Of a stretch of DNA of 64,000 nucleotides, positions 1-64,000 are shown piece after piece. The number at the start of each line of letters is the position of its first letter. Positions within the stretch are counted from its first letter, which is position 1. This DNA comes from Acidiferrobacteraceae bacterium. GTDB taxonomy: Bacteria > Pseudomonadota > Gammaproteobacteria > Acidiferrobacterales > SZUA-150. The stretch spans positions 13,090 to 77,089 of the forward strand of contig QIGL01000052.1 in the NCBI GenBank assembly GCA_003228915.1. The letters run 5' to 3'. The translations under genes and the position numbers were made by a program. Below the pieces are notes generated by a model. That model had not been told where the DNA came from, made no database searches, and saw only the letters and a program-made list of their open reading frames with translations.

Positions 1-823
1 TATTAAGTAGTAAGGTAGCGACTGTCATGGGGCCAACACCGCCTGGTACGGGCGTAATCCACGAAGCTCTTTTTTGGGCGCTGGCATAATCAACATCACC
101 CACCAACTGGCCGTCGGTTAAACGATTCATGCCGACATCAATTACAATGGCGCCGGATTTTATCCAGTCGCCGCTAACGATCTCAGCCTTACCAACACCT
201 ACCACCACAATATCGCCCTGGCCAACCTTGGCCGGTAAGTCTGTTGTAAACCGGTGGCAAGTCGTCACAGTGCAACCGGCCAGGAGTAATTCAAGTGACA
301 TGGGACGGCCAACGATATTTGAGGCGCCAACCACCACTGCATCTTTACCGCGTATGGTTTCGCCGGTACTTTCAAGCAAATGCATAATGCCATACGGGGT
401 GCAGGGACGAAGCAGGGGCATGCGCAGCACCAATCGGCCGACATTATAAGGATGAAAGCCATCAACATCTTTGTCGGGGCTAATACGCTCTATCACTGTT
501 TGCGGATCAATGTGTCGGGGCAGGGGTAATTGTACGAGAATGCCATCAATTGTCGGGTCAGTATTCAGCTCATCAATCAGGGCCAGTAAGGTGGCTTGCG
601 GGGTATCTTCAGTCAAATCGTGTGACACCGACTTAAAGTTCACCTGCTTGCAAGCCTTGCGTTTATTGCGCACATAAATCTCGGAAGCTGGATCGCTGCC
701 CACCACAATAACGGCCAGGCCTGGCACCCGTTTGCCAGCTTCGAGCCTGCCTGCAACACTGGTGGCAATAGATTCTCGTAATTGCGCGGCAATTTTTTTA
801 CCGTCGATTATGTTGGCTGGCAT
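1..823 (-). CDS. folD: Bifunctional methylenetetrahydrofolate dehydrogenase/cyclohydrolase FolD (3' end runs off the window start)
   Basis: My minus-strand translation from ATG (complement of 821-823) reads [20 protein letters not shown]...[11 protein letters not shown]...[18 protein letters not shown], typical FolD. Missing from the ORF track because there is no stop inside the window. Confidence 0.9.
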
Positions 824-1006
824 GATTTTAGTATTTCCATCGGTCTAGACACGGGACGCCGCATAATGGCATGGGTCAGGTGTTTAGGCCAAGGCATTAA
901 ACGGGCATTTTGCTGGTGTTTGAGCGTTGCGTTTACACTTTCAGCAACGTATATTTCACGCCCTTGCGAAATACCAGGCAAGGACATTAGTTTTTAGGCA
1001 AGTATT

Positions 1007-1083
1007 CGGGGTATAGCGCAGTCTGGTAGCGCGCCTGCTTTGGGAGCAGGATGTCGGGAGTTCGAATCTCTCTACCCCGACCA
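1007..1083 (+). tRNA. tRNA-Pro (anticodon TGG)
   Basis: Cloverleaf read by eye: acceptor cggggta/taccccg, anticodon loop TTTGGGA, T-loop gttcgaatc, encoded CCA. Confidence 0.9.
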
Positions 1084-1159
1084 TTTTCTTGAGATACTAC
1101 TCAGTTGATCATCAGGTTAAATGCCCGGATAAGACATTGCACTATTTTCAAGTAGTTTA

Positions 1160-1236
1160 GCGCCCGTAGCTCATTTGGATAGAGCATCGGCCTTCTAAGC
1201 CGAGGGTAGCAGGTTCGAATCCTGCCGGGCGCGCCA
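1160..1236 (+). tRNA. tRNA-Arg (anticodon TCT)
   Basis: Acceptor gcgcccg/cgggcgc, anticodon loop CTTCTAA, T-loop ttcgaat, CCA end. Confidence 0.9.
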
Positions 1237-1303
1237 TCTAACAGATTTTATTGTATGACTGTGGTATCTATATAAGGAAACAGTATAAACTGCATTGAAT
1301 TAT

Positions 1304-1380
1304 GGTGAGCGTAGCTCAGTTGGTAGAGCCCCGGATTGTGATTCCGGTCGTCGAGGGTTCAAGTCCCTTCGTTCACCCCA
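1304..1380 (+). tRNA. tRNA-His (anticodon GTG)
   Basis: Extra 5' G(-1) typical of bacterial tRNA-His, anticodon loop ATTGTGA, T-loop ttcaagt, CCA end. Confidence 0.9.
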
Positions 1381-1407
1381 TTTTACAGGTACCATCCATT
1401 TAGAAAT

Positions 1408-1483
1408 GGGCCGTTAGCTCAGTTGGTAGAGCAGCGGACTCTTAATCCGCGGGTCGTAGGTTCGATCCCTACACGGCCCACCA
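1408..1483 (+). tRNA. tRNA-Lys (anticodon CTT)
   Basis: Acceptor gggccgt/acggccc, anticodon loop CTCTTAA, T-loop ttcgatc, CCA end. Confidence 0.9.
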
Positions 1484-1495
1484 TTTCAGTTATCC

Positions 1496-1517
1496 ACCCC
1501 CGTATAGGGGGTTTTTA
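1496..1517 (+). terminator. Rho-independent terminator after the tRNA cluster
   Basis: Hairpin cccccGTATAggggg followed by a T-run. Two more gggtttttat modules follow within about 40 nt. Confidence 0.5.
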
Positions 1518-1605
1518 TTCTGGCGGGTTTTTATTTTGCCGGGTTTTTATATTTTTTCGCACGATAAATTAAAGCGCTTTGCGCTTGATGTTTATTGGTA
1601 CGCTT

Positions 1606-2355
1606 TTAAACGTCAACGTACACCCACTTTTCCTGAATCCGCTTAAGCACCTGCTCCAGTGCTGAGGGCACGACCTCGACCCCGGGCAATAATGTTACCT
1701 CAACGCCTTTGTCTTCTTTTAAGCGACGAATGGTTTTATTGCACGCCAGGAAAGTTAAGTTATCGTAGCGTGTCATCAGGTCCTTTATCCGTTGACCTGC
1801 CGGTGTAATGTCGGCCCGTAATATATTTAACGCGGAAGAATGCACAATTATTTCAAGATTTAATGTTCTGTTGTTTTGCTCATATTTTAATAAGAGCTGC
1901 TCGATATCATCCAGTGTTGCAATTAACTGGGCAGGATTTTTTTCAATGCGAAGAATCGCATTGGTTGCTTTATCATTGACGCTGGCATGGACAAACTCTT
2001 GCAGAGAATAAAAGCTCTTCAAATTATCGGACGTTGCCGGCTGTATAATTGCAGGGCTCTGCAATAACCAACCTGCGGACAAACCCACAACAATGAGCAA
2101 ACTGGCAGCGATGGCCAGGAACGACGCAGGTAAATTATACGCCCGGTTTATTCGTTTTACTATTGAGGTTTTTGTATCGGTATTTCGGTACGCCGAGCGA
2201 TACAAGCCGCGGATTTCGCGCATTACATTAATATCATCACGTAATCTGGCATTATGCAGCATAGCCTGTTCTATGCGATCAGCATGTTCCTCGGTCATTT
2301 CGCCATCAATGTAGGCGCAAATTTCTTCCCTGGTATATTTAGATCCTGTAGTCAT
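1606..2355 (-). CDS. Membrane-spanning anti-sigma factor candidate with a C-terminal DsrE-like periplasmic domain
   Basis: Lies directly downstream of the ECF sigma gene. Has a short N-terminal cytoplasmic segment, one TM helix (LPASFLAIAASLLIVVGLSAGWLL), and a C-terminal ~110 aa that aligns by eye with the DsrE-like proteins at 3208 and 40035. Confidence 0.7.
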   Translation of the reverse strand: MTTGSKYTREEICAYIDGEMTEEHADRIEQAMLHNARLRDDINVMREIRGLYRSAYRNTDTKTSIVKRINRAYNLPASFLAIAASLLIVVGLSAGWLLQSPAIIQPATSDNLKSFYSLQEFVHASVNDKATNAILRIEKNPAQLIATLDDIEQLLLKYEQNNRTLNLEIIVHSSALNILRADITPAGQRIKDLMTRYDNLTFLACNKTIRRLKEDKGVEVTLLPGVEVVPSALEQVLKRIQEKWVYVDV

Positions 2356-2425
2356 TGTTAGTCTTCTCCATAAAATAAACTATTTTCAGAATAAATTATC
2401 TTAAGCAAATTGTTACGTCGTCAGC

Positions 2426-2980
2426 CTATATAACCCGATGTAAAGTTACCGGTCGGGCTAATACCGCATGATTACAATAATCCCTTAATTGTTTTCTTAA
2501 CCCATCTCTTGCCCGTGCTAACCTGCTGGTGACGGTACCCAGTGGTATCCCCAGTGCTTCAGCTACCTGCGGATAGGTATAACCTGCCAAATCAACCAGT
2601 GATAATACTTCCCGTTGATTTCTTGGCAAACGGGCAACTGCTGCCCGCACACGCCTTACAATTTCTTCTTTCTCCTGACCGTCTTCCGGTGCAAGTTCTT
2701 CAAACTCGTCGAGAGTATCAAAATCGTCATGTTTTTTTCGACGACGCAAGTAGTCGCGCCAACAGTTGGTCAGGATATCTATAATCCAGCGTTCCATTGC
2801 GTAGTTTTCTCGCAGTTGCCCCAGGTTTTTGTAGGCACGAGTTAAGGCCTCCTGGGTCAAATCGTCGGCAAGTACTTTATCGCCACACCACGAGAACGCG
2901 ATACTGTGCAGTTTCCGGCGTCGTTCTCCGAGGTTTTGTCGATAAAGCCGTGTACGACAAAGCCAGTCTAAAGGATTCAT
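2426..2980 (-). CDS. ECF-type RNA polymerase sigma factor (sigma-70 family)
   Basis: 184 aa. Region 2 (DDLTQEALTRAYKNL) and region 4 HTH (YPQVAEALGIPLGTVTSRLARARDGL) are recognisable. GGAGG RBS upstream. Confidence 0.9.
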   Translation of the reverse strand: MNPLDWLCRTRLYRQNLGERRRKLHSIAFSWCGDKVLADDLTQEALTRAYKNLGQLRENYAMERWIIDILTNCWRDYLRRRKKHDDFDTLDEFEELAPEDGQEKEEIVRRVRAAVARLPRNQREVLSLVDLAGYTYPQVAEALGIPLGTVTSRLARARDGLRKQLRDYCNHAVLARPVTLHRVI

Positions 2981-3001
2981 ATTTTTCCTCCCAACCTACC
3001 C

Positions 3002-3028
3002 AGACGCACTAGCATCAGCAATCGTTCC
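3002..3028 (-). promoter_or_regulatory. Candidate ECF-type promoter for sigma autoregulation (GGAAC-N17-CGTCT)
   Basis: Minus strand reads GGAAC gattgctgatgctagtg CGTCT. It ends about 20 nt upstream of the sigma start codon. Confidence 0.5.
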
Positions 3029-3076
3029 AAATATTTTCATAGTATTTTACCCGGTCATTATTCTTGAAATAAACAT

Positions 3077-3103
3077 GGATCGATTGCGTGATCTGGTGCG
3101 TCA
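3077..3103 (+). promoter_or_regulatory. Candidate ECF-type promoter for the DsrE-like/porin unit (GGATC-N17-CGTCA)
   Basis: Plus strand reads GGATC gattgcgtgatctggtg CGTCA. Near-copy of the minus-strand element at 3002-3028, including the GATTGC start of the spacer. Confidence 0.5.
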
Positions 3104-3207
3104 TTGTACTCCAAGTCACGGGTATTACCTGCCGATAATTTTATAATAATTCTAAATTCGACGGGCGTTGACGATAAGTACTATTCAATCATAAACAGGA
3201 GGAAACA

Positions 3208-3654
3208 ATGTATCGATCACTAATGGGAACGTTTGTCACATTGATGATGGCAATTGCACTCAGCACGAGCCCGGCGCTGGCGACAGCGGGGATAAATAGT
3301 GCTGAGAAGAAAATCGTGCTGCAAATTAGCGATGGCAGCCCTAAAAAACAGACACTGGTTTTAAATGTCGCCAAAAATCTTATTAAACATTATGGCATTG
3401 ATAACGTGAAGGTTGAGATCGTGGCCTTTGGCCCCGGGTTACGCCTGTTATTCAAAGACAATGTTAATAGTATCCGTGTGCAAAGTCTTTCTACCTACGG
3501 CGTTCAGTTTTCTGCTTGTCAAAACACCACTCGTGCGATGACAAAAATCCTGGGGTATGAGCCAGAGCTTAATGAATCAGCGGTGCCAGTGAAAGCGGGT
3601 GTCGCGCGCATTATTGAGTTGACGGAAAAAGGCTACACACTGGTACGGCCATAA
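3208..3654 (+). CDS. Secreted DsrE/DsrF-like family protein (COG1416-like)
   Basis: AGGAGG RBS, signal peptide (MMAIALSTSPALATA). Motifs VEIVAFGPG, FSACQNT and GYTLVRP resemble the uncharacterised DsrE-like family. Confidence 0.75.
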   Translation: MYRSLMGTFVTLMMAIALSTSPALATAGINSAEKKIVLQISDGSPKKQTLVLNVAKNLIKHYGIDNVKVEIVAFGPGLRLLFKDNVNSIRVQSLSTYGVQFSACQNTTRAMTKILGYEPELNESAVPVKAGVARIIELTEKGYTLVRP

Positions 3655-3712
3655 ATTCGAACTAATTTTAATTATAAATAATTATAAAAATATTTTTCAG
3701 GAGAGACATTCA

Positions 3713-5179
3713 ATGTATGTAATAAAAAAAACAGCGTTAGCCCTGGCTTACGCGGTACTAATGGCAGGCGTGGTTGCGACTACGCAAGCGGCAAACTGGA
3801 CCATGCTGCAGGGGACTGAACCTGCAGGCACTGCGCCACGAATTAAGGTCTGGGGTTTCATTCAACCTGTCTACGAGAAAGACACCAGCAAAAAAAATAA
3901 ATATGTGGGCACACCTGGTAATAATTTCGAGATGGTTGCGCCCAAGCTTATTGGTCCGAATTTTGAAACACAAGAAGGCTTTAACATTCGACGGGCTCGT
4001 CTCGGTGCCAGAGGTGCCGGATTACCGCTGGACAGTAATGTAAATTATTTCTTTTTGGCAGAATTTGGTAATAACCTTTTAACGCACGACACTGGTGGAG
4101 TCGTTCGACTCACCGATGCCAGCATTACCCTAAACCATGTGCCAGGCGCGCGCGTACGCATGGGTGCGTTTAAGGTGCCTACCTTTGAAGAAGGTTACCA
4201 GGCCATTCATGTATTTGATTACATCAACTTCACTGAAGTGGCCCAACAAATGATGATGGAGCGCTTCCCGAATAAACAATGGACGCCTAACCGGAACAAT
4301 ACAACGGGTTTTGCCTATACAGACGGCGATAATGAAACGGCTTTCAACGGTTTTAATAAACCTGTCGGTGCTTTTCGTGACGTGGGTGTCCAGGTATTTG
4401 ATTCCTTCAAGTTTGGTAGCTGGGACACAACTTATGCCGCCATGTACGGCAATGGTAATGGTGTTAATTTAGGGGACAACGATAAAAATAAAGACGTCTA
4501 TCTTTACCTGTCAACCGAATGGATATTCGGCGGTAAAGGCCCGCGCCGCCAGGGCTGGAAGTTCTTTGTCTGGGGGCAGGATGGCAAGCGTACCTTGTAT
4601 AACCCGGATACCCCCAGGGCAGGTGGTCCTGGCACTGACAATGAGCCAGGTGGAAAACAGGAATACAGCCGTAAGCGTTATGGCATCGGTACTAAATTTA
4701 ACAACGGCCTGTTTCGTGTCACAACCGAATACTTGCAAGGTAAAGGCATGATTTTCCTGGGCCCGGATAACCCGACATTCACCATGACGGCACCGACTGG
4801 TGCCGGCGGTTGTGTTGCCGGCGACCCGAATAACGTATGCCCGTTATTAGCAGATGGCCGTAAAGGTGAATCGGCAGGTTATTATATCGACTTGGGCTGG
4901 TATATCCCGAGTACTGCGTGGGAGCTGGACGTGCGTTATGACTTCTATGATCGGTTGACCGATGCCGAGAAACTGGCAGGTCCTTGTGCTTTTAATTTTG
5001 AATTCAAGACCCTGACCGTTGGCACCAATTACCATTTAAAGAGCCGCATTACGGTAAACGCGGCAAAACGTGACTTTAAGTCCGTGGATTGTCCGGATGC
5101 GGGTCCTGGTGGCAATCCGAACAATAATCTGGAAGGCATCGATATGCGCTATAGCGTGCAGTTAACACATATTTTCTAA
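3713..5179 (+). CDS. Outer-membrane beta-barrel porin candidate
   Basis: Signal peptide ending TTQA/AN, alternating beta-strand-like sequence, C-terminal aromatic residue (LTHIF). Confidence 0.7.
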   Translation: MYVIKKTALALAYAVLMAGVVATTQAANWTMLQGTEPAGTAPRIKVWGFIQPVYEKDTSKKNKYVGTPGNNFEMVAPKLIGPNFETQEGFNIRRARLGARGAGLPLDSNVNYFFLAEFGNNLLTHDTGGVVRLTDASITLNHVPGARVRMGAFKVPTFEEGYQAIHVFDYINFTEVAQQMMMERFPNKQWTPNRNNTTGFAYTDGDNETAFNGFNKPVGAFRDVGVQVFDSFKFGSWDTTYAAMYGNGNGVNLGDNDKNKDVYLYLSTEWIFGGKGPRRQGWKFFVWGQDGKRTLYNPDTPRAGGPGTDNEPGGKQEYSRKRYGIGTKFNNGLFRVTTEYLQGKGMIFLGPDNPTFTMTAPTGAGGCVAGDPNNVCPLLADGRKGESAGYYIDLGWYIPSTAWELDVRYDFYDRLTDAEKLAGPCAFNFEFKTLTVGTNYHLKSRITVNAAKRDFKSVDCPDAGPGGNPNNNLEGIDMRYSVQLTHIF

Positions 5180-5197
5180 GGAAACTCAGATCAATAT

Positions 5198-5308
5198 ATG
5201 TTTGTCATTCCGATGTTTGTCATTCCGACCGAAGTGGAGGAATCTTGTAATTTCCTGATACTACTAAAGTTCCGTGGGTTGAGATCTCTCCACTGCGGTC
5301 GAGATGAC
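5198..5308. repeat. Small palindromic (REP/MITE-like) element
   Basis: 15-bp tandem atgtttgtcattccg x2 (5198-5227). Imperfect inverted repeat gtcattccgaccgaagtggaggaatct (5219-5245) versus agatctctccactgcggtcgagatgac (5282-5308). Confidence 0.6.
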
Positions 5309-5353
5309 AATTAATCAGAGCTTTCCTGGGTTTGTCTGCCCGGGCCATCTAAA

Positions 5354-5380
5354 ACCCGGTCATCTGGCCGGGTTTTTTTT
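5354..5380 (+). terminator. Rho-independent terminator of the porin unit
   Basis: Stem acccgg/ccgggt with an 8-nt loop, followed by T8. Confidence 0.7.
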
Positions 5381-5450
5381 GGGTTTATCGATATTGAATT
5401 AATGCGCGAGTTATTTTAGCCGCGCCGACCTTAGATTTTTTTCCATCGTG

Positions 5451-5537
5451 GCGCTGGCTGTGGGGAACTGGTAGACGCGCTGGATTTAGGTTCCAGTGGG
5501 GTAACCCGTGGGAGTTCGACTCTCCCCATTCGCACCA
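5451..5537 (+). tRNA. tRNA-Leu (anticodon TAG), type II with long variable arm; acceptor stem imperfect
   Basis: Anticodon arm ctgga-TTTAGGT-tccag, variable arm ggg-GTAA-ccc, T-arm gggag-ttcgact-ctccc, CCA end. The 5' acceptor gcgCTGg opposes cATTcgc, leaving 3 central mismatches. Confidence 0.7.
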
Positions 5538-5654
5538 GATGACATAATTGGCTGATTTATCTGTTGGTTGTTATGCTTGATTCAATTAAAATATTGAGAA
5601 AAGTAAATAAATACAATTAGATATCAGTATTTTAAATATAATTTATAGGGTTTA

Positions 5655-6968
5655 TTGATGCAAGTCTCAGTTGAAAACACAGGCGCAATTGGTCGCCGTA
5701 TGACGGTTTCTCTTTCTCCAGACGCCTTCGAAAAAGCGTTCACAGCGCGTCTCAAGCGCATGTCAAAGCAGGTGAAGCTGCCAGGCTTTCGCCCCGGCAA
5801 GGTGCCGTTGAAGGTTGTAGAGGCTCAATACGGCAGCCAGCTCATCCAGGAGGTCACTGGCGAGCTGATTCAGACCAGTTTCCAGGAGGCGATTGGCAAA
5901 GAAGGGCTGCGACCTGCAGGTGGACCAAAAATTGACCCTAAAAATATAGAGCGGGGCAAAGACCTGGAATACGTGGCCGAATTTGATATTTACCCGGAGG
6001 TCAACAAGCAGGATCTGAGCGGTGAAACACTGGAGATACCTGTCTGTGAGATTCAGGACGATGATATTAAAGAAACCCTCAAGACCATGCAAAAACAACG
6101 AATGTTATGGCAACCGGTAGAGCGGGAAGCCAAAAACGATGACCAGGTGACGATTGATTTTGATGGCAAAATAGACGGTAAGGCATTTGACGGTGGTCAG
6201 GCTAGCGCTGTCCCCCTGGTGCTGGGTTCAGGGGCAATGATCCCCGGATTTGAAGAAGGCCTGCTGAAAGTAAAGGCGGGCGAACAAAAAGATGTCACGC
6301 TTACCTTTCCCAAGGACTACCAGGCATCCCATTTGGCTGGCAAAAAAGCAGTATTCTCGGTCAAAGTGCAGCAAGTGGCAGAAGGCCAGTTGCCTGAGTT
6401 GTCAGAAGATTTTGCAAAACAGTTTGGTGTTGAAAGCGGTAGTTTGGACGAGTTACGCCAGGGGATTAAAGATAATCTAAACCGTGAGGCGACAGTTCGT
6501 ATCAGGAATATCACCCGTGACAGGGTGCTTGAGGCATTATTAGCCGCCAATGATTTTGAGTTGCCACAAGGGATGATTGTTGAAGAAATGCAGCAAATAC
6601 GAACCGGACGGGCGCGCCAAAGACAGGAACAAGGCATGCCTGAAGTGGCAGATGAAAATGAAGGTGAATTGAACGATGCGGCCAGGCGCCGTGTCACACT
6701 TGGCTTGATCATTGGTGAAATTATCAACCAGAAAAACTTAAAACCAGGATCTTCTAAAGTACGCCAGCGGGTTGAAGAGCTCGCCTCAGGGTACGAAAAT
6801 CCGCCCGCCCTGATTGCCTGGTATTACGAAAAACCGGAACGGTTGCGCGAGATAGAATCGCTGGTTCTGGAGGAAGCCGTGGTTGATGCGGTTTTGGCCA
6901 CTGCCACCGTCAAGAATAGCATCATAGCTTTTAAGGAACTGGTTGCAGTTAACGCCGGTAAAAGCTAG
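5655..6968 (+). CDS. tig: Trigger factor
   Basis: 437 aa. N-terminal ribosome-binding motif GFRPGKVP, central FKBP-like PPIase region. Position upstream of clpP-clpX-lon. Confidence 0.95.
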   Translation: MMQVSVENTGAIGRRMTVSLSPDAFEKAFTARLKRMSKQVKLPGFRPGKVPLKVVEAQYGSQLIQEVTGELIQTSFQEAIGKEGLRPAGGPKIDPKNIERGKDLEYVAEFDIYPEVNKQDLSGETLEIPVCEIQDDDIKETLKTMQKQRMLWQPVEREAKNDDQVTIDFDGKIDGKAFDGGQASAVPLVLGSGAMIPGFEEGLLKVKAGEQKDVTLTFPKDYQASHLAGKKAVFSVKVQQVAEGQLPELSEDFAKQFGVESGSLDELRQGIKDNLNREATVRIRNITRDRVLEALLAANDFELPQGMIVEEMQQIRTGRARQRQEQGMPEVADENEGELNDAARRRVTLGLIIGEIINQKNLKPGSSKVRQRVEELASGYENPPALIAWYYEKPERLREIESLVLEEAVVDAVLATATVKNSIIAFKELVAVNAGKS

Positions 6969-7000
6969 CGTTAGGTAAACTGATAACCAACACATAACTT

Positions 7001-7648
7001 TTGAATCAACATATAAATAATGGTGCAGGCATGATGACCGATGATTTAGTGAAAGGACCACAAGCCCTTGGATTAGTGCCAATGGTGATTGAGACAACCG
7101 GCAAAGGCGAGCGGGCTTACGATATTTATTCTCGCATGCTCAAGGAGCGGGTTATTTTCCTGGTCGGGCCGGTCGAGGACTACATGTCTAATTTGATCGT
7201 GGCCCAGTTGTTGTTTCTTGAGTCCGAGAACCCGGATAAGGACATACATATCTATATCAACTCACCCGGCGGGGCCGTGACCGCGGGTTTGGCGATTTAT
7301 GACACTATGCAGTTCATAAAACCCGATGTCAGCACGGTTTGTATCGGCCAGGCCGCCAGTATGGGTGCGCTGTTGCTGGCCGGTGGCGCCAAAGGCAAGC
7401 GTTTCGCACTACCACACGCGCGTATGATGATTCACCAGCCCCTGGGGGGATTTCAGGGTCAGGCCACGGATGTTGATATTCATGCCCGGGAGATTCTGCG
7501 GGTTCGTGAGCGCCTGAACGAGATTCTGGCGGCCCATACAGAACAAAAACTTGAAAAAATTCAACAAGATACAGAACGTGATAACTTCCTGGAAGGGTCT
7601 GAGGCGGTGGAATTTGGCCTGATTGATAAAGTTATTGAAAAGCGTTAG
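7001..7648 (+). CDS. clpP: ATP-dependent Clp protease proteolytic subunit
   Basis: Motifs [14 protein letters not shown] and MIHQP. The true start is probably the ATG at 7031 (MMTDD...). Confidence 0.95.
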
Positions 7649-7797
7649 TCGGCCCAAACAGACATTTGAACAGCCATGTGATTTGTCTGTTTACTTGTAT
7701 GGGTACAGATGTGCTATAAATATATATAGAGAGAATGGTATAGGAAAGTGAATTGCAGGGTAAAAACGCGGGTTTTACCATCAAAAAATGAGGTGCA

Positions 7798-9096
7798 TTG
7801 ATGGCAGATGATCGAAATGACGGTGGCGATAATAAAAGCGAAAAGCTTTTATATTGCTCTTTTTGTGGCAAGAGTCAGCATGAAGTTCGGAAGCTGATCG
7901 CAGGCCCGTCTGTTTTTGTGTGTGATGAGTGCGTAGAACTCTGTAATGACATTATCCGCGAAGAAGTCGAAGAGGATGAAGAGTCTGCAGTTGGCAAGAG
8001 CCGCTTTCCCAAACCCCAGGAAATTTATCAAATTCTTGATGAGTACGTGATTGGCCAGTCAGACGCCAAAAAGGTGTTGTCGGTCGCTGTTTATAATCAC
8101 TACAAGCGTGTTGAGCATCAGGAGTCTGCTGCCGGTGATGTCGAGCTTTCCAAAAGTAATATCCTGCTTGTGGGTCCTACCGGTTCCGGCAAAACACTAT
8201 TGGCAGAAACGCTAGCGCGGTTGCTCAATGTCCCCTTTACCATTGCCGATGCCACGACACTGACCGAAGCCGGTTACGTGGGCGAAGATGTCGAAAATAT
8301 TATTCAGAAGCTGCTGCAAAAATGCGATTACGATGTCGATAAAGCACAGCGTGGCATTGTCTATATTGATGAGATCGATAAAATCTCGCGCAAATCAGAC
8401 AATCCTTCTATCACCCGGGATGTTTCGGGCGAGGGTGTCCAGCAGGCATTGCTGAAATTGATTGAAGGCACCATTGCCTCGGTACCGCCACAAGGTGGAC
8501 GCAAACACCCGCAACAGGAATTTCTGCAAGTAGACACGGGTGGAATTTTATTTATTTGCGGCGGCGCCTTTGCCGGCCTTGAGAAGGTAATCCAGGAGCG
8601 CTCCGAAAAAAGCAGTATTGGTTTTGGTGCCGATATTAAAACCAAATCTGAGAAAAAAAATATTGGTGAAATATTGCGTGGCGTCGAGCCAGAAGATCTA
8701 ATTAGATATGGCCTGATACCGGAATTTGTTGGCCGCTTGCCGGTGATGGCAGTACTGGAAGAATTAAGCGAAGAATCATTGGTTAGAATTCTTACTGAAC
8801 CAAAAAATGCCCTGGCAAAACAGTTCCAGAAACTGTTTCGCCTGGAAGGGGTTGAGCTTGAAATCCGTGAAGACGCGTTACGCGCGGTTTCCAAGCGTGC
8901 CATGGACAGGAAAACCGGTGCCCGTGGTTTGCGATCCATTGTTGAGCATGCCCTGCTGGATATCATGTTTGATTTACCCTCTACGGACAATGTCGAAAAA
9001 GTGGTTATTGAGGCCAATGTGATTACTGACGGCGCCAGCCCGCTACTGATCTATTCTGACAGCGACAAAAAAGAGAAACGCGCTTCCTCAAACTGA
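7798..9096 (+). CDS. clpX: ATP-dependent Clp protease ATP-binding subunit ClpX
   Basis: N-terminal zinc finger [26 protein letters not shown], Walker [12 protein letters not shown]-type loop SIGFGA. Confidence 0.97.
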
Positions 9097-9298
9097 TCTT
9101 TTGATCGTAAACTCCTGGACGGGTTTCCCCGATTAATCCAGGCCGCGGCTGAGGCTCAATGGCCGCGTGTACGCAACTACTCCGATTACCAGTGTATCCC
9201 TTATAGGGTGAGTGTGTTTTTCAATTCAAAACTGACCGAATATCGGTAATTTTGGGTTTATTCTGCTTGTTATACCCCTACCCACTATTCCTCAAGCG

Positions 9299-9328
9299 CT
9301 TGAATGTACAAATAAAAGTCCCCATGAA
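9299..9328 (+). promoter_or_regulatory. Sigma-32 (RpoH) heat-shock promoter candidate for lon
   Basis: CTTGAAT, 14 nt, then CCCCATGA. Compare the consensus CTTGAAA-N13-15-CCCCATNT. Lies about 110 nt upstream of the lon ATG. Confidence 0.6.
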
Positions 9329-9438
9329 GTCACTAATGTCACTAGTACAGACAAATAGGCACGTCTTCAGAATAATGCTAGGCTTAATTTAGTGCGCGAG
9401 GGTGACCAGCGTATTTATAACGACTAAAACAGGGTGAG

Positions 9439-11892
9439 ATGAGTAAAAATATGACAACCGATGAAAATGATGAGAATCAGCTAACCACAGAAGAGATGTC
9501 AGACGCGATACCTGGAAATTTACCGGTGTTACCGCTTCGGGATGTAGTCGTTTTCCCGCACATGGTCATTCCTTTATTTGTGGGCCGTAAAAAATCTATC
9601 GTGGCGCTTGAAAAGGCCATGGAAGAAGGTAAAAAAATCATGTTGGCGGCACAGAAAAGTGCTTCTGATGACGACCCTGACATCGAACAGATTCACCGAA
9701 TCGGCACGGTAGCCGGAATTCTGCAATTGCTTAAGTTGCCAGACGGCACAGTCAAGGTACTGGTTGAGGGCGATCAGCGAGCAGTGATCACCGACTATAC
9801 CGAAAAAGAAACCTGCTTCATTGCTGACATCGACATGCTTGATGATGCAATGACGAAACCCGAGGAACACGAAGCCCTGATGCGTTCGGTGTTATCGGAG
9901 TTTGATCAGTACGTAAAACTTAACATGAAAATCCCGCCAGAAATTCTGACTTCAGTCAATAATATTGAAGAGCCGGGCAGGCTGGCCGATACCATTGCTG
10001 CACATTTAAGCCTCAAGATAGACGAGAAGCAGGAAATTCTCGAGATGTGTGATGTCCACGAGCGTCTCGAACAAATTTTATCTGTCATGGATTCAGAAAT
10101 AGATTTGCTGCAGGTTGAGAAACGAATCCGTGGTCGCGTCAAAAGACAAATGGAAAAAAGCCAGCGCGAATACTATTTGAATGAACAAATGAAGGCCATC
10201 CAAAAAGAACTTGGCGACATGGATGAAGCGCCAAACGAAATTGAAGAGCTGAAAAAGAAAATTGAAACATCGGGTATGACCAAGGAGGCCAGGGAGAAGG
10301 TCGATGCTGAATTAAATAAAATGAAAATGATGTCACCCATGTCAGCAGAAGCGACCGTGGTGCGTAATTATATTGACACAATTATTAATGTCCCATGGAA
10401 AAAACGTTCAAAAATTACCAAAGACATCCAAAAGGCCGAAGTTGTACTTGAAGAAGACCATTATGGCCTGGAAAAAGTCAAAGAACGAATCCTTGAGTAC
10501 CTTGCTGTTCAGCAACGGGTGAAAAAATTAAAGGGACCCATTCTTTGCCTGGTAGGACCTCCTGGCGTCGGTAAAACTTCACTTGGCCGTTCTATTGCCC
10601 GGGCAACCAACCGAAAATTTATCAGGATGGCCCTGGGCGGGGTCAGGGACGAGGCCGAGATTCGTGGCCACCGTCGGACCTATATCGGCTCAATGCCGGG
10701 CAAGATTATCCAGAACCTGAGCAAGGTCAAGGTTCGTAACCCGCTGCTCATGCTTGATGAAGTAGATAAAATGTCTACGGATTTTCGGGGCGATCCTTCT
10801 TCAGCACTTTTAGAGGTGCTGGATCCTGAACAAAACCATACCTTTGGCGATCACTACCTGGAAGTGGATTACGATTTGTCAGATGTCATGTTTGTTGCTA
10901 CTGCCAATACATTGAATATCCCGGGACCATTGCTGGATCGCATGGAAGTAATTCGATTATCCGGTTATACGGAAGATGAGAAAGTAAACATCGCCAAGCG
11001 TTATCTCGTTTCCAAGCAAATGAAAAATAACGGGCTGACAACGTCTGAAATTGAAATTGCTGACGAGGTGCTGCAGGATATTGTCCGTTATTACACCCGC
11101 GAAGCCGGGGTCCGAAATCTTGAACGTGAGATATCAAAAATATTCAGAAAAGTGGCAAAAGAATTGCTAATTGATAAAGACAAAAAAATCAGCGTCACCT
11201 CCGATAATCTTGAGACTTACCTGGGCGTAAAACAATTCCGTTACGGGATGGTTGAAGAGAACAACCAGGTTGGCCAGGTAACGGGCCTGGCCTGGACAGA
11301 AGTAGGCGGTGAGTTGCTGACTGTAGAAAGCGCCATCATGCCTGGTAAAGGCAAGCTGACCATCACTGGCAAACTCGGTGATGTCATGCAGGAGTCCATC
11401 CAGGCGGCAATGAGCGTCGTCCGCAGCCGTGTTGATGTATTGGGCATAGACCCTGATTTTTATCAAAAATACGATATCCATATTCATGTGCCTGAGGGGG
11501 CTACCCCAAAAGATGGTCCAAGCGCTGGTGTCGCGATGTGTACTGCCATGGTGTCATCTTTGACCAGCATACCGGTGCGGGCAGATGTTGCCATGACGGG
11601 CGAGATTACGCTGCGCGGTGAGGTGTTGCCTATTGGCGGATTGAAAGAAAAATTGCTGGCTGCGCACCGGGGTGGAACCAAAATAGTGCTTATTCCTGAA
11701 GAAAATCGTAAGGACCTGGCAGAGATTCCGGAGAATGTGCTGGCAGCGCTTGATATCAGGCCGGTCAAATGGGTGGACCAGGTGCTGGAAACCGCCCTTG
11801 AATACATGCCTGAATCGAATTCACCTAAAACGTCACCATCGTCAGCAGGTGACAAAAAACAGAAAAACGAAAATTCTGTCATAAAGCATTAA
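9439..11892 (+). CDS. lon: Lon protease
   Basis: 817 aa. LON N-domain, Walker [10 protein letters not shown], catalytic-Ser motif PKDGPSAG. Confidence 0.97.
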
Positions 11893-11919
11893 CAAGAAGT
11901 TGTTACGATGCCTGGTCGC

Positions 11920-11945
11920 GGGGCCCGTCAGGGCCCCTGTTTATT
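11920..11945 (+). terminator. Rho-independent terminator after lon
   Basis: Stem ggggccc, loop GTCA, stem gggcccc, followed by tgtttatt. Confidence 0.6.
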
Positions 11946-12099
11946 CCAAAATACAGGTGTTTTTCGCTTAACTTATCCTTGAAAACACAATAATTTAAAG
12001 CTGGAAAAGGCCTAAAGGATGTCTTAAACTAGCGCGCCTCCAGCTTGCCCGAGGGCAGCTTGTTTGAGGATTTTATTATAAAAGTCGGGTATTAAAGTC

Positions 12100-12175
12100 G
12101 GGTGCTTAGCTCAGTTGGTAGAGCGTCGCCCTTACAAGGCGAATGTCGGGGGTTCAAGTCCCTCAGCACCCACCA
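12100..12175 (+). tRNA. tRNA-Val (anticodon TAC)
   Basis: Acceptor gggtgct/agcaccc, anticodon loop CTTACAA, CCA end. Confidence 0.9.
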
Positions 12176-12227
12176 AACTAAACGTGCGTACTAATTATAT
12201 AGTAAATGTAGGCATGAGCAGTTTTCC

Positions 12228-12304
12228 GGAGCGGTAGTTCAGTTGGTTAGAATACCGGCCTGTCACGCCGGTGGTCGCGGGTTCGAGTCCCGTCCGCTCC
12301 GCCA
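12228..12304 (+). tRNA. tRNA-Asp (anticodon GTC)
   Basis: Acceptor ggagcgg/ccgctcc, anticodon loop CTGTCAC, CCA end. Confidence 0.9.
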
Positions 12305-12334
12305 ATTTTAAGTGGCAATTTTTAGGCAAACAAC

Positions 12335-12366
12335 AAAGGCGAGTTTATGAACTCGCCTTTTCTTTG
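12335..12366 (+). terminator. Terminator hairpin after tRNA-Asp
   Basis: Stem aaaggcgagt, loop TTATGA, stem actcgccttt, followed by tctttg. Confidence 0.5.
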
Positions 12367-12389
12367 CAAGTAATGTAATAATAATAACC

Positions 12390-14291
12390 ATGCTGATATC
12401 GATTCGTGAAAAAACTCAAGGTCTTGTAGCAGGCTTCATTGTCATGGTGATTATCCTGGTATTTGCGCTATGGGGTGTGAATTCATACTTTGCAGGTGAC
12501 TCCGAAAAGATTGTTGCCGAGGGCAACGGTATAAAAATTCCACATCACGTATACAAAAGTGCTTACGATAATATAGCCGCTAAACAACGAGGACGGATTC
12601 CGCAATCTGTGCTTGATAGCCCGTTTTACAAGCAACAGATAGTTGAAAGGCTCATAAAGGAAACATTGCTTACAAAATATGTGCATGAGTCTGGTTATAG
12701 ATTAAGCGATAAGGTCCTGGGTAAAAAAATCAGGGAGCAGACATATTTTCAAAAAGAAAATTTGTTTAATCCTGAGTTGTATAAAATTGCATTACGGTCA
12801 TCACAGCTCTCACCCGCTCAGTACGAGGAGCAATTGCGCGGCGATCTAATGGTAGGTCAATTAACTTCCGGGTATATTAAAAGCTCGTTTACAATTGATA
12901 ACGAAGTTAATCAATTACTGCAACTGGGACTGCAGGAAAGAGATATTGAGTATATTGAAATAAAACCTGAAAACTTTAAAAAAACCATTACCGTTAAAAA
13001 GAAAAATATTCAGGCGTTTTATGAAAAAAATAAATTAAATTACCAGACTACTGAAAAACTAAAGATCCAGTACGTGACATTGTCAGCAAAAGAACTGGCA
13101 GAAGATTACAAGCCAACATTGGCTGAATTAAAAGAAGCTTACGAAACGGGTACCGGGCTGGTGACGCCTGCCAGGCGATGGGCCAGTCACATACTTGTAG
13201 AAGTAGCAAAAGGTGCAAGCAAAGAGATAGAAGCCGAGGCACTTAAAAAGGCCGAAAAACTGGCGCAAGACATTAAAAAGGGTAAACGCTTTGCCAGCGC
13301 GGCAAAAAAATATTCTGATGATAAGGGCAGTGCAGTTCAGGGTGGAGATCTGGGCGAAGTAGGTAATGGTGTAATGGTCAAGGAATTTGAGGCAGTTCTA
13401 AATGGCATGACAAAACTTGGCGCCGTAAGCAAACCAGTGCGAACACAATATGGCTATCATCTCATTAAGCTTACTAAATACATCCCTGAAAAAAGAAAAC
13501 CGTTTAAAGAAGTAAAAGCGCAGCTTGAAGAAACAGTGCGCAGACAAGTCGGTGAAAAGAAGTTTTTTGATGCCTCGCCTGATTTTTTCAATATTGTCTA
13601 CGAACAGCCTGACAGTCTGAAGCCTGTTGCAGAAGCGCTGGGGTTAAAAATTAAAACAAGTGCCTGGTTTTCCAGGCAAGGCGGCAAAGGCATTGCTGCG
13701 GACCAGAAAATAGTGGTAGCTGCCTATCATCCAGATGTTTTGGAAGCCGGCAGGAATAGCGAAGCGATTGAGATTGACGATACGACACTGGTAGCCGTCA
13801 GATTACTGGAGCACAAGCAAAAACAGCAAAAACCTCTTTCAGATGTAGAATCAGAGATTAAGAATATATTGAAAAATCAGTTGGCCCTGAAAAAAGTAGC
13901 GGAGTTGCAAGAAAAGATATTGAGTGACCTCAAAAACAAAAATGACTTGAAATTAATCGCAAAAAAATACAAATTAAGTGTAAAAGCTGGCAAGCGACTT
14001 GTTCGAAATATATCTAAAGATGTAGACAAGCGAATAATTGAACAGGTATTTTCCATGAAAATACCCAAAGACGGAAAAATGGTTATTGGCGAAGTAAATT
14101 TAGGCGGGCAAGGGGTCGCAGTTATTGGGCTTAAAGCAGTTCGCGCCGGCGATGCAAGTAAAGCAGATAAGGCCATGCGATTACGCGCGCAGGAGCTCTT
14201 GTATAAAAGACACGGCGAAGATTATTTTCAGGCTTTTATAGAAGATTTGCGAAAGCAAACAAAAGTTAAGGTTATCACGAACAACCTTTAG
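12390..14291 (+). CDS. ppiD: Periplasmic chaperone / peptidyl-prolyl isomerase PpiD
   Basis: 633 aa. N-terminal TM anchor, parvulin-like segment (ASHILV...GGDLG...YGYHLIKL). Position after lon as in enterobacteria. Confidence 0.9.
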   Translation: MLISIREKTQGLVAGFIVMVIILVFALWGVNSYFAGDSEKIVAEGNGIKIPHHVYKSAYDNIAAKQRGRIPQSVLDSPFYKQQIVERLIKETLLTKYVHESGYRLSDKVLGKKIREQTYFQKENLFNPELYKIALRSSQLSPAQYEEQLRGDLMVGQLTSGYIKSSFTIDNEVNQLLQLGLQERDIEYIEIKPENFKKTITVKKKNIQAFYEKNKLNYQTTEKLKIQYVTLSAKELAEDYKPTLAELKEAYETGTGLVTPARRWASHILVEVAKGASKEIEAEALKKAEKLAQDIKKGKRFASAAKKYSDDKGSAVQGGDLGEVGNGVMVKEFEAVLNGMTKLGAVSKPVRTQYGYHLIKLTKYIPEKRKPFKEVKAQLEETVRRQVGEKKFFDASPDFFNIVYEQPDSLKPVAEALGLKIKTSAWFSRQGGKGIAADQKIVVAAYHPDVLEAGRNSEAIEIDDTTLVAVRLLEHKQKQQKPLSDVESEIKNILKNQLALKKVAELQEKILSDLKNKNDLKLIAKKYKLSVKAGKRLVRNISKDVDKRIIEQVFSMKIPKDGKMVIGEVNLGGQGVAVIGLKAVRAGDASKADKAMRLRAQELLYKRHGEDYFQAFIEDLRKQTKVKVITNNL

Positions 14292-14344
14292 GGGTTAGGC
14301 ACTTAGGTAATTTGGTTCTTTGGTTCTTTGGTTTTATTTCTGCC

Positions 14345-15124
14345 TTATTTGCCAAGCGCGATGGTGCTGAAGCCTGCATCCACATAGGTAATTTCGCCAG
14401 TAATGCCCGATGCAAGATCGGAGCATAAAAAGGCCGCCGTATTTCCCACTTCATCGATAGTAACACTGCGGCGCAGTGGTGAATTATTATCATAAAAAGC
14501 CATAATAGTTCTGAAATCGCCAATTCCCGCAGCTGCCAGGGTCTTGATGGGCCCGGCCGAAATACCATTGACCCGAATACCTTCAGGACCCAGCGCGCTG
14601 GCAAGGTAGCGAACATTGGCTTCCAGGCTGGCCTTGGCAAGCCCCATGACATTGTAATTAGCCATGGACCTGACGGCGCCGATATAACTTAGCGTCAGCA
14701 TACTGCCGTTTCTGCCCTGCATCATGTTCCTGCCCGCCTTAGCCAGTGCAGCAAAACTGTAGGAGCTGATTTCATGGGCAATCTTGAAGCCTTCTCGTGT
14801 TACCGCATCAACAAAAGAGCCTGACAATTGTTCTCTTGGCGCAAAAGCCACCGAATGGATAATAATATCGAGACCATCCCAGTAATCATCAAGGCGAGAA
14901 AAAACCTTTTCGATTTCGTCGTCACTGGCGACATCACAGGGCAGGACAATATCTGAATCTACCTGGGCGGCAACTTTTTCAACACGTTGTTTGAGCTTTT
15001 CATTTTGATAGGTAAAGGCAAGATCAGCCCCTTCCCGGTGCATGGCCTTGGCGATACCCCAGGCAATGGATCGTTCACCTGCAACGCCAACAATCAAAGC
15101 CCGCTTACCCTTTAAAAATCCCAT
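14345..15124 (-). CDS. fabI: Enoyl-ACP reductase (NADH) FabI
   Basis: 259 aa. N-terminus [22 protein letters not shown] and the SYxGA...[12 protein letters not shown] catalytic region. Confidence 0.95.
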
Positions 15125-15302
15125 ATAAATTCCCCTGAAAAAGCACCTGAAATTGTTATTCGTGTAATGTATTTATTGTGCATTCTAACCGGAAGGGCGC
15201 GTCAGCTCCAGCATCACTAATGTCTGTCAATTAATGTGGTGAATTTGGTATCCGGAAGATAGGCAGTTATCATGAGCTGATGACAAATGTTTATAATAAA
15301 TT

Positions 15303-17450
15303 ATGGTGCCTTTTTACAAAGCCTTAATCATTAGCGTCCTTACCGGCATGGTATCGGTTGTTCAGGCACAATGGAACAACCCGTATCCCGTAGCCTCTGC
15401 CGGTAAAAATATTATGTATTCGTTTTTTAGAGAGCGGCCAAAAACGCTGGATCCGGCAAGATCTTATAGTTCCAACGAGTATGTATTTGTTGCCCAAATA
15501 TATGAGCCACCGTTTCAATACAACTACCTGAAGCGCCCTTATGAGCTGGAACCGCTCACCGCTGTCAGCGTACCCAGACCGGTTTACCTGGATAAACAAA
15601 ACCGGCAGTTACCTGCAAACGCGGACAAAGAAAAAATAGCATACAGCGTATACCGGGTACGACTAAAAAAAGGCATTCAATATCAGCCCCATCCGGCATT
15701 TGCAAAAAATGACGACGGAACATTGTATTATGATGGTATTAACGAAAATACCCTGGATAACATCGATGATATTGCTGGATTTAAAAAACGGGGCTCAAGA
15801 GAGTTAATTGCCAGTGATTATATTTACCAGATAAAACGTTTGGCAAATCCATCTCTGCATAGCCCAATCTATGGGCTCATGAGTCAGTATATTGTTGGCT
15901 TAAAAGATTTTCGTACAAGGTTGCTGAATGCCAAAAAAATTACAGATAAACCAGATCTCGAAAAGTTTTCGTTAAGTGGCGTTAAACTTATTGATAGATA
16001 TACCTATGAAATAAAAATTAAAGGAAAATATCCCCAGTTTATTTTCTGGATGGCCATGCCATTTTTTGCGCCCATGCCACCCGAAGCCGACAAATTTTTT
16101 TCGCAACCAGGTATGAAAGAAAAAAATATTACGCTGGACTGGTATGCTGTAGGTACCGGTGCTTATATGCTGACAGTAAACGATCCTAACCGGAAAATGG
16201 TGCTCGCGCGCAATCCCAACTACCACGAGGAATCCTATCCGGCCCAGGGCGAAAAAAATGACCAGCAGGCAGGCTTGCTAAAAGATGCCGGTAAATTATT
16301 GCCCCTCATTGATCGAATTGAATTTAGCCTCGAAAAAGAAAGCATACCGAACTGGAATAAGTTTATGCAGGGATATTATGATTTGTCGGGCATTAGTGCA
16401 GAAGCATTTGATCAGGCAGTCCAGTTTTCGTCGGGCGGAGATACAGAGGTAACCGATGATATGAAGGATCGCGGTATAAAATTATCAACCAGTGTCGCAA
16501 CTTCAGTATATTATTTTGGCTTTAATATGCTGGACCCGGTTGTTGGTGGTACCAGCGAAAGGGCAAGAAAGTTGAGACAAGCCATCTCCATAGCAATTGA
16601 TTTTGAAGAATTTATATCAATATTTCGTAATGGACGAGGATTGGCAGCTCAGGGCCCAATCCCGCCCGGTATATTTGGTGCCGCAGACGGACAGAAGGGT
16701 CTTAATAAATATGTCTACGATTGGGTAAATGGAAAGAACAAGAGAAAAAATATCCTGGCTGCAAAAAAACTTTTGGCAGAGGCGGGCTACCCGGATGGGG
16801 TTGACAAGAAAAATGGCAAAAAACTCTTGCTGCACTATGATACAAGCGGTACCAGCCCCGAAGAAAAATCAAAACTGGACTGGATAAGAAAACAATTCAG
16901 GAAACTTAATATTGAGCTTGTTATTAGAAGTACGGACTATAATCGTTTTCAGGAAAAAATGCGCAAAGGTACAGCGCAAATGTATATGTGGGGCTGGAAT
17001 GCAGATTATCCCGATCCCGAGAATTTTTTATTTTTACTATATGGTCCGAACAAGAAGGTTGGCCTGAATGGCGAGAACGCATCGAATTATGATAATCCCG
17101 CGTTCAATCGCCTGTTTGAAAAAATGAAAGATATTGAAAATAGCCCACAGAGATTATCACTGATTAACAGGATGCTTGAAATACTACGCAGGGATGCGCC
17201 CTGGTCATGGGGTTTTTTCCCAAAGGATTTTACTTTACAGCATGCCTGGGTCAAGAATAAAAAATCGAATCTGATGGCAAATAATACGCTGAAATATTTA
17301 AGGCTGGACCCGGTGCTACGCGAAATAAAAAGAGAGGAATGGAACCAGCCCGTGGTCTGGCCTATATTAGTTTTCATTTTGTTATTAATCGCAAGCATCA
17401 TTCCTGCCGTGTTGGTTTACAGAAAACATGAGCGCCAGGCCGCACTATGA
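15303..17450 (+). CDS. ABC transporter substrate-binding protein, peptide/nickel family 5 (YejA-like), with a C-terminal TM helix
   Basis: Signal peptide (VLTGMVSVVQA/Q), family-5 SBP-like body, C-terminal hydrophobic helix WPILVFILLLIASIIPAVLVY. First gene of a four-gene ABC unit. Confidence 0.85.
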   Translation: MVPFYKALIISVLTGMVSVVQAQWNNPYPVASAGKNIMYSFFRERPKTLDPARSYSSNEYVFVAQIYEPPFQYNYLKRPYELEPLTAVSVPRPVYLDKQNRQLPANADKEKIAYSVYRVRLKKGIQYQPHPAFAKNDDGTLYYDGINENTLDNIDDIAGFKKRGSRELIASDYIYQIKRLANPSLHSPIYGLMSQYIVGLKDFRTRLLNAKKITDKPDLEKFSLSGVKLIDRYTYEIKIKGKYPQFIFWMAMPFFAPMPPEADKFFSQPGMKEKNITLDWYAVGTGAYMLTVNDPNRKMVLARNPNYHEESYPAQGEKNDQQAGLLKDAGKLLPLIDRIEFSLEKESIPNWNKFMQGYYDLSGISAEAFDQAVQFSSGGDTEVTDDMKDRGIKLSTSVATSVYYFGFNMLDPVVGGTSERARKLRQAISIAIDFEEFISIFRNGRGLAAQGPIPPGIFGAADGQKGLNKYVYDWVNGKNKRKNILAAKKLLAEAGYPDGVDKKNGKKLLLHYDTSGTSPEEKSKLDWIRKQFRKLNIELVIRSTDYNRFQEKMRKGTAQMYMWGWNADYPDPENFLFLLYGPNKKVGLNGENASNYDNPAFNRLFEKMKDIENSPQRLSLINRMLEILRRDAPWSWGFFPKDFTLQHAWVKNKKSNLMANNTLKYLRLDPVLREIKREEWNQPVVWPILVFILLLIASIIPAVLVYRKHERQAAL

Positions 17451-18424
17451 TTGCCTATATTATTCGACGCCTTTTGTATGCTATCCCGATACTAATTGGT
17501 ATTAATCTTTTGACCTTTACATTGTTTTTTATGGTCAACTCTCCAGATGATATGGCCCGGGTTCATTTGGGCGTTAAACGGGTGACAACAGAAGCAATAG
17601 AGGCGTGGAAAACAGATCGTGGATATGACAAACCGTTACTCTACAATTACAAAGAAAGCGGAATAAAATCATTCAGTAATACAATATTTTTTCAACACAC
17701 TGTACGTTTGTTCGTCCTGGACTTTGGTCGTGCTGATGATGGCAGAGATATTGGCAGGGATATACGCCAACGCATGTGGCCAAGCCTGGCAATAGCAGTA
17801 CCCACTTTTATTGTTGGCATATTGCTAAACATAACTTTTGCAATGTTACTGGCATTCTTTCGCGGCACCTATGTTGATGTTTGGGGCGTAGTTTTAAGTG
17901 TTGCCATGATGTCCATATCAATAATGTTCTACATTATCCTGGGACAGTTAATAATGAGCAAACTTTGGCACCTGTTGCCGATCTCTGGTTATGACTCAGG
18001 GTTAAGGGCATTAAAATTTTTAATTCTACCGGTAATTATTGGCGTAGTTAGCGGTATTGGTGCTGGCAGCAGGTTATATCGTACATTTTACCTGGAGGAG
18101 ATAAACAAGGATTATGTGCGTACGGCACGCGCCAAGGGTTTATCTTCATTGCAGGTATTATTCAAACATGTACTAAGAAACGCAATGGTTCCGATACTGA
18201 CAGGCGTTGTCGCAATCATCCCATTATTATTTATGGGTAGTCTTGTTATGGAATCATTTTTTGGTATTCCAGGCCTGGGTAGCTACACAATAGATGCCAT
18301 TAATCAGCAAGACTTTGCAATCGTACGGGCGATGGTTTTTCTGGGATCAATACTTTATATTTTTGGCCTGGTGTTAACGGATATAAGTTACACACTGGTT
18401 GATCCCAGAGTACGCCTGGAATGA
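17447..18424 (+). CDS. ABC transporter permease (YejB/DppB-like)
   Basis: 325 aa, multi-TM, EAA-type loop YVRTARAKGLS. 4-nt overlap with the upstream gene. Confidence 0.9.
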   Translation: MIAYIIRRLLYAIPILIGINLLTFTLFFMVNSPDDMARVHLGVKRVTTEAIEAWKTDRGYDKPLLYNYKESGIKSFSNTIFFQHTVRLFVLDFGRADDGRDIGRDIRQRMWPSLAIAVPTFIVGILLNITFAMLLAFFRGTYVDVWGVVLSVAMMSISIMFYIILGQLIMSKLWHLLPISGYDSGLRALKFLILPVIIGVVSGIGAGSRLYRTFYLEEINKDYVRTARAKGLSSLQVLFKHVLRNAMVPILTGVVAIIPLLFMGSLVMESFFGIPGLGSYTIDAINQQDFAIVRAMVFLGSILYIFGLVLTDISYTLVDPRVRLE

Positions 18425-18455
18425 GAGTATATTTTAAAATGAGGTTGCACCTGTT

Positions 18456-19895
18456 TTGCTAGATTTTACATTTAAAATACTGGTCACAGATGCGTTGTTG
18501 TATTTATTAGTTACAGCAATAATTATATTTATTGTTTATGCGCGCAAGCATGAACACCTGAGTGCACCCTGGCGACAAATAAAAAATAAAAAACTGGCCA
18601 TGTCTGCTCTTGTTATTTTGGGTTTTTTTGTAATAACAGGTTTCCTGGATTCAGTACATATCAGGCAGGAAATCAAGATAGATAATACAAGCAAGAACCA
18701 GCAACAAGTGGCGCAATATTCAAACGAGGTTTTAAGCCTGCTTGATTTACTCCTGACAAAAATGAGACAACAAACCGAAAAAACATATTCAGCGCCATTT
18801 GCCATAAACAGTTTTACAAAAGAGGTCGCTGATGGCGAACAGGGAAAACCAGTACTTTATTATCCCCGCCTTAAATATGGCGGCGCCCATTTGCAGGCAC
18901 AGGATTCCCGAATTTATGATATCGGCAAAAGATTGCTGTGGGCATTATTCTGGACATTGTCGGTGCTTGTATTTTGTATATTACTGATCGCCAAAATAAC
19001 AGACTCAAAAAATAATATTGAAAACAAACATATTAATATAGCGACAAGACTGAAAAATATTATTAGCGGTAATACCAATACACCATGGCTGACTATTCTG
19101 CTGGTTATGTCGATACCGGTCTTTTTTATCTCCTCTATCGCGGAGCTTGGGCCGTATTATCATATAATGGGCACGGACCAGGTGGGCAATGATGTTTTGT
19201 ATAAATCCATCAAAAGCATTCGTACCGGGCTTTTAATTGGCACCTTAACAACACTGATTATTTTGCCATTTGCAGTAGTTTTTGGTATCACCGCTGGTTA
19301 CTTTCGTGGCTGGGTAGATGACTTAATTCAATATATATATACCACCCTGAGTTCTATCCCCAGTGTGCTGCTTATTGTGGCGGCAATATTGAGCCTGCAG
19401 GTTTATATGACGAATAATCCCGAATCGTTTGCAACATTAATTGACCGTTCAGATATCAGGCTGCTCTTTTTAGTGATGATTTTGGGCGTCACGAGCTGGA
19501 CCGGACTCTGTCGACTATTGCGGGCAGAAACCATGAAACTCAGGGAGTTGGATTACATCCAGGCAGCTAACTCTCTGGGCGTCCGCCATCGAAGAATCAT
19601 GTCGCGACATATTTTCCCTAACTTGATGCACATCGTACTTATTACCGTTGTTCTGGATTTTAGTGGCCTGGTGCTGGCAGAAGCAGTCTTGTCCTATATT
19701 GGGGTCGGCGTTGATCCCACTATGGATAGCTGGGGAAACATGATTAATGGTGCTCGTCTTGAGATGGCACGTGAGCCCCTGGTCTGGTGGAATTTGACAG
19801 CGGCATTCGTATTTATGTTTATCCTGGTGTTGGCTGCAAATATTTTTTCGGATGCAGTTCGTGATGCGTTTGATCCACGGTTACGAAAGGCGTAA
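18456..19895 (+). CDS. ABC transporter permease (YejE/DppC-like) with a long N-terminal extension
   Basis: 479 aa. The C-terminal ~270 aa is DppC-like (YIQAANSLGVRHRRIMSRHIFPN). The N-terminal ~200 aa is an extra TM plus loop region. Confidence 0.85.
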   Translation: MLDFTFKILVTDALLYLLVTAIIIFIVYARKHEHLSAPWRQIKNKKLAMSALVILGFFVITGFLDSVHIRQEIKIDNTSKNQQQVAQYSNEVLSLLDLLLTKMRQQTEKTYSAPFAINSFTKEVADGEQGKPVLYYPRLKYGGAHLQAQDSRIYDIGKRLLWALFWTLSVLVFCILLIAKITDSKNNIENKHINIATRLKNIISGNTNTPWLTILLVMSIPVFFISSIAELGPYYHIMGTDQVGNDVLYKSIKSIRTGLLIGTLTTLIILPFAVVFGITAGYFRGWVDDLIQYIYTTLSSIPSVLLIVAAILSLQVYMTNNPESFATLIDRSDIRLLFLVMILGVTSWTGLCRLLRAETMKLRELDYIQAANSLGVRHRRIMSRHIFPNLMHIVLITVVLDFSGLVLAEAVLSYIGVGVDPTMDSWGNMINGARLEMAREPLVWWNLTAAFVFMFILVLAANIFSDAVRDAFDPRLRKA

Positions 19896-19897
19896 GC

Positions 19898-21949
19898 ATG
19901 GAAAATCAGGCCAATAATAATCTGCTGGAGGTAACAGCACTCAAAACATGGATCGATACCGAGGGCGGGATTATTCATGCGGTTGACGGCGTTTCATTCA
20001 ATATCAGACCCGGCGAGACATTGGCTATACTTGGTGAATCTGGTTGTGGCAAGTCATTGACTGCATTATCTATTTTGCAACTAATACCAAAACCAGCTGG
20101 AAGAATCGTTTCCGGAAAAGTGATGTTCTCAGGCGAAAACCTGCTGGAGAAATCAGAGCAAGATATGCGGGAGATACGCGGCAGACGAATTGCCATGATT
20201 TTCCAGGAGCCCCAAAGTTCGCTTAACCCGGTAATGACTATTGGCCAACAAATAAAAGAAGTTATACCCGATAGAAAGAATAAATCCTCTGTTGAAATAA
20301 ATAAAGATATTGTCGGCTTACTGGATTCTGTCGGTATGTCAGATTCGGTCAGACGAATTAATGAATATCCCCATCAGCTTTCCGGTGGCATGAAACAGCG
20401 AGCGATGATTGCCATGGCACTTGCCAGTAAACCGGACATATTAATTGCCGATGAACCGACAACGGCACTTGATGTCACGATCCAGTCCCAGATACTTAAC
20501 TTGCTTGCCAGGTTGAAAAAAGAAAATAATATGTCCATCCTGTTAATTACTCACGATCTGGGCGTGGTTTCGCAAATGGCCGACAGGGTTATTTTGATGT
20601 ATGCCGGTGAGGTGGTTGAAGATGCGGATGCGGTAAGCTTTTTTGATGCGCCAAGACATCCTTATGCGCAAAAACTATTTCTATCAATTCCAGACAGATC
20701 AAAACGAAAAAAAAAGCTGGATATCATTCCGGGTATTGTTCCAACTTACGCAGGAGATTATCAAGGTTGCCGATTTTCAGAACGCTGCGACAAGGCATGG
20801 GACTTGTGTTTCCAGGAGCGGCCCCAATGGCGTGCGCAAGAAAAAAATGGTGTGCGATGCCATCTTTATAACAACACACTTGAGCCACAAGAAACGTCAG
20901 ATAAAAATATAGAACAGGGCCTTATTACTGCTGATGAAAAACAAGACAAAGCAGAAACATTACTTGATGTAAAGCAGTTAAAAGTGCACTTCCCAATCCA
21001 TAAAGGTATTTTCCGCAGAGTAGTAGGGCATGTAAAAGCGGTCGACGGCATTTCCCTGAAAATTGGCCGTGGCAGAACCGTCGCTATTGTTGGCGAATCG
21101 GGTTGTGGCAAAACGACGGCAGGTAAGGCGATATTACAGCTCATTAAACCCAGTTCGGGGGAGGTAATTTACGATGGTGCGAGACTTACGAAAATTACCG
21201 GGGAAGAATTAAGACAGTTACGTAAAAATTTTCAAATAATTTTCCAGGATCCTTATGCCTCTCTTAACCCCAGGATGCTGGTGGGAGAAAGTATCGCAGA
21301 GGGTTTGCATGCGCTAAAACTGGAAAGTTCTAAAGCGGCGATACAAACTAGAGTAAAAAAACTACTGACCCAGGTGGGCATGCCAGTGGATTCTTATGGG
21401 CGCTACCCCCATGAGTTCTCGGGTGGCCAGAGGCAACGTATTAGCATTGCCAGGGCGCTGGCGGTTAGTCCTGATTTAATTGTTTGTGATGAACCGACCA
21501 GTGCCCTGGATGTTTCGGTGCAGGCGCAAATTTTAAATTTACTAAACGATTTACAGAATGAGCTGTCTTTAAGCTACTTGTTTATCACCCACGATATTTC
21601 TGTTGTAGAATATCTTGCCCACGAAGTGGCGGTGATGTACCTGGGCAGGATAGTAGAGTTTGGGACTGCCGCAGATATCCTGGATAACCCGCTTCATCCT
21701 TATACCCAGGCGTTATTATCGGCGGTTCCTGTAATATCGAAAACTGGCAATACTGGTTATAAAGGTGACTCGCAGGTTTTATTGGCTGGTGATATTCCTT
21801 CGCCCAGCAAGCCACCGGCCGGTTGTCATTTTCATGTCCGTTGCCCACAAGCAACCGAGATATGTCGTCAACAATACCCTGCGGAAACCAAAACGGGCGA
21901 TTCACATACGGTATTTTGCCACTTGTTCGAGTCTGACGAACAACACTAG
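19898..21949 (+). CDS. Fused double ATP-binding protein of an ABC transporter (YejF-like)
   Basis: Two Walker A motifs (GESGCGKS, GESGCGKT), two LSGG signatures, and two Cys-containing oligopeptide-type C-terminal tails. Confidence 0.9.
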   Translation: MENQANNNLLEVTALKTWIDTEGGIIHAVDGVSFNIRPGETLAILGESGCGKSLTALSILQLIPKPAGRIVSGKVMFSGENLLEKSEQDMREIRGRRIAMIFQEPQSSLNPVMTIGQQIKEVIPDRKNKSSVEINKDIVGLLDSVGMSDSVRRINEYPHQLSGGMKQRAMIAMALASKPDILIADEPTTALDVTIQSQILNLLARLKKENNMSILLITHDLGVVSQMADRVILMYAGEVVEDADAVSFFDAPRHPYAQKLFLSIPDRSKRKKKLDIIPGIVPTYAGDYQGCRFSERCDKAWDLCFQERPQWRAQEKNGVRCHLYNNTLEPQETSDKNIEQGLITADEKQDKAETLLDVKQLKVHFPIHKGIFRRVVGHVKAVDGISLKIGRGRTVAIVGESGCGKTTAGKAILQLIKPSSGEVIYDGARLTKITGEELRQLRKNFQIIFQDPYASLNPRMLVGESIAEGLHALKLESSKAAIQTRVKKLLTQVGMPVDSYGRYPHEFSGGQRQRISIARALAVSPDLIVCDEPTSALDVSVQAQILNLLNDLQNELSLSYLFITHDISVVEYLAHEVAVMYLGRIVEFGTAADILDNPLHPYTQALLSAVPVISKTGNTGYKGDSQVLLAGDIPSPSKPPAGCHFHVRCPQATEICRQQYPAETKTGDSHTVFCHLFESDEQH

Positions 21950-22014
21950 CCAAACTGGACATACCTGAAACCGGTGGTTGTCTAGCGTTAATCCCCCTGG
22001 ACTTTATTCAGACA

Positions 22015-23268
22015 TTACGATGGCCCTGCCACGTTAAAACGTGCTTCTTTGGGAAGCGTCTCCAGTGCAGCTAAAAGCGCACTTCCCGGATCCGTAACAT
22101 AGCTGTTTGATTTGTCCCAGGCATAACCCGCCAACACGGAACAGATTCGATCCTTGATTGATGCCGGTTTGTTTTTATAGAAAAATAACCACTGCAGCTC
22201 ACCCGTATACCACGCTTTTACATATTGTCGGAAGCAGTTTACGCCACCAGATAAGTAGTCTGCATAATCTTTCTGAATGTCCACATTTTCGCCATTCAGG
22301 AATTTCCCCACCACTTCCTGGGCTTTGTATGCCGACTCAACTGCAAGGGTGACACCGGATGAGAATACGGGGTCGAGAAACTCGGTTGCGTTGCCTAAAA
22401 GTATATACCTGTCTCCGCAAAGTTTTTTAATACCAATAGAATAACCTTCTATTTTTTTGGATGGCATTGTGAATTCCATCTCGGACAGTCTCTTTTTCAA
22501 AGATGGCTCTTGTAAAAGCAGGCTTTTAAGTTTGGCATCATCATCTGTACCCTCGGCCTGGTTAATTACTTCAGGCAAGGCCACGACTCCTACCGAGGTA
22601 GTTCCGTTCGAGAAGGGTATAACCCAAATCCATCCGCCTTGTGGCAAAGTTACGATCCATATGTATCCTTCGTCATAATCAGGTGGCCGCCGATCATTTT
22701 TTATATGGGTGAAAAGTGATACGCGAAACTCAAGGTCAGAAGGGGTATTAAGATCGAGAAGTTTTGGTAAGACTCTGCCATAACCACTGCCATCTAAAAC
22801 AAATTTTGCTTTAATACGTTCCTGTTTTTGGTTGCCGGTGTCTTGATAATTAATAATGGCGCCATCATCATTAAACTCAACGCCGGTCACCTCTTTTTTG
22901 TACCGAATGTCTGCCCCTTTTTCCTGGGCTGCATCAGCCAGTGCCTTGTCGAAATCGCTTCTTGGTACCTGGTAGGAGTAATCCCAACCGCCGTGGCTGG
23001 TTTCGGTAAAATTAAACTGTTCTCTTGTTTCCCCGCGAAAAAAAACAGCGCCGCCTTTTTTCATGAAGTTGCATTTTTCTATAGCTTTATGGAGACCAAC
23101 TTTTTGCAGGATATCATTACACCTGGGCAGCAAGGATTCACCAATGACGAATCTTGGGAAAACTTCTTTTTCAAGTATGGTTACCCGTTTACCCTGATTT
23201 AACAGGCCTGCCGCCGCTACCGCACCTGCCGGGCCTGCCCCTATTATTAATACGTCAGTATTTTCCAT
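22015..23268 (-). CDS. FAD-dependent oxidoreductase with flavin-dependent halogenase motifs
   Basis: N-terminal GAGPAGA dinucleotide fold. GWIWVIPF matches the WxWxIP halogenase signature. 417 aa. Confidence 0.7.
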   Translation of the reverse strand: MENTDVLIIGAGPAGAVAAAGLLNQGKRVTILEKEVFPRFVIGESLLPRCNDILQKVGLHKAIEKCNFMKKGGAVFFRGETREQFNFTETSHGGWDYSYQVPRSDFDKALADAAQEKGADIRYKKEVTGVEFNDDGAIINYQDTGNQKQERIKAKFVLDGSGYGRVLPKLLDLNTPSDLEFRVSLFTHIKNDRRPPDYDEGYIWIVTLPQGGWIWVIPFSNGTTSVGVVALPEVINQAEGTDDDAKLKSLLLQEPSLKKRLSEMEFTMPSKKIEGYSIGIKKLCGDRYILLGNATEFLDPVFSSGVTLAVESAYKAQEVVGKFLNGENVDIQKDYADYLSGGVNCFRQYVKAWYTGELQWLFFYKNKPASIKDRICSVLAGYAWDKSNSYVTDPGSALLAALETLPKEARFNVAGPS

Positions 23269-23568
23269 CGATTGATGTCTCCTGTTGTAGAGTAGAAATT
23301 ATGGTGAGTGTTACCAGGGTTGATTCCCTTTTTCCCGGACAAATATTATTCCGGTAAAAAAAGCCTAGCAAGGGACATAAGTTGGTTAAACTTATGTCAC
23401 CAGGTACAAATTGGGCCAATACTGTGACCCGGTGACTTTTATCAAAATTGGTTTAGGCGTGGCGTGATGCCACAGGAAGGTATGACTCTGTAAAGTGGAT
23501 GTACCTTAAGTGCTGATAGAAACTTTACTGCGGGCAGGGCAATACGAATAATTTTTTGCTCGCCAGGT

Positions 23569-25086
23569 TCATGCTGTTGGCGCTTGATCTGGTTTGACCC
23601 AAATATTTAATTTTTGGCCCAATTGTAACTTTGAGCGTCTGCTGATTAAATTCCAACTGGTGATTTGGCCAATGTAGACGCCATATTTTACAGCAATGCT
23701 CCATAAAGTGTCGCCTTTGCGAACATTGTGAACGACAACAACCGTGCCTTTAGGTGGTGTTGCTTTTTTCCTGGTATACCTGACGGGTTTGGTAACATTT
23801 CCGGAATAAGCAGTAATAGTCCGACTCGAGATGGGTATTAAAAGATTACTACCCGCCCGGATGCGACTACTGCGCAATCGGTTGGCTTGTTTGATTGATG
23901 AAACACTGACACGATATTTTCTGCCTATGGAACTTAAGCTGTCTCCATTGCGAACGTAGTGTCGCCTCCACCTGATTCTGTCTTTTTCTGGCAGTGTTTC
24001 CAGAACAGAAATAACGGCATCGGCTTTGTCAGTAGGCACCAGCAAATGGAAAGGCCCTTGTGGTGCCGTTGCCCATCGTTTAAAGCCGGGATTAATATCG
24101 TATAAATCGCCCAGCTCCATACCAGATTTTTTTGCCAGAATGCTCAGGTCTATTTGCGAGCCAATGTCTACCTGTTGGAAGTAGGGCTGGTTGGGAATAT
24201 GGTCAATCGTTATGCCATATTTTTCCGGATCGGCAATGACGTTCGCCAGGGCGATTAACTTGGGCACATAGTTGCGAGTCTCTGCCTTGAGAGTACGCAG
24301 GTCGGTGTAACCGTCATTGCGACCTTTTTTACGATTGTAGGCGCGAGCTCGACCCACGCGGCCTTCGCCAGCGTTATAAGCGGCCAGGGCCAGGGCCCAG
24401 TCGCCATCAAATTCTTTATGCAGTTTTCCCAGATAATTCAGTGCTGCGTCGGTGGCTGCCATCACGTCGCGACGACCGTCATACCACCAGTTTCGTTCCA
24501 GGCCGTAAAGTTGGCCGGTTGACGGAATAAATTGCCACAAGCCAGCAGCGCGGGCCCGTGAATAGGCGTGGGGTTTAAAGGCACTTTCTATGCCTGGCAG
24601 GAGAGCGATTTCCATGGGATAACCCCGTTTTTCTACTTCTTCGACTATGTAAAACAGGTACAGCCGGGCACGGGTTACCAGGCGGTTCATATATTCCGGG
24701 TTTCTGGCAAACCATTTTTCATGACGTTCAATATAGGGGCTATCCAGAGACGGCAGGGCATAACCGCTGCGTAGTCGGTCCCAGAGGTCATCAAATTTAG
24801 CTGTTTGTTCGCCATCAACCTCGGTACGGGCATTATCCAGGGGGTTATCAAGTGCCTGGGCCTGAATGCTGCTATTAGCAGGCAAGGTGCTAATCTGGAT
24901 GCCATTGGGTAATTGTTCAGTTTCCTGAGTTTTGCCATCGAGAGAGGCGCAGCCTGACAGGAGTAACAGCAACGATAGGACGGTAAACGCTAAAAATAGA
25001 CGTATATTGGTACGTTTTGGATCTGTTGATCCAGGGAGTGATTTTACGCCAATTGATTTTACGGCAGCTAAATAAGAGGCCTGCAT
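23569..25086 (-). CDS. mltD: Membrane-bound lytic murein transglycosylase D-like lipoprotein with LysM repeats
   Basis: Lipobox LLLSGC, SLT-type catalytic region (ESAFKPHAYSRARAAGLWQF), two C-terminal LysM-like segments. Position next to gloB as in E. coli. Confidence 0.85.
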   Translation of the reverse strand: MQASYLAAVKSIGVKSLPGSTDPKRTNIRLFLAFTVLSLLLLLSGCASLDGKTQETEQLPNGIQISTLPANSSIQAQALDNPLDNARTEVDGEQTAKFDDLWDRLRSGYALPSLDSPYIERHEKWFARNPEYMNRLVTRARLYLFYIVEEVEKRGYPMEIALLPGIESAFKPHAYSRARAAGLWQFIPSTGQLYGLERNWWYDGRRDVMAATDAALNYLGKLHKEFDGDWALALAAYNAGEGRVGRARAYNRKKGRNDGYTDLRTLKAETRNYVPKLIALANVIADPEKYGITIDHIPNQPYFQQVDIGSQIDLSILAKKSGMELGDLYDINPGFKRWATAPQGPFHLLVPTDKADAVISVLETLPEKDRIRWRRHYVRNGDSLSSIGRKYRVSVSSIKQANRLRSSRIRAGSNLLIPISSRTITAYSGNVTKPVRYTRKKATPPKGTVVVVHNVRKGDTLWSIAVKYGVYIGQITSWNLISRRSKLQLGQKLNIWVKPDQAPTA

Positions 25087-25157
25087 AGTTTTATTTTTCC
25101 TTTTTCTTACAACTAAATACTAGAAATAACTCGAAACTTCGTCAACTATAAATGTCA

Positions 25158-25925
25158 CTAAAAGTCATCCTTCCATCGGCGAATGGCCGCAAATACGGCC
25201 ACTTCTGAATCCAGCGGTTGTTTGCTGTAAACCTCGGCGGCATTAATAACAGATTTTTCGTGAATTCTTAAAAATGGGTTTACCTTTTTTTCCGAAGCCA
25301 TGTCCGACGGTAAACTTGGTTCAAAACGGGCTCTTTTTGCCTGTGTCGCACTAATAAGTTCATGAATATGCTCGTTTTCTGGCTCAACAGCCAGGGCAAA
25401 CTTCAGGTTAGCCAGGGTGTATTCGTGGGCGCAGTATACACGGGTTGTATCGGGTAAAGCCGCAAATTTTGCCAGTGATGCAGTCATTTGTTCAGCAGTT
25501 CCTTCAAATAAGCGACCACAGCCGCCTGAAAACAGGGTATCGCCGCAAAACAGGCTGTCCTGGCCGTAATAGGCAATATGGCCACGGGTATGTCCGGGCA
25601 CTGACAGCACCCGTAAGCTCAGATCCAGGGACGGGAATTCAACCAGATCTCCTTCATTGAGTGGTTTATTGACGGCCGCAATTTTTTCCATCGCGGGGCC
25701 ATAAACCGGGATCTGGTACTGGTGGGCGATCGCAGCGGCACCCCCTACGTGATCATAATGGTGATGGGTGCAAAGTATGGCAATGGGCTTGAGAGACTGG
25801 GCCGAGAGCTGCTTCAGAACAGGCGTTTCATCGCCTGGATCGACAATGACAACCTCCTTGTTCTGGCCACAAATAAGCCAGATATAGTTGTCCTCAAAGG
25901 CCTCAACGTGTAAAACTTCAATCAT
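25158..25925 (-). CDS. gloB: Hydroxyacylglutathione hydrolase (glyoxalase II)
   Basis: 255 aa with the metallo-beta-lactamase motif THHHYDHVGG. Confidence 0.9.
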   Translation of the reverse strand: MIEVLHVEAFEDNYIWLICGQNKEVVIVDPGDETPVLKQLSAQSLKPIAILCTHHHYDHVGGAAAIAHQYQIPVYGPAMEKIAAVNKPLNEGDLVEFPSLDLSLRVLSVPGHTRGHIAYYGQDSLFCGDTLFSGGCGRLFEGTAEQMTASLAKFAALPDTTRVYCAHEYTLANLKFALAVEPENEHIHELISATQAKRARFEPSLPSDMASEKKVNPFLRIHEKSVINAAEVYSKQPLDSEVAVFAAIRRWKDDF

Positions 25926-25960
25926 GGTAGAGAGTGTCCAAGGCTAGGGGTGGTGTGTCA

Positions 25961-26788
25961 ATGAAACAGGAACCGTTCCCTAAAAATTCTGGCAAGTCTG
26001 TTTTGGCAGAGGCTTATGGCCTGCGACGGCGACTGGTTTACTGGTTCGATCAGCCACTTGGGCGTTTGCTGCAAGCCGCAATCACCAGTCATTTAAATAC
26101 GGTCCTGCCATCGTTATTCGGGAACACTATTCTGCAGCTGGGTCGTATTGGCCACATGCAGCTTATGGACGAGTCAGTTGCACCCACTTCGATATTGCTC
26201 GATATTGATCCCCTTAATACCGCTAACAATGCCGTCAGCGCCCAGGCTCACGAATTACCTTTTGATGCCAGAAGTATCGATATTGCCATATTGCCTCACA
26301 CACTGGATTTTGCAGACGATCCCCACAGAATTTTGCGAGAAATAGACCGGGTTCTGAGTCCCGATGGCCATGCCGTTATTGTCGGTTTTAACCCCTATAG
26401 CTTCTGGGGTCTGCGCACTATTTTTTCCCGCAAACACACACAGGTTCCCTGGAACGCCAAGTATTTTAGTACTGCAAGAATAAAAGACTGGATGTCATTG
26501 CTTGGTTATGAAGTGCAAAGCATACAACCCTTATTTTATCGGCCACCGTTGAAAAACCAGAAACTTATGCAACGACTATTTTTTCTTGAGAAGCTAGGTA
26601 ACAGGATATGGCCACAGGCCGCTGCGGTTTATGTCATCGTGGCAAAAAAACAAATGTTGGTTATGACGCCGATTCAATCAAGCTGGAAATCCCGCAAGAA
26701 TTTTATTCATGGCCTGGCAGAACCTGCTGCCAAAGTCATCCACCCCCGGGTACCCCAATGGCGTTTACACCGTGACAGCCAGAGTTAA
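25961..26788 (+). CDS. Class I SAM-dependent methyltransferase (YafS-like)
   Basis: Sits between gloB and rnhA as E. coli yafS does. The ORF is open from 25934 (GTG); ATG at 25961 is taken as the start. Confidence 0.7.
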
Positions 26789-27212
26789 GATTTATACTGA
26801 TGGCGCCTGTCGCGGTAATCCTGGTCCCGGTGGCTGGGGTGCAATTCTCTATTACGGTGATCACGAAAAAGAACTGTATGGTGGCGAGAACCCGACTACC
26901 AATAACCGGATGGAGCTAATGGCCGCTATCCAGGCACTGGAAATACTCACAAAAGACTGTGAAGTTGATCTAACCACTGACTCACAATATGTGCGCAAAG
27001 GTATTACTGAATGGTTGGCTAACTGGAAACGTAATGGTTGGCGTACTGCCAATAGAAAATCCGTCAAGAATGCTGATTTATGGCAGCGACTTGACGAAGC
27101 CACACGTGCACATAAAGTTAACTGGCACTGGGTAAAAGGCCATAGTGGCCACCCGGACAACGAACGTGCCGACCTGTTGGCAAATCGTGGCATCGACGAA
27201 GCCGCTGCCTGA
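26772..27212 (+). CDS. rnhA: Ribonuclease HI
   Basis: [20 protein letters not shown]...NNRMELMA...TDSQYV...[15 protein letters not shown]. The ORF is open from 26709. GTG at 26772 gives a typical-length protein and overlaps the upstream stop. Confidence 0.9.
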
Positions 27213-27251
27213 CGTATTTACTGATACATTAAAAAGTAGAGGACTCAACGT

Positions 27252-27971
27252 TTGCGACAAATCGTACTTGATACAGAAACAACAGGACTTGAGCCATCTA
27301 ATGGCCATCGAATTATTGAAATTGGTTGTGTCGAGCTGGTCAATCGTCGTTTGACCGGAAATAATTACCAACAGTATATCCAGCCAGACCGGGAGAGTGA
27401 TCCGGGGGCGCTGGAGGTTCATGGTATTACCAGTAAATTTCTGGCAGACAAGCCACGCTTCGAAAATATTGTCGGTGACTTTTTTGAATATATAAAGGGC
27501 GCCGAGCTTATTATTCATAATGCACCATTTGATACCGGTTTTATAAACGCAGAAGTCAATCGCTTAAAAAAAACTGAATTTTCAAAACTTGCAGATACTT
27601 GCAAGATTACCGATACATTAAAAATGGCGCGGACAATGCATCCCGGCCAAAAAAATAACCTGGATGCATTGTGTAAACGATACGAAATAGATAATAGCCA
27701 GCGCACCCTGCACGGTGCGTTACTCGATGCGGAAATACTGGCCGATGTTTACCTGGCCATGACGGGTGGCCAAACGGGGTTGTTTGAAGATCGGTTGGGG
27801 CAAAGTAAAAGCGATCCTGCATCTGCAGCAATCAGGCGATTGTCCGCTGAGCGAAACCCTCTGAAAGTGATACAACCCACAGAGAAAGAAAACGCCGAAC
27901 ACAATTTGTGGCTGGATAAACTGGAACAAGCCAGTGATGGCCAGTGCCTGTGGAAAAAAATGAACCTGTAA
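27252..27971 (+). CDS. dnaQ: DNA polymerase III epsilon subunit (3'-5' exonuclease)
   Basis: Exo motifs VLDTETTGL, HNAPFDTGF and HGALLDAEILADVY. Position after rnhA. Confidence 0.9.
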   Translation: MRQIVLDTETTGLEPSNGHRIIEIGCVELVNRRLTGNNYQQYIQPDRESDPGALEVHGITSKFLADKPRFENIVGDFFEYIKGAELIIHNAPFDTGFINAEVNRLKKTEFSKLADTCKITDTLKMARTMHPGQKNNLDALCKRYEIDNSQRTLHGALLDAEILADVYLAMTGGQTGLFEDRLGQSKSDPASAAIRRLSAERNPLKVIQPTEKENAEHNLWLDKLEQASDGQCLWKKMNL

Positions 27972-28322
27972 GGAAGTAATTTCTTTGCTCGCACCTGTGT
28001 CATTAAAAAGCCCTGGGCTCATGATGGACGATATTTGCGAAAACATATAACAACAAAGGACATGGAAAAGCGTTAATAACTACATGATTTAACAGGGCAC
28101 GTGACGCTAAACAGTCGTTTATCGGGCAATTTTGTTGATTTATGCTACCATTGGTTTCAAGAAATCCCGGTCATTAATATATGTGGTATTTCTGTCGTAT
28201 CTGGGGAGGTATCGACAGAGCAGGGCGGCCTCGGATACATTAAATACTGTAAGGGGCAATTAGTTCAGTTATAACAAGTAACATATTGCTGGCGTAATTC
28301 TGGGTTCATAGTGGTTGTAGTT

Positions 28323-31300
28323 ATGGTGAAACAGAGTATTAGTAACTACAGGCCATTCCTCTCTTCCCTGATAGTTTCATTTTTCCTTCTAATTCTTGCC
28401 AGCTGTGGCGGTGGCGGCGGTTCTGGGGGCGGCGGTTCTGGTGGTGGTGATACAACTCCGCCCACTGTGTCATCGACAGTACCGACAATTAATGCAACTG
28501 GTGCTGGCCTAAGCAGCGCATTCGCTGCAACATTTTCCGAGGCCCTGAACCCGGCCACAATTTCAACCGCAAGCTTTTCGGTTGTTGTCACCAGTGGTGG
28601 GGCGCCGGTATCTGGCACGGTGTCATATAATGGTGTCACTGCGACATTTACACCGGACAGTGTTTTGCCAGGGAATACACAATTCACCGCAACCTTAACA
28701 GGCGGCGCCGGCAATATTACTGACCTGGCAGGTAATCCTCTGGCCGCAGACTATGTCTGGAGTTTTACCACCGGCATAGCTCCGGATGGTACGCCGCCCA
28801 CTGTGTCATCGACCGTGCCGACAGCGAATGCCACGGGCGTTTCTTTGAATAGCGCAGTCACTGCTACATTTTCCGAGGCCCTGAACCCGGCCACAATTTC
28901 AACCGCAACCTTTTCGGTTGTTGTCACCAGTGGTGGGGCACCGGTATCAGGCGCAGTGACCTACAATGGCGTCACTGCAACGTTTACACCAGGCAGTGCT
29001 TTGGCCGGGGATACGCAATTCACTGCAACCTTGACAGGCGGTACCGGTAATATTGCTGATTTGGCTGACAACGTGTTGGTCGCGGATTATGTCTGGAGTT
29101 TTACCACCGGCCCGGCGCCGGACAGTACGTCGCCAACAGTATCATCGACCGTGCCGACAGCGAATGCCACGGGCGTTTCTTTGAACAGTGCAGTCGCTGC
29201 AACATTTTCCGAGGCCTTGAACCCGGCAACCATTTCAACCGCAACCTTTTCGGTTGTTGTCACCAGTGGTGGGGCACCGGTATCAGGCGCAGTGACCTAC
29301 AATGGCGTGACTGCAACGTTTACCCCCAGCAGTGCCTTACCGGCGGACACACAACTCACTGCAACCTTAACCGGCGGTGCCGGCAATATTGCTGACCTGG
29401 CAGGCAATCCCCTGGCTGCGAGCTATACCTGGAGTTTTACTACCGGCCCGGCGCCGGACAGTACGTCGCCGACAGTATCATCGACAGTGCCGACAACGAA
29501 TGCCACGGGCGTTTCTTTAAACAGCGCAATCTCTGCAACATTTTCCGAGGCCCTGGATCCGGCAACCATTTCAACGGCAAGCTTTTCGGTTGTCGTGACC
29601 AGTGGTGGGGCACCGGTATCTGGCACGGTGACCTACAATGGCGTCACGGCAACGTTTACCCCCAGCAGCGCTTTACCGGGGAGTACACAATTTACTGCAA
29701 CCTTAACAGGCACTGCCGGCAATATTGCTGATTTGGCAGGTAATCCGTTGGCTACGGACTATGTCTGGAGTTTTACTGCAGGCGCGGTTCCGGACAGTAC
29801 GTCGCCGACAGTATCATCGACCGTGCCGACAACGAATGCCACGGGCGTTTCTTTAAACAGCGCAATCTCTGCAACATTTTCCGAGGCCCTGAACCCGGCC
29901 ACAATTTCAACGGCAACCTTTTCTGTTGTCGTGACCAGTGGTGGAGCACCGGTACCAGGCACAGTAACCTATAATGGTGTTACTGCAACGTTTACCCCCA
30001 GCAGCGCTTTACCGGGGAGTACACAATTTACTGCAACCTTAACAGGCACTGCCGGCAATATTACTGACCTGGCAGGCAACCCTTTGACAACAAACTATGT
30101 CTGGAGTTTTACTACCGTCCCGCCACCGGACATCACGCCCCCCGCAGTATCATCGACTGTGCCGACAACGAATGCCACAGGCGTTTCTTTGAACAGCACA
30201 GTCACTGCAACATTTTCCGAGGCCCTGGATCCGGCAACCATTTCAACCGCAAGCTTTACGGTTGTTGTCACCAGTGGCGGGGCAACGGTGTCTGGTACGG
30301 TGTCATATAATGGCGTCACTGCGACGTTTACACCGGACAGTGTTTTGCCAGGGAATACACAATTCACCGCAACCTTAGCTGGTGGTGTCGGCAATATTAC
30401 TGACCTGGCAGGCAACCCTCTCGCTGCGAGCTACGTCTGGAGTTTTACCACGCAGCCAGATTTAATTCTCCCTGATGTCATAAGCCCGCTCAGCCCGGTC
30501 AGCAACGCAACCAATGTAGCGACCAATACGAACGTCAGCGCCACATTCTCGGAACCGATTACGCCTGGATCAGTGGTTTTCCTGCTCAATGGTCCTGGTG
30601 GTGCCGTTTCTACTTCACCACCCGCGCTTACTGGCAACAATGATTTCGTAACAATCAATCCTGCTGCATCGCTTGAAAATAATACCACTTATGTTGCCAC
30701 CATCAGTGCTGCTAGAGATATTGCTGGCAATAATCTGGCGATGCCTTTTAGCTGGAGTTTTACCACAGTACCTGCACCGGATACCGCGCCACCCACTGTG
30801 TCATCGCATACGCCAATTGTTGGTGCAACCGGTGTGTCGATTAATTCGGCAATTAGTATTATTTTTTCGGAGTCAATGAATCTGTTGACGATTAACGAAA
30901 CTAACATCACGATTGATGGTGGTGTCAGCGCAAGCTCGGTAACCTATAGCGGGGTGACTGCTGTTTTTACGCCGTCTGTTAATTTGGCCAATAACACCAC
31001 TTACACGGTTACCGTAACAACGGGTGCAACAGATGTAGCTGGAAATCCTATAGCTGCAAACTATACATTCAGTTTTACAACTGCAGCAGCACCAGACACA
31101 ACACCACCGACCGTGTCATCGACAGTGCCGGCAACGAATGCCACAGGTATATCTTTAAACAGCGCAGTAACCGCGACATTTTCCGAGGCCTTGAATCCAG
31201 CAACAATTATTTTATCAACCTTTTCTGTTGTTGAGACCATTGGTGGAGCACCGGTATTAGGCGCAGTGACCTATAATGGCGTCACTGCAACGTTTACCCC

Positions 31301-33653
31301 AGACAGTGATTTAGCTGGAGATACGCAATTTACCGCGACCTTAACAGGCGGCGGTGGCAATATTGCTGACCTGGCAGGGAATGTGCTGGTAGGGGAGTAT
31401 GCATGGAGTTTTACCACCGGCCCTATTCCGGATACGACACCACCCACAGTTGAGTCGACTGTGCCTGCCGACACCGCCACGGTCATAGCGACCAACACCG
31501 CTATTACCGCGTTATTTTCTGAAGCTATTGATCCGGCAACCATCAACACCAGCAATTTTTCGGTATATGACAATACTAATTCATTATCGGTGAGTGGCAC
31601 GGTTACTTACAATGGTTTAACAGCGACCTTTACACCCAATACAGTTTTGGCCAATGACGCCTTACACACTGTGGCCTTATCCGGGGTAACAGACACCGCT
31701 GGTAATTCTTTGCCATTAACAAACTGGACGTTTACCACGGCAGCAGCGCCAGACATTACCAATCCTTCGGTAAATCTTCCTACTGTTCCCGCAGATACAG
31801 CGACAAATGTAGATATAACAACCGCAATCTCGGCCACATTTGATGAGCCCATGGATGCGGCAACATTAAGCACGGCAACCTTTACAGTTAATGACGACAC
31901 CAATATGTTAGCAGTTAGCGGCACTGTTACTTACGACGGTACCACGGCCACTTTTCAGCCGGATGCCGTCCTGGCTTTTTCTGCTGATATTACAGCCACT
32001 ATCAATGGCGCAACTGATCTTGCTGGCAATCCTTTACCACTTACCAACTGGACATTTACCATCAGCGCCGCACCCGATACCACTGGACCACAAATTACCA
32101 GCACCAGCCCGGTAAATTCGTCGACAGATATTAGTTTGCGGCCAACAATCACAGTCAAATTTTCCGAGCTTATTGATTGCGCGACCTTACTGGATTCTAG
32201 CTTGAGTTTAACGGGTGGGGCAGTGGTGACTTTTACGGCAAGTTGTGGCGCTGATACTGCCACATTTATCCCCACTTCGGACCTCACCGTGAATACAACT
32301 TATACGGCAACTTTAAATGGCAGCATTACGGATATTGCCGCTAATGTACTGGTAGCTGGTTCGATACCAAACCCGTGGACGTTTACGACAGCACCAGAAT
32401 TGTGGACCGTCCAGTTTGGCAGCGATTCTCATGACCAGGTCCGTGGCGTAGTGACCGATACTGCCGGCAATGTTTATATTACAGGATCAACACTTGGCAA
32501 CATGGATGACCAGGTAAATGCCGGGGGCAATGACATTTTCCTGACCAAGTATTCGCCGGCTGGGGAACGTCTCTGGACCAGGTTTGCGGGCACCAATAGA
32601 ACAGATGTGGCCAATGCGCTTGCGGTTGATAGCGCGGATAATATTTATATTGCCGGCTATTCGAGAGGAGATCTTAATGGTGAAACAAATAACAATTTCA
32701 CAAAAGATGTTGCGGTTATTAAATATGATGCCACTGGTGCACGACTCTGGACCCGTCTGCTCGGCACCGGTTCTGATGATTTTGCATCAGCTATTACCAT
32801 AGATGGATCAGACAATATCTATGTGACCGGCACCACGTTTGGTGATTTTGATGGTGCGAGCTCTATGAGAAATGGTAGTGAATTCTTTTTGTTAAAACTT
32901 GCTAGCAGTGGTGCTGAGCAATGGCGGACACAGTTAGGGAGCAGCAATGACATTGTGGCGCGTGGCATCACCACAATTGGTACCAATGTTTATGTCGTGG
33001 GCCACACTAATGGCGGTTTGGCCGAACCGGTAGCCAGGACCAACTCTGGGGCAACTGATATATTTTTAGCCCGTTTCTCGACTGCTATTGGCACGCTAGA
33101 TTTATCACAGCTTTACGGGAATTCAGCTGATAATTTGGGTCACGGGATTGTTGCCTTTGGTACAGATTTGTATATTACCGGCAACACCAAGGGCGGACTA
33201 AAGGGCCTCGGTGGAGTTAACGTGCCTAGTATTGGTCTCATTGATGCATTTTTGATGCAAACTGACACGGCTGGTGTTGTCCAATGGACCAGGATCATTG
33301 GCACATCAGCAGATGATTTAGGGAGGGGTGTTACTGTTGATTCCAGCGGCGGTATTTATATCACCGGTTATACCGTGGGCAGCTTTACTGGCGCGGCCAA
33401 TGCTGGCAGTAATGATTTGTTTGTCACCAAGTATGATACTTCCGGCGCAACTGCATGGGCTACTCCGGTCGTCCGACAACTCGGCAGCGCCGCAGACGAT
33501 ACCGCCCGCGCTATTACCACCTATTCGACTGCGGGCGTGACCGATGTATTTGTTGTCGGCGAGACCCTGGGCGCACTGGATGGTAATGTGTCATTCGGCT
33601 TGAGTGATTTTTTTGCGGTGAAATATGATGGTGCTACGGGAACCAAGAATTAA
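28323..33653 (+). CDS. Giant surface lipoprotein: 12 SbsA/Big_5-like Ig modules plus C-terminal SBBP beta-propeller repeats
   Basis: Lipobox LILASCGGGGGSGG. 12 modules each start D-x-T/S-P-P-T-V-S-S-T-V-P and contain ATFSEAL(N/D)PATIS. The C-terminal third has D-x-x-GN-(I/V)-Y-I-T-G ... ND-(I/L)-F-L-x-K-Y repeats. The ORF is open from 28311 (GTG). Confidence 0.85.
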   Translation: MVKQSISNYRPFLSSLIVSFFLLILASCGGGGGSGGGGSGGGDTTPPTVSSTVPTINATGAGLSSAFAATFSEALNPATISTASFSVVVTSGGAPVSGTVSYNGVTATFTPDSVLPGNTQFTATLTGGAGNITDLAGNPLAADYVWSFTTGIAPDGTPPTVSSTVPTANATGVSLNSAVTATFSEALNPATISTATFSVVVTSGGAPVSGAVTYNGVTATFTPGSALAGDTQFTATLTGGTGNIADLADNVLVADYVWSFTTGPAPDSTSPTVSSTVPTANATGVSLNSAVAATFSEALNPATISTATFSVVVTSGGAPVSGAVTYNGVTATFTPSSALPADTQLTATLTGGAGNIADLAGNPLAASYTWSFTTGPAPDSTSPTVSSTVPTTNATGVSLNSAISATFSEALDPATISTASFSVVVTSGGAPVSGTVTYNGVTATFTPSSALPGSTQFTATLTGTAGNIADLAGNPLATDYVWSFTAGAVPDSTSPTVSSTVPTTNATGVSLNSAISATFSEALNPATISTATFSVVVTSGGAPVPGTVTYNGVTATFTPSSALPGSTQFTATLTGTAGNITDLAGNPLTTNYVWSFTTVPPPDITPPAVSSTVPTTNATGVSLNSTVTATFSEALDPATISTASFTVVVTSGGATVSGTVSYNGVTATFTPDSVLPGNTQFTATLAGGVGNITDLAGNPLAASYVWSFTTQPDLILPDVISPLSPVSNATNVATNTNVSATFSEPITPGSVVFLLNGPGGAVSTSPPALTGNNDFVTINPAASLENNTTYVATISAARDIAGNNLAMPFSWSFTTVPAPDTAPPTVSSHTPIVGATGVSINSAISIIFSESMNLLTINETNITIDGGVSASSVTYSGVTAVFTPSVNLANNTTYTVTVTTGATDVAGNPIAANYTFSFTTAAAPDTTPPTVSSTVPATNATGISLNSAVTATFSEALNPATIILSTFSVVETIGGAPVLGAVTYNGVTATFTPDSDLAGDTQFTATLTGGGGNIADLAGNVLVGEYAWSFTTGPIPDTTPPTVESTVPADTATVIATNTAITALFSEAIDPATINTSNFSVYDNTNSLSVSGTVTYNGLTATFTPNTVLANDALHTVALSGVTDTAGNSLPLTNWTFTTAAAPDITNPSVNLPTVPADTATNVDITTAISATFDEPMDAATLSTATFTVNDDTNMLAVSGTVTYDGTTATFQPDAVLAFSADITATINGATDLAGNPLPLTNWTFTISAAPDTTGPQITSTSPVNSSTDISLRPTITVKFSELIDCATLLDSSLSLTGGAVVTFTASCGADTATFIPTSDLTVNTTYTATLNGSITDIAANVLVAGSIPNPWTFTTAPELWTVQFGSDSHDQVRGVVTDTAGNVYITGSTLGNMDDQVNAGGNDIFLTKYSPAGERLWTRFAGTNRTDVANALAVDSADNIYIAGYSRGDLNGETNNNFTKDVAVIKYDATGARLWTRLLGTGSDDFASAITIDGSDNIYVTGTTFGDFDGASSMRNGSEFFLLKLASSGAEQWRTQLGSSNDIVARGITTIGTNVYVVGHTNGGLAEPVARTNSGATDIFLARFSTAIGTLDLSQLYGNSADNLGHGIVAFGTDLYITGNTKGGLKGLGGVNVPSIGLIDAFLMQTDTAGVVQWTRIIGTSADDLGRGVTVDSSGGIYITGYTVGSFTGAANAGSNDLFVTKYDTSGATAWATPVVRQLGSAADDTARAITTYSTAGVTDVFVVGETLGALDGNVSFGLSDFFAVKYDGATGTKN
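28449..32395 (+). repeat. Intragenic tandem repeat array (~336-bp period, about 12 units; units 2-6 nearly identical at DNA level)
   Basis: The same peptide blocks recur every ~112 aa. Antisense shadow ORFs in the track recur at a 336-nt offset (29423..29626 and 29759..29962). Confidence 0.85.
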
Positions 33654-33679
33654 TCCTGTCCTTGGTTATATAGAAAAGC

Positions 33680-34570
33680 TTATTTTTTCCTCAATAAGCG
33701 GTTTCGAAAAGTACTCCCCGTTCCAGTTTCATCGCAAAAATCATGTACGTCTTTTGTGCGTATGCGTTTTTTCTTCAAGCTCGCCACGGGGCAACTTAGA
33801 GAAGCTTTGGCGTTAATGGTTGCCAGTTCCTGGGACAAATACGCCATTCTTTTGTACTCTATAAGCAAAGCGTGTATTCGTTTGCTGCCTCGTAAATCCG
33901 AGCCGGGGATTTTATGTAATTGTTTATAGATCCCGTCCAGTGAATTAAACTTAGCAAGCAGACTGGCAGCCGTTTTATTGCCAATGCCGGGTATGCCCGG
34001 TATGTTGTCAACATTATCCCCGGCGAGCGCTAACCAGTCCCTTAATTGCCTGGCGTGAACACCATATTTTGATTTGATATCACCGATTTTTAACTTGTCA
34101 TCTTTGGCGTAGTTCCAGAAAATATCCGTTGACTGCATCAGTTGAGCAATGTCTTTATCGCTGGTCACATAAATCATTCTAAAGTTTTTTGGTCGCAGCT
34201 TTCTGGCAATGGTGCCAATCAGGTCATCTGCCTCATCTCGATTTGATGAAAACGTTGCAAAGCCCAGTACCTGGGCAAGTTTTTTGCATAATTCAAATTG
34301 AGTCTTAAGTTCATCGGGCGGTGGTTCGCGATTTGCTTTATAGGCAGGATAAATATCATTTCTAAAGGAGTGGTCCAGGCTTTCATCAAAGGCAATGGCA
34401 TAATACTGGCCCCGGCTTTTTTTATGCAGGCCCAACAGGAAATTAGCAAAACCATAAACAGCATTTAATGGCTGACCAGCACTACTTTGGATACTGTCAG
34501 GCATGGAAAAGTAGGCCCTGAATATATAAATACTGGCATCAACGAGATAAAGTGGTTTTCGGGTCAGCAT
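33680..34570 (-). CDS. 5'-3' exonuclease / flap endonuclease (Pol I N-terminal domain family)
   Basis: 296 aa. LYLVDASIYIFRAYF, acidic clusters (FDES, SDKD) and the H3TH-like GIPGIGNKTAASLL. Confidence 0.85.
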   Translation of the reverse strand: MLTRKPLYLVDASIYIFRAYFSMPDSIQSSAGQPLNAVYGFANFLLGLHKKSRGQYYAIAFDESLDHSFRNDIYPAYKANREPPPDELKTQFELCKKLAQVLGFATFSSNRDEADDLIGTIARKLRPKNFRMIYVTSDKDIAQLMQSTDIFWNYAKDDKLKIGDIKSKYGVHARQLRDWLALAGDNVDNIPGIPGIGNKTAASLLAKFNSLDGIYKQLHKIPGSDLRGSKRIHALLIEYKRMAYLSQELATINAKASLSCPVASLKKKRIRTKDVHDFCDETGTGSTFRNRLLRKK

Positions 34571-34736
34571 GGGTCTGATCTTTTTTTGCTTTTTTATCTC
34601 GTAATTAAATATTTGTCGGTTCTATACGCGCTGAATCGTTATGGTAATGGCTTCATATCCGTTTCTATCCATGGCAAGAAAGTTGCGTGACTGCTAGAAT
34701 TCGGCCAGCTAATTTCCACGTAGAGGGTGCCAAACC

Positions 34737-34967
34737 ATGCCATATTTTGTTTTCCGGGTGTCAATTGACAAAAAGATACTAACAGAGCTTGATGTCTTTG
34801 ATAAATTTATAAAAGCAAAAGACTATTGTAGAGATTTTCGAAAAAAACAGCCAGCAGGGGAGTCTGACACCATCAGAATGGTGCACGCAAAAGACAAAAA
34901 AGAGGCGAAAATGTTATTGGGCGAAAAACATAAACCGTCATCACCTTTGGAAGAATGGGAAGCTTAA
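34737..34967 (+). CDS. Small hypothetical protein (76 aa)
   Basis: ORF only. It lies 18 nt upstream of the HIT gene on the same strand. No family recognised. Confidence 0.45.
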   Translation: MPYFVFRVSIDKKILTELDVFDKFIKAKDYCRDFRKKQPAGESDTIRMVHAKDKKEAKMLLGEKHKPSSPLEEWEA

Positions 34968-34985
34968 CCGTATACTTGCGAAAAA

Positions 34986-35408
34986 ATGATTGATCTCCAT
35001 CCCCAACTAGCTGAAGACACAATAATTATTGGCAGATTTGATCTTTGCATTTTACTGTTGATGAATGATGAAAATTTCCCCTGGTTTATACTAGTACCCG
35101 ACCGCAAACATATTCAGGAAATATTCCAGCTCGATAAAAACGACCAGCAAATTTTAATGGCTGAATCTTCTTTATTATCTGAAGCACTGGTCGAAGAATA
35201 TTCTGCTGATAAATTAAATGTAGCAGCCTTGGGAAATATTGTACCGCAATTACACATTCATCATATTGTCCGTTATAAAAACGACCCGGCATGGCCGGCC
35301 CCTGTATGGGGCAAGATTCCCGCTATCGCCTATACTGCACAAGCAGTGACAGACATAAAAGAAAAAATGCTTCAGTTGTTAAGTGGTCAGCTGACAGATG
35401 CTGGTTGA
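34986..35408 (+). CDS. HIT (histidine triad) family protein
   Basis: 140 aa with the histidine triad QLHIHHIV. Confidence 0.85.
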   Translation: MIDLHPQLAEDTIIIGRFDLCILLLMNDENFPWFILVPDRKHIQEIFQLDKNDQQILMAESSLLSEALVEEYSADKLNVAALGNIVPQLHIHHIVRYKNDPAWPAPVWGKIPAIAYTAQAVTDIKEKMLQLLSGQLTDAG

Positions 35409-35444
35409 TTGGCAAGTATCGGCCAAAGGTATTTGGAAAAAAGT

Positions 35445-36098
35445 TTACTGCACGAATAACAAATCAGAACTCTTACCAGGCTCAATTCTTTCAGGTTCTA
35501 TTCTCTCTGGGTTAATTCCCAGGGCATGCAGAATTTTTTCGGCCCGTTTACTGCCTGTACGCAACCATAATTCATAAGTCCTGAGGATATCACTGTCATT
35601 ATGTATATTTGTGCCGGCACTCACTTCATTCAGCAAATCGACACAGGCCACAAACTTTTCAGACAACTCAGAAAAAACAGGACTCAGTGTTGACTCGCGT
35701 CTTGTGCCACGCGTGCCAACACATAAACTGCCATAAGCAGAACCCCCCATGGCCACATAATAATCAATATCGATAATTTTTCTGTTCAGGCTGTCCGAAA
35801 AAAAACCTGAAACAAACAGGGCGATATCGCCCAGCCGTTTTAGAATTTTGTTTTGTTCGACAATGTTTGTACTTGCATGAACGTCGGCAAGCATTAATGC
35901 GAGGGGTTTGCCAGAGTCATTTGCTTGTGCATCACTATAATGGTCAGACCGTCCAAAAAGGGCGAGCAAATTGATCAGGTAATGGACGGTGTCATCCTGT
36001 GCCCGAAAATCCAGCGCCTCGATCGCCTCATGGACACGGCCAAAAAAGAACGACTGCAGGTTCTGGTTGGTAACAACGGCTGTTTCTGTTCTGCCCAT
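35445..36098 (-). CDS. Hypothetical protein (217 aa)
   Basis: Long ORF with ordinary composition. No family recognised. C-terminal PERIE-PERIE duplication. Confidence 0.55.
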   Translation of the reverse strand: MGRTETAVVTNQNLQSFFFGRVHEAIEALDFRAQDDTVHYLINLLALFGRSDHYSDAQANDSGKPLALMLADVHASTNIVEQNKILKRLGDIALFVSGFFSDSLNRKIIDIDYYVAMGGSAYGSLCVGTRGTRRESTLSPVFSELSEKFVACVDLLNEVSAGTNIHNDSDILRTYELWLRTGSKRAEKILHALGINPERIEPERIEPGKSSDLLFVQ

Positions 36099-36452
36099 AT
36101 ACTATATATAACCCCACCCCTATGATCTTGTTTCATTTTTATTGCCTATAGTTTAATTATAGGAAATATAAGAAAAAAAACCAGAAAATCATGGTAACTG
36201 CCAGCGTAGCGACCAAGCCTGTTTTTTGATGAAAAACTGGCCATGGATCGAGGTTTGTGGGGTTGGTGCGCAAATATTTTCAGACCAGGAAAAAGCTGTG
36301 ATATACCCCCACCAACTTTGACTTTTTGTCAGGTAGATGCAGAAAAGTGTCTGCCGTACACTAGGGTTTAAAGTTCGATATTTAAAAATTCCGATAAATC
36401 CTGAAAAAGTTGAAACGTAGTGTTAGCTAAAACCAGTCAATCTGAAAACGGA

Positions 36453-37439
36453 ATGAAAAATAGCCTGATCGATCCCTTTGGACGACGGATTGATTATGTG
36501 CGCCTGTCTGTTACAGATCGTTGCAATCTTCGTTGTTTTTATTGCCTGCCCAAAGGCTTTAAAGATTTTCAACATTCAGACAAATGGCTTAGCTATGAAG
36601 AAATAACCCGGGTACTGGCAGCATTCAGCAGGTTGGGTGTGGGTAAAATTCGTATTACGGGCGGTGAGCCCCTGGTACGCAAGAATTTGCCGCTGCTAGC
36701 CAGTATGATCTCGGCGTTACCAGGTGTGACTGACTTGTCACTCAGCACTAATGCGGTCTTGCTGGACAAACAAGCAGCGGCTTTGAAAAAATCCGGTATC
36801 ACAAGACTAAACGTGAGCCTGGACTCACTGAAGCCAGACCGGTTCAGGGAAATTACCCAGGGTGGGCGACTCGACAAAGTACTGCAGGGCCTGATGGCGG
36901 CCAAGGCAGCAGGATTTTCGCCCATTAAAATAAACATGGTAGCACTGAAGGGTGTCAACGATGATGAATATGAAGACATGGTGGATTTTTGTATCAAGCA
37001 TAATTTCATATTGCGTTTTATAGAAACCATGCCGGTAGGTGACACGGGTCGCAAGGCAATCGATGATTTTGATGATCTTCAGTTGTTGAAAAAAAGACTA
37101 ATGGAAAAATATAACCTGGTGCCTGGACTGGTAAATGAAAAAGGACCAGCACGGTATATGGAGGTACAGGGTAGCCGGGCGCAAATTGGATTTATCTCGC
37201 CTATGTCGCAACATTTTTGTGAAAGCTGCAACCGGGTCAGGCTTACCGGGGAAGGCAAGTTACTGCTGTGTCTTGGGCAGAGCGCAACATTTGATTTTCG
37301 ACCACTTTTAAAGCGAGGTGCCAGTGATCCAGAGCTGGAGTCTGCCATCAAACATGCAATCACGCTTAAACCAGAGCGCCATGACTTCAACGAAAACCCT
37401 GAGAAAATTTTACGGTTTATGTCAATTACTGGTGGCTAA
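36453..37439 (+). CDS. moaA: GTP 3',8-cyclase MoaA (radical SAM)
   Basis: CNLRCFYC radical-SAM motif, C-terminal CESCNRVRLTGEGKLLLCLG cluster motif. The ORF is open from 36420; ATG 36453 gives 328 aa. Confidence 0.93.
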   Translation: MKNSLIDPFGRRIDYVRLSVTDRCNLRCFYCLPKGFKDFQHSDKWLSYEEITRVLAAFSRLGVGKIRITGGEPLVRKNLPLLASMISALPGVTDLSLSTNAVLLDKQAAALKKSGITRLNVSLDSLKPDRFREITQGGRLDKVLQGLMAAKAAGFSPIKINMVALKGVNDDEYEDMVDFCIKHNFILRFIETMPVGDTGRKAIDDFDDLQLLKKRLMEKYNLVPGLVNEKGPARYMEVQGSRAQIGFISPMSQHFCESCNRVRLTGEGKLLLCLGQSATFDFRPLLKRGASDPELESAIKHAITLKPERHDFNENPEKILRFMSITGG

Positions 37440-37528
37440 TTGTAAGTGATTACTGCTGGCCGAGACTGGCATTTTACGATACCATCAGCGACTATTCATC
37501 ATAAATACCTTCGCATAAGCTCCCTGTT

Positions 37529-38935
37529 ATGAAAACTCGTACCCGTTTTGCACCCAGTCCAACTGGTTATTTGCATATTGGTGGCGCTCGCACCGCACTT
37601 TTTTCCTGGCTTTATGCGCGCCATCATGGCGGTGCGTTTATTTTGCGCATAGAAGACACGGATCTTGAAAGATCAACGCCTGAATCTGTGAATGCAATTC
37701 TGGAAGGCATGACCTGGATTGGTCTTGAGTATGACGAGGGGCCATTTTACCAGACTAAAAGATTTGATCGTTATGAGGCCGTCATCCAAAAACTGCTTAC
37801 TGAGGACAAGGCCTATAAGTGCTACTGCTCCAAAGAAGAGTTAACGACCATGCGTGAAGCGCAAAAAGCGAACAAACAAAAACCCCGTTATGATGGTCGT
37901 TGTCGACACAGAACAGGGCCACCACCTGCAGGCATCAAACCAGTTGTGCGATTTAAAAATCCTTTTGCAGGGGCAGTCATCATTGATGACCTGGTGAAGG
38001 GGCGGGTAGTGATACAAAATACCGAACTGGATGATTTAATCATTGCCCGGGGGGATGGTAGCCCAACCTATAACCTGACTGTTGTGGTTGATGATCTTGA
38101 AATGGGTATTAGCCATGTTATTCGAGGTGATGACCATTTAAATAACACGCCACGACAAATCAATATTCTAAAAGCGCTGGGCGCCGATATTCCTTTTTAT
38201 GCACATCTGCCAATGATTCTTGGGCCTGATGGTTCAAGACTGTCAAAACGACACGGCGCTGTCAGTGTGTTGCAATACCGGGAAGAAGGTTACTTGCCAG
38301 AAGCGTTGCTTAATTATCTTGCCAGGCTGGGATGGTCTCATGGTGACCAGGAAGTATTTTCTATCGACGAGATGATTCAGCTGTTCAGCCTGGAAAAAGT
38401 CAATAAGGCTGCTGCTGCATTTAACCCGGAAAAATTATTATGGCTGAACCAGCACTATATAAAAGAGAGCGATCCGGCCCATATTGCCCACCACTTGAGC
38501 TGGCACCTGGGACAGAGAGATATTGACCCTAGTAATGGCCCTGAGCTACTGGATGTTATTCAAACGTTACAAGAGCGAAGCAAAACCTTGGTAGAAATGG
38601 CAGAGGGCTGTCGCTTTTTTTACCAGGCATTCGAGTCTTATGATGAGAAGGCGGCCAGAAAGAACCTCAAGCCCACGATACAAGCCCCGTTGCAAGATTT
38701 TCGAGACAAGCTGGAGAAGCTCAGCAAGTGGGACCAGGAACAGATTCATAAATTGCTTGAGCTGACATGTGAAGCTCATGAGCTGAAGTTGGGTAAACTG
38801 GCGCAACCCATTCGAGTGGCAGTAGCAGGCTGTGCCGTTTCACCGCCAATCGATATTACACTCAAGTTACTGGGCAAGGAGACGGTCATATCACGGCTGG
38901 ATCGTGCGCTGATATATATAAAAGACCTGACTTAG
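37529..38935 (+). CDS. gltX: Glutamate--tRNA ligase
   Basis: [10 protein letters not shown] (HIGH motif), LSKRHG (KMSKS-type motif), 468 aa. Confidence 0.96.
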
Positions 38936-39117
38936 CAGAAGAAGGTCAAAACCGGCGCCGAAACGGTTATTTTCCCAAACCAGCAATCATGGTCGTAATG
39001 CCTTATATATAGGTATAAAACCTTTCATAGCAAAATCAGGTGAATAACACGCTAAATCAGGCCTGTTACGCGATCCTGAGGCGATTTGAAGGCCAAATAC
39101 AGGGTATTAACTTGGCC

Positions 39118-39146
39118 TTGACCTGAGCGGGTTGCCCCCTTAAAGT
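39118..39146 (+). promoter_or_regulatory. Sigma-70 promoter candidate for the tRNA-Ala/tRNA-Glu pair
   Basis: TTGACC, 17 nt, TAAAGT, followed by a GC-rich discriminator-like acgccacc. Confidence 0.35.
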
Positions 39147-39233
39147 ACGCCACCTTTGACGCCAGCCGGGTCTGATTCGCGCTGTGCTGATTTGCTCGAA
39201 TTTGCCCGTAATGCGGGCAAAAAGAAGAAATTC

Positions 39234-39309
39234 GGGGCTATAGCTCAGCTGGGAGAGCGCCTGCATGGCATGCAGGAGGTCGGCGGTTCGATCCCGCCTA
39301 GCTCCACCA
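39234..39309 (+). tRNA. tRNA-Ala (anticodon GGC)
   Basis: Acceptor ggggcta/tagctcc with the G3:U70 identity pair, anticodon loop ATGGCAT, CCA end. Confidence 0.9.
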
Positions 39310-39341
39310 AATACGGCTAGTGATAGTCGCAAAAGACTTAG

Positions 39342-39402
<61 letters not shown>

Positions 39403-39417
<15 letters not shown>

Positions 39418-39662
39418 TTCATAAAGAAAAGACCCCTTCATGGGGTCTTTTTTTATGAATTATGTTTTTGTGGGAGGAGAACCCCGGGTTCGACATTGCG
39501 CAGGGATGCGCAGGTGTCGCGTAGGCCAGGGATGACCTGAGCGAAGCGAGGAAATGCTGAATGAAACCCGAAGGGGTTCTACAGTGGGCCGAGAGCGGCG
39601 ACCCTTGGGGACGCCATTCATAAAGAAAAGACCCCTTCATGGGGTCTTTTTTTATGAATTAT
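39403..39662. repeat. 61-bp perfect direct repeat (39403..39463 and 39602..39662) flanking a 138-bp insert
   Basis: Both copies read cccttggggacgccattcataaagaaaagaccccttcatggggtctttttttatgaattat. That is the last 15 nt of tRNA-Glu plus its terminator. The insert has inverted termini agaacccc (39478..39485) and ggggttct (39573..39580). Confidence 0.85.
39430..39454 (+). terminator. Rho-independent terminator after tRNA-Glu (an identical second copy lies at 39629..39653)
   Basis: Stem agacccc, loop TTCAT, stem ggggtct, followed by a T-run. Confidence 0.8.
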
Positions 39663-39774
39663 ATTTCGTTTTCTGCGGGGGAATACAAACCCTGAGTTGA
39701 TGACATATATCACAAAAAATGTTGGGTGTTAAAACGACGGTAACGATCGTAATCACTGTATTTCACGGCAATCG

Positions 39775-39803
39775 TATACCTGTGTCATACACACAACTAT
39801 AGT
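39775..39803 (+). promoter_or_regulatory. Promoter-like element with embedded TGTGT-N3-ACACA box (copy 0)
   Basis: tatacc TGTGTCATACACACAAC tatagt. Perfect 5-3-5 palindrome, weak -35, good -10. Confidence 0.4.
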
Positions 39804-39866
39804 TGACCAGTGCGGAGAAAGGGGTCAGCCAAAACGTGACGGGGCCTTAGCGCCTAACCTGTTTGC

Positions 39867-39895
39867 TTGACCTGTGTCCGACACGCACTTAATAT
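39867..39895 (+). promoter_or_regulatory. Sigma-70 promoter with embedded TGTGT-N3-ACAC box (copy 1), upstream of the second DsrE-like gene
   Basis: TTGACC TGTGTCCGACACGCACT TAATAT, 17-nt spacer. Confidence 0.5.
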
Positions 39896-40034
39896 CTTCC
39901 TTCGCGTTGTCGGTCTGTAAATATTAACAGGCGGAGGATTGTGTGTGTTCAGTTCAAGTAAAACGTTTCGTAAACTGCCTCAAGAGAAACCAAACTAATC
40001 ATTATACCGAGGCGATAATTGGAGGATATAAAAA

Positions 40035-40475
40035 ATGAGTAAATTAATAAGAAATTCAAGCCTGATTGTACTAATGTCGTTATTTGTTTTTGGGAATTTA
40101 AGCGCGTTTGCTGGTGCGAAATTGCCGCATAAAGTAGTAATCCAGGTTAGTACTGATGATCCAAGAACCCAAAAAATAGCATTGAATAATGCCGTCAACC
40201 TGCAGAAGCTTTATGGTATTGATAATATTAAGATTGAAATTGTTGCCTATGGTCCAGGACTTGGGTTGTTGACAACAAAGAGCAAGCAGGCCGATAGAGT
40301 GAAAAGCCTGGCAGTGCAGGAGATAACCTTTAGCGCATGCCATAATACTATGAAAGGTGTTAAACGCAAAACAGGTAAAATGCCCGTCCTGCTTGAAGGT
40401 GTCGGAATGGTCACAGCAGGTGTTGCCCGTATTATAGAATTGCAAGAACAAGGGTACGCCTACGTCCGACCATAA
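40035..40475 (+). CDS. Secreted DsrE/DsrF-like family protein (paralog of 3208..3654)
   Basis: GGAGG RBS, signal peptide (FVFGNLSAFA). IEIVAYGPG, FSACHNT and GYAYVRP align along the full length with the 3208 protein. Confidence 0.75.
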   Translation: MSKLIRNSSLIVLMSLFVFGNLSAFAGAKLPHKVVIQVSTDDPRTQKIALNNAVNLQKLYGIDNIKIEIVAYGPGLGLLTTKSKQADRVKSLAVQEITFSACHNTMKGVKRKTGKMPVLLEGVGMVTAGVARIIELQEQGYAYVRP

Positions 40476-40499
40476 AATTTAAGAAACCTAGCTGAATAT

Positions 40500-40537
40500 G
40501 GATAGATCGTGGTTCGTTTCGCTCTCACGATCTATCC
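40500..40537 (+). terminator. 12-bp perfect stem hairpin downstream of the DsrE-like gene (weak T tail)
   Basis: Stem ggatagatcgtg, 14-nt loop, stem cacgatctatcc, followed by aggttt. Confidence 0.45.
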
Positions 40538-40683
40538 AGGTTTAGGTAAGCCCGTTAATGGTAGCGGGCGCTATATGTAAAGATATCGACGAAGTTCTCC
40601 GCACCAATAGACAGTCAACCGAAGAGATAAGCAGGCATATAAACGAACTTCGGTGCCAATTCAAGAAACCTACACCTTAGTGC

Positions 40684-40712
40684 TTGACATGTGTCTAACA
40701 CACACTTTCTAT
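40684..40712 (+). promoter_or_regulatory. Sigma-70 promoter with embedded TGTGT-N3-ACACA box (copy 2), upstream of the YVTN gene
   Basis: TTGACA TGTGTCTAACACACACT TTCTAT, 17-nt spacer. About 295 nt upstream of ATG 41008. Confidence 0.5.
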
Positions 40713-41007
40713 CTTTGAAAACACAGGAAACCAGCTGAAACAGACAATACTAGTATAGTGGTTTGTTCGCGGTGATAAGTGCTTTGCAGTTGCCACCGTA
40801 ACCGGGGTTTTTACATATATAAATTGGATATACCAAAAAATCCTCTGGAAAACTACTGGTTGTGGTTGTTGTAATAACAGTAACGAATATTAGTAATGGA
40901 TGATCCTGATCAGAGCGTGTAGCAACGATGTCATATGCGAAGCTGGATTCTGCCTGTAAATAACTCATTCGCTCGTTCATAGTTTCGATAACAACGGAGA
41001 TGAAGTA

Positions 41008-42135
41008 ATGAATAAAAATTTAATTTTGTTTTTCAGTATTATCATGGCGGGAACATTTTTTGCCGGCTCCCTCCCGGCTGTGGCAGGGAAAAAATCAGAT
41101 GAAGCAACGATTCTTTATATCACTAACGAAGGAAGTAACACGCTCTCGATAATAGATGGAGAAAAATATAAAGTTATCACAACAATACCGGTGGGCAAAA
41201 CCCCCCACCATCCATGGCTAGTGCCGGGAGGCAAGTATGTGTTTACCGATAACAGGGGGGAGAATACCTTGTCGGTAGTTGATGTAAAAGCCGGCAAAAC
41301 AATTAAAACCATCACCGTAGGTAACGCCCCCACTCATATAGTGTTTACGCCAGATGGAAAATATGCCTATGTGGCCAATACCAAAGATAAAACTACCTCG
41401 GTAATCGATCTTGCTGAACTCGAGGTCGCTGCCACTATTACAACCGGTGGCGGCTCACACGATCCTGCCATCACCCCGGATGGCAAGTTTGTCTATGTCA
41501 CTGCCAGGAAACCTGGCCATGTGGCAGTGATCGACACGTCCACGAATAAGGTCATTAAGAAAATATCCACGGGTGGAAAAGCGAATGGCGTGCGTATGAC
41601 AAAGGATGGCAAGTTTGTCTGGGTGGGTAATACCAAGGCCGGAACCGTATCCGTTATCGATACCGCGAAAAATAAGGTGGTCGCCACAATCAAGTCCGGT
41701 GCCGGAACCCATAACATCCGTTTTTCACCAGACGGTAAATATGCCTACGTCGGCAATATGAAAGATGGCAACCACGCAGTGATCAACACGGCCACATATA
41801 AGGTCGTTACACGAATACCGACTGGCAAAGGTGCAAACATCGCCTATTTCCATCCAAACGGTAAATACATCTATTTCTCCATTAACAAAGCCAATGAGAT
41901 CCCGGTAGTAGATGCTAAAACCAACAAGATAATTACGAAGATTCCAATCGGTGAAGGTGGTACGCACAACCTGGCCTTTGTGGATGGTGGCAAGTTCCTC
42001 TACGCCACCAGTTGGTTCGGTGAATATATCCTTGTGATTGATACCAGGAAAAATAAAGTTATCAAAGAGATACCGGCGATGTTCTCCAACGGCATAAAAG
42101 TAAAAGGCGCAACACCAGCGACCGGCAGGGGATGA
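41008..42135 (+). CDS. YVTN-family beta-propeller repeat protein, secreted
   Basis: Signal peptide (FFAGSLPAVAG). About 8 repeats of ~40 aa of the form Y-V-x-N-x-x-x-x-T-(L/V)-S-V-I-D...I-x-V-G-x-x-P-x-x-(I/V)-x-x-(T/S)-P-D-G-K. Confidence 0.85.
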   Translation: MNKNLILFFSIIMAGTFFAGSLPAVAGKKSDEATILYITNEGSNTLSIIDGEKYKVITTIPVGKTPHHPWLVPGGKYVFTDNRGENTLSVVDVKAGKTIKTITVGNAPTHIVFTPDGKYAYVANTKDKTTSVIDLAELEVAATITTGGGSHDPAITPDGKFVYVTARKPGHVAVIDTSTNKVIKKISTGGKANGVRMTKDGKFVWVGNTKAGTVSVIDTAKNKVVATIKSGAGTHNIRFSPDGKYAYVGNMKDGNHAVINTATYKVVTRIPTGKGANIAYFHPNGKYIYFSINKANEIPVVDAKTNKIITKIPIGEGGTHNLAFVDGGKFLYATSWFGEYILVIDTRKNKVIKEIPAMFSNGIKVKGATPATGRG

Positions 42136-42143
42136 ATGATACG

Positions 42144-42171
42144 GGAGCAGCCGTTTAACAGCGGCTGCTCC
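42144..42171 (+). terminator. 10-bp stem hairpin after the YVTN gene (no T tail)
   Basis: Stem ggagcagccg, loop TTTAACAG, stem cggctgctcc. Confidence 0.35.
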
Positions 42172-42297
42172 ACCCAATTGGTTATTTGGTTAAGCTAGAC
42201 AGACGAAGGCAGCGTTTAATTTATTGCCGATTTTGATGTCTCACATGGAGTTATAAATCACAGAAAAAAAGTGTTAACATATTCCAACAAACCCGGC

Positions 42298-42416
42298 CGT
42301 GCCCTGTTCGGGGGTAACTGTCGTGCCCTGTTCGGGGGTAACTGTCGTGCCCTGTTCGGGGGTAACTGTGGGCGCCACCTGGCAAGGACTATCGGCGCCA
42401 CCTGACAAGGAATATT
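42298..42416 (+). repeat. Two back-to-back tandem repeat arrays immediately upstream of the exporter start codon
   Basis: cgtgccctgttcgggggtaactgt x3, perfect, 24 bp (42298..42369). Then ggcgccacctggcaaggactatc / ggcgccacctgacaaggaatatt, 23 bp x2 (42371..42416). The ATG is at 42420. Confidence 0.9.
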
Positions 42417-42419
42417 GTT

Positions 42420-44771
42420 ATGCGAAAGCTGGTCGAACAATATGTCCCGGGTTATACTCGCTGGATTATACGCTGGCGCTGGCTGGTAGTAGTTGCAAGC
42501 CTGATTGCGGTGGCAGCAGCGGGTTATGGTTTGCGTAATTTTGCATTCACTGCTGATTACAAAGTCTATTTCGGAAAAGACAATCCCGAGCTCATTACTT
42601 TTCAAAAATTCGAGAACACTTATACCAATACCGAGAATATCCTTTTTGTCCTTCAGCCCAGGGATAAAAATATTTTCACCCGCGAGACCCTGGAGATTGT
42701 CAAGCAACTGACCGAAAAGGCCTGGCAAATTCCTTATGCCATTCGTGTCGACTCGCTTACCAATTACCAGCATACCGAGGCCAAGGGCGATGATCTGACC
42801 GTGGCTGACCTGGTGGCAGAACCACAAGCACTGAAGGCTGCCGACCTGGACAGGATCAGGGCCGTGGCACTTGAAGAGCCAGCCCTGGTAGGGCGCATGA
42901 TCGCGGCAGATGGCGCCACCACCGGTATCTCGGTGACCTTACAGTTTCCTGGCACAGACCATACTGGACATTTACCCAAGGCAGTGGCCTACGCAGAAAA
43001 AATTACGGCGGAGTTGCGTATAACCCATCCTGATCTGAGAGTGGCCCTCACTGGCGTTTCAATCTTCAGTGCAGCGGAAATCCAGGTTAGTGAATCGGAT
43101 TCATACGTCCTGGTGCCAGTAATGTACGGCCTGATGATTACGTTATTGTTGGTACTTTTGCGCTCGGTTTCCGGTACCGTGACAACACTGCTTGTGGTCA
43201 GCTTGTCGGTCATTACTGCCCTGGGGCTCATGTCCTGGACAGGTCTCAAGATGAATGCATCGACGGCACTGGCGCCGATTATTATTCTTACTCTCGCTAT
43301 TGCCGACAGTGTCCACATCTTGCTGACCACCTTCGACGAAGTGCGTGCTGGCCGCTCGAAAAATGAAGCCCTGGTAGAAAGTTTGAGCATTAATGCGGAG
43401 CCGGTGTTTTTGACCATGTTAACGACAGGCATCGGTTTTTTTAGCCTCAATTTTTCTGACTCACCGCCGTTTAATGATCTTGGTAATATCACCGCTATCG
43501 GGGTTATTGCCGCCTGGATATTCTCCATGACTTTTCTGCCCGCGTTAATGTCGATCCTGCCATTGCGACTACGACCGAAAACAGGTGAACGACGCCTGGC
43601 CATGGATCGTTTCGGCGATTTCGTGGTTAGTCGTCGCGTGCCCTTGTTTTGGAGCATGATGATAGCCAGCATTGTCATTATCGCCTTCATTCCTCGCCTT
43701 GAACTGGATGACCGTTTTATCCAGTGGTTTGATGAAAGCATTCCGTTTCGTGTCGATACGGATTTTGCCACTGCTAATCTTACGGGCCCTTATACGCTGG
43801 AGTATTCCATCGACTCCGGCGAGGCTGGTGGTATTTCTGAGCCCGAATACTTGCAACGACTGGAGACTTTTACCATCTGGTTGCGAGCACAGCCCGAGAT
43901 TACCCACGTCAATAGTTTCACTGATGTAATAAAGCGGCTCAACAAGTCCATGCATGGCGATGACCCCGGTTGGTACCGGTTACCTGATAAGCGGGAACTG
44001 GCCGCACAATATTTATTATTGTATGAAATGTCTCTGCCCTATGGTCTTGATCTCAATAGCCAGATTGATCTGGGTAAATCGGCAACACGGTTAACGGTGA
44101 CCCTGGATACTATCCCGCAGAAAAATATTATCGAGGTAATAAAGCGCAGCGAATCATGGCTGTCGGATAACATGCCACCGGCCATGCAGGCAAGGGCGAC
44201 AGGCACCATTGTCATGTTCGTGAATCTTGCGATCCGAAATATTTACAGCATGTTGGGCGGCACGATCCTGGCTTTTGTATTGATTTCCTTAACGCTGATA
44301 TTTGCCCTACGTAGCATTCGCCTGGGCTTGATAAGCCTGATCCCCAACTTTTTGCCGGTGTTAATCACCTTTGGTTTATGGGCAATTTTCGTTGGCGAGA
44401 TTGGGCTCATTGCCTCTATGATTACCGCTACCAGCATGGGACTCATTGTCGATGATACGGTCCACATACTTAGCAAGTACCGGCGCGCAAAACACGCGCA
44501 AAACCTTGGTACCCACGATGCAATTCGTTACAGCTTTTCCCATGTGGGTAAGGCCCTCTGGGTAACCACTTTGATAATGATTGCCGGATTTATTGTGTTG
44601 GCCTTTTCCAGTTACAAGCTAAATGTCGAAATGGGTATACTGACTGTCATGGCCGTTGGTGTAGCCTTGGCCATGGATTTCCTGCTATTACCCTCTTTAT
44701 TAATGTTTATGGATAAAGACAAACAATGTAACTGTGTCACTTGTCGGGAGAAACATCTTGCTACAACATGA
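42420..44771 (+). CDS. MMPL/RND-superfamily exporter (12-TM, two large periplasmic loops)
   Basis: 783 aa. Two homologous halves, each with a TM bundle carrying an SSD-like segment (ILTLAIADSVHIL and MGLIVDDTVHILSKY). Confidence 0.85.
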   Translation: MRKLVEQYVPGYTRWIIRWRWLVVVASLIAVAAAGYGLRNFAFTADYKVYFGKDNPELITFQKFENTYTNTENILFVLQPRDKNIFTRETLEIVKQLTEKAWQIPYAIRVDSLTNYQHTEAKGDDLTVADLVAEPQALKAADLDRIRAVALEEPALVGRMIAADGATTGISVTLQFPGTDHTGHLPKAVAYAEKITAELRITHPDLRVALTGVSIFSAAEIQVSESDSYVLVPVMYGLMITLLLVLLRSVSGTVTTLLVVSLSVITALGLMSWTGLKMNASTALAPIIILTLAIADSVHILLTTFDEVRAGRSKNEALVESLSINAEPVFLTMLTTGIGFFSLNFSDSPPFNDLGNITAIGVIAAWIFSMTFLPALMSILPLRLRPKTGERRLAMDRFGDFVVSRRVPLFWSMMIASIVIIAFIPRLELDDRFIQWFDESIPFRVDTDFATANLTGPYTLEYSIDSGEAGGISEPEYLQRLETFTIWLRAQPEITHVNSFTDVIKRLNKSMHGDDPGWYRLPDKRELAAQYLLLYEMSLPYGLDLNSQIDLGKSATRLTVTLDTIPQKNIIEVIKRSESWLSDNMPPAMQARATGTIVMFVNLAIRNIYSMLGGTILAFVLISLTLIFALRSIRLGLISLIPNFLPVLITFGLWAIFVGEIGLIASMITATSMGLIVDDTVHILSKYRRAKHAQNLGTHDAIRYSFSHVGKALWVTTLIMIAGFIVLAFSSYKLNVEMGILTVMAVGVALAMDFLLLPSLLMFMDKDKQCNCVTCREKHLATT

Positions 44772-44796
44772 TCAAATCATAAGGAGGGTGCCAGTT

Positions 44797-45600
44797 ATGA
44801 ATAAAATAATTCTGGCGCTTGTTATTGCATCTGTAGTGTCTGTGCTGATCCCGGTATCGGTATCGGCTGCCGAGGATCCCGTGGTTAAAGGCGAAGCAAT
44901 TGCTCGCGAATGGGACCGTCGTGATCGCGGATACGGTGATACCAGCGCGAATATGAAAATGATTCTGGAAAACCGCCAGGGGCAAACCAGTGAACGGAAA
45001 ATGCGCATATTCTTCCTTGAAATGCCAAACGAAAATGATGGCGACAAGTCCATGGTGGTATTTGATTATCCCCGCGATATCAAGGGCACGGCATTGCTCA
45101 GTTATTCACATATCCTCAAGCCTGATGATCAGTGGCTCTATCTTCCGGCTTTGAAGCGCGTGAAGCGTATTTCTTCCAACAACAAATCCGGTCCCTTCAT
45201 GGGTAGCGAGTTCGCATACGAGGACATCAGTTCCCAGGAGCTGAAGAAATACAGTTATAAATGGCTGCGTGATGAACCTTGCGGCAAGTCTGATTGTTTT
45301 GTACTGGAACAACGTCCGTTGTATGAGAATTCCGGTTATACCCGTCAAGTTGCCTGGTATGACAAGGAGGCATATCGCCTGCAGCGCATAGACTACTACG
45401 ACCGCAGGAATGCGTTGCTGAAAACACTTGGTTTTAGCAAGTACCAAAAACATTTGGATAAATACTGGCGTGCCCATGACATGTATATGGTCAATAAACA
45501 AACGGGGAAAAAAACCAGGCTGGTTTATGAAAATCTTAAATTTAAAAGTGGACTGACAGACAAGGACTTCACGCAAAGCCGTCTGAAACGTATGCGCTGA
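44797..45600 (+). CDS. Outer-membrane lipoprotein-sorting (LolA-like) protein, secreted
   Basis: AAGGAGGG RBS. ATG lies 25 nt after the exporter stop. Signal peptide (VLIPVSVSA/AEDP). The body resembles the LolA-like family commonly found next to MMPL exporters (recognition from memory). The ORF is open from 44734. Confidence 0.65.
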   Translation: MNKIILALVIASVVSVLIPVSVSAAEDPVVKGEAIAREWDRRDRGYGDTSANMKMILENRQGQTSERKMRIFFLEMPNENDGDKSMVVFDYPRDIKGTALLSYSHILKPDDQWLYLPALKRVKRISSNNKSGPFMGSEFAYEDISSQELKKYSYKWLRDEPCGKSDCFVLEQRPLYENSGYTRQVAWYDKEAYRLQRIDYYDRRNALLKTLGFSKYQKHLDKYWRAHDMYMVNKQTGKKTRLVYENLKFKSGLTDKDFTQSRLKRMR

Positions 45601-45610
45601 TATTTAATCT

Positions 45611-46879
45611 ATGACCCCGCTGATGAGGCCCGCGATATATTTATTAACTATTCTGGCAACAATACTGGCCGTTCTGTCAAAATCAGCCATGGCGCTGGAG
45701 TTCGCCGGTTGGGCTGAGCTGGAGGGCAAAACCTTTCAATACGAGCCGCTCTACGAAGGGCAACAGCAGAACAGCGCTTCGGCTGCTATTCAGCCTGAAA
45801 TTTATCAGGAGTGGGCCGGCGGGAATGCGTTTACCTTTGTTCCTTTTTACCGTTATGACAGTGCCGACGATCAACGAACCCACTTTGATATCAGGGAAGC
45901 CATGTTGCTTTTGCCATGGGAAAACTACGAACTCAGGCTCGGTCTTGGTAAGGTGTTTTGGGGTGTGACGGAAGCGAGCCATCTCGTCGATATTATCAAT
46001 CAAACTGACCTGGTGGAGTCTCTCGACGGGGAAGAAAAACTGGGCCAGCCAATGGTTAACCTTACGTTATTGGCTCAACAGGAAACACTGGGCGTCCTGG
46101 ATTTTTTTGTGCTTCCCTATTTTCGTGAACGGACGTTTCCAGGGCGCGGCGGTCGTTTACGGTTTGATCCTTATATTGATATTGATAATGGGGTTGAATA
46201 CGAAAATAGTGCCAGGCAGGGCCATGTCGATTACGCATTGCGTTACAGCAACACCATTGACAAACTGGACGTAGGAATTTCCTATTTTTACGGGACAACC
46301 CGGGAGCCTGCCTATTTACCGAAGTTCGATGCCAATGGCATCCTGAGCATTATTCCATTTTATGAAATCATCAGCCAGACGGGCCTTGATTTGCAATATG
46401 CTGGTGGTGCCTGGTTATGGAAACTGGAGACTATTTATCGCAGTGGTAACGAAGACGGTAGTTTTTATGCTACTGACGCTGGTGTTGAATATACATTTTC
46501 AGGGACTGGTTTGTCTGGTATGGATCTTGGCCTAATCCTGGAATATTTGTATGACAGCCGTGATTTTGATGTCGACCCTGCAGTACTTATCGCCAGCGGT
46601 TATATTGGCAGCCAGTTTAATACTTTTCTTGATAATGACTACATGATTGGATTACGCCTGGCGTTTAATGACGAGGCCTCGTCCGAGATTCTGACAGGAG
46701 TGATACAGGACATTGACAACCATGCCTCGATATTTCAGCTGGAAGCTAGCCGCAGAATTGGTGACAGCTTAAAAGCAGAATTGGATGCCTATGTATTTAT
46801 GGATACAAGCAAAGACCCGTTGTTGGATTTTCTGCGTAAGGACAGTTTCGTCCAGTTGGCACTGAAGTATTATTTCTAA
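45611..46879 (+). CDS. Putative outer-membrane beta-barrel protein
   Basis: Starts 10 nt after the upstream stop. Signal peptide (AVLSKSAMA/LE), alternating strands, C-terminal LALKYYF. Confidence 0.6.
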   Translation: MTPLMRPAIYLLTILATILAVLSKSAMALEFAGWAELEGKTFQYEPLYEGQQQNSASAAIQPEIYQEWAGGNAFTFVPFYRYDSADDQRTHFDIREAMLLLPWENYELRLGLGKVFWGVTEASHLVDIINQTDLVESLDGEEKLGQPMVNLTLLAQQETLGVLDFFVLPYFRERTFPGRGGRLRFDPYIDIDNGVEYENSARQGHVDYALRYSNTIDKLDVGISYFYGTTREPAYLPKFDANGILSIIPFYEIISQTGLDLQYAGGAWLWKLETIYRSGNEDGSFYATDAGVEYTFSGTGLSGMDLGLILEYLYDSRDFDVDPAVLIASGYIGSQFNTFLDNDYMIGLRLAFNDEASSEILTGVIQDIDNHASIFQLEASRRIGDSLKAELDAYVFMDTSKDPLLDFLRKDSFVQLALKYYF

Positions 46880-46908
46880 AGAGAAAATATCGTATTGGCA
46901 AGCACGAC

Positions 46909-46937
46909 TTGACATGTCACTGACACGTATCTTTTAA
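46909..46937 (+). promoter_or_regulatory. Sigma-70 promoter with a related dyad box (copy 3), upstream of the small metal-motif genes
   Basis: TTGACA TGTCACTGACACGTATC TTTTAA, 17-nt spacer. The dyad is TGTCA-C-TGACA, a weaker match to the TGTGT-N3-ACACA box. Confidence 0.4.
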
Positions 46938-47025
46938 AATCACCTCGTAAGTTTAATATCAAAGAGCGGAATTGTGAGAATGCTGCCGGGTGTGGTTATG
47001 ATTGGTGGAATTTTAGGAGAAAGTA

Positions 47026-47172
47026 ATGGAGTGGCTAACGGAAAACTGGATCTGGGTGCTGGTCGGTCTGGCGTTTTTTGCCCTGCATTTACTGGGTCAT
47101 GGTCGTCACGGTGGTCATGGAAAAAGCGATAAACAGGATAAACCGGGCAAGCAACCAGAACACCGGGATTAA
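47026..47172 (+). CDS. Small His-rich membrane protein (48 aa, DUF2933-like); below the ORF-track size cutoff
   Basis: AGGAGA RBS 6 nt upstream of the ATG. My translation: MEWLTENWIWVLVGLAFFALHLLGHGRHGGHGKSDKQDKPGKQPEHRD. One TM helix plus an HGxHGGHG tail. Confidence 0.6.
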   Translation: MEWLTENWIWVLVGLAFFALHLLGHGRHGGHGKSDKQDKPGKQPEHRD

Positions 47173-47251
47173 CCAAAGCATGTAGTGAGCACATAGTAAT
47201 GGAGACCGGCTTCACCACATTATTATACCGGGAACCATCAAGGAGAAAGTC

Positions 47252-47425
47252 ATGAAAACACAAAACAGTGAACACGAACAGAACCAAAAGGATCCAGTCT
47301 GCGGTATGGATGTCAGTCACGCTGCAGTTAGTGAAGAATTCAAATACCGGGATAAAACCTACTACTTTTGTTCCGGGGCCTGTCGGGAGACGTTTGAGAA
47401 GGAACCTGAGAAATACATTCATTAA
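47252..47425 (+). CDS. YHS-domain protein (57 aa); below the ORF-track size cutoff
   Basis: AGGAGA RBS 6 nt upstream of the ATG. My translation: MKTQNSEHEQNQKDPVCGMDVSHAAVSEEFKYRDKTYYFCSGACRETFEKEPEKYIH. It matches the YHS/TRASH pattern DPVCGM...Y-x-x-x-x-YYFCS-x-x-C-x-x-x-F. Confidence 0.8.
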   Translation: MKTQNSEHEQNQKDPVCGMDVSHAAVSEEFKYRDKTYYFCSGACRETFEKEPEKYIH

Positions 47426-47670
47426 CCCGTAAGTCGTTATCCTGACAAGAAATCAGCAGAACTAGTGTTGACAGGCCGTGAGCTGTGGTCTGCAGGCTGT
47501 TGTTTGAGTCGAGCCCACAAATATTACCATGATATTCCCATTCCGTAGCAGGAATGCATGGCTGGTATTGGTTGCAAGTATCCGAAATAGTGTATAGTCC
47601 GGTTGCAACGGCTTGTTAATACATCATGTTCAACTCAAACAATAAAGTTAATAAGACAATGGAAGGCATA

Positions 47671-48201
47671 ATGAAGAAAAATATTTTTTACCTGATCCTG
47701 TTCAGTTTTTCATTGCTGGCAGCTTGCTCAACGACCCCTACAGACGATATTAAAGTTGAAGCAGCGGCCGACGAGGATGTTAATTTTAGTAATTATAAAT
47801 CCTACGCCTGGGCAGGGGCGGTAGGTATTCTAAATGACCCGGAAGGAAAGTGGAAACAGCCCAATTTTGACATTGATAAAGAGATACAGTTCTTAATGGA
47901 CCGGGAATTCAGAAAAAATGGGTTAACCGAAAATTCCAGTAAACCTGATATGCTCGTTGCCTATGCTCTGGGTGTTGACATGTCTGCACTCAAGCTTAAA
48001 GATGATCCGAATACGAAGACATCAATGCTCAAGAATATCCCAAAAGGCGCTTTAATCATAATTCTTATTGATGCAAAGACGGGTTATGCCATGTGGGTTG
48101 GCCAGGTAAGTGCGCAAATTAAACAAAGTCCAGATATGAAAATTGTTAAAGCACGGCTGGATTATGCAATAACTGAAGTAATGAAAAAAATACCGAAGTA
48201 G
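47671..48201 (+). CDS. Lipoprotein (DUF4136-like)
   Basis: Lipobox LLAACS from the internal ATG 47671 (the ORF is open from 47626). The DUF4136 assignment is from memory of the family. Confidence 0.6.
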   Translation: MKKNIFYLILFSFSLLAACSTTPTDDIKVEAAADEDVNFSNYKSYAWAGAVGILNDPEGKWKQPNFDIDKEIQFLMDREFRKNGLTENSSKPDMLVAYALGVDMSALKLKDDPNTKTSMLKNIPKGALIIILIDAKTGYAMWVGQVSAQIKQSPDMKIVKARLDYAITEVMKKIPK

Positions 48202-48231
48202 TATTTGCAGGATAATTTTATTTCAATTTTA

Positions 48232-48266
48232 AAAACCCCGCTATGCGACTGTATAGCGGGGTTTTT
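48232..48266. terminator. Bidirectional Rho-independent terminator between convergent genes
   Basis: aaaaccccgctat, 8-nt loop, atagcggggttttt. A-run on one side, T-run on the other. Confidence 0.8.
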
Positions 48267-48310
48267 AATGCGCGGTTATAATTTAAAAATTAAAATTCTT
48301 AAAAATATCC

Positions 48311-49495
48311 CTAAAAATATTTAAGATAGAGTATATAGAGCTTTTCGAAAGAATTTTTAACCCTGACAAGAAATTTTGATCGTTTTGGAAAAATATTCCA
48401 AAACGGTGGTTTATTATCACTGGATCTGTGCATCCACATGCCATCATTTTCCATATTCAGGATACAGGAAAGCTCATAACGATAAGTAGTGACAGGTTTT
48501 TTGTTGTTTAAAATGTTGTTCATATTTTTAGCCACGGCTTGCGATCGAAGTTGTGCCATATGTGCCTGGTGGGGCACCCAGGGAGGCGGATTTTCATGGC
48601 TGGCACAGTCACCCGCTGCAAATACATTTTTTAGGCCCTTGACCTGGCCATATTTATCGACATCAACATGACCGCCTGGTGAAACAGTTATGCATGATTG
48701 TTGTAACCATTTTGCACCTGTTATACCAGGAGAATAAAGCACTAAATCCGCTTTTCGGACGGTCCCGTCTTTATCTTTCAGGCCACCTTCGATAAATTCA
48801 GCGGGTTCATAACCATAATCCAGGATAATGCCTCGTTCCTGCAGGCGATCGGTAATGGCACCTGCCTCACCAGGTTTTCTGTTAGGTGAAAAAAAGTGAA
48901 TTTCAAAATTATCCCGTACGCCTTTTTTCTTTAGTGCAAAGTCCAGCAAGGTGGCGCATTCATATATTTGTCCAGCGCGGCCTGCCACAAAACCATCAAG
49001 TTTATTGATCTTAAAACCGATATAAATGACGCCAGAAGTTAGTGACGCCAGTTTGGCCATAAATTTGTCCATATCGTCGGGACCATGACAGGGCGAAAAG
49101 GTGTGCGCTTTTGTGCCGGGAATATCATCATCCAGGAAAGATGGCCCTATACCCAGAAATAATGCATCGTTCTCGTATGATCCATTTTTGGCGATGACTT
49201 TACGGCCATTATCCTGGATATCAATTACGACATCGTCAATAAATTTAATGTTTCGGCGCCGTAAAAAAGGACGTATATCAGTGAGCACACCTTTTTTGTT
49301 TTTCTTTCCCGTGATAAATTCCGGGATTGAAGGGAAATAGGTAAATACACCATTTCCGATAAGTGTAATATCATATCGCGCTATTATTTTTCGGAAGAAA
49401 AACGCAAAAAACGGGTATATCGGTAAAAAGAGTAAATACTGGACTAAAAATAATGAAGCAAACCCATTCCCGACAATAGTTACTTTTTTTCTCAC
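48311..49495 (-). CDS. FAD/NAD(P)-dependent pyridine nucleotide-disulfide oxidoreductase (SQR/NDH-2-like)
   Basis: N-terminal VTIVGNGFAS, C-terminal FAAGDCA flavin motif, 394 aa. A hydrophobic insertion follows the first Rossmann strand. Confidence 0.65.
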   Translation of the reverse strand: MRKKVTIVGNGFASLFLVQYLLFLPIYPFFAFFFRKIIARYDITLIGNGVFTYFPSIPEFITGKKNKKGVLTDIRPFLRRRNIKFIDDVVIDIQDNGRKVIAKNGSYENDALFLGIGPSFLDDDIPGTKAHTFSPCHGPDDMDKFMAKLASLTSGVIYIGFKINKLDGFVAGRAGQIYECATLLDFALKKKGVRDNFEIHFFSPNRKPGEAGAITDRLQERGIILDYGYEPAEFIEGGLKDKDGTVRKADLVLYSPGITGAKWLQQSCITVSPGGHVDVDKYGQVKGLKNVFAAGDCASHENPPPWVPHQAHMAQLRSQAVAKNMNNILNNKKPVTTYRYELSCILNMENDGMWMHRSSDNKPPFWNIFPKRSKFLVRVKNSFEKLYILYLKYF

Positions 49496-49648
49496 ACTGC
49501 TCCCCTTTGTCTAAAATAATAAATAACCTATCTGAATATACGCAGTATATCGTAATTTTTAATAAGGAGACATACCGCCAGGAAGGATGACTTTAATATA
49601 TTGTATTTGGAGTTTTTAGGTATTGCGGGGCGTAGATAAAGACCGCTT

Positions 49649-50623
49649 TTACTGGCTAATCATGACACTATTTCCACCCAGATTTTTTGCGCGTTTACAG
49701 GCATCCATAGCATTGTTTAAAACGTCGCCGAGGGTATCAGCCTTGCCATCAATGAGCGTTACGCCAATCGAACAGCGTAGGGTGATATTTTTTCCTTCGT
49801 ACGTAATCAGGTCTTTTGTTATGAACTTATGGAATTCGTTGCCAACATACTCTGCTAGTTCTTGCGTGGTATTGTAGATCAACACGGCAAACTCATCGCC
49901 GCTTAACCTGGCGGCCATATCCGAGCCTCGAAGGCGCAGTTTTATTTTTTTACCAAGTGTAACCAGGACACAGTCCCCTGCGTCGAGCCCCATGGTATCA
50001 TTGATAAATTTAAACCTGTCTATATTTATGTATATAAGTGCGCTTGGGTTACCTTCGCCACGCTTCCTGCGTTCCATAACCCGACCCAATTCCATTTTCA
50101 GGTAATTATAATTATAGAGCTCGGTTAGTGGATCATGATCTGCAATTTTATGGATATCTTCAAGGCTCGGTCCGCGGTCATTGATGTCTTTCATTGCGGC
50201 CATAAACAATCGTTTATTGTCGCTAGAGAGTTCAGCCAGTGTTAATTCTACCAGCGTAGAGCTACCGTCTTTATGGCCTACGATTACTTCCTTTGGGCCC
50301 TGGCTGATGATTTCATTACTACCACTTTTCAGGAATCGTTCTACGTATTTATCAAAACGATCAGCATCAAAAGGTGTCATGAGCCTGGTTACGCTTTTGC
50401 CCAGCACCTCATCGGCTGAATACCCGAATAATATTTGGGCGGCACTATTATAGGTTTCAATGGTGCCATCCAAGTCAGCAATCACCACGGCATCAGAAAT
50501 ACTATTCAACAATACTTTGATCCTGGTTTTGCTCTCGGCCAGATCCTGTTGCAGCGATTCAGGACTATTGGCTTGCCCGGATTCATGCCTGGTTTGATTC
50601 TGATCGCTCATTTTACGTCTCAA
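49649..50623 (-). CDS. PAS-domain diguanylate cyclase (GGDEF domain with an SGDEF active-site variant)
   Basis: PAS-like N-terminal half (SDAVVIADLDGTIETYNSAAQILFGYS). GGDEF-domain C-terminal half with RLSGDEFAVL. Confidence 0.85.
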   Translation of the reverse strand: MRRKMSDQNQTRHESGQANSPESLQQDLAESKTRIKVLLNSISDAVVIADLDGTIETYNSAAQILFGYSADEVLGKSVTRLMTPFDADRFDKYVERFLKSGSNEIISQGPKEVIVGHKDGSSTLVELTLAELSSDNKRLFMAAMKDINDRGPSLEDIHKIADHDPLTELYNYNYLKMELGRVMERRKRGEGNPSALIYINIDRFKFINDTMGLDAGDCVLVTLGKKIKLRLRGSDMAARLSGDEFAVLIYNTTQELAEYVGNEFHKFITKDLITYEGKNITLRCSIGVTLIDGKADTLGDVLNNAMDACKRAKNLGGNSVMISQ

Positions 50624-50900
50624 TATTAGAAATATCTGTGTAAAAAATTACTAAACTTTCTCTAATTTATATAGCACAGGAAAAGGCCTGCAGTGATATT
50701 GCGGGCCATAAATCATCAAAAATTATATGAATATTTAAATTCATTATTAGGTGATAAATAGGGTGTTTTTGGCAAATAGTTACCACTATAGCTTAACTTT
50801 TGAGACTGGTTTGCTAGTCTTTCTAGTGAGCCAACGATATTAAGTGCCAGGCACTAAATTCTTCTATCTTACTGAATATAAACAACTATTAGGTTGATAA

Positions 50901-52913
50901 GTGGCAAATATTAGTATATCAAAAGACAGTCCCGCCCCAGGCCGGCCTAAAACGACAATCGAGAGAAGGCCTGCAAGTGCCGAAGGTCAAGGGTTTAGCC
51001 AGAAGCTCGCCAGTTTTAGTATTTGGCGAGAAAAGTTTGTATCAGCGATCGAGGCCTACCAGCATTGGGTAGAACAGAATGAGCCGGTTGAAGGTGAAAA
51101 TGACCTGCGAATTTACGAGTTGATTGAGTCACTAAAATCGGACAAATTAAAAATTGCTTTCATGGGAGAGCTCTCCCGTGGGAAAACTGAGTTACTCAAC
51201 GCACTCTTTTTTTCCGATTACAAGAAACGTCTCTTGCCCTCATCAGCTGGACGGACAACCATGTGTCCGACAGAGCTTCGTTACGACGTTAAAACCGGAG
51301 CTTGTATAAAACTGTTGCCTATCGAAACGCGCAAAACAGGAACTACTATAGCTGAGTACAAGCAGAATCCGGTGCAGTGGACAACGCTACATCTGCTTAA
51401 GCGGGATTCTGCCAAAGAACTCGAGGCGGCTTTTTTAGAAGTTACAAAGACTAAAAGAGTGCACACCCGGGAAGCCGAAGAGCTTGGCTTGTATGACCCA
51501 AGTAACGAGATTGCAAACAGGGGTATTTCGATTGTCGATGATATGATTGAGATACCTTGTTGGCGCCATGCAATTATTAATTACCCCCACCCCTTGCTGG
51601 AAAATGGCCTGGTGATACTGGACACGCCAGGACTCAATTCCCTTGGGTCTGAACCAGAACTCACATTAAGCATGCTGCCAGAGGCCCATGCCGTAGTATT
51701 TGTTTTGGCAGCCGATACGGGCGTCACAGTAAGCGACATGGAGATATGGAATAATCATGTCAGCTGCACTAAAAAAGAACAACTTCGTGAGCGCCTGGTT
51801 GTCCTCAATAAAATTGATGCCATGTGGGATCCATTACGCACAGAATCTGAAGTAAATAAATTAATAAACAAGCAAGTTGAAAGTACGGCATTATCATTAA
51901 AAGAAAACAGAAAAATAATTATGCCTGTATCGGCCAAGGCAGGCCTGACTGCAAAAATAAATGACGACAGCGAATTGCTTGCGAAAAGCGGGATAAATGA
52001 TCTTGAACTATGCCTGGCCAGGAAAATTTTACCCGCTAAATACGAGATAATACGTCGCAAAGTAGTTTATGAAGTTAGTGGCAGGGTAGAGAAAAGCCAG
52101 CAATTATTAAAAGCGAAGTATAACGGCGTAGATAACCAGCTTAAAAAATTAAAAGAACTTGGCGGAAAAAACCTTGATGAAATACAGGAGATGGTCTCTA
52201 TTATGCGCCGGGAGAAGAAGAAATATGAAATGGAAATCAAGGGGTTTGAAATTACAAGGAAAGTATTAACGAAACAGGCAACAGTTTTATTTAATGATCT
52301 GAATTTAAAGGCGCTTGATCAATTAATTCGTTTGACACGAAAGAATATGAGAGAAAGCTGGACAACGGCTGGCTTAAAGAAGGCCATAAGACTATTTTTT
52401 AAAACTGCCATGCACCCGATGGGTAATGTTAAAAAGAAGTCTGAAGATATTAAAAAATCTGTAGATGAGATTTGCCATAAAATGCACAAGGAATATGGGC
52501 TCCCCCTGATCCGGGTTTCTGCCTTGTCATTGGTACCTTATGTGATGGATCTGAAAAAACTGGAAGGCAGGGCTGAGGTTTTCAGGAATAGTGCGGCAAT
52601 TATTGTTACCGAGCAAAATACTGTAATCAGTAAATTTTTTGTAGTTATGGTTTCAGAAGCGAGAAAAATATTTGACGAATGCAGCCAACATGCCCAGGGA
52701 TGGTTCCAGGAGCTGGCCAGCCAGGTACATAACCAGTTAAGAGTGCATAAAAATATAATAGACAAAGGGCTGGAATCAATACGCGCAATTCATGAAGACA
52801 TCGATACTATTGGCCAGCAAATTTCCAGTCTTGAGCAGGAGAAGGCCAACATAGCGGCACAACTTGGGATAGTTAACGGACTACTTAAAAAAATTCAAAA
52901 ACCAATAGAATGA
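50901..52913 (+). CDS. Bacterial dynamin-like GTPase
   Basis: G1 GELSRGKT, G3 ILDTPGLNS, G4 VLNKID, then a long helical stalk. GTG start. 670 aa. Confidence 0.8.
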   Translation: MANISISKDSPAPGRPKTTIERRPASAEGQGFSQKLASFSIWREKFVSAIEAYQHWVEQNEPVEGENDLRIYELIESLKSDKLKIAFMGELSRGKTELLNALFFSDYKKRLLPSSAGRTTMCPTELRYDVKTGACIKLLPIETRKTGTTIAEYKQNPVQWTTLHLLKRDSAKELEAAFLEVTKTKRVHTREAEELGLYDPSNEIANRGISIVDDMIEIPCWRHAIINYPHPLLENGLVILDTPGLNSLGSEPELTLSMLPEAHAVVFVLAADTGVTVSDMEIWNNHVSCTKKEQLRERLVVLNKIDAMWDPLRTESEVNKLINKQVESTALSLKENRKIIMPVSAKAGLTAKINDDSELLAKSGINDLELCLARKILPAKYEIIRRKVVYEVSGRVEKSQQLLKAKYNGVDNQLKKLKELGGKNLDEIQEMVSIMRREKKKYEMEIKGFEITRKVLTKQATVLFNDLNLKALDQLIRLTRKNMRESWTTAGLKKAIRLFFKTAMHPMGNVKKKSEDIKKSVDEICHKMHKEYGLPLIRVSALSLVPYVMDLKKLEGRAEVFRNSAAIIVTEQNTVISKFFVVMVSEARKIFDECSQHAQGWFQELASQVHNQLRVHKNIIDKGLESIRAIHEDIDTIGQQISSLEQEKANIAAQLGIVNGLLKKIQKPIE

Positions 52914-52916
52914 TAT

Positions 52917-54041
52917 TCAGGATACAGCCCTGTCGCCTAAAATATCTCCTGTGGTCCAGCGTGCAATGTAAGCAGGAATATCGCTAATTGAAAGTATCTT
53001 ATTGACAGCACCGAGTTTGTTCGCCTGGTCTGGCATACCATATATCACGCTACTTTTTTTATCCTGGGCGATTGTATAGGAGCCATTCCTGTACATGGAG
53101 AGCATCCCCTTGGCACCATCTTTGCCCATACCGGTAAGGATAATACCCAATATGTCCGGCCCATGGTAACGACTGACAGATTCAAATAAAATATCGACCG
53201 CTGGTTTGTGTTGATTAACCAGTTTGCCATCGAAGACATCGGCAATAAATTCATTGCGGGAATTCTGCGAGATTGCTAAATGGTAAGCGCCATTGGCTAT
53301 CAGCATTGTTCCAGATGTCAGCATATCCCCGTCTCTCGCTTCCCTGATATCGAGGGCTGATAATTGATTGATTCTCTGGGCATACATATCGGTAAAACGA
53401 GGCGGCATATGCTGGACGACAGCAATGCCTGGACTATCTACGGGCAACGCCTCGGCTATTTCCTGGATTGCCTTTGTCCCGCCTGTAGATGCACCAATGA
53501 CAATAATCTTTTTGTTCCCGGATGTTGACGGTTTGATGGTTACTTTCCTGGAACCTGTGGTTGATCTCAGGTGGTCAAGCGACCCTCTATCGTTGTTATA
53601 ATCCTGTTTATCTATTAGCCTGACACTGGATCGTATTTTTGCATTGGCAGCAGCTTCCAGTTTGTTGCAAAGGTCTGTGATAAATGGATCCAACGATCCA
53701 CTAGCATCCATTTTTGGCTTGGTAATAAAATCTATCGCGCCCAGCTCAAGTGCCTGGAAAGTTTCACGCGCGCCTTTTTCCGTATGTGATGAGACCATGA
53801 CAACCGGCATTGGCCTTACTTCCATTAATTCTTTGAGAAAAGTCAGGCCATCCATACGTGGCATTTCTACGTCCAGGGTCAGGACATCAGGATTAACCCG
53901 GGGTATTTTATTTTTTGCAAGTATAGGATCAGATGAAACGCCAACAACTTCAAATCTTGAATCTTCAGTGATTATAGATTTAAGTAGTTCACGCATGACA
54001 GCAGAGTCATCGATAATCAGGACTTTAATTATATTAGCCAA
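52917..54041 (-). CDS. cheB: Chemotaxis response regulator protein-glutamate methylesterase
   Basis: REC domain (VLIIDDSAVMRELL, DVEMPRMDG) plus methylesterase domain (GASTGG, ILTGMGKDG). Confidence 0.92.
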   Translation of the reverse strand: MANIIKVLIIDDSAVMRELLKSIITEDSRFEVVGVSSDPILAKNKIPRVNPDVLTLDVEMPRMDGLTFLKELMEVRPMPVVMVSSHTEKGARETFQALELGAIDFITKPKMDASGSLDPFITDLCNKLEAAANAKIRSSVRLIDKQDYNNDRGSLDHLRSTTGSRKVTIKPSTSGNKKIIVIGASTGGTKAIQEIAEALPVDSPGIAVVQHMPPRFTDMYAQRINQLSALDIREARDGDMLTSGTMLIANGAYHLAISQNSRNEFIADVFDGKLVNQHKPAVDILFESVSRYHGPDILGIILTGMGKDGAKGMLSMYRNGSYTIAQDKKSSVIYGMPDQANKLGAVNKILSISDIPAYIARWTTGDILGDRAVS

Positions 54042-54065
54042 AAAAATCTCACCAGTTTGTTATAG

Positions 54066-54671
54066 CTAGAAGAGGGTAGGTACCCCATCCAGCTCATCTG
54101 TTCGAAGCCTGGAAAGGAATACTTTTTCTTCAGTTATTGTTTTAGTTGCTTCATTTAGGCCAAGACGTTTTAAATATACTTTTCCAGTGAGCGGGATGAA
54201 CAGTACGCGTTTTGGGTGATTGCCACCAAGGTCACTGGTAACAACTTTTATATTCTCGGTAGCCAGGAACTTGCCAACAAAATTAATATTCATACTTGGT
54301 ACGCTATTATTTGAATCAGGAACATTCAGGACATGACCACCACCGAATACTTTTACAATAAAACGAGATCGCACACCGCCAATTTTTATGAGATTATTTA
54401 TTAATAATTCCATGGCGTGCACGCCGTAACGCGTACTCAGCGGATTATTTAAATCCGCTGCCTTCGGCAGCATAAAATGATTCATGCCACCAACATTACA
54501 TTCTGGATCATACATACATACGGAAATACATGAACCAAGGACAGTATCAAAAACAACCGGGTCTTTGCTGACTTTTACGCTACCAATATTGATACGTTCC
54601 AGGGGAAGTCCTTCCACCTCTCTGGGCAGGCGACGGTATTTCGATGAAGTTGAACTTGTATTCGTTAACAT
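54066..54671 (-). CDS. cheD: Chemoreceptor glutamine deamidase CheD
   Basis: LGSCISVCMYD...GGMNHFMLP motif. 201 aa. Confidence 0.9.
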   Translation of the reverse strand: MLTNTSSTSSKYRRLPREVEGLPLERINIGSVKVSKDPVVFDTVLGSCISVCMYDPECNVGGMNHFMLPKAADLNNPLSTRYGVHAMELLINNLIKIGGVRSRFIVKVFGGGHVLNVPDSNNSVPSMNINFVGKFLATENIKVVTSDLGGNHPKRVLFIPLTGKVYLKRLGLNEATKTITEEKVFLSRLRTDELDGVPTLF

Positions 54672-54677
54672 AAGGAA

Positions 54678-55556
54678 TCAGGCATTCCTGTTTATCTGGT
54701 AAATATTTTTTCCGAGGTTTATCAGGCTTGTATCCAAACCGTGCAATGACTCCGAATGACCAAGCATAAGATAACCATCTAACTCCATATGACCCTGAAA
54801 ACGACTGATTAGATCATGTTGCGTTATTTTATCAAAATATATGATGACATTACGACAAAAAATAATATCAAATTTGTGTTTATGCGGCCATTGAGAATCA
54901 AGCAGGTTCATTTGTTGAAACGTAATGATGTCTCTTAATTTGTCCGCAGCCCTGAAAAAGCCATTATTTCCGCCTCTTCCTTTATGAAAATATTTGAGCA
55001 ATAGTGTTTTTGGAATTTGTGCGGCGTTCTCGATTGGGTAAATGCCTTCAGAAGCTTTTTTAAGGACATTGGTGTCTATATCTGTCGCAAGGATCTTTAC
55101 ATTCCATCCAAAATTATCCGGAAAGGCCTCTGAGAGCGCCATCGCAATCGTATAGGCCTCTTCACCGGTTGAGCAACCGGCACTCCAGATATTTATCGTC
55201 CTGGTGTGATGGCTTTGTGCATTCTCCTTTAAGGCAGGAAACAACGTCTCACTCAAAAACTTAAAATGAAAATCTTCACGAAAAAAACTGGTCTTGTTGG
55301 TTGTTATTGCGTTTATCATTTCAACCAGCTCTGTGCCGGAAGAATCTTTATTCAGGATATAATTGTAATAATCAAGATAAGTTTTCAGGCCGTGATATCG
55401 CAACCTTTTACCAAGACGAGAATATACGAGCGCCCGTTTATGTTCAGAAAGAGAGATTCCTGTATGTTCATATATCAATTCTCTGAATAATCTAAACTCC
55501 TTGTCAGTTAGATTGTCCGCATGATTAATTAATGGTGATTGTAAATTAACAGTCAT
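54678..55556 (-). CDS. cheR: Chemotaxis protein methyltransferase CheR
   Basis: N-terminal helical domain, FFRE, SAM-binding IWSAGCSTGEEAYTIAM. Confidence 0.92.
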   Translation of the reverse strand: MTVNLQSPLINHADNLTDKEFRLFRELIYEHTGISLSEHKRALVYSRLGKRLRYHGLKTYLDYYNYILNKDSSGTELVEMINAITTNKTSFFREDFHFKFLSETLFPALKENAQSHHTRTINIWSAGCSTGEEAYTIAMALSEAFPDNFGWNVKILATDIDTNVLKKASEGIYPIENAAQIPKTLLLKYFHKGRGGNNGFFRAADKLRDIITFQQMNLLDSQWPHKHKFDIIFCRNVIIYFDKITQHDLISRFQGHMELDGYLMLGHSESLHGLDTSLINLGKNIYQINRNA

Positions 55557-55609
55557 ACCTTAATGGCCCATGCTAAATAAATTAACTGTTAAATGTAATA
55601 TTAATACGA

Positions 55610-56131
55610 CTAATTGTCTTCCAGGTCCGCATCTGGAGCCAAATCAGAACTCATGTCAGCCAGATCGTCAACGTCAGCAAGCTTGCTAATATCCAGTAAT
55701 ATGAGTAGTTTTTCATCAAACTGGACCAACCCATCTATAAATTGCCGGTTTAGCTGTCCTTCAAACTCAGGTGCTTCACAGTGTTGTTCATTTGATGCGT
55801 TAACAACATCGCTAACTGAATCAACAACCAGGCCTGCAAGTTTTCCAGAAATGTTCACTACTATGATTACTGTAAATTGGTCGTATTCCTTTCTCTCCAG
55901 GTTGAAGCGTAGCCGTAAATCGATAATTGGGACTATAGTGCCGCGCAGGTTTAGCACGCCTTTAATAAAATGGGGAGAATTAGGTATTGGCGTGACAGCA
56001 GTCCATCCTTTTATCTCCTGAACTTCGAGAATAGGTATACCATAATCCTGATCGCTTAATCTGAATGTCAGGTACTGTTGCTCGAGGTTATCAAGATCCT
56101 CTTTAATGTCTGCCAGATTCGTGTTATCCAT
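55610..56131 (-). CDS. cheW: Chemotaxis coupling protein CheW
   Basis: 173 aa. YLTFRLSDQDYGIPILEVQEI...NLRGTIVPIIDLR. Confidence 0.92.
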   Translation of the reverse strand: MDNTNLADIKEDLDNLEQQYLTFRLSDQDYGIPILEVQEIKGWTAVTPIPNSPHFIKGVLNLRGTIVPIIDLRLRFNLERKEYDQFTVIIVVNISGKLAGLVVDSVSDVVNASNEQHCEAPEFEGQLNRQFIDGLVQFDEKLLILLDISKLADVDDLADMSSDLAPDADLEDN

Positions 56132-56174
56132 TGCTGTGCTCCAAAATAACCAATGTACTTAAGTTAATAAAACA

Positions 56175-58217
56175 TCAGGACGCTGCTTTAAGCATGTGGT
56201 CTTGATAGTGTTTGTGACTTACCAGGTTAGTGAGGGTGGATATATCCAGTATTAATGCCACTTCACCGTCGCCAAGGATGGTTGCTGTGGCCACCCCTTC
56301 AACACGTTTGTAATGTGTTTCAAGGCTTTTGACAACCACTTGTTGTTGACCGACAATTTCATCAACTAACAGGCCAATCTTTTTATTTTCAGATTCTACG
56401 ATAATAATAATCCCGTCAGTAGTGGTTTTGATAGCCGAGCTTAAGTTAAATAATTTGTAGAGTTTCAGGAATGGCAAGTATTCACTATGAAAGGGAACCA
56501 GCTCTGAGCCACCAGCTGGCCTGCTAATTTCATGCTCCGGGACAGACAAGGATTCTATTACAGACAAGAGGGGGATGATGTAAACCTGGGAACCAACCTT
56601 GACGCAAAGTCCATCCATGATTGCGAGGGTGAGCGGCAGGCGTAGTGTTAATTTTGTTCCACTCCCGGGATTATTAGTCACTTCAACATGACCACCCAGC
56701 TCACTAATACGTGTTCTGACCACATCCATGCCCACACCTCTGCCGGATACGCCAGTCACCTGGGAGGCCGTGGAAAAACCAGGTATAAATATAAGATTAT
56801 CAATTTGCTCGTCAGTTAAATCTGCATCATCCCTGACCAGGCCTTTCTCAATTGCCTTATTTAAAATTAGGTTACGGTTCAGGCCATTGCCGTCGTCTTC
56901 TATGGTGATCACAACGCTGCCACCTTTTTGCGAAGCTTGCACGTGAATCGCGCCTGTTTCTGGCTTACCGGCATTTATCCTTTCGGCAGGTGATTCAAGG
57001 CCGTGATCAACTGAATTACGAACAATATGCATGAGTGCATCGCCGATGCTTTCAATAACGCTTTTATCGAGCTCGGTGCCTTCCCCGCTTATATCAAGTT
57101 TTACTTTTTTGCCAAGCTTCGTGCTGACATCGCGAACGATCCTTGGTAATTTATTCAGGGCGAAGCCTACTGGCAACATTCGAATTCTCATGACACTTTC
57201 TTGTAATTCTCGCGTATTCCTTTCCAGCAGACCAAGACCAAGTTGTAGTTTTTCAATTGATTCAGATGTTATCTCTTCCGAAAATTGGCTAAGCATTGTC
57301 TGGGTTATCACCAATTCACCCACCAGGTCGACCAGGGCATCAACTTTCGGCGTGCTCACCCTGATTGATTGCACTTCGAGCCCGTTACCTGAAACGCCAG
57401 GGGCAGGAGCGTTGGTGCCGGTACCTGAGTCAATGGCATGTTCCGGCCTGGAAGCGGATGGGTTATGCACGCTATTATTTCGTTTAATATCTAAAACGCA
57501 GTCATCAGCCACCCATGAAAATACGTTTTCTATCAGACTCTTTTCTACGGGCCCTAATAAATCAATATTCCAGGATAAATAAATATACTCGGGATTTATT
57601 TTGTTCCAGCTTGGCAGGGAATTTATATCCAGTTGCGACTTGATATTACCAAGATTTTTCAGCGCGCGTATAATACGAACTGGATCATTACCAGTAGATA
57701 ACATATTCTTGTTTGGAGTAAATAAAATATCCCAGTTACCTATATTATTTTTATCAATCCCCCTGGTTTTACGCCTTCTGTCTGGTGTAACTTCGCAGCC
57801 AGTTTCTTGTAAGTTCTCCAGGTTAACTTGAAACTTATCTATGTCGGCGGGCAGTGTATTAATTCCATTTTGTGAATTCTGGACTAAAGTTCTCAGGCAA
57901 TCGCAAGAATGTAATAGTGTGCTAATCAGGTTACGTGTAGTTTTACAGCGATGTTCCCGGATATCGTCGAGGAGGTTTTCAAGCACATGACTGAAGTTGG
58001 CAACAATTTCAAAACCAAATGTACTGCTTCCTCCCTTTATAGAATGTACCGCACGAAATATAATGTTTAGAGATTCATTATCTGCTTTAAATTCGTCAGA
58101 AACCCTTCGTCCAGACATGTGGCCGTCAATACGAAGCAGTTCCGCTTCCATATCAGACAATGCTTCCAGGCTTTCTTCAAAAAATGTCTGATGAAATTGT
58201 GTGAGATCAATAGTCAT
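56175..58217 (-). CDS. cheA: Chemotaxis histidine kinase CheA
   Basis: HPt motif AVHSIKGGSSTFGF, HATPase region (HIVRNSVDHG, DDGNGL, GRGVGMDVV), C-terminal CheW-like domain. Confidence 0.95.
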   Translation of the reverse strand: MTIDLTQFHQTFFEESLEALSDMEAELLRIDGHMSGRRVSDEFKADNESLNIIFRAVHSIKGGSSTFGFEIVANFSHVLENLLDDIREHRCKTTRNLISTLLHSCDCLRTLVQNSQNGINTLPADIDKFQVNLENLQETGCEVTPDRRRKTRGIDKNNIGNWDILFTPNKNMLSTGNDPVRIIRALKNLGNIKSQLDINSLPSWNKINPEYIYLSWNIDLLGPVEKSLIENVFSWVADDCVLDIKRNNSVHNPSASRPEHAIDSGTGTNAPAPGVSGNGLEVQSIRVSTPKVDALVDLVGELVITQTMLSQFSEEITSESIEKLQLGLGLLERNTRELQESVMRIRMLPVGFALNKLPRIVRDVSTKLGKKVKLDISGEGTELDKSVIESIGDALMHIVRNSVDHGLESPAERINAGKPETGAIHVQASQKGGSVVITIEDDGNGLNRNLILNKAIEKGLVRDDADLTDEQIDNLIFIPGFSTASQVTGVSGRGVGMDVVRTRISELGGHVEVTNNPGSGTKLTLRLPLTLAIMDGLCVKVGSQVYIIPLLSVIESLSVPEHEISRPAGGSELVPFHSEYLPFLKLYKLFNLSSAIKTTTDGIIIIVESENKKIGLLVDEIVGQQQVVVKSLETHYKRVEGVATATILGDGEVALILDISTLTNLVSHKHYQDHMLKAAS

Positions 58218-58221
58218 ATAA

Positions 58222-58584
58222 TTAATTTAAAACATTTTTAATGACGTTTAATAGTTGCTCAGGATTAAATGGTTTTACGATCCAGCCTGTCGCACCCGCT
58301 TCCTTGCATTCCTTTCTTTTTGAATCCTGTGACTCCGTCGTTAACATTAGGATGGGCGTGAATTTATAGTCTGCTAATGATCGCAATTCGCGTACGAGAG
58401 AAATGCCATCCATATTAGGCATATTGATATCTGTGATCACTGCATCAAATTTTGATTTGCGAGCCGCTTCAAGCGCCTCATTGCCATCAGCCGCTTCAGT
58501 TACCTCATAACTGGCATCATTAAGTGTAAAACCAATCATTTGTCTCATTGAGGCAGTGTCATCTACTATAAGAATTGTTGCCAT
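58222..58584 (-). CDS. cheY: CheY-like single-domain response regulator
   Basis: 120 aa. ILIVDD, DINMPNMDG and the conserved K (VKPF). Confidence 0.9.
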   Translation of the reverse strand: MATILIVDDTASMRQMIGFTLNDASYEVTEAADGNEALEAARKSKFDAVITDINMPNMDGISLVRELRSLADYKFTPILMLTTESQDSKRKECKEAGATGWIVKPFNPEQLLNVIKNVLN

Positions 58585-58595
58585 TTATTTCTCCT

Positions 58596-59939
58596 TTAAA
58601 ATAATTCTACGTTCGGTCCGCTATTGGGAAGTGCATTTTCCTTGCCGGTTGTGTTGTTACTACTTCTTGGCAGAGGTTTTCCGTTTGTAGCAGATTTTGT
58701 TTGCTGATCTTGTGCCGCCAGTTCGCTATCCCAATTGCTTGCAAGCCCAAGACTGTTGGTTTCATTTGTGAGTAAATCGATTGCAGAAGCAAGGTTGTCC
58801 ATAGGGGTAGTAATACTATTTAGCTTCTGGGAGATGATGTCGTGAAATTGAAGTGAAATAACCACGTTTTGTACGTCCTGGGCAATTTCTTTGCTGATGG
58901 TGTTGATGTCGCTTACCGTATCGGCAACCTCACGGTTTTTATCTTCCAGTGTTTTTGTAAGTGTCCTGATTTCATTCTTGATATTGTTTGCATGAGCCAT
59001 ATCTTTCGATGTCAGTGTTTGCATATTGCTGTAGGTGGCGTTGAGTCCATTTTTTACCATCCTGAGATGATTGCGAATTTCATGGCTAAAAACATTGGAG
59101 CGTTTGCTAAGTCGCCTGACTTCCTGGGCGACAATACCAAAACCACGTCCGGCATCGCCGGCACGGGATGCTTCGATATCAGCATTTAATGCCAACAGGC
59201 TTGTTTGATCAGCGAGCTTGCCAACATCAAGCAAAAACCCATCGATAGCTTGTGTCCGGTCTTTCACATCATCCAGATCCCTGACCATCTTTACGGACAA
59301 GTCGGCTACGCGCATTACCTCATCTGCCATTTTGTTCAGGCGCTCATCTGAAACTCGTATAAAATCCTGGAGTGATTGGGGCGAGCCATCACTGGTAGCG
59401 CCTTGTGTGCCTTCGAGCAGATTCATGGCCTGGCTAGCTTGTAACGTAGCTTTATTGATAACAGTTTTAAAGCTACTGGCGATTGTATCTGTCGCATCTT
59501 CACTCTGTTTTATTACTTCGTTTATCTGTCCATCCAGGTGGTGTTTAACAGCATTAAATTGTTTGGCAAGTTCTGCCCATTTTCTAACAAGTCCATCAAT
59601 GCGCCGTCTTTCACTTGCTCCGGCCATAGTCGTTAGCATGTCATCAATTTTTGGTAGCTGGTCAATCTCACCTTTGGCGGGTTCAATTGCAGATCTTAAT
59701 TGCTCATCAATGGCATCAATTGGCGATGTTTTTTCATCAAGCGAAACATCCTGATATTCATCAAAATCATCATGTTTCCTGACATAGTCCAGGATTAAAA
59801 CCATGGCAATTGCCGTGCTGAGTCCGCTACTAATTGCCACCCAAATCGAAACAAAGGAGACGGTTAAAAGCCACGAGCTTGCAATGAACAGTGTAGTCAA
59901 GACCCAAAATATTTTATTTTTTGATGTTTTTGTGTTCAC
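58596..59939 (-). CDS. Methyl-accepting chemotaxis protein without a periplasmic sensor domain
   Basis: Two adjacent N-terminal TM helices. Signalling hairpin LALNADIEASRAGDAGRGFGIVAQEVRRLS. C-terminus ...GPNVELF. Confidence 0.9.
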   Translation of the reverse strand: MNTKTSKNKIFWVLTTLFIASSWLLTVSFVSIWVAISSGLSTAIAMVLILDYVRKHDDFDEYQDVSLDEKTSPIDAIDEQLRSAIEPAKGEIDQLPKIDDMLTTMAGASERRRIDGLVRKWAELAKQFNAVKHHLDGQINEVIKQSEDATDTIASSFKTVINKATLQASQAMNLLEGTQGATSDGSPQSLQDFIRVSDERLNKMADEVMRVADLSVKMVRDLDDVKDRTQAIDGFLLDVGKLADQTSLLALNADIEASRAGDAGRGFGIVAQEVRRLSKRSNVFSHEIRNHLRMVKNGLNATYSNMQTLTSKDMAHANNIKNEIRTLTKTLEDKNREVADTVSDINTISKEIAQDVQNVVISLQFHDIISQKLNSITTPMDNLASAIDLLTNETNSLGLASNWDSELAAQDQQTKSATNGKPLPRSSNNTTGKENALPNSGPNVELF

Positions 59940-59960
59940 TATAATCCCTGAGAGTTGTCG

Positions 59961-60272
59961 TTAAGCGCCATGCAGACCAAGCGCATCCTTCATACCGGTA
60001 TATTCAATGCATTCACGAAATTCTTTACTGGTTTCAGCCCAGCTGACAGTTTTTTTCAGGCGTATTGCTTCTTGAGTACAAGCAATAAGCAATTGCAAAA
60101 CAGAAGTATCGAAGCGAGTTAGTTTTTTAGCATAAAAAATGATTTTGTCCGGTTTTCGTGCCAGCGCCTTGCCCAGATCGGCATACAGCTCATTAGCATT
60201 GCTCACGTCCAGGCTTTCTCCCAGATCAACCACAGTCGCACCATTTTTATGCTGAATTTTTACTAATGCCAT
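59961..60272 (-). CDS. STAS-domain protein (anti-sigma-antagonist fold), first gene of the che operon
   Basis: 103 aa. STAS-like length and pattern. Position at the head of the che cluster. Confidence 0.65.
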   Translation of the reverse strand: MALVKIQHKNGATVVDLGESLDVSNANELYADLGKALARKPDKIIFYAKKLTRFDTSVLQLLIACTQEAIRLKKTVSWAETSKEFRECIEYTGMKDALGLHGA

Positions 60273-60648
60273 GATCTTAATGTCTGCCTAATAACTTGAA
60301 TATAAACAGCAAGTTACGAGTAAAATTTGGGTGAAAAAATCTCGGTGAGTAGACGAGGTTTTAGCGAACCTGACTTAAACATAGCAATAATTACGCAATT
60401 GTCACGGTGTCGTCAGTGATAAAAATAGTTATTAAAAACAACAGAATAAGACTAAAAAAAGACGCTATATGTCATTTCAGAAGAATGGCCTGATTATGAC
60501 AAACCTAATTTGACGAATACCATGATATGGATTGACAACAGGATTTGTCTGGACTATTTAATTTAATGTGAGTGCAAGTAGAATTGCCAGCAAAGAGACT
60601 AAATTATTGATCCTGGATTGTTGATCCCGGCTTTCCTGAAGGAAAAAA

Positions 60649-61224
60649 ATGAAACCATCTACCGTTATTACCCCCAAGTCTACATCCAGCGAGCCTGATC
60701 TTGACTGGAGCCAGGTCAGGGAGACCATCCTGATGTTAAATTTAGCGACTGCGCGCATTGAATACTGTATGCGTGATGGTGACGACTCGGTGAATACCCT
60801 TACTAATTCATTTACCAATATGGCAGGCCACGTGGCCGCCATCAAAAGCGCGCTCGAACAAGTTTGGGAAAATTCTGATGTCGATGAAGTTTTAAAAGAT
60901 GGTGTGTTGGGTAACTGCAACGAAATCAGTACAAAAATGCACAGTGTTATTGTGGCATTTCAGTTTTATGATAAGCTGGTACAGCGCCTGGCCCATATAA
61001 GTCGCAGCATGTCTGCTTTGGCTTCTCTTGTCTCAGATCCGTCTCGTTTGTATTCACCTTATGAATGGAAAGGACTGCAAGAAAAAATACGCTCCCAGTA
61101 CTCATTGTCAGACGAAGTAAAAATGTTTGATGCCGTTCTAGAGGGGGCAAGTATTGAAGAGGTAGTGAAATTGATGGAAGAACAGGATAGGTCCCGCAAA
61201 GATAGTGATGTCGAACTTTTCTAG
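60649..61224 (+). CDS. Soluble mini-receptor-like protein: paralog of the MCP flanking helices, lacking the signalling tip
   Basis: 191 aa. DSVNTLTNSFTNMAGHV resembles MCP DATDTIASSFKTVINKA. VIVAFQFYDKLVQRLAHI resembles MCP VVISLQFHDIISQKLNSI. Ends DSDVELF. Confidence 0.6.
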   Translation: MKPSTVITPKSTSSEPDLDWSQVRETILMLNLATARIEYCMRDGDDSVNTLTNSFTNMAGHVAAIKSALEQVWENSDVDEVLKDGVLGNCNEISTKMHSVIVAFQFYDKLVQRLAHISRSMSALASLVSDPSRLYSPYEWKGLQEKIRSQYSLSDEVKMFDAVLEGASIEEVVKLMEEQDRSRKDSDVELF

Positions 61225-61238
61225 CCAGGTGTTATTGT

Positions 61239-62462
61239 CTACTTGGCAATTTGATTAATTATTATTTCTAACGTTTCCGGGTGTGCGCTTGATACCGCAG
61301 GGCTATAACCCTCAAGATCGCCAGGTTTTGAAATAGGCCCACCGCTTTTGGAAATTCTGGCACCTATTATTACTTGACTCACGCTGGAGATTGTTCTGCC
61401 AGGGATCATGGCGCTGTCATCATTCAATACAATTTCTACTGGCAAATCACTGACCCGCATTCGCTTTCCGGCCAATGGTATTCGTGGTCCTTTAGCCGCA
61501 CGTGCAAAAATAAATAAAGTAGCATCCTGTGGCGCTGCATCTTTAAGTTTTTTAGCGAGCCTGACTTTAACCCGAATGCCTGTTTTATCCTGATCAGGCA
61601 CATTATCTTTTGATGCAGGCTGGCTGCTTCTATCCGCTTTACCTCCCAGTTGGCTGATGTATTGGCGAACTTTTTGTGCCGACTCATGATCCGGTGGCAG
61701 GCTGGCCAGGAGTGTTTGCCAGTAACCTATCGCTTTTTTCTTGTTACCTGCTTGCATCTCGGCATGTCCGGCCAACCAGAGTGCGCGCGGGTGGTTTTTA
61801 TTTACTTTAAGCGCTTTCTCAATAAGCTTGAGTGGACGACCCTGCAATTGGTTATTCTGGACAATAGCCAGTGACTCAGCCAGGCCAGTAAGAACATCTG
61901 CATCTGCAGGAGTGAGCGTGTAGGCTTTTTCGTAAGCTATCAACGCTTTATCAAACTGGTTTACTGCTGCGTAGGTTCTGCCTAACATGGTCCATCCAAG
62001 CGCGTTACCAGGTTCAGATTTAAGTCGTTTTTCAAGACCTGCAATCATTTTTTTGATATCTGGATTCATTTGCTGGTGGCTGGTGATTGCAATCTTGCCA
62101 GTTGCAACATCCTTATTGCCCAGCAGAATATAGAGACTTATAGAAAGGGCGGGCACCAGAATAAAAGTAGCAACAATAGTTTGTTTGGACCATGTTTTAG
62201 AAGTACTGCTCATTTTTGCCTGATCTTCTGGAATATCGGATAAAAGTTGTAGTTTAAGCTCCGAAACTGCAACATCATATTGATCCTGATCCAGTACATC
62301 ATTATTCAAGTCAAGCTCAAGCTCTGCCAGGCGACGTTTAAAAAGCAGGATATTAAGCTCATTGCTTTCAAGCGCGGTTGTGTCCAGCTTGCGCCAATAG
62401 GGAAGCGTCGCAATAGCGAGCGCGATGAGTATAAATAATGTTATGACAATCCAAAAAGTCAT
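61239..62462 (-). CDS. ccmI: Cytochrome c-type biogenesis protein CcmI (TPR)
   Basis: N-terminal TM, second TM, TPR-like repeats. Position after ccmH. Confidence 0.8.
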   Translation of the reverse strand: MTFWIVITLFILIALAIATLPYWRKLDTTALESNELNILLFKRRLAELELDLNNDVLDQDQYDVAVSELKLQLLSDIPEDQAKMSSTSKTWSKQTIVATFILVPALSISLYILLGNKDVATGKIAITSHQQMNPDIKKMIAGLEKRLKSEPGNALGWTMLGRTYAAVNQFDKALIAYEKAYTLTPADADVLTGLAESLAIVQNNQLQGRPLKLIEKALKVNKNHPRALWLAGHAEMQAGNKKKAIGYWQTLLASLPPDHESAQKVRQYISQLGGKADRSSQPASKDNVPDQDKTGIRVKVRLAKKLKDAAPQDATLFIFARAAKGPRIPLAGKRMRVSDLPVEIVLNDDSAMIPGRTISSVSQVIIGARISKSGGPISKPGDLEGYSPAVSSAHPETLEIIINQIAK

Positions 62463-62475
62463 TTGTACAGGTACC

Positions 62476-62970
62476 CTAAAATTTTGGTCCGATTAATTTA
62501 TTCAGGCGGTCTTCAGCCTTGTTGTCAAGCGTGACTTTTTGTGCCTGACGGCCTCTTTTTTTAATTATTCCAATGACAAAAAATAATGCCAGGATGACAA
62601 GGATGCCAGGAAGAAACCAGAGCAGGAAAGTCTGGGCATTTAGGGGCGGGCGATAGAGTATGAAATTACCATAACGAGCCACAAGATAATCTATTACTTC
62701 CTGATCAGACTTGCCTGCGATAATCATATCGTACACTTCTTTGCGTAAATCCTGTGCCAATTCGGCATTTGAGTCTGCGATGGACTGGTTCTGGCACACC
62801 AGGCAACGTAACTGTCCGATCAAATTCTTAAATCGCGCCTCTTTTTTGGCATCGGTAAATACCAGGGGATCAACAGCAGCTGCAGTAGCATTTTTTTGAG
62901 TAAGCAGACCCAGGCTTAACAAAAGTGCAAATGAGATAAAAAAATATTTTAATAACTCGTTGGCACTCAC
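62476..62970 (-). CDS. ccmH: Cytochrome c-type biogenesis protein CcmH
   Basis: LRCLVCQNQSIADS (the LRCxxCQ motif) and a C-terminal TM. Confidence 0.9.
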   Translation of the reverse strand: MSANELLKYFFISFALLLSLGLLTQKNATAAAVDPLVFTDAKKEARFKNLIGQLRCLVCQNQSIADSNAELAQDLRKEVYDMIIAGKSDQEVIDYLVARYGNFILYRPPLNAQTFLLWFLPGILVILALFFVIGIIKKRGRQAQKVTLDNKAEDRLNKLIGPKF

Positions 62971-64000
62971 GAAACACCGGCTTCCATATTTTCATCATTT
63001 TTCAGGCTCACCTGTTTCTTTTTGACGGCAAGCCGATAACGCCTGTCACCCACGGCCAATGCACCCCCCAAAGCCATAAAAATAGTACCTATCCATATCC
63101 ATCTTACGTACGGCTTGTAGTAGATACGAATACTCCAGGCACCTGCATCAAGGGGCTCGCCCATGGCGACATACAAATCTCTAAACAAGCCCGGGTTGAT
63201 TGCCGCTTCAGTCATCGGATTGCTTTGAACAATGTAAGTACGTTTTTGGGGCCTGAGTGTGGTAACCGGTTTGCCTGATTTAGTGATAATAATTTTGCCT
63301 TGTTTGGCCTGGAAGTTGGGGCCGGTATAATCTTCTATCCCATCGAACCGGAATGTGTAACCGCCAATGTCACGGCTTTGGCCAATATCCATTCGCACAT
63401 CTTTTTCAATACTATAGGCGGAAGCAAAAGTTACACCAATTACAAGAACCGCAATACCGATATGTGCCAGCGTCATGCCGTAAAAAGCCAACGGTGTGGT
63501 TTTGATTCCTGTGACCAGGTTATTTTTTAATTGAATTCTTTTCCAGAGATTTAGCAAGGCACTGCTTACAATCCAGATAGCCAGGGTAATACTAAACAAC
63601 ACGCCAAGAGAAAGTTCTGCAGTGGCAACCCAAGTGAATATCACCGCGATTATAAAACTAAAAAGTAAAACCAGGCGCAGGTGACGCATTAGCTTGACGG
63701 GGTCATCTTTTTTCCAGCGCATGAGCGGCCCAATACCCATCAAAAACAATAGCGGTATCATGATTGGTACAAACACGCGGGAGAAATAGGGCGGGCCGAC
63801 AGAAATTTTTCCTAAACCCAGTGCATCCAGAACCAATGGATAAAGTGTGCCGATCAGAACTGCAGCACAAGCAACCACTAACAAAACGTTGTTAATCAAC
63901 AGTAAGGATTCTCGCGACACTAATTGAAATTTCCCGAAGCTTCGAATTTGCGGGCCGCGCCAGGCATAAAGCGTCAGTGAGCCGCCAATGACAATGGCAA
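62967..64000 (-). CDS. ccmF: Cytochrome c heme lyase subunit CcmF (C-terminal part; the gene continues past the window end)
   Basis: The frame stays open upstream of the track's GTG at 63920 (...AIVIGGSLTLYAWRGPQIRSFGKFQLVSRESLLL...). Multi-TM CcmF-like sequence. 4-nt overlap with ccmH. Confidence 0.9.
   Translation of the reverse strand, partial: AIVIGGSLTLYAWRGPQIRSFGKFQLVSRESLLLINNVLLVVACAAVLIGTLYPLVLDALGLGKISVGPPYFSRVFVPIMIPLLFLMGIGPLMRWKKDDPVKLMRHLRLVLLFSFIIAVIFTWVATAELSLGVLFSITLAIWIVSSALLNLWKRIQLKNNLVTGIKTTPLAFYGMTLAHIGIAVLVIGVTFASAYSIEKDVRMDIGQSRDIGGYTFRFDGIEDYTGPNFQAKQGKIIITKSGKPVTTLRPQKRTYIVQSNPMTEAAINPGLFRDLYVAMGEPLDAGAWSIRIYYKPYVRWIWIGTIFMALGGALAVGDRRYRLAVKKKQVSLKNDENMEAGVS

Follow-up and report, generated by a model that had tools for sequence, protein, structure and literature searches.

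The locus comprises two divergent operons in the window, i.e., the 64-kb stretch of DNA that we analyzed as a whole. On the minus strand, the gene of an ECF (group 4) sigma factor (2426..2980, 184 aa) is followed, after a gap of 70 nt, by a gene encoding a single-pass membrane protein that we interpret as an anti-sigma factor (1606..2355, 249 aa). On the plus strand, across a 227-bp intergenic region, the gene of a secreted, free-standing DsrE-like protein (3208..3654, 148 aa) lies 58 nt ahead of the gene of an outer-membrane beta-barrel porin (3713..5179, 488 aa). This operon ends in an intrinsic-terminator-like hairpin (5351..5376, plus strand), which has an 11-bp stem with 6 GC pairs and is followed by a T-run. 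A second secreted DsrE-like paralog (146 aa) is encoded elsewhere in the window, also on the plus strand (40035..40475). An ORF check placed all five genes, and the 70-nt gap, exactly where the first-pass annotation had them. That annotation had interpreted the locus as an ECF anti-sigma factor using a DsrE-like periplasmic domain as its sensor, and our in silico analysis largely supports this interpretation.

The sigma factor consists of the sigma-2 and sigma-4 domains only. It was matched by the Pfam profiles Sigma70_r2 (1e-11) and Sigma70_r4_2 (2e-15) and by the NCBIfam sigma70-ECF profile (TIGR02937, 6e-28), and its closest solved relatives are Mtb SigE, SigW, AlgU, and RpoE.

The AF2 model of the 249-aa protein reproduces the layout proposed earlier, that of a short N-terminus, one transmembrane segment, and a C-terminal domain. 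It has three N-terminal helices (residues 9-57), a transmembrane helix (78-94), a disordered linker, and an alpha/beta domain (130-248) with a pLDDT of about 90. The membrane segment, placed at residues ~77-98 (2062..2127, minus strand) from the modeled helix and the hydrophobic stretch PASFLAIAASLLIVVGLSAGWLL, is flanked by Lys and Arg residues on its N-terminal, cytoplasmic side. This full architecture is common to at least ~145 clusters at 50% identity; among the 232 representatives at E<1e-30, the best 150 are nearly all full length. Database names for the family give only "DsrE family protein". Weak but consistent matches suggest that residues 1-57 (2185..2355, minus strand) form a three-helix class-I anti-sigma domain. 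In the window protein, this region matches Pfam zf-HC2 with an E-value of 0.0017 and a score of 18.8 bits, below the gathering score of 22.2. Across the family, zf-HC2 matches 38 of 144 members and RseA_N matches 6 of 144, while the family profile compared with N-terminal domains gives E-values of 0.025 for MucA and 0.038 for RseA. The zinc motif HxxxCxxC is absent from residues 1-57. The region carries a motif L-N-A-F-x-D-G-E-L, in which D17 is invariant in the aligned family, and which is as strongly conserved as the periplasmic domain.

The C-terminal domain, residues ~126-249 (1609..1980, minus strand), is homologous to the COG1416/MTH1491-type DsrE-like domains. The family profile matches MTH1491 (1L1S, E 4.9e-20) and ST0148 (2PD2, E 2.2e-11), and Foldseek superposes the modeled domain on 1L1S with a TM-score of 0.88 and an rmsd of 1.8 Å, so that the fold suggested by the first reading is borne out by both profile and structure. 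The Pfam DsrE profile matches 48 of the 144 family members; the window protein scores 14.3 bits, below the gathering score of 22.7. The proposed paralogy with the free copies was recovered, well beyond chance, by BLASTP, which aligned residues 165-247 with the 40035..40475 protein (E 1e-8, 27% identity) and gave no direct match with the adjacent 3208..3654 protein, and by hhalign, which aligned the family profile with that of the free paralogs over 121 columns (99.6% probability, E 4.6e-24). The latter alignment also reproduces three blocks first aligned by eye, with their cysteines in register. Fused and free domains share only ~22-27% identity. The two free copies are closer to each other (45% identity, BLASTP E 1e-37). 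The 3208..3654 protein has a signal peptide ending in ...ALATA and a single cysteine, Cys104 (codon 3517..3519); it matches Pfam DsrE below the gathering score (E 0.0032), and the 40035..40475 protein matches above it (6.2e-6). Among nine free paralogs, C104, N106, and T107 are invariant.

A single cysteine stands out in the fused domain. Cys205 (codon 1741..1743, minus strand, checked in the sequence) is located where strand beta-3 ends, immediately ahead of the next helix, and is invariant in 144 of 144 aligned members, each of which has exactly one cysteine after the transmembrane helix. It aligns with the Cys of the MTH1491 motif 'fCACsnT' and with that of the free paralogs. By analogy with the superfamily, Cys205 might sense sulfur. 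Neither MTH1491 nor ST0148 has, to our knowledge, a known function, and canonical DsrE and TusD were not among the top Foldseek or profile matches of the domain; sulfur-carrier chemistry is therefore an extrapolation from the superfamily.

The porin is of the OprO/OprP (Porin_O_P) kind, as judged from its AF2 model, an all-beta barrel (pTM 0.81) whose top Foldseek matches are OprP (2O4V, E 1.7e-13) and OprO (4RJX). The window protein has no Pfam match; many of its 1934 homologues match PF07396. Its NCBIfam match to ExtI (E 9.6e-4) reaches 18 bits against a cut-off of 150.

We scanned for the ECF-type promoter pattern GGA(A/T)(C/T)-N17-CGTC (GGAWY-N17-CGTC). This is a short consensus, with a background of about one match per 20 kb, and the 64-kb window contains only two matches for an expectation of 1.2. 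Both lie back to back within the 227-bp intergenic region, one facing each operon. The first (GGAAC-N17-CGTC, 3003..3028, minus strand) ends 23 nt ahead of the sigma ATG and predicts that the sigma factor is autoregulated. The second (GGATC-N17-CGTC, 3077..3102, plus strand) is found 106 nt before the ATG of the DsrE-like gene. The pair fits the earlier suggestion that the free paralog and the porin are the likely regulon. The scan found no match upstream of 40035..40475, and this homologue is therefore probably outside the module. Among 14 loci, the motif is upstream of the sigma gene in 13, and 12 have an opposite-strand partner; the strict pattern is not present in L014. In L010, the opposite-strand motif is absent and the free DsrE-like gene is downstream in the sigma operon, i.e., the pattern is single-sided exactly where that gene is part of the sigma operon. 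In L018, a further copy lies ahead of soxY, and in L019 another lies ahead of a displaced DsrE-like/porin pair.

The survey of neighborhoods showed that the proposed adjacency is widely conserved. In every locus examined, spanning some 12 separate lineages, an ECF sigma gene is directly upstream of the anti-sigma gene, often overlapping it by 4 nt. This arrangement is kept down to ~25-36% identity between anti-sigma factors and among unrelated flanking genes. Most loci also have a free DsrE-like gene next to this pair, and many a Porin_O_P gene; the porin is missing from L010 and L011, and in L015, which has both promoter motifs, we detected no DsrE-like gene beside the module. The relatives carrying the module (Acidiferrobacteraceae, Chromatiales, Sulfuritortus) belong to sulfur-oxidizer lineages. 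In one clade only (L012, L018, L019), the module adjoins soxYZ(AB), YeeE-like Sulf_transp, SBP_bac_11, and Thioredoxin_7 genes, the last of these within the target operon. TusA and DrsE_2 genes are also close to the module in L018.

We thus propose that the four genes form an ECF signaling module, a reading that, taken jointly with the mechanism below, we consider somewhat more probable than improbable. At rest, the anti-sigma factor would hold the co-transcribed sigma factor through its cytoplasmic three-helix domain. Cys205 might then be converted to a persulfide or thiosulfonate by a reactive sulfur species of the periplasm (polysulfide, sulfane sulfur, or a derivative of thiosulfate or tetrathionate), either directly or with the free paralog as the donor. 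Such a modification could alter the conformation or oligomeric state of the DsrE-like domain and lead to inactivation of the anti-sigma factor, most likely by regulated proteolysis via the disordered linker. The freed sigma factor would transcribe its own operon and the divergent one, providing a secreted single-Cys carrier and a presumably anion-selective porin, which may increase the uptake and handling of anionic sulfur compounds in the envelope. In sulfur oxidizers, this conserved bacterial switch thus appears to induce a secreted DsrE-like copy and an outer-membrane anion channel. Our literature searches found no published description of this architecture, in agreement with the first-pass annotation.

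The same data can be read differently. The DsrE-like domain of the anti-sigma factor could mainly be an oligomerization surface for the sigma-induced free paralog, given that proteins of the DsrE fold assemble into trimers or hetero-hexamers. In that case, the actual sensing, or a negative feedback like that of RseB or CpxP, would fall to the paralog, and the two single cysteines might join through a mixed disulfide or polysulfide bridge. Consistent with this, the paralog is conserved alongside the module in most lineages and is preceded by the same promoter motif, and both proteins have exactly one Cys, at equivalent positions. The closest solved relative oligomerizes, having served to build a designed tetrahedral cage (8UJA), and MTH1491 is a trimer. 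However, in L015 the module occurs with no paralog detected next to it, and the low identity between fused and free domains does not assure a shared oligomer interface. We regard this model, which overlaps with the one we prefer, as unlikely. It is distinctly unlikely that Cys205 senses general thiol oxidants (HOCl, peroxide) or soft metalloids (selenite, tellurite, arsenite) rather than sulfur substrates, the module being an envelope stress or detoxification response akin to SigF-NrsF. A solitary Cys in the periplasm is sensitive to oxidants by its nature, ExtI serves as porin in an operon for selenite/tellurite reduction, and three target operons include Thioredoxin_7. Yet the ExtI match is far under its cut-off, the hosts belong to sulfur-oxidizer lineages, the neighborhood is one of sulfur oxidation (soxYZAB, YeeE-like transporter, TusA, DrsE_2), and a motif copy precedes soxY in L018. 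Finally, the individually weak N-terminal matches and the DsrE-only database names would suit a membrane-anchored periplasmic DsrE-like enzyme or carrier merely sharing the operon of a sigma factor under some other control, but this is very improbable given the contiguity of the two genes in every lineage examined, the conserved N-terminal motif with its invariant D17, the zf-HC2 and RseA_N matches across the family, and the lack of any other anti-sigma candidate in the conserved module.

The preferred reading, a DsrE-like sensor on an ECF anti-sigma factor, can be compared with known systems. The class-I single-pass anti-sigma factors RseA and MucA (E. coli sigmaE-RseA, P. aeruginosa AlgU-MucA) share with it a helical N-terminal anti-sigma domain, one transmembrane helix, a periplasmic C-terminal domain, and co-transcription downstream of an autoregulated ECF sigma gene with a GGAAC...CGTC-type promoter; AlgU and RpoE are themselves among the closest solved relatives of our sigma factor. 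In contrast, their C-terminus binds RseB and is largely unstructured, where we find a folded alpha/beta domain with an invariant Cys, and our module has neither rseB nor rseC, its target operon encoding a paralog of the sensor domain and a porin. FecI/FecR also couples an ECF sigma factor and a single-pass anti-sigma factor genetically to the outer-membrane channel of a substrate. That channel is a TonB-dependent transducer and not an OprO/P-like diffusion porin, the porin here is a predicted target rather than the signal input, and the FecR domain is absent.

MTH1491 and ST0148, of the COG1416 branch of PF02635, have the same fold, clear homology, and the conserved Cys of the A-C-x-x-T motif. 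They are free, cytoplasmic, archaeal proteins of ~110 aa, whereas the domains described here are located in the periplasm as part of an anti-sigma factor, or are secreted as free paralogs. The sulfur-relay proteins DsrEFH, TusBCD, and DsrE3A carry a persulfide or thiosulfonate on a single reactive Cys. They share the Pfam superfamily, whose DsrE gathering score is passed by the 40035..40475 paralog, and TusA and DrsE_2 are encoded near the module in L018. However, the relay proteins are cytoplasmic and not regulatory, and they were not among the direct hits of the structural and profile searches.

Cysteine chemistry on an anti-sigma factor, which we propose as the trigger, has parallels in the ZAS proteins RsrA and RslA and in NrsF, the partner of SigF, which detects chromate or reactive chlorine through Cys residues on its periplasmic side. 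The ZAS proteins are cytoplasmic zinc/disulfide switches with the HxxxCxxC motif that is absent here. NrsF has been named an RCS-sensing anti-sigma factor (PMC9751292). It is a polytopic DUF1109 protein, and neither it nor the ZAS proteins combine their chemistry with a DsrE fold or rely on just one isolated Cys. A parallel in function is offered by S. meliloti RpoE1 and RpoE4 (ECF26), which are sulfite-responsive ECF sigma factors (PMC3511301). Their anti-sigma factors are of the COG5662 type rather than DsrE-like, they target the sulfite dehydrogenase SorT, and their hosts are alphaproteobacterial heterotrophs (PMC3511301). Yet here too an ECF sigma factor and its anti-sigma factor are linked to the oxidation of inorganic sulfur, with autoregulation, small regulons, and control of periplasmic sulfur enzymes (PMC3511301).

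The module consists of four genes, whose positions, along with that of a distant paralog, had been proposed by the first-pass annotation; an ORF check returned identical coordinates for all five. The ECF sigma gene (2426..2980, minus strand) is an ORF of 184 aa, and the ORF of the predicted anti-sigma factor (1606..2355, minus strand, 249 aa) begins 70 nt past the sigma stop codon. Divergent from the sigma gene are the ORFs of a free DsrE-like paralog (3208..3654, plus strand, 148 aa) and of a porin (3713..5179, plus strand, 488 aa). A second secreted DsrE-like protein of 146 aa, hereafter the 40035 paralog, is encoded elsewhere in the window (40035..40475, plus strand). The sigma factor matches the Pfam profiles Sigma70_r2 (1e-11) and Sigma70_r4_2 (2e-15), and scores 97.5 bits against the NCBIfam profile TIGR02937, which has a cut-off of 42.9. 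Its domain content, with sigma-2 and sigma-4 and neither sigma-3 nor sigma-1, is that predicted for a canonical ECF (group 4) sigma factor, and the nearest solved structures are those of Mtb SigE, SigW, AlgU, and RpoE.

To characterize the 249-aa protein, we built an AlphaFold2 model from 64 homologues. It starts with three helices (residues 9-57, pLDDT 80-90). The chain continues with a transmembrane helix (78-94) and a disordered linker (95-125), and ends in an alpha/beta domain modelled with confidence (130-248, pLDDT ~90). The N-terminus matches zf-HC2 with an E-value of 0.0017 and 18.8 bits, under the gathering score of 22.2. A Pfam scan of 144 aligned full-length relatives, which we call the fused members, found zf-HC2 in 38 and RseA_N in 6 of them, and the profile of all 144 weakly matches the sigma-binding N-terminal domains of MucA (E 0.025) and RseA (E 0.038). 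The HxxxCxxC zinc/redox motif of zinc-binding anti-sigma (ZAS) proteins is absent from the anti-sigma domain: position 13 is a cysteine in only 7/144 members, and 34/144 lack any cytoplasmic cysteine. Taken with a very strong genomic coupling to the sigma gene, these weak yet consistent sequence signals lead us to infer that the protein is a class-I anti-sigma factor.

The coupling was assessed in loci of other genomes (labelled with L numbers or, for one, P0009), whose homologues range from 98 % to about 25 % identity. A genome scan with a narrow alignment of relatives returned 5 loci, and among species-representative genomes the nearest is that of an uncultured Acidiferrobacteraceae MAG (68 % identity). 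In every locus examined, the gene directly upstream of the anti-sigma gene encodes an ECF sigma factor. The two genes, taken to be co-transcribed, overlap by 4 nt or abut in L006, L009-L012, and L018-L020; one case of a 4-nt overlap is the P0009 locus, at 36 % identity. The free DsrE-like gene is divergent from the sigma gene in the window clade and in L009 (Sulfuritortus calidifontis), L011, L012, L014 (Acidiferrobacterales), L016 (Chromatiales), L018, and L020. It is downstream, within the sigma operon, in L010, and in L019 the DsrE-like/porin pair (1-1912) is separated from the sigma gene by ~2 kb, with a Thioredoxin_7/Sulf_transp operon in between. Only in L015 was no free DsrE-like gene detected, despite a promoter pair there. 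The expected adjacency of sigma, anti-sigma, and DsrE-like genes is thus conserved, with the sigma gene upstream in all loci and the DsrE-like gene adjacent in most. The window clade, L009, L012, L014, L016, and L018-L020 also have a Porin_O_P gene after the DsrE-like gene. The flanks vary, with tig-clpP-clpX-lon in the window clade, pirin and LysR genes in L007, and different genes again in other loci; because the flanking genes differ between loci, the four genes of the module behave as a unit. We had considered the protease neighbours tig-clpP-clpX-lon as part of the system, and rejected them since the flanks differ in L007 and in all distant loci.

Some loci depart from this organization. 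In L010 (7319-8719), the genes of the sigma factor, the anti-sigma factor, and the DsrE-like protein make up a single operon, and a gene for an MscS-type mechanosensitive channel comes next, replacing the porin. In L011, which has no porin, the free paralog (4809-5243, minus strand) has a lipobox-like signal (LTGC), and judging from this motif may be a lipoprotein rather than a soluble periplasmic protein. The DsrE-like reading frame of L019 is seemingly split, as it is covered by two tblastn segments. The match in L017 (4706-5162) covers just the 54 C-terminal residues of the anti-sigma family and overlaps the end of a sigma-like match; the module may be decayed or rearranged there.

The C-terminus of the anti-sigma factor had been aligned by eye with the two free paralogs. 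A BLASTP search with residues 165-247 matches the 40035 paralog (E 1e-8), and the two free paralogs are 45 % identical (E 1e-37). BLASTP gave no direct match between the anti-sigma factor and the paralog next to it, and their homology is visible only through the 40035 copy and profiles. Profile-profile alignment of the fused and free families (99.6 % probability, E 4.6e-24, 121 columns) recovers all three blocks of the visual alignment with the cysteine in register. The search of the PDB with Foldseek produced just three significant matches, all from one family: MTH1491 (1L1S; E 5.9e-8, TMt 0.88, rmsd 1.8 Å), ST0148 (2PD2; TMt 0.82), and 8UJA, a designed cage based on a DsrE-like protein. With a domain pLDDT of ~90, these matches identify a three-layer alpha/beta fold of the DsrE type. 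The profile of the 144 fused members matches 1L1S with an E-value of 4.9e-20, and the proposed placement of the C-terminus in the COG1416/MTH1491 branch of DsrE-like proteins is hence solid. In Pfam, the DsrE profile (PF02635, gathering score 22.7) gives E 0.048 and 14.3 bits for the anti-sigma factor of the window and 18.1 bits for the adjacent paralog, both under the gathering score, 26.8 bits for the 40035 paralog, which is over it, and matches at E<=0.01 in 48/144 fused members. As the window protein scores under the gathering scores of both families, zf-HC2 and DsrE, its architecture is not annotated in any database. No canonical DsrE or TusD is found among the Foldseek or profile matches, and a sulfur-carrier chemistry of the domain would be an extrapolation within PF02635. 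The structures of COG1416/MTH1491 proteins were reportedly solved in 2002 and 2007 with no function given, and we know of no function assigned to MTH1491 or ST0148, the nearest relatives of the domain.

A word-indexed search had retrieved 9 relatives, suggesting a rare family. A profile search run exhaustively over 1.84 billion representatives overturned this, with 1455 matches at E<=1e-3, including 232 at E<1e-30. Nearly all of the best 150 matches have ~235-255 aa and align end to end, and the family comprises at least ~145 clusters at 50 % identity. Four positions are invariant in the 144 full-length members, one of them in the anti-sigma domain (D17) and three in the periplasmic domain (C205, W244, and Y246). 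Every one of these proteins has exactly one cysteine past the transmembrane helix, always Cys205. This cysteine, which follows strand beta-3, is kept in 144/144 fused and 9/9 free members, in register with that of ST0148 and with the 'CAC' of MTH1491; in the free paralogs it is followed by N and T at +2 and +3. A lone invariant periplasmic cysteine is unable to make a structural intramolecular disulfide, and therefore indicates thiol chemistry.

The first-pass annotation had proposed the free paralog and the porin as the likely regulon, and this is supported by a pair of predicted ECF-type promoters that face both operons and are conserved across loci. The sigma operon has a predicted autoregulatory promoter GGAAC-N17-CGTC (3003..3028, minus strand), with a -35 element of the AAC type and a -10 element of the CGT type, that ends 23 nt ahead of the sigma ATG, and the DsrE-like operon has a predicted promoter GGATC-N17-CGTC (3077..3102, plus strand) 106 nt ahead of the ATG. 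These are the only 2 matches of GGAWY-N17-CGTC on both strands of the 64-kb window, for 1.2 expected in the whole window, and both fall in the 227-bp intergenic region, one toward each operon. The sigma-side motif is present in 13 of the 14 loci, and the background rate in the compared loci is ~1 match per 20 kb. The back-to-back pair also occurs in L001, L003, L007, L009, L011, L012, L015, L016, L018, L019, and L020. The motif is on the sigma side only in L010, where the DsrE-like gene belongs to the sigma operon, and the strict pattern was not found in L014. In L019, the displaced DsrE-like/porin pair has its own copy upstream (2002-2026, minus strand). A third copy in L018 (7725-7750, minus strand), GGAATAAATCATGTCGGCGCCGCGTC, lies ~88 nt upstream of soxY (7184-7636) of soxYZ, so that the sigma factor of this lineage may also control Sox carrier genes. 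In the high-GC locus L015, the back-to-back pair (4268-4363) is upstream of the sigma gene and a further copy (6369-6394) comes after the anti-sigma gene; neither a DsrE-like gene nor another convincing ORF was found that these motifs could serve. The DsrE-like/porin operon of the window ends at a strong terminator-like hairpin (5351..5376), and an Rfam scan of positions 900-5800 revealed no regulatory RNA in the 5' UTRs.

The porin of the window has no Pfam match at E<=1. It has 1934 homologues, many of which carry PF07396 or PF13609 (50-86 % identity). Its AlphaFold2 model is an all-beta barrel (pTM 0.81) for which the best Foldseek match is OprP (2O4V, E 1.7e-13), followed by OprO (4RJX) and then by general porins, with TM-scores of 0.5-0.6. 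The modelled fold is thus nearest to that of the anion-specific porins OprP and OprO.

In one clade, the gene context of the module is rich in sulfur functions. In L012, L018, and L019, the divergent operon extends to Thioredoxin_7 and YeeE/YedE-like Sulf_transp genes, an SBP_bac_11 periplasmic binding protein is encoded after the anti-sigma gene, and soxYZ(A, B) adjoin; L018 additionally carries genes for TusA and DrsE_2. L012 has a third free DsrE-like gene (8303-8749, minus strand) immediately 3' of soxB in a soxYZA-soxB cluster, a link between COG1416-type secreted proteins and the Sox pathway of the periplasm that does not depend on the sigma module. The named hosts of the module belong to sulfur-oxidiser lineages. 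Gene context and hosts support, short of proof, a sulfur-related input and output. We regard a sulfur-sensing role of the module as plausible, with the chances about evenly balanced.

The N-terminus of the anti-sigma factor would sequester the sigma factor until a reactive sulfur species modifies Cys205, either directly or with the free paralog as donor. Inactivation of the anti-sigma factor would follow, probably by proteolysis within its disordered linker, and the induced porin and carrier could raise the entry and handling of anionic sulfur compounds. A more specific version of this scheme, which we consider rather unlikely, is a periplasmic sulfur-transfer signalling relay in which sulfane sulfur or thiosulfonate passes from cysteine to cysteine to the DsrE-like domain of the anti-sigma factor. 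The donor would be the secreted DsrE-like carrier or SoxYZ-bound intermediates, and the loading of the envelope sulfur carriers would directly set the transcription of the porin, of the carrier, and, in some lineages, of soxYZ and YeeE-like genes. If true, this would be a persulfide analogue of the phosphorelay, and would provide a first function for the MTH1491/COG1416 family of structural-genomics orphans.

These proposals compete with other readings of the same data. The DsrE-like domain might chiefly dock the free paralog, which would act as feedback or co-sensor: the paralog is encoded beside the sigma gene in most loci, and fused and free members keep the cysteine at the matching position. 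Against this reading, no adjacent paralog was detected in L015. The cysteine might also sense oxidants or metalloids; the sulfur genes and hosts speak against this. Least likely is that the 249-aa protein is no anti-sigma factor whatsoever, given its constant pairing with the sigma gene, the weakness of its N-terminal matches notwithstanding.

Other features of the window are outside the module. The 40035 paralog was considered as a member of the regulon and rejected, since there is no ECF motif upstream of it. Beyond it, the 40035-46879 stretch has genes for a secreted YVTN/cytochrome-D1-like seven-bladed beta-propeller (41008-42135), then an MMPL/RND-type transporter (42420-44771), a LolA-like protein (44734-45600), and a 422-aa protein with no Pfam match. 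A spurious minus-strand ORF at ~42260-42350 ends with three copies of QLPPNRAR, the sign of a short tandem repeat in the DNA that either immediately precedes the MMPL gene or overlaps its start. The end of the anti-sigma gene faces four convergent tRNA genes (Pro-TGG, Arg-TCT, His-GTG, and Lys-CTT; 1007-1483, plus strand), and terminator-like hairpins are found at 1496-1543. Between the porin terminator and tig, a region (5454-5534, plus strand) scoring 25 bits against the Rfam tRNA model, which has a gathering score of 29, was not called as a tRNA by ARAGORN and may be a tRNA remnant. A 1780-aa protein (28311-33653, plus strand) combines 12 Big_5 Ig-like domains with SBBP beta-propeller repeats and a segment resembling CopC; it is probably a giant adhesin or other surface protein.

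Among bacterial signalling systems, ECF sigma/anti-sigma pairs form a major class, and the input is known for few of them. The module would provide a new input domain for ECF signalling, with a precise candidate mechanism centred on one invariant periplasmic cysteine in a sulfur-carrier fold. The circuit is defined by a predicted promoter and a compact regulon, and is thus directly open to experiment design. To our knowledge, the control of the entry and handling of sulfur compounds in such sulfur oxidisers is poorly understood. If confirmed, the module would regulate outer-membrane entry and periplasmic sulfur handling in uncultured marine sulfur oxidisers, the lineages concerned being Acidiferrobacteraceae, Chromatiales, and Thiobacillus-like Betaproteobacteria. 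It would also offer a functional handle on the orphan proteins of COG1416/MTH1491, and its sigma factor, anti-sigma factor, and promoter, which are orthogonal as a set, might find use in a reactive-sulfur biosensor.

The architecture had been put forward as undescribed and our literature search agrees, having found no anti-sigma factor with a DsrE-like domain. In the source records these proteins go by the names "DsrE family protein" or "intracellular sulfur oxidation DsrE/DsrF family protein"; "intracellular" is wrong on the compartment, and both names miss the regulatory role. The main text of the ECF re-classification paper makes no mention of sulfur or DsrE, and the sigma group may already be numbered in that classification. 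No link to DsrE was found in a paper on chlorine redox (PMC9751292). The nearest sulfur-linked ECFs are RpoE1 and RpoE4 (ECF26) of S. meliloti, which respond to sulfite and whose anti-sigma factors belong to COG5662 (PMC3511301), whereas the one described here is DsrE-like. The known thiol-based anti-sigma factors, i.e., ZAS proteins and NrsF, are structurally unrelated to it. The proposed working scheme is the same as in RseA/MucA-like ECF systems, to which the module would add a new periplasmic input domain.

Follow-up and report, generated by a model that had tools for sequence, protein, structure and literature searches.

Two back-to-back ECF-type promoters lie at 3002-3103, in a divergent intergenic region, and comparison of related loci makes it very probable that they are independent of each other and that both are read by the sigma factor encoded at 2426-2980, so that P_sigma would autoregulate and P_dsrE would drive the genes for a DsrE-like protein and a porin. 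The feature is a variant within a known class of promoters and regulatory modules, and dozens of sulfur-oxidising bacteria have kept the pair. Positions are those of the window, by which we mean the whole 64-kb stretch of DNA that was analysed; the features concerned are:

1606..2355, minus strand: anti-sigma factor, 249 aa, single-pass (weak zf-HC2 match, E 0.0017; hydropathy; DsrE-like HMM match)
2426..2980, minus strand: ECF sigma factor, 184 aa (Pfam Sigma70_r2, E 1e-11; Sigma70_r4_2, E 2e-15)
3002..3028, minus strand: P_sigma, predicted ECF-type promoter (-35 GGAAC at 3028..3024, -10 CGTCT at 3006..3002, 17-nt spacer)
3077..3103, plus strand: P_dsrE, predicted ECF-type promoter (-35 GGATC at 3077..3081, -10 CGTCA at 3099..3103, 17-nt spacer)
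3208..3654, plus strand: secreted stand-alone DsrE-like protein, 148 aa (signal peptide; cysteine in F-S-A-C-Q-N-T), first gene of the putative target operon
3713..5179, plus strand: porin-like outer-membrane protein, 488 aa (signal peptide, C-terminal phenylalanine)
5351..5376, plus strand: intrinsic terminator of the DsrE-like/porin unit (11-bp stem with 6 G-C pairs, then a T run)

When the sequence was re-read, the minus strand at 3028..3002 gave GGAAC-GATTGCTGATGCTAGTG-CGTCT and the plus strand at 3077..3103 gave GGATC-GATTGCGTGATCTGGTG-CGTCA, just as the preliminary description had it, and its account of the spacers, each 17 nt long with GATTGC at the start and GTG at the end, was likewise accurate. 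The extended -35 element is GGAACGATTG in P_sigma and GGATCGATTG in P_dsrE. The two 27-nt sites are identical at 19 of 27 positions, and a repeat search reports them as an inverted repeat of 27 nt, 74% complementary, with arms 46 nt apart. Both are housed in the 227 nt between the sigma gene and the DsrE-like gene, and each has the position and orientation of an ECF-type promoter, as do their counterparts in orthologous loci: the CGTCT of P_sigma ends at 3002 and the sigma ATG occupies 2980..2978, leaving 21 nt between them (a distance earlier put at about 20 nt), while the CGTCA of P_dsrE ends at 3103, with a gap of 104 nt before the DsrE-like ATG at 3208. Transcription from P_sigma is predicted to start at about 2996-2993, with a leader of some 13-16 nt carrying the ribosome-binding site GGGAGG, and from P_dsrE at about 3109-3112, with a leader of about 100 nt.

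An Rfam search of the intergenic region returned no match, and a sigma-70 promoter scan of its relevant strands found nothing convincing. A sigma-70-like -10 hexamer is present on the sigma-coding strand, TACAAT at 3103-3108 (minus), and is conserved in four loci, reading TATAAT in L004, L005 and L001 (orthologous loci are designated by L numbers). It lacks an acceptable -35 element and overlaps the -10 element and start region of P_dsrE (in the opposite reading, CGTCATTATA); it could serve basal sigma transcription, or could be a piece of the P_dsrE initial transcribed region.

Within the window the motif is confined to this pair. The pattern GGAWCGATTGC-N8-GTGCGTC, which came from the data themselves, occurs with up to three mismatches only at the two sites in 64 kb, against an expectation of 0.04. 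For the generic pattern GGAWC-N17-CGTC the two sites are again the sole matches, with 0.56 expected, and this pattern appears at least twice in 6 of 100 shuffles of the window; the generic motif count, taken alone, is not significant. Significance comes instead from the correct orientation of both sites within one 227-nt divergent intergenic region and from their conservation across species. Relaxed scans with 0 or 1 mismatch gave nothing beyond chance-level matches, which bears out the earlier statement that the window holds no further copy. The same description spoke of a compact regulon; this stands for the 64-kb window only, where a second DsrE-like paralogue has no motif. That gene (40035-40475, plus strand) encodes a stand-alone protein of 146 aa with a signal peptide and the sequence FSACHNT (HMM E 1.9e-48); GGAWC/GGAAT-N17-CGTC is absent from the 370 nt upstream of it, and the gene therefore seems not to be part of the predicted regulon.

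The identity of the sigma factor could be settled from its domains: Pfam finds both Sigma70_r2 and Sigma70_r4_2, in agreement with the original assignment to the ECF class, and the protein matches the solved sigma-E chains 1OR7 and 6JBQ. Among the NCBIfam models only the generic sigma70-ECF one reaches its cut-off. The region-4 recognition helix reads GTVTSRLARAR and includes Thr151. Orthologues of this sigma form a tight family (44-97% identity, with the next match at 36%), and no second ECF sigma was found in the 64-kb window.

The anti-sigma factor matches zf-HC2 below the gathering score (E 0.0017) and has one hydrophobic segment, at residues 74-104. Residues 124-247 match a profile built from the stand-alone DsrE-like proteins (E 7e-24), and in each anti-sigma that we recovered for the family the same profile finds the last ~125 residues. 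The homology is visible by profile only; when the anti-sigma and the DsrE-like protein were compared directly by BLASTP, nothing was returned (E 15). A single cysteine within F-x-A-C-x-N-T is present in 98% of 51 stand-alone DsrE-like proteins and in 100% of 63 anti-sigma domains; in the window anti-sigma it lies within F-L-A-C-N-K-T. By profile homology the predicted periplasmic domain of the anti-sigma is DsrE-like; it is paralogous to the secreted target and bears an invariant cysteine. The architecture is common, with 476 representative clusters at E<=1e-10, and among the 150 matches listed nearly all extend end to end; an RpoE6-type anti-sigma tested for the DsrE-like domain gave no match. 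Our literature search found no relevant report linking DsrE with anti-sigma factors, nor any report on ECF sigma factors in Thiobacillus denitrificans. Converging on the end of the anti-sigma gene are four tRNA genes at 1007-1483 on the plus strand (Pro-TGG, Arg-TCT, His-GTG, Lys-CTT), with terminators at 1496-1543.

The genes facing the other way had been described as DsrE-like and porin genes, and this holds: the product of the first is DsrE-like and carries a signal peptide, and that of the second is a porin-like outer-membrane protein. Both the target protein and the anti-sigma domain belong with the DsrE/DsrF-like proteins, by a match to the family profile and by the conserved cysteine. 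The Pfam DsrE model (PF02635) scores the window protein at E 0.0032 and 18.1 bits, below its cut-off of 22.7, but matches 13 of 16 members of the DsrE-like family (best E 5e-13), and the family profile in turn matches PDB 1L1S (MTH1491) at E 1.4e-24. The sulfur-relay proteins DsrE/TusD, MTH1491 (1L1S) and ST0148 (2PD2) share this fold family and a single conserved cysteine with the target and the anti-sigma domain; classical DsrE and TusD are cytoplasmic, whereas here one copy is predicted to be exported and the other to be fused to the anti-sigma on its periplasmic side. The porin-like label is based on a weak NCBIfam match to the porin ExtI and on faint Porin_O_P/Porin_4 marks on orthologues. 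The porin-like gene begins 58 nt past the DsrE-like gene with no terminator predicted between them, the order DsrE-like then porin is kept in many loci, and the two genes are probably co-transcribed.

For comparison across genomes we fetched 15 metagenomic and 80 genome loci, the sigma being 40-58% identical in 54 of the latter; the tests of motif and gene arrangement used 65 non-redundant orthologous loci, mostly from sulfur oxidisers. The organisms named for these 54 loci come for the most part from known sulfur-oxidising groups: Acidiferrobacterales, Thiohalobacter, Thiogranum, Thioalkalivibrio versutus, Thiobacillus denitrificans, Sedimenticola and Sulfurisoma. The sigma/anti-sigma pair is kept throughout the compared loci, and the pair together with a nearby DsrE-like gene is found in 12/12 metagenomic loci and in most genome loci with a sigma at 40-58%. 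In 37 of the 65 non-redundant loci the DsrE-like gene lies divergently upstream, often with a porin next to it.

The motif GGA[AT][TC]-N17-C[GA]TC has 88 matches in the 52 kb that precede the sigma genes (400 nt before each) and 44 in 900 kb of other sequence from these loci, at 1.68 versus 0.049 per kb, a 34-fold enrichment upstream of sigma genes; the regions upstream of 26 outgroup ECF genes gave three matches. Positions left free in the search pattern are also conserved (6-8 as A, A and A/T; 27 as T), giving the family consensus GGAATAAA-N14-CGTCT. At a finer scale, a six-locus alignment of the subclade to which the window belongs leaves TGGATCG and CGTC, in the reading of the P_dsrE strand, as the only invariant intergenic blocks, besides scattered single bases and the start codons, and the P_sigma site is kept in L096, L004, L005 and L001 at 20-23 nt from the ATG. 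The motifs are thus conserved beyond the surrounding intergenic sequence, both by the 34-fold enrichment and by the invariant TGGATCG and CGTC, and in the correct orientation, in agreement with the earlier reading of them as ECF promoters. In the closest relative, L096, whose sigma is 97% identical, the DsrE-side promoter is GGAAC-GAATACGTTAACTGGCG-CGTCA; the GATTGC and GTG of the spacer are not kept there and are therefore unconstrained, and the conserved core is GGAWCGAW and CGTC.

The distribution of the motif follows the arrangement of the genes. A motif pointing outward, away from the sigma gene, is present in 34 of the 37 loci with a divergent DsrE-like gene versus 10 of the 28 without one (Fisher p = 2e-6). 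In five loci the sole DsrE-like gene is part of the sigma operon (L042, L045, L051, L061, L068): three of these retain the sigma-side motif alone, L061 has a degenerate sigma-side site only, and L068 has one outward match, without the GGAATA signature. The DsrE-like gene of L059 stands 2 kb from the sigma and yet is preceded, at 76 nt, by a GGAATA-N-CGTCT of its own. Across loci the two -35 elements are 2 to 206 nt apart (median 26.5, 38 loci) while the -35/-10 spacing is steady at 16-17 nt, and this combination of a variable gap with fixed internal spacing rules out a single palindromic operator.

Some of the loci without a divergent DsrE-like gene have an outward motif facing other genes: in L046 it faces a SorA-like molybdoenzyme of the sulfite-oxidase family (2573-3802, minus strand), in L048 SoxY-SoxZ (2928-3756, minus strand) and in L057 a YeeE/YedE sulfur transporter (2568-3683, minus strand). 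These targets tie the whole sigma family to periplasmic sulfur chemistry. In two loci, L054 (3927/3930) and L056 (3140/3143), the divergent -35 elements nearly abut, as TTTATTCC-nn-GGAATAAA; with a gap of 2 nt the two RNA polymerase footprints must overlap, and the promoters there might be mutually exclusive.

A further departure concerns autoregulation. The DsrE-side promoter is kept and the sigma-side ECF motif is not recognisable in L007 (4888-5000), L013 (1814-2154) and L098 (653-819), and perhaps L008 is also without a clear sigma-side motif. Autoregulation is accordingly not universal, and the intergenic sequences suggest that some of the subclade has lost or altered it; this has a parallel in Starkeya SigE, which is not autoregulated (PMC6527743).

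Reading the sites as ECF-type promoters, as the preliminary description did, agrees with what is known of ECF26, the closest characterised ECF group, whose mapped promoters the motif matches (PMC6527743, PMC6180224). Kappler and co-workers give an ECF26 consensus of -35 GGAAT and -10 CGTC for the sorT, sorA and rpoE4 promoters, which were mapped by 5'-RACE and, in heterologous reporters, are activated 16- to 260-fold by their own sigma, S. meliloti RpoE4 for sorT and rpoE4 and Starkeya SigE for sorA (PMC6527743); the rpoE4 promoter is listed as ...GGAATAAGCGAGGCAGCTCGCTCGTCTCTACGCCG, along with further GGAATA...CGTCT promoters, by Lang et al. (PMC6180224). The family consensus obtained here is identical to the published one (GGAAT/CGTC) for S. 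meliloti RpoE4 and Starkeya SigE, both of which respond to sulfite. The two window sites fit the ECF26 motif exactly in their -10 CGTC and 17-nt spacing, whereas at -35 they have GGAAC or GGATC and then GAT, in place of GGAATA.

The likeness extends to the organization of the ECF26 systems for sulfite oxidation (S. meliloti RpoE4-EcfR4 with sorT-sorU-azu2, and RpoE1; Starkeya novella SigE with sorAB). There, as is predicted for the window, the sigma is co-transcribed with a single-pass anti-sigma, one promoter precedes the sigma operon and another a neighbouring target gene of sulfur metabolism, each regulon is small, and the promoters are bipartite with a 16-17 nt spacer, that of rpoE4 being GGAATAAG-N14-CGTCT (PMC6180224) and P_sigma having the same architecture. 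The region-4 helix GTVMSRL is found both in ECF26 and in the wider family described here. The differences are that the window has GGAWCGAT rather than GGAATA at -35 and Thr rather than Met in the recognition helix; that its target is a secreted DsrE-like protein with a porin and not a sulfite dehydrogenase; that the hosts of its family are gamma- and betaproteobacterial sulfur oxidisers; and that the periplasmic domain of its anti-sigma is DsrE-like (E 7e-24), whereas those of S. meliloti EcfR1, 3, 4 and 6 are RsiW-like (PMC6180224), a feature that the window anti-sigma does not share. RpoE1 and RpoE4 respond to sulfite-generating compounds (PMC3511301), and the mechanism by which ECF26 anti-sigma factors sense sulfite is described as unknown (PMC6527743).

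The best-characterised sequence relative that we found is RpoE6, the window sigma being 37% identical to the S. medicae RpoE6 (ECF26) orthologue, which is indirect evidence for a place in ECF26. Evidence of the same kind is that, among plasmid-borne matches to the sigma, Sinorhizobium and Rhizobium records are the most numerous; two of three inspected contexts are RpoE6-type with a divergent S8 peptidase gene. The S. meliloti/S. medicae RpoE6 locus has the geometry of the window: sigma and anti-sigma run divergently from the main target gene, towards which a GGAATAG...CCGTT promoter points (PMC6180224). Its target, an S8 serine protease, and its signal are different, however, and the rpoE6 gene is reportedly under an RpoD-like rather than an ECF promoter. 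A more distant comparison is with E. coli sigma-E (RpoE), whose autoregulated promoter is GGAACTT-N16-TCAAA. It follows the general ECF scheme, with a -35 resembling GGAAC, a short -10 rich in C and T, control of its own gene and an anti-sigma in the membrane (RseA), but its -10 is TCAAA rather than CGTC, and it belongs to another ECF group with another anti-sigma and a large regulon.

The subclade comprises the window and L096, L004, L005, L001, L008 and L013, and has GGAWCGAT at -35 in place of GGAATA; in the window, L096, L004, L005 and L001 the variant is present on both promoters. Residue 151 of the sigma, in the region-4 helix (GTV-T-SR), is Thr in all six scored subclade loci and Met in 57/57 loci of the GGAATA type, and the RpoE6 orthologue also has Met at this position, which we take to align with R171 of E. 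coli sigma-E at the start of the recognition helix. Two further loci fit a putative link between residue 151 and the -35 element: L098 has Arg at this position and GGAGC-N17-CGTCT, and L007 has Thr and GGATG-N17-CGTCT. Since one clade amounts to one evolutionary event, the co-variation of Met and Thr is suggestive only. The paired change in the -35 sequence and a single recognition-helix residue would represent a natural specificity switch, and it could guide the design of orthogonal ECF parts.

What remains to be weighed is whether these sites are promoters at all, and which sigma uses them. The window -35 elements, GGAAC and GGATC, differ from the validated GGAAT, and this speaks against the reading we favour. 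That two loosely ECF-like strings might resemble each other by chance draws on the shuffles already mentioned, 6 of 100 of which had at least two copies of GGAWC-N17-CGTC; we consider it a negligible prospect, given that both copies sit correctly oriented in one divergent intergenic region and are conserved across 65 loci with 34-fold enrichment, and the chance reading is already refuted by the comparative data. It is equally hard to credit that the arms, inverted and 74% complementary over 27 nt as they are, serve as the two half-sites of an operator for a dimeric transcription factor. The distance between the arms is not fixed, being anywhere between 2 and 206 nt in 38 loci, with the bipartite spacing inside each arm constant at 16-17 nt; one arm is missing where the DsrE-like gene is in the operon; the arms fit a validated ECF promoter consensus; and neither a constant arm-to-arm distance nor a co-conserved gene for a DNA-binding regulator was seen. 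Mobile-element and palindromic-operator readings were both rejected, as the arm spacing varies and the context is orthologous.

If the sites are taken as genuine ECF-type promoters, they could still be served, wholly or partly, by a paralogous ECF sigma encoded elsewhere in the genome, with the adjacent sigma not the main driver. Cross-activation among the ECF26 paralogues RpoE1, RpoE4 and RpoE6 of S. meliloti is documented (PMC3511301, PMC6180224, PMC6527743), and our inspection, in which no second ECF sigma appeared, covered 64 kb of the genome. We nevertheless regard such an arrangement as unlikely, since the motif tracks this sigma family across 65 loci and, in the subclade, the -35 changes on both promoters along with the recognition helix of the sigma encoded in cis. 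Very unlikely, in our judgement, is that only P_dsrE functions, with a weak or vestigial sigma-side copy and a sigma operon under some other promoter and not autoregulated. The loci L007, L013 and L098, the behaviour of Starkeya SigE (PMC6527743) and the TACAAT/TATAAT hexamer conserved in four loci on the sigma-coding strand would all suit that view; against it, the window, L096, L004, L005 and L001 all have an intact sigma-side site at a constant 20-23 nt from the ATG, most of the wider family has kept this site, and the TACAAT has no acceptable -35. Two promoters read by the adjacent sigma thus remain the preferred reading.

Motifs, conservation, orientation, the link to gene arrangement and the domain homologies were obtained directly from sequence and comparison, and we infer sigma dependence, the start sites, co-transcription of the porin gene and the nature of the signal. 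In the mechanism that we propose, the single-pass anti-sigma would keep the sigma at the membrane in uninduced cells. A periplasmic sulfur species would modify or bind the sensor cysteine and the sigma would be released; the signal, we infer, is a reactive sulfur species sensed by the DsrE-like domain of the anti-sigma through its invariant cysteine. Released sigma would then fire both promoters together, giving positive feedback and output at once: P_sigma would autoregulate the sigma/anti-sigma operon through its short leader, and P_dsrE would drive the secreted DsrE-like protein and, probably on the same transcript, the porin. The cell would thereby make more of the sensor, its soluble paralogue and the porin.

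The arrangement is a textbook ECF one and mainly confirms that such regulons are readable from sequence. A broader proposal, which we advance tentatively and which may well turn out otherwise, is that it represents an undescribed sulfur-sensing ECF module of sulfur-oxidising Proteobacteria, with a DsrE-like anti-sigma sensor bearing an invariant cysteine and an output of secreted paralogue and anion porin, the paralogue perhaps feeding back on the sensor, either as a competitor for the sulfur species or as a binding partner of the sensor domain; the subclade would have re-tuned its -35 from GGAATA to GGAWCGAT, tied to the Met-to-Thr change at the start of the recognition helix. The cysteine-bearing, DsrE-like periplasmic sensor of this large sister family (476 clusters) is a concrete candidate, open to experimental test, for the way in which chemolithotrophs such as Thiobacillus denitrificans and Thioalkalivibrio sense sulfur.

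Several other elements of the window were recorded. Downstream of the DsrE-like/porin unit, plus-strand ORFs at 5655-6968, 7001-7648 and 7798-9096 resemble trigger factor, ClpP and ClpX, with motifs judged by eye, and an 817-aa ORF follows at 9439-11892 (plus strand); in the related loci L001 and L005 it is clpA-clpS that adjoins the sigma module instead. An ORF of 1780 aa at 28311-33653 (plus strand) has an N-terminus resembling a lipoprotein signal, followed by a glycine/serine-rich linker. Finally, a 65-nt direct repeat (39403-39467 and 39602-39666, 98% identical, with ~135 nt of other sequence between the copies) duplicates the 3' end of a tRNA-Glu gene together with its terminator hairpin, and may be what an integration event at this gene left behind.

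Follow-up and report, generated by a model that had tools for sequence, protein, structure and literature searches.

Three of four related sites in a 64-kb window (the whole stretch of DNA analyzed, 64,000 nucleotides) are probably promoters of a MerR-type regulon, at which an unlinked regulator would activate transcription by distorting the DNA instead of repressing it by occlusion. These promoters, sites 1, 2, and 3, have a common architecture that matches operators adjacent to merR genes and is conserved in front of orthologues of the downstream genes. Their 20-bp spacers, together with the match to operators beside MerR-family genes, point to activation of the MerR type.

A sequence-only reading of the window had described four sites, each with a -35 element followed by a dyad, TGTGT-N3-ACACA, that fills a 17-nt spacer. 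All four sequences were found exactly where that reading had placed them:

39775: site 0 as first read, TATACC-TGTGTCATACACACAAC-TATAGT
39867: site 1 as first read, TTGACC-TGTGTCCGACACGCACT-TAATAT
40684: site 2 as first read, TTGACA-TGTGTCTAACACACACT-TTCTAT
46909: site 3 as first read, TTGACA-TGTCACTGACACGTATC-TTTTAA

The recurrence of the shared word TGTGTC-NN-ACAC is real: TGTGTCNNACAC occurs 3 times in the window (0.07 expected), a count reached in none of 100 shuffles, and all three exact matches fall within 39781-40701. The looser form TGTGTNNNACACA, with one mismatch allowed, is enriched weakly in the window (5 matches versus 2.0 expected). Sites 1 and 2 have approximately 28 of 36 nt in common, flanks included, indicating that their likeness extends beyond the dyad to the whole promoter. 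The word is the inner part of a larger pseudo-palindromic operator, ACCTGTG-N7-CACAGGT, whose first base is the fourth of the -35 hexamer and whose 7-bp arms flank a 7-bp centre. Read in this way, the sites and the genes 3' of them (families assigned with Pfam) are as follows:

39778 to 39798, no strand assigned: site 0, a 21-bp pseudo-palindrome, ACCTGTG-TCATACA-CACAACT, without a TTGAC -35 element
39867 to 39898, plus strand: site 1 promoter; -35 TTGACC at 39867-72, operator ACCTGTG-TCCGACA-CGCACTT at 39870-90, -10 TATCTT at 39893-98
40035 to 40475, plus strand: DsrE-like gene, 146 aa (Pfam DsrE, E = 6e-6), 3' of sites 0 and 1
40684 to 40715, plus strand: site 2 promoter; -35 TTGACA at 40684-89, operator ACATGTG-TCTAACA-CACACTT at 40687-40707, -10 TATCTT at 40710-15
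41008 to 46879, plus strand: putative site 2 operon of the following four co-directional genes
41008 to 42135, plus strand: YVTN beta-propeller
42420 to 44771, plus strand: MMPL/RND transporter
44734 to 45600, plus strand: LolA-like protein
45611 to 46879, plus strand: 422-aa protein that matches no Pfam family
46909 to 46940, plus strand: site 3 promoter; -35 TTGACA at 46909-14, degenerate operator ACATGTC-ACTGACA-CGTATCT at 46912-32, -10 TAAAAT at 46935-40
47026 to 47172, plus strand: DUF2933 His-rich peptide, 3' of site 3
47252 to 47425, plus strand: YHS-domain protein, 3' of site 3
47626 to 48201, plus strand: DUF4136 protein, 3' of site 3

The gap between the YVTN and MMPL genes (42136-42419) holds no terminator-like site that we could find. 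Judged by eye, the N-terminus of the DsrE-like protein resembles a signal peptide.

To the layout of a 17-nt spacer filled by the dyad the data gave no support. A TAnnnT hexamer is present 20 nt from the -35 in 17 of 25 related sites, 19 nt from it in 6, 18 nt from it in none, and 17 nt from it in 1 (site 1), so that 23 of the 25 have a 19- or 20-bp spacer. Sites 1, 2, and 3 all read TTGACN-N20-TAnnnT (-10 hexamers TATCTT, TATCTT, and TAAAAT, respectively), and at 17 nt sites 2 and 3 offer poor hexamers (TTCTAT and TTTTAA). The centre of the dyad shifts as well: the axis of TGTGT-N3-ACACA is spacer position 7, whereas that of ACCTGTG-N7-CACAGGT is position 8, and symmetry about position 8 exceeds that about position 7 in nearly all related sites. 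The number of symmetric pairs about position 8 is 7/10 for site 2, 5/10 for site 1, and 4/10 for site 3, and 7-10 of 10 for the merR-adjacent sites described below. In the window, sites 1, 2, and 3 have good left arms and weak, degenerate right arms (CGCACTT, CACACTT, and CGTATCT, respectively, versus CACAGGT). These data bear on the alternative that the promoters are ordinary ones with 17-nt spacers, at which a dimeric repressor from outside the MerR family, bound to TGTGT-N3-ACACA, keeps RNA polymerase out. Such a repressor would fit the inner dyad, which is perfect at sites 0 and 2, and the TTGACC-N17-TAATAT arrangement of site 1, which is reasonable and was also chosen by the consensus scan; and because metal-free MerR proteins also repress from the spacer, some repression fits both models. 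However, with no TAnnnT at 17 nt in 24 of the 25 related sites, a symmetry centred on position 8, and an operator family that adjoins merR genes, we consider a repressor of this kind quite unlikely. The default 17-bp spacing used to assign -10 boxes can hide MerR-type promoters.

The same architecture (TTGACC, TGTG-N7-CACA(GGT), a 19- or 20-bp spacer, and TAnnnT) was found either 85-110 nt upstream of a MerR-family gene or directly behind one in plasmids of seven genera: Alteromonas, Salinimonas, Glaciecola, Methylophaga, Vibrio, Shewanella, and Acidovorax. On these plasmids the merR genes sit in merR-copA-cupredoxin-DUF2933-ICMT copper clusters, and the subfamily that they encode is marked by conserved SPCP and C(H)LIE motifs. 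Some of the palindromes are perfect (for example, ACCTGTGAGC-G-GCTCACAGGT), and a Vibrio plasmid site with a 20-bp spacer, TTGACC-TATGTCTAACACATAGGTTT-TAAGCT, is almost identical to site 2 over TGTCTAACACA. In an Acidovorax plasmid a merR gene lies directly upstream of a CMAS (cyclopropane-fatty-acid-synthase-like) gene. A tblastn search of plasmids with the DUF2933 peptide of the window gave no match. DUF2933 is a standard member of these clusters, and those of Alteromonas are induced by copper (PMC8478169).

To score the window, we used a matrix built solely from 10-12 merR-adjacent plasmid sites, with no site from the window included. Over approximately 128,000 window positions, the top five hits were the four pre-specified sites, with scores of 19.6 for site 2, 12.8 for site 1, 7.8 and 4.8 for site 0, and 6.8 for site 3; the next hit scored 4.7, and the maximum in random windows was 6.0 +/- 3.6. 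Site 2 is the top hit (19.6-20.9 versus a highest value of 18.9 in 200 random windows) and is strong by itself. Site 1 is moderate: a random window is expected to hold 0.055 hits with scores of 13 or more, its right arm is weak (4/7), and its spacer-only score ranks 10th in the window, where 4.3 such hits are expected. Its alternative -10, TAATAT at 17 bp (39890-95), is usable, and in its closest orthologue, L013, the spacer is 1 nt longer through an insertion, which would disrupt the MerR geometry. Sites 0 and 3 are weak alone, as approximately 0.3-0.5 hits of 5-8 bits are expected per window by chance. Site 3 scores 6.8-8.6, the fourth best in the window and at chance level by itself. On its minus strand, site 0 has the best spacer-only score in the window (20.0), but with the -35 included it falls to chance level (7.8 on the minus strand and 4.8 on the plus strand). 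Its role may be that of an auxiliary operator or, with TATAGT-N19-TACGAT on the minus strand, that of a weak promoter directed leftward. The ACCTGTG arm is absent from the orthologous DsrE upstream regions of loci L002, L004, and L013, and site 0 is not conserved as an operator before these genes.

The scores and the sequences upstream of orthologous genes have to be weighed against the possibility that solely site 2, perhaps with its operon, is genuinely regulated, sites 0, 1, and 3 being chance TG/CA-rich likenesses by ordinary -35 boxes or decayed duplicates, so that no three-unit regulon exists here. The chance-level scores of sites 0 and 3 and the spacer-only rank of site 1 favour this possibility. 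So do the orthologous DsrE upstream regions, in which the -35 and left arm are kept and the right arm varies, and the occurrence of DsrE-like homologues in varied, unrelated genomic contexts. Against it, the five best matrix hits of the window coincide with the four pre-specified sites and with nothing else, TAnnnT lies at 20 bp in sites 1-3, and in L002 and L004 the DsrE genes are preceded by a perfect TATAAT at exactly 20 bp. Moreover, in the related contig L022 the orthologue of the YVTN gene (81% identity) has a stronger copy of the promoter-operator, TTGACC-TGTGCCTTACACACATCTTT-TATACT, and that of the DUF2933 gene a strong site, TTGACC-TGTGACCAACACACAGCTTC-TATACT, with a score of 36.9, which supports the weak site 3. 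These two stronger copies uphold the proposed co-regulation of the transcription units, and we regard regulation of site 2 alone as unlikely.

Across related marine-sediment metagenome contigs, the promoter-operator occurs in canonical form, stronger than in the window, before a YVTN orthologue, a DUF2933 orthologue, CMAS genes, and MMPL paralogues. At a vent MAG locus (L010), a regulator of the subfamily, a site before copA, and a site of the window's flavour (TGTGTCCCACACCCACGT) all occur within 2.7 kb. A homologue search with the YVTN protein was saturated by generic beta-propeller hits, the best 38% identical, and returned no orthologues. Genome-wide enrichment of the strict composite word was not borne out: TTGACNTGTGTCNNACACNCAC had 6 matches versus approximately 17 expected by base-count arithmetic in a 596-Gb collection that does not include the source genome. 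Three of the 6 adjoin metal genes (two are next to cusC-like genes, each in a different Nitrospirota, and one is in the copA/merR locus), and the matches in L007, L008, and L011 look like chance because they are coding or have no -10.

As for the regulator, tblastn found no MerR-like gene in the window and Pfam no classical DNA-binding regulator, which bears out the earlier claim that no helix-turn-helix regulator is encoded there and that it would act in trans. Nor did the 10 kb to the left of the window yield a MerR gene or any other regulator; this flank contains folD, thyA, folA, asd, and genes for a rhodanese and FimV. The sole regulator-type gene detected in the window by Pfam encodes an ECF sigma factor (2426-2980). 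An alternative sigma factor, for example this one with the neighbouring 249-aa gene, could in principle drive the promoters with no regulator bound to the spacer, and the likeness of sites 1 and 2 over the whole promoter, flanks included, is in line with this. Promoters of ECF sigma factors are, however, of the GAAC...CGTC type. The hexamers here are sigma-70-like (TTGACC and TAnnnT), palindromic symmetry would serve no purpose for a sigma factor, and the architecture adjoins merR genes in seven genera, all of which makes this explanation very improbable. The MerR protein of the Nitrospirota locus L012 was also considered and rejected: its own promoter has a classical Hg-type TCCGTA..TACGGA operator, and it therefore does not control the TGTGTC-type cusC promoter at that locus. 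The regulator is most likely a dimer of an experimentally uncharacterised protein of the MerR subfamily encoded outside the window, and its ligand most likely Cu(I) or Ag(I).

Under the favoured MerR-type model, sites 1, 2, and 3 are sigma-70 promoters. In each, an over-long 20-bp spacer separates a good -35 (TTGACC or TTGACA) from a TAnnnT -10, and a dimer of the MerR subfamily would bind at the pseudo-palindrome ACCTGTG-N7-CACAGGT. Without ligand, the phase mismatch between the -35 and -10 hexamers would keep the promoter weak, and the metal-free form would be at most weakly repressive. By analogy with the MerR family, the ligand-bound dimer would untwist and kink the spacer so that RNA polymerase opens the promoter. 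The genes switched on in this way would be the one for the periplasmic DsrE-like protein, those of the YVTN-MMPL-LolA-like envelope cluster, and the DUF2933-YHS-DUF4136 genes. Of the dimeric repressor proposed earlier, this model retains a shared dimeric regulator that sits in the spacer and acts in trans; given the 20-bp spacers and the merR-type operator, it abandons occlusion of a 17-nt spacer.

Known MerR-type systems share parts of this arrangement. Like PcopA, controlled by the E. coli MerR-family Cu(I) sensor CueR, the sites have the -35 context CTTGACC, an over-long spacer, copper-homeostasis targets, and a 21-bp dyad that starts at -35 position 4, consists of 7-bp arms around a 7-bp centre, and has spacer position 8 as its axis. 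They differ in the spacer (20 bp versus 19 bp) and in the arms (ACCTGTG/CACAGGT versus ACCTTCC/GGAAGGT in the CueR operator ACCTTCC-N7-GGAAGGT). Against the TIGR02044 equivalog of CueR, the regulators associated with the sites reach 52-73 bits, far below its cut-off of 147.4, and carry SPCP...C(H)LIE in place of the C112-X7-C120 loop of CueR. Neither a TIGR02044 regulator nor a CCTTCC-N7-GGAAGG box, the strict marks of a CueR regulon, was found. The ZntR promoter PzntA, also of the MerR family, is activated by DNA distortion, as proposed for our sites, and resembles them in its 20-bp spacer and in a dyad that overlaps the last bases of the -35; unlike them, it has the operator ACTCTGGAGTC/GACTCCAGAGT, an axis at 8.5, and zinc-efflux targets. 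The mercury promoter Pmer, with a canonical example in L012 (TTGACT-CCGTAGCTTAGTACGGAGT-TTATGC), has the same general architecture but the operator TCCGTAC...GTACGGA. The marine merR-copA-cupredoxin-DUF2933-ICMT clusters have the same operator family upstream of merR (in L038, TTGACC-TGTGAGCAACACATAGGTT-TACCCT) and a DUF2933 target. In these clusters, however, the regulator is encoded in cis and not unlinked, the spacer is mostly 19 bp and not 20 bp, and the genes controlled encode an ATPase and a cupredoxin, whereas here they would be the DsrE-like, YVTN-MMPL-LolA-like, and YHS genes. The operator of the merR-copA clusters is not described in PMC8478169, and literature searches with the motif words, and with MerR and DUF2933, returned no description of the subfamily operator and no experiment on it.

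More tentatively, the SPCP...C(H)LIE MerR subfamily might have its own operator code, ACCTGTG-N7-CACAGGT, and command in marine-sediment Gammaproteobacteria a copper- or thiophilic-metal-stress regulon reaching well beyond efflux ATPases, to lipid remodelling and transport in the envelope (CMAS-like genes and MMPL/RND genes with LolA-like and YVTN genes) and periplasmic, sulfur-carrier-like DsrE proteins, with the same promoter type on cusC-like operons of Nitrospirota. Metal stress is a probable context for the poorly understood DsrE-like, YVTN-MMPL-LolA-like, DUF2933, YHS, and DUF4136 genes. For this widespread, unstudied subfamily of copper-resistance plasmids, TTGACC-TGTG-N7-CACAGGT-N1-2-TAnnnT provides a working consensus for predicting its regulons from genome and metagenome sequences. 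Among other known motifs, the boxes for sigma-32, ECF sigma, CRP/FNR class II, CopY (TACAnnTGTA), CusR/CopR, ArsR/SmtB, and GntR/FadR all fail to fit in sequence or geometry. At the Rfam gathering threshold, tRNAs alone were detected in the window.

Four promoter-embedded operators had been placed in the window by the sequence-only reading, at 39775, 39867, 40684 and 46909 (sites 0 to 3), and all four sequences are present exactly there. The proposed agreement of three sites at TGTGTC-NN-ACAC was borne out by TGTGTCNNACAC, which occurs three times in the window (39781, 39873 and 40690) against 0.07 copies expected, and none of 100 shuffles gave three. The looser TGTGTNNNACACA with one mismatch allowed was only mildly enriched (5 versus 2.0 expected in the window). 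Because approximately 28 of 36 nt are identical between sites 1 and 2, from upstream of the -35 element to past the -10 element, the whole promoters are alike and not the dyad alone. The genes around the sites are as follows.

Gene order around the four sites (window coordinates)
Left of the accessory genes, before a terminator near 39625-39655: moaA, gltX, tRNA-Ala and tRNA-Glu
40035-40475: DsrE-like gene, behind sites 0 and 1
41008-42135: YVTN propeller gene, behind site 2
42420-44771: MMPL/RND transporter gene
44734-45600: LolA-like gene
45611-46879: 422-aa gene without a Pfam family
47026-47172: DUF2933 gene, behind site 3
47252-47425: YHS gene
47626-48201: DUF4136 gene
48311-49495, minus strand: SQR-like flavoprotein gene, opposite to DUF2933-YHS-DUF4136
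After DUF4136, same strand as the SQR-like gene: PAS-GGDEF gene

Using the regulator of L010 (a vent gammaproteobacterial MAG) as a probe, we gathered homologous merR genes from plasmids of seven genera, almost all of which are adjoined by the TTGAC-dyad-TAnnnT architecture of the window sites.

Promoters adjoining plasmid merR genes (-35, spacer, -10)
Salinimonas: TTGACC, TGTGAGCGGCTCACAGGTT, TATCGT
Methylophaga thalassica: TTGACC, TATGTCAAGGACACAGGTT, TATAGT
Shewanella: TTGAGC, TGTGTGTAACACACAGAGT, TATAGT
Vibrio: TTGACC, TATGTCTAACACATAGGTTT, TAAGCT
Methylophaga pinxianii, directly after merR: TTGACT, TATGTGCGGCACACAGCTTT, TATTAT

The consensus operator is ACCTGTG-N7-CACAGGT. Its first base is position 4 of the -35 hexamer and its axis falls on spacer position 8, precisely as in the CueR box (ACCTTCC-N7-GGAAGGT). 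In Salinimonas the palindrome is perfect (10-1-10), spacers are 20 bp in the Vibrio and M. pinxianii sites, and the Vibrio site is a near match to window site 2. About position 8, 7 to 10 of 10 pairs are symmetric in the merR-adjacent sites, compared with 2 to 5 about position 7, the axis first proposed. In the window the right arms are degenerate relative to CACAGGT (CGCACTT, CACACTT and CGTATCT); the best palindrome is site 0 (ACCTGTG-TCATACA-CACAACT), which lacks a TTGAC -35 element. The 17-nt spacer of the original model also had to be abandoned. Once the sites were aligned, hexamers at 17 nt were poor (TTCTAT, TTTTAA, TTGTAA and similar), and TAnnnT lay exactly 20 nt from TTGACN in every plausible site lined up: TATCTT in sites 1 and 2, TAAAAT in site 3, TATAAT in L002 and L004 (loci with DsrE homologues), TAGAAT in L009 and TAAACT in L012 (both Nitrospirota) and L010. 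Among 25 sites, TAnnnT was placed at 19 or 20 bp in 23 (20 bp in 17, 19 bp in 6); one site had it at 17 bp and no site at 18 bp. Spacers of 19–20 bp that hold a dyad directly against the -35 element are the signature of MerR-family promoters (cf. PcopA, PzntA and Pmer). In architecture the promoters are of the MerR type, and they are associated with a MerR subfamily. Because site 1 has an alternative TAATAT at 17 bp and its closest orthologous promoter, in L013, carries a 1-nt insertion in the spacer, the DsrE promoter may also work in a basal sigma-70 mode, or may be undergoing drift.

The merR-adjacent regulators are a subfamily of their own: they score under all NCBIfam equivalog cut-offs for CueR, ZntR, MerR and CadR and have SPCP and C(H)LIE motifs in common. 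Their nearest solved relative is MerR (E = 1.6e-13). We found no literature description of the ACCTGTG-type operator code or of this regulator subfamily.

A position matrix built from the merR-adjacent plasmid sites alone was scanned over both window strands (approximately 128,000 positions). The four sites took the top five scores: site 2, 19.6 bits; site 1, 12.8; site 0, 7.8 on the minus and 4.8 on the plus strand; and site 3, 6.8. The next best, unrelated position scored 4.7. Maximum scores in 200 first-order random windows averaged 6.0 +/- 3.6 (highest 18.9), with 0.055 matches per window at at least 13 bits and 0.34 at at least 8 bits. Site 2 is compelling by itself and site 1 is a probable genuine MerR-type site; taken singly, neither site 0 nor site 3 reaches significance against the random windows. 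The top ranks of the four sites are significant in themselves, allowing for their choice by mutual similarity. Site 0 is not kept as such upstream of the DsrE homologues in L002, L004 and L013, and may serve as an auxiliary site or act as a weak leftward promoter (TATAGT-N19-TACGAT). On the minus strand its TACGAT lies 19 bp from TATAGT, and a leftward transcript would run approximately 140 nt to the 39625-39655 hairpin, which is terminator-like on that strand too. The minus-strand stretch 39652-39763 holds a 34-aa ORF (GTG start, FCDICHQLRVC motif, no visible Shine-Dalgarno) and may either give a small divergent transcript or have no significance.

Upstream of DsrE homologues with 83–88% identity (L013, L002, L004), ACCTGTTTRCTTGACCTG and an AT-rich -10 region are kept, spacers differ and the TGTGTC..ACAC word survives only in part. 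The strict composite word TTGACNTGTGTCNNACACNCAC had 6 matches in 596 Gb of genomes versus approximately 17 expected by base-count arithmetic, so the genome-wide enrichment looked for as a check on the motif was not seen. Metal-resistance loci account for 3 of the 6: the word lies upstream of a cusC-like outer-membrane gene followed by a cusB-like gene in L009 and L012, and downstream of a merR-copA pair in L010. In Alteromonas, DUF2933 belongs to the standard make-up of copper-inducible merR-copA-cupredoxin-DUF2933-ICMT clusters (PMC8478169).

The MMPL protein, run against metagenomes, retrieved related marine-sediment contigs. These were then scanned with the matrix, so that their sites were not motif-selected.

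Matrix sites in marine-sediment contigs (CMAS, cyclopropane-fatty-acid-synthase-like)
L022:14372: TTGACC-TGTGCCTTACACACATCTTT-TATACT, approximately 115 nt upstream of the YVTN orthologue (81% identity)
L022:14257, minus strand: divergent partner of the preceding site, drives a CMAS gene
L022:7395: TTGACC-TGTGACCAACACACAGCTTC-TATACT, between copA/copB-like multicopper-oxidase genes and a DUF2933-ICMT pair
L015:21210: TTGACT-TGTCACTAGCACATAGGTTT-TACACT, before another CMAS gene
L014:1198 and L021:1513: perfect CACAGGT right arms, adjoining MMPL paralogues

In L044, an Acidovorax plasmid, merR lies directly upstream of a CMAS gene. The ACCTGTG-type operator is therefore in wide use in this lineage. 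Orthologues of the window's YVTN and DUF2933 units are controlled in the same way, which supplies the evidence from other genomes for a regulon that was missing from the original finding. The L022 stretch 14230-14410 holds two back-to-back MerR-type promoters approximately 115 nt apart, with CMAS leftwards and the YVTN orthologue rightwards. In L012, a Nitrospiria MAG, a textbook Hg-type MerR promoter (3060-3100, minus strand; TTGACT-CCGTAGCTTAGTACGGAGT-TTATGC) precedes merR-merF-zfCopZ and a TGTGTC-type promoter serves the downstream cusC-like gene; two MerR-type operator codes thus stand side by side. A weaker site (6.8 bits; TTGACA-TGTGCCTAAGGCAAGGGTTG-TACCCT) at L015 3822, also L032 4414, lies upstream of a CBS-domain gene and then a homologue (70% identity) of the window SQR-like flavoprotein, whose own 150-nt upstream gap contains no such site.

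Neither the window nor the 10 kb to its left yielded a MerR gene. Receiver-domain proteins aside, a single gene for a sigma or transcription factor was found in the window, and it encodes an ECF sigma factor (2426-2980, minus strand); it is followed by a 249-aa gene without a Pfam family (1606-2355, minus strand), possibly its anti-sigma factor. The earlier observation is confirmed, and its interpretation is supported in part: a single dimeric, spacer-bound, trans-acting regulator stands, and pure repression by occlusion is rejected along with the 17-nt spacer. We propose that a trans-encoded MerR-like dimer would sit on the 20-bp spacer, leaving the promoter weak when free of ligand; ligand binding would make it untwist the spacer and activate the DsrE-like, YVTN-MMPL-LolA-like-422-aa and DUF2933-YHS-DUF4136 units. 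The ligand would most likely be Cu(I) or Ag(I), because the targets include copA, cupredoxin, multicopper-oxidase, cusCBA, DUF2933 and YHS genes and the Alteromonas clusters are induced by copper. Envelope lipid and transport genes, CMAS and the DsrE-like gene would be unexpected targets for a copper-type MerR sensor, and the operator model makes the regulon directly testable.

The last approximately 70 nt of the DsrE-like 5' UTR (39966-40034) are conserved also upstream of DsrE in L013, L002, L004, L005 and L006 (AACGTTTCGTAAA..CCTC..GAAAC..CATACCGAGGYGAT.ATTGGAGGAT), extending to homologues at 79–80% protein identity with differing promoters. RNAalifold predicted a GCCTC/GAGGC stem in which one pair is compensatory, and pairing of UUUC with the Shine-Dalgarno GGAG; the region, which had no Rfam match, may be a translational control leader. 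After the DsrE gene there is a hairpin without a T-run (ggatagatcgtg...cacgatctatcc, approximately 40501-40538). The predicted YVTN leader (40722-41007) is approximately 286 nt long in the window versus approximately 115 nt in L022, and a 76-aa ORF without a Pfam match (40750-40980) lies antisense to it. A 65-nt direct repeat (39403-39467 and 39602-39666; 98% identity, copies 199 nt apart) comprises the tRNA-Glu 3' end and terminator hairpin, and may represent either the decayed remains of a second tRNA-Glu or an att-like duplication where the accessory block begins. Approximately 6 kb upstream of this block, 28311-33653 (plus strand) encodes a protein of 1780 aa that carries 12 Big_5 Ig-like repeats as well as SBBP propeller repeats; it matches the CopC domain over the whole protein (E = 4e-12; no single stretch passed alone) and may be a copper-binding surface protein.

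Follow-up and report, generated by a model that had tools for sequence, protein, structure and literature searches.

Gene content and layout of the locus

The stretch of Acidiferrobacteraceae DNA analysed here (64,000 nt, called the window below) carries a beta-propeller gene, followed by three closely spaced genes for an RND transporter, a LolA-like protein and a predicted outer-membrane barrel, and two small genes behind them. The features are:

41008-42135, + strand: YVTN propeller ORF, 375 aa
42144-42171, + strand: hairpin with a 12-bp stem, 9 nt past the propeller stop codon
42298-42416, + strand: two tandem-repeat arrays (Tandem Repeats Finder)
42420-44771, + strand: RND transporter ORF, 783 aa
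44797-45600, + strand: LolA-like ORF, 267 aa, from the ATG behind an AAGGAGG ribosome-binding site
45611-46879, + strand: barrel ORF, 422 aa, C-terminus ...LALKYYF
47026-47172, + strand: DUF2933 small membrane protein, 48 aa
47252-47425, + strand: YHS/TRASH-type protein, 57 aa

Gaps of only 25 nt and 10 nt separate the RND from the LolA-like gene and the LolA-like gene from the barrel gene, respectively. The mechanical LolA-like ORF begins at GTG 44734, but its 267 aa are counted from ATG 44797, with the ribosome-binding site 9 nt 5' of it; the barrel start codon displayed no obvious ribosome-binding site. As read from the sequence, the LolA-like protein has a type-I signal peptide and the N-termini of the propeller and the barrel are signal-peptide-like, all three without a lipobox cysteine. 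An earlier note on this DNA had described the four large ORFs, both gaps, the hairpin and the repeats, and all of them were found again at the same positions.

The region upstream of the transporter gene

The propeller revealed seven stretches of the YVTN repeat TIGR02276 (E 1.1e-66) and is a secreted, 7-bladed beta-propeller of the YVTN/YncE type, whose best homologue among 5.8 billion proteins searched is only 38% identical. The earlier note had counted it as part of the module, which our comparison does not bear out: a propeller match occurs in one of 80 barrel-anchored loci, and none lies upstream of the RND gene in the relatives L082 to L084 and L089 to L091 (L numbers denote genome loci), whose RND proteins are 79-92% identical. 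A 284-nt gap and a strong hairpin (-26.5 kcal/mol, z -4.3, with none of 200 shuffles folding as well) separate the propeller gene from the RND gene, and this hairpin likely forms a transcription boundary that sets the operon off from the propeller gene. A four-part system, in which the propeller would help to assemble or stabilise the other parts in the periplasm like AmeC (COG4447) or the propeller stabilising MmpL3/TtfA, would be in keeping with an adjoining, secreted protein encoded on the same strand, with the presence of a propeller in Ame-type clusters, and with the YncE-type propellers located 4-7 kb or less from related RND genes in L087 and L104. However, the identity to these two propellers (26-30%) is at the background level of YVTN repeats, the weak match to NF048007, the MmpL3/TtfA stabiliser, reaches 62.9 bits and falls far under the cutoff of 600, and both the rarity of the propeller in related loci and its separation by gap and hairpin argue against such a role, so that we regard a four-part system as very unlikely. 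The propeller is a separate neighbour gene outside the transport system.

The repeat arrays take up the leader or promoter 5' of the RND gene, the first consisting of 3 x 24 bp (42298-42369) with 100% identical copies and the second of 2 x 23 bp (42371-42416), ending 4 nt 5' of the RND ATG and harbouring an AAGGA ribosome-binding site in its last copy. These repeats recur neither elsewhere in the 64-kb window nor in the corresponding region of L082 and L083, two relatives with 92% identity.

The inner-membrane transporter

The 783-aa protein matched the Pfam model MMPL (E 1.4e-33) as well as Patched/sterol-sensing and ACR_tran, and its best NCBIfam match was HAE3 (TIGR00921) with 154.8 bits, under the cutoff of 351.9. 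It displays 12 transmembrane (TM) helices and two periplasmic domains, and the top Foldseek matches of its AlphaFold2 model (pLDDT 83.7) were MmpL4/5, NPC1L1, MmpL3 and HpnN, with TM scores of 0.70-0.78. D678, D679 and H682 of TM10 and H299 of TM4 are invariant, and D296 of TM4 is nearly so. The protein is an inner-membrane transporter of the MMPL/HAE3 lipid-transporter type; by fold and MMPL model it belongs to the same subclass as HpnN and MmpL3/4/5, described as lipid or siderophore transporters (PDB titles; AmeABCD paper). It scored far under the cutoffs of the HpnN equivalog models (139.8 vs 751.85, and 73.8 vs 1100), and a heavy-metal-efflux type was ruled out by a score of 20.5 bits against the cutoff of 701 for the CusA/CzcA model TIGR00914.

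Two motifs distinguish the subclade to which this transporter belongs, namely a periplasmic DHxxH and a CxCxxC in the cytoplasmic C-terminal tail, which reads DKDKQCNCVTCREK. The cysteines of the latter (C770, C772, C775) are invariant in all 24 clade members and were found in none of 68 more distant RND proteins, H181, H184, H699 and H708 occur in 93-100% of the clade compared with 2-4% of other RND proteins, and M370 is clade-specific. The clade may thus have gained metal-binding sites, formed by the CxCxxC tail with H699/H708 and by the periplasmic DHxxH. In the LolA-like protein and the barrel, comparison revealed no arrangement of Cys, His or Met peculiar to the clade.

The periplasmic LolA-like protein and the predicted outer-membrane barrel

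The LolA-like protein matched PF17131 (LolA_like/TP_0789-like; E 4.6e-63), PDB 3BK5 from Vibrio parahaemolyticus (E 4.5e-87, residues 31-265 aligned) and PDB 9TP6, LolA3 of P. gingivalis (E 1.9e-37), and is a putative soluble periplasmic carrier.

For the 422-aa protein, neither Pfam nor NCBIfam nor PDB gave a sequence match. Its AlphaFold2 model (pLDDT 88.9, pTM 0.84) is all-beta, and the 50 PDB matches listed by Foldseek, including OmpM1, OmpF/C, AlgE, OprB and Wzi, were all outer-membrane barrels apart from two designed zinc proteins at ranks 34 and 36; porins, AlgE and OprB were matched with a probability of 1.00 and a TM score of about 0.5. Ending in the beta-signal YYF, it is, as the earlier note had proposed, a predicted outer-membrane beta-barrel, with about 18-20 strands. 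The family comprises at least 7774 homologues in 2366 clusters at 50% identity, some of which bear N-terminal AMIN or OmpA peptidoglycan-binding domains, while DUF1302 was matched in only two of 43 relatives, and weakly.

Conservation of the gene order

The order RND, LolA-like gene, barrel gene is very strongly conserved, being found in 63 of the 70 genome loci that were anchored on the barrel and reached far enough upstream to be informative, and the idea that the triplet is a co-conserved unit thereby held. Linkage of transporter and carrier is also in line with TOL_3187, a published protein that joins MMPL and LolA-like parts in one chain (PMC6304351). The 63 loci include members of the Gamma-, Alpha- and Betaproteobacteria, Desulfobacterota, Nitrospinota, Nitrospirota, Myxococcota, Planctomycetota, Verrucomicrobiota, Rhodothermales and Hydrogenedentota. 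Among the clade loci, an adjacent LolA-like gene or barrel was seen in only 13 of 27, and L089 to L091, with RND proteins 79-87% identical to that of the window, carry neither; since several close relatives lack them, the transporter does not strictly need carrier and barrel in cis.

In L001, a MacB/LolCDE-type ABC transporter takes the place of the RND protein before the same LolA-like gene and barrel. Because of this exchange, carrier and barrel can be regarded as a periplasm-to-outer-membrane unit that either kind of extractor can drive. The arrangement resembles LolCDE-LolA-LolB in its logic of an extractor in the inner membrane, a carrier of LolA fold in the periplasm and an acceptor in the outer membrane, and an alternative Lol-like route, in which the LolA-like protein carries lipoproteins instead of small molecules, could appeal to the LolCDE-like ABC transporter of L001, to the LolA-superfamily fold and to the database label 'outer membrane lipoprotein-sorting protein'. 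Yet the carrier is of the PF17131 family, its partner is a lipid-transporter-class RND protein in place of LolCDE, and a beta-barrel instead of LolB serves as acceptor. Moreover, LolA3 (9TP6, same Pfam family) shows very weak LolB binding and no pairing with LolB, the Arg and Leu signature residues of LolA/LolB are missing from it, and lolA3 mutants of F. johnsoniae have no lipoprotein-related defect (PMC13103446, PMC11885536), which makes lipoprotein sorting extremely unlikely.

Relation to known systems and direction of transport

Among the seven genes between 40035 and 49495, Pfam revealed no membrane-fusion or TolC-like family, in agreement with the earlier note. The locus therefore differs from AcrAB-TolC and CusCBA, with which it shares an RND-driven route over both membranes, and its transporter belongs to the small lipid-transporter type and not to the HAE1 or HME type of tripartite pumps. 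HpnN-type HAE3 pumps work alone, and MmpL4/5 use MmpS and AcpM, not a LolA-like protein and a barrel.

The closest described systems are PG1178-81, AmeABCD with the DUF1302/DUF1329/BNR(COG4447)/RND(COG1033) cluster, and ApeL/M/N. PG1178-81 of P. gingivalis, a hemin-, iron- and NO-responsive operon, likewise displays an MMPL gene, then a PF17131 LolA-like gene and then a gene for an uncharacterised protein, and we infer that PGN0947 (LolA3) is PG1179. ABC ATPase genes are part of the Bacteroidota operons, which respond to haem, iron and NO, whereas the clade of the window has copper-type neighbours and the CxCxxC tail. AmeABCD of Castellaniella defragrans and the DUF1302/DUF1329/BNR/RND cluster, the latter found by co-fitness by Price et al., share with the window a HAE3-type RND protein, a LolA-superfamily periplasmic protein and an outer-membrane protein without membrane-fusion protein or TolC, and this type of set was suggested to form a new exporter that spans the envelope (PMC6394551; bioRxiv 10.1101/072470). 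In contrast to our locus, AmeABCD has a DUF1329 carrier (about 450 aa, vs PF17131 and 267 aa), a DUF1302 protein (vs a non-DUF1302 barrel of about 400 aa), a conserved COG4447 propeller, missing here, and a different gene order. E. coli ApeM (RND) and ApeL (LolA-like) provide the same pair of transporter and carrier and are proposed, with ApeN, to deliver a pigment with a lipid anchor to the outer membrane (PMC8253772); their acceptor ApeN (DUF3261) is, however, a LolB-like lipoprotein and not a beta-barrel, and the genes lie inside a biosynthetic gene cluster, whereas the flanks of the window operon hold no biosynthesis genes.

A TetR gene precedes PG1178-81 and lies directly upstream in 23 of 80 related genome loci, a usual feature of inducible efflux operons, and the window itself has none. 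TetR-controlled RND operons are typically efflux systems, which argues against inward working, an arrangement in which a lipid or hydrophobic nutrient would enter through the barrel, cross the periplasm on the LolA-like protein and be inserted in the inner membrane by the RND protein (uptake or retrograde transport). Such a direction would suit the MMPL-LolA-like fusion TOL_3187, which is up 42-fold on the long-chain alkane n-C28 vs n-C14 and Tween 80 and for which alkane transport was proposed (PMC6304351), and also the DUF1302/DUF1329 genes required for growth of P. putida on fatty esters (bioRxiv 10.1101/2020.07.04.188060), the co-induction of the P. gingivalis operon with hmu haem-uptake genes, and the structural neighbours NPC1 and NPC1L1, which move sterol into membranes. 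On the other hand, the bacterial relatives covered here that have been characterised by experiment, AmeABCD as well as HpnN, MmpL3 and MmpL4/5 (PDB entry titles), are described as exporters, and the substitute in L001 is of an outward-acting extractor type; we therefore consider inward working quite unlikely.

A possible link to metals

Of the two small genes 3' of the barrel, the first encodes a DUF2933 protein (Pfam E 1.2e-4, 22.6 bits vs a cutoff of 21) with a His-rich tail and has an AGGAG ribosome-binding site; 73-75% identical copies occupy the same position in L081 to L083. The second, with an AAGGAG site, encodes a free-standing YHS protein (Pfam YHS, E 2.5e-13), putatively metal-binding, and is kept in L081 to L083, while L001 has a 55% identical copy between the LolA-like gene and the barrel. 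YHS has been described as a probable copper sensor (PMC4626032), and DUF2933 occurs in copA clusters (PMC8478169). Copper-type genes (YHS, HMA, P1B ATPase, multicopper oxidase, CopB, MerR and CDF were counted) were found near 6 of about 13 clade lineages compared with at most 7 of 124 other RND proteins, only 2 of these being full-length matches (conservative Fisher p = 2.6e-4), an association that comes from few lineages, several of them from one metagenome project, and from comparison sets gathered differently. In L085, one strand bears HMA, P1B ATPase, RND, LolA-like and barrel genes in that order. A P1B ATPase gene lies upstream in L097, and L087 and L104 are set among genes for CopB, MerR, a multicopper oxidase and a P1B ATPase that bears YHS; genes of the P1B ATPase, HMA, multicopper oxidase and MerR types are all absent from the 64-kb window.

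Together, the metal-type sites of the clade RND proteins and the DUF2933 and YHS genes 3' of the barrel suggest that the clade system probably takes part in the homeostasis of copper or another thiophilic metal or is under its control. A remark of the earlier note on a metal-containing cargo thus gained unexpected contextual support, though for the RND subclade of the window only and not beyond it, and nothing speaks for the sulfur cargo it had also suggested, the DsrE-like neighbour never being co-conserved.

A stronger version, in which the clade system itself exports a copper, silver or zinc ion, a lipophilic chelate or a metallophore, with the Cys/His sites on the transport path, could call on all these clade-specific residues and neighbouring genes, on MmpL4/5, the best structural matches, being siderophore exporters, and on the effect of iron and haem on the P. 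gingivalis operon. Against it stand the lack of a heavy-metal-efflux identity of the transporter and of a metal-type signature in carrier and barrel, the possibility that the Cys3-His site is structural zinc or purely regulatory, the lack of adjoining metallophore biosynthesis genes and the small lineage sample, and we deem it doubtful.

A proposed three-component route across the envelope

We consider it fairly probable that the genes from 42420 to 46879 are one operon for three-component trans-envelope transport and that its RND clade is metal-linked. The RND protein, driven by the proton motive force, would draw a molecule of hydrophobic or amphiphilic character out of the inner membrane, its periplasmic domains would pass it to the soluble LolA-like carrier, shielding it across the periplasm, and the dedicated beta-barrel of ~400 aa would take it at the outer membrane for insertion or release. 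Our data show the folds of the three proteins, the compartments they belong to and the very strongly kept gene order; that the parts hand the cargo over physically, that transport runs outward and that the cargo is hydrophobic is what we infer for this route. The operon of RND, LolA-like and barrel genes is spread over at least ten bacterial phyla.

Organisation of the locus

The genes for an RND transporter, a LolA-like carrier and a 422-aa barrel protein form a real and widespread trans-envelope transport operon of uncharacterised function. The open reading frames, the hairpin and the tandem repeats named in the earlier note were all located in the window, and the region reads as follows.

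39234-39417: tRNA-Ala(GGC) and tRNA-Glu(TTC); the ORFs listed over these tRNAs are spurious
41008-42135, + strand: secreted YVTN-type propeller, 375 aa
42144-42171: hairpin with a 12-bp stem, -26.5 kcal/mol, z -4.3
42298-42416: tandem arrays of 3 x 24 bp (perfect) and 2 x 23 bp, ending 4 nt upstream of the RND start codon
42420-44771, + strand: RND transporter, 783 aa
44797-45600, + strand: LolA-like carrier, 267 aa from ATG 44797 (mechanical start GTG 44734)
45611-46879, + strand: barrel protein, 422 aa
47026-47172, + strand: DUF2933 gene with a His-rich tail, good ribosome-binding site
47252-47425, + strand: YHS-domain gene, good ribosome-binding site; like the DUF2933 gene, directly behind the barrel gene

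ATG 44797 is almost certainly the real start of the LolA-like gene, as an AAGGAGG site lies 9 nt upstream, and with this start the 25-nt and 10-nt gaps described within the triplet are reproduced. A 160-aa mechanical ORF at 46940-47422 on the - strand is almost certainly spurious, since it overlaps the real DUF2933 and YHS genes on the + strand.

The ribosome-binding site of the RND gene lies inside the last copy of the tandem repeats. These repeats have no counterpart in relatives carrying a 92%-identical RND and no other copy in the window, which speaks against a conserved regulatory element and marks them as strain-specific; they may be a variable-number repeat influencing RND expression. 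A search of 38-50 kb against Rfam returned the two tRNAs and no other RNA element, and promoter and terminator scans gave scores not above those of shuffled sequences. Between the barrel and DUF2933 genes (46909-46940), the hexamers TTGACA and TAAAAT are separated by a spacer of about 20 nt. Promoters of the MerR type (CueR-like) typically have such over-long spacers. A tblastn search with the MerR protein of L087 (L numbers denote genome loci fetched for comparison) revealed no MerR gene in the window.

Conservation of the triplet

With one genome scanned per GTDB species, 590 barrel relatives were confirmed, and the best 80 loci were taken for neighbourhood comparison. Seventy loci, each with at least 3.3 kb upstream of the barrel gene, were informative; in 63 of them RND, LolA-like and barrel genes follow one another in this order on one strand, so that the proposed co-conservation of the three genes holds. 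Most of the other informative loci are rearrangements (e.g., L019 and L030), and L075 carries a divergent RND. The triplet occurs in Gamma-, Alpha- and Betaproteobacteria, Desulfobacterota, Nitrospinota, Nitrospirota and Myxococcota as well as in Planctomycetota, Verrucomicrobiota, Rhodothermales and Hydrogenedentota, while barrel homologues are, by database names, also found in Chlamydiota, Omnitrophota and Deferribacteres. In 23 of the 80 best barrel-anchored loci, the gene immediately upstream, in the same orientation, belongs to the TetR family. At L086, a nucleotide cyclase gene (PF00211; 10248-11318) is located between the LolA-like gene and the barrel gene; a YHS-bearing adenylyl cyclase has been published as a probable copper sensor.

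The closest species-level relative, L001, shares a 63%-identical barrel and the same Pyr_redox_2 neighbour. Its segment 5560-11206 encodes two FtsX/MacB_PCD permeases, an ABC ATPase with a YHS domain fused to its C-terminus, the LolA-like protein, a free YHS protein and the barrel, i.e., an ABC extractor takes the place of the RND ahead of the same LolA-like gene and barrel. Together with the published fusion of an MMPL protein to a LolA-like domain (TOL_3187, PMC6304351), this exchange argues for carrier and barrel as one unit that leads from the periplasm to the outer membrane and is supplied by an extractor in the inner membrane. The L001 variant shows that either kind of extractor, RND or ABC, can drive the pair.

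A tripartite RND-MFP-OMF efflux pump, from which the earlier note already distinguished the triplet, finds no support: Pfam scans of the seven genes from 40035 to 49495 detected no HlyD or TolC-like family, and neither membrane-fusion nor TolC-like families appear in the gene tables of related loci with precomputed Pfam hits.

The three envelope components

Within the RND superfamily, the 783-aa protein falls into the lipid-transporter class (MMPL/HAE3 branch). It matches Pfam MMPL (PF03176; TC 2.A.6.7) in two stretches with 116.7 bits against a cutoff of 20.5 (E 1.4e-33), and also Patched/sterol-sensing models. Its best NCBIfam match is HAE3 (TIGR00921), with 154.8 bits, below the curated cutoff of 351.9. 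An identity as the hopanoid transporter HpnN is not borne out, the scores against the equivalogs TIGR03480 (139.8 vs. 751.85) and NF052374 (73.8 vs. 1100) lying far below their cutoffs; no hopanoid biosynthesis genes were found near the RND gene. Likewise, the score against the heavy-metal-efflux CusA/CzcA model TIGR00914 (20.5 bits vs. a cutoff of 701.45) excludes that class. The AlphaFold2 model (pLDDT 83.7) displays 12 TM helices, with one large periplasmic loop behind TM1 and another behind TM7; its helix map places the periplasmic domains at about 41-212 and 422-595, and the model is best superposed by Foldseek on MmpL4/5, NPC1L1, MmpL3 and HpnN (TM 0.70-0.78), not on AcrB or CusA. Among 24-37 homologues, H299, D678, D679 and H682 do not vary and D296 hardly does; we infer that these residues of TM4 (D296, H299) and TM10 (D678, D679, H682) serve as a proton relay.

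The LolA-like protein covers positions 2-184 of the 184 of PF17131 with 212.6 bits (cutoff 30, E 4.6e-63), its residues 31-265 align with Vibrio parahaemolyticus 3BK5 over 235 residues (E 4.5e-87), and it matches LolA3 of Porphyromonas gingivalis (PDB 9TP6) with an E value of 1.9e-37; a match to DUF1329 is partial (34 bits). Having a signal peptide and no lipobox cysteine, the carrier should be soluble in the periplasm. LolA proper is recognised by its pairing with LolB and a conserved Arg in the beta2-beta3 loop. For LolA3-PG, a member of the PF17131 family, LolB binding was reported to be very weak and LolA signature residues to be missing (PMC13103446), and lolA3 mutants of F. johnsoniae showed no lipoprotein defect (PMC11885536).

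Pfam, NCBIfam and PDB sequence searches with the barrel protein gave no match. From a 43-sequence alignment, AlphaFold2 modelled it as an all-beta protein of about 19 strands (pLDDT 88.9, pTM 0.84), and nearly all listed fold matches are outer-membrane barrels (OmpM1, OmpF/C, AlgE, OprB, Wzi). Foldseek compared it with porins at a probability of 1.00 and, in spite of this, a TM score of about 0.5, which indicates that no close solved relative exists. With its N-terminal signal sequence, barrel fold and C-terminal aromatic beta-signal YYF, the 422-aa protein is predicted to be an outer-membrane beta-barrel, in line with the beta-barrel reading of the earlier note. The family comprises at least 7774 homologues in 2366 clusters at 50% identity; some relatives bear N-terminal AMIN or OmpA peptidoglycan-binding domains, consistent with an outer-membrane location. 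Membership in DUF1302 (PF06980) was rejected, as only 2 of 43 relatives match, weakly (best E 2.2e-6, 27.4 bits), and the window barrel does not match at all; a distant homology is possible.

Most likely, the RND, driven by the proton motive force, would extract a hydrophobic molecule, which the LolA-like carrier would shield and deliver to the barrel. Both this direction and the kind of cargo are what we infer.

Neighbouring genes

A signal peptide and, by TIGR02276 (E 1.1e-66), seven YVTN repeats were recognised in the propeller. It had been counted as a member of the module, a view rejected on synteny: a match to a propeller was obtained at 1 of the 80 barrel-anchored loci and never upstream of the RND in relatives with 79-92% identical RNDs, in which a transposase, dienelactone hydrolase, PrpD or FAD oxidoreductase gene occupies its position. 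Among 5.8 billion proteins searched, its best homologue is 38% identical; the exact sequence is missing from this collection, in which its neighbours from the same contig are present.

A secreted DsrE-like protein is encoded upstream of the propeller (40035-40475), with a 45%-identical paralogue at 3229-3651; in other genomes, neither gene is linked to the operon. The sulfur-containing cargo considered in the earlier note thus loses ground, the DsrE-like neighbour never being co-conserved with the triplet. A sulfur link via Pyr_redox_2 was also rejected, as this gene and DUF4136 recur only in L081-L083 and L001. Downstream (47626-52913), a DUF4136 lipoprotein, a Pyr_redox_2 oxidoreductase (weakly SQR-like), a PAS-GGDEF protein and a dynamin-like GTPase follow one another; this synteny is kept in L081 and L082, where Che genes come next, and it indicates that the DNA stems from an Acidiferrobacterales-like gammaproteobacterium.

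A patatin-like phospholipase gene (L087 6127-6993) lies directly upstream of an RND of the Cys-tailed subclade described below, with a 7-nt gap, and a 62%-identical copy (L088 3545-4501) lies 2.5 kb upstream of the RND; judging from this neighbour, the substrate may be a lipid or lysolipid. Three subclade or variant loci have a gene for a TAT-signal Rieske protein nearby (L001 4759-5475, L104 8334-8972 and L088 657-1193; 39-57% identity from locus to locus), whereas the window has none.

A possible metal link of the RND subclade

The window RND belongs to a subclade whose members carry a CxCxxC tail, its own C-terminal end being DKDKQCNCVTCREK. All 24 subclade homologues, down to about 54% identity and with labels from several phyla, have C770, C772 and C775, which are missing in all 68 wider-family RNDs compared. 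A comparison of 44 subclade members with 124 other RNDs further revealed as subclade-specific H181 and H184, which make up the DHxxH motif of periplasmic domain 1, H699 and H708 on the cytoplasmic side of TM11, and M370; these five residues occur in 93-100% of the subclade vs. 2-7% of the others.

The gene neighbourhoods differ as well. The DUF2933 and YHS genes are kept in the closely related L081 to L083, and neither was found near RNDs outside the subclade (0 of 124 loci), so that they are not general partners of the family and the association is specific to the subclade. A probable role in copper sensing has been published for YHS (PMC4626032), and DUF2933 is located in copA clusters (PMC8478169). 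L085 has the gene order HMA, P1B ATPase, RND, LolA-like, barrel, and upstream in L097 is a P1B ATPase; the RND of L087 stands among CopB, multicopper oxidase, MerR and CDF genes, that of L088 is followed by YHS and DUF5676, and L104 holds a YHS-bearing P1B ATPase, two more YHS genes and DUF5676. Counted by lineage, copper-type neighbours accompany about 6 of 13 subclade loci vs. at most 7 of 124 other RNDs, only two of the latter matches being full-length (conservative Fisher p 2.6e-4; YHS alone, p 7e-4), figures that come from few lineages, some from one project, and from comparison sets sampled differently. TetR genes show the reverse distribution (0 of 27 subclade loci vs. 39 of 124 other RND loci). 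Genes for a P1B ATPase, a multicopper oxidase or MerR are absent from the window itself, and half of the subclade RNDs, including those of L089 to L091, have no adjoining carrier or barrel.

The earlier remark on a metal-containing cargo gains contextual support for this subclade only: the subclade-specific Cys and His residues and the copper-type neighbours favour it, but no metal-type signature residues were found in the LolA-like protein or the barrel. A metal connection of the subclade, regulatory or through the cargo, is plausible. It is a good deal less probable, and we put it forward as speculation, that RND, LolA-like protein and barrel of this subclade constitute a hitherto unrecognised pathway for a thiophilic metal, be it copper or another, exporting a lipophilic metal chelate, a metallophore or a metal-damaged lipid, with YHS and DUF2933 as sensors or partners.

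Relation to known systems and significance

Among the closest described systems is the PG1178-81 operon of P. gingivalis, which encodes an MMPL protein, a LolA-like protein, an uncharacterised protein and a TetR regulator. It includes the genes with the strongest induction when hemin was limiting (log2 fold change -7.4 to -8.1; PMC10470040) and was, like three similar Prevotella operons, induced 13- to 136-fold by iron depletion (PMC10434189); the TetR gene PG1181 was induced 84-fold by NO (PMC11018363). A parallel architecture built from other families is seen in AmeABCD (PMC6394551) and in a co-fit DUF1302/DUF1329/BNR/RND cluster (bioRxiv 10.1101/072470). The AmeABCD cassette combines DUF1302, DUF1329, a COG4447 (Ycf48-like) propeller and an HAE3 RND, of which the window shares the RND class; a tetrapartite system of this type fails here, as the carrier belongs to PF17131, the barrel is not DUF1302, and the propeller is YVTN-type and unconserved. 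ApeL/M/N of the aryl-polyene clusters pair an RND with a LolA-like protein as the triplet does, but have a LolB-like acceptor (PMC8253772). Our literature search found no paper describing the Cys-tailed subclade, the family of the barrel or the triplet as a conserved unit.

For Gram-negative bacteria, the triplet looks like a self-contained route, with a soluble carrier and a dedicated barrel replacing the membrane-fusion protein and TolC. [quoted passage not shown] The barrel family has no Pfam model; its homologues number at least 7,700 and come from at least ten phyla. Were the cargo of a single member identified, thousands of genes now listed as 'hypothetical' would be annotated. A specific and testable handle is offered by the subclade with its Cys and His residues, through metal binding and metal-dependent phenotypes; if the metal reading were true, its pathway would serve envelope metal homeostasis by a route separate from CopA, Cus and Cue.
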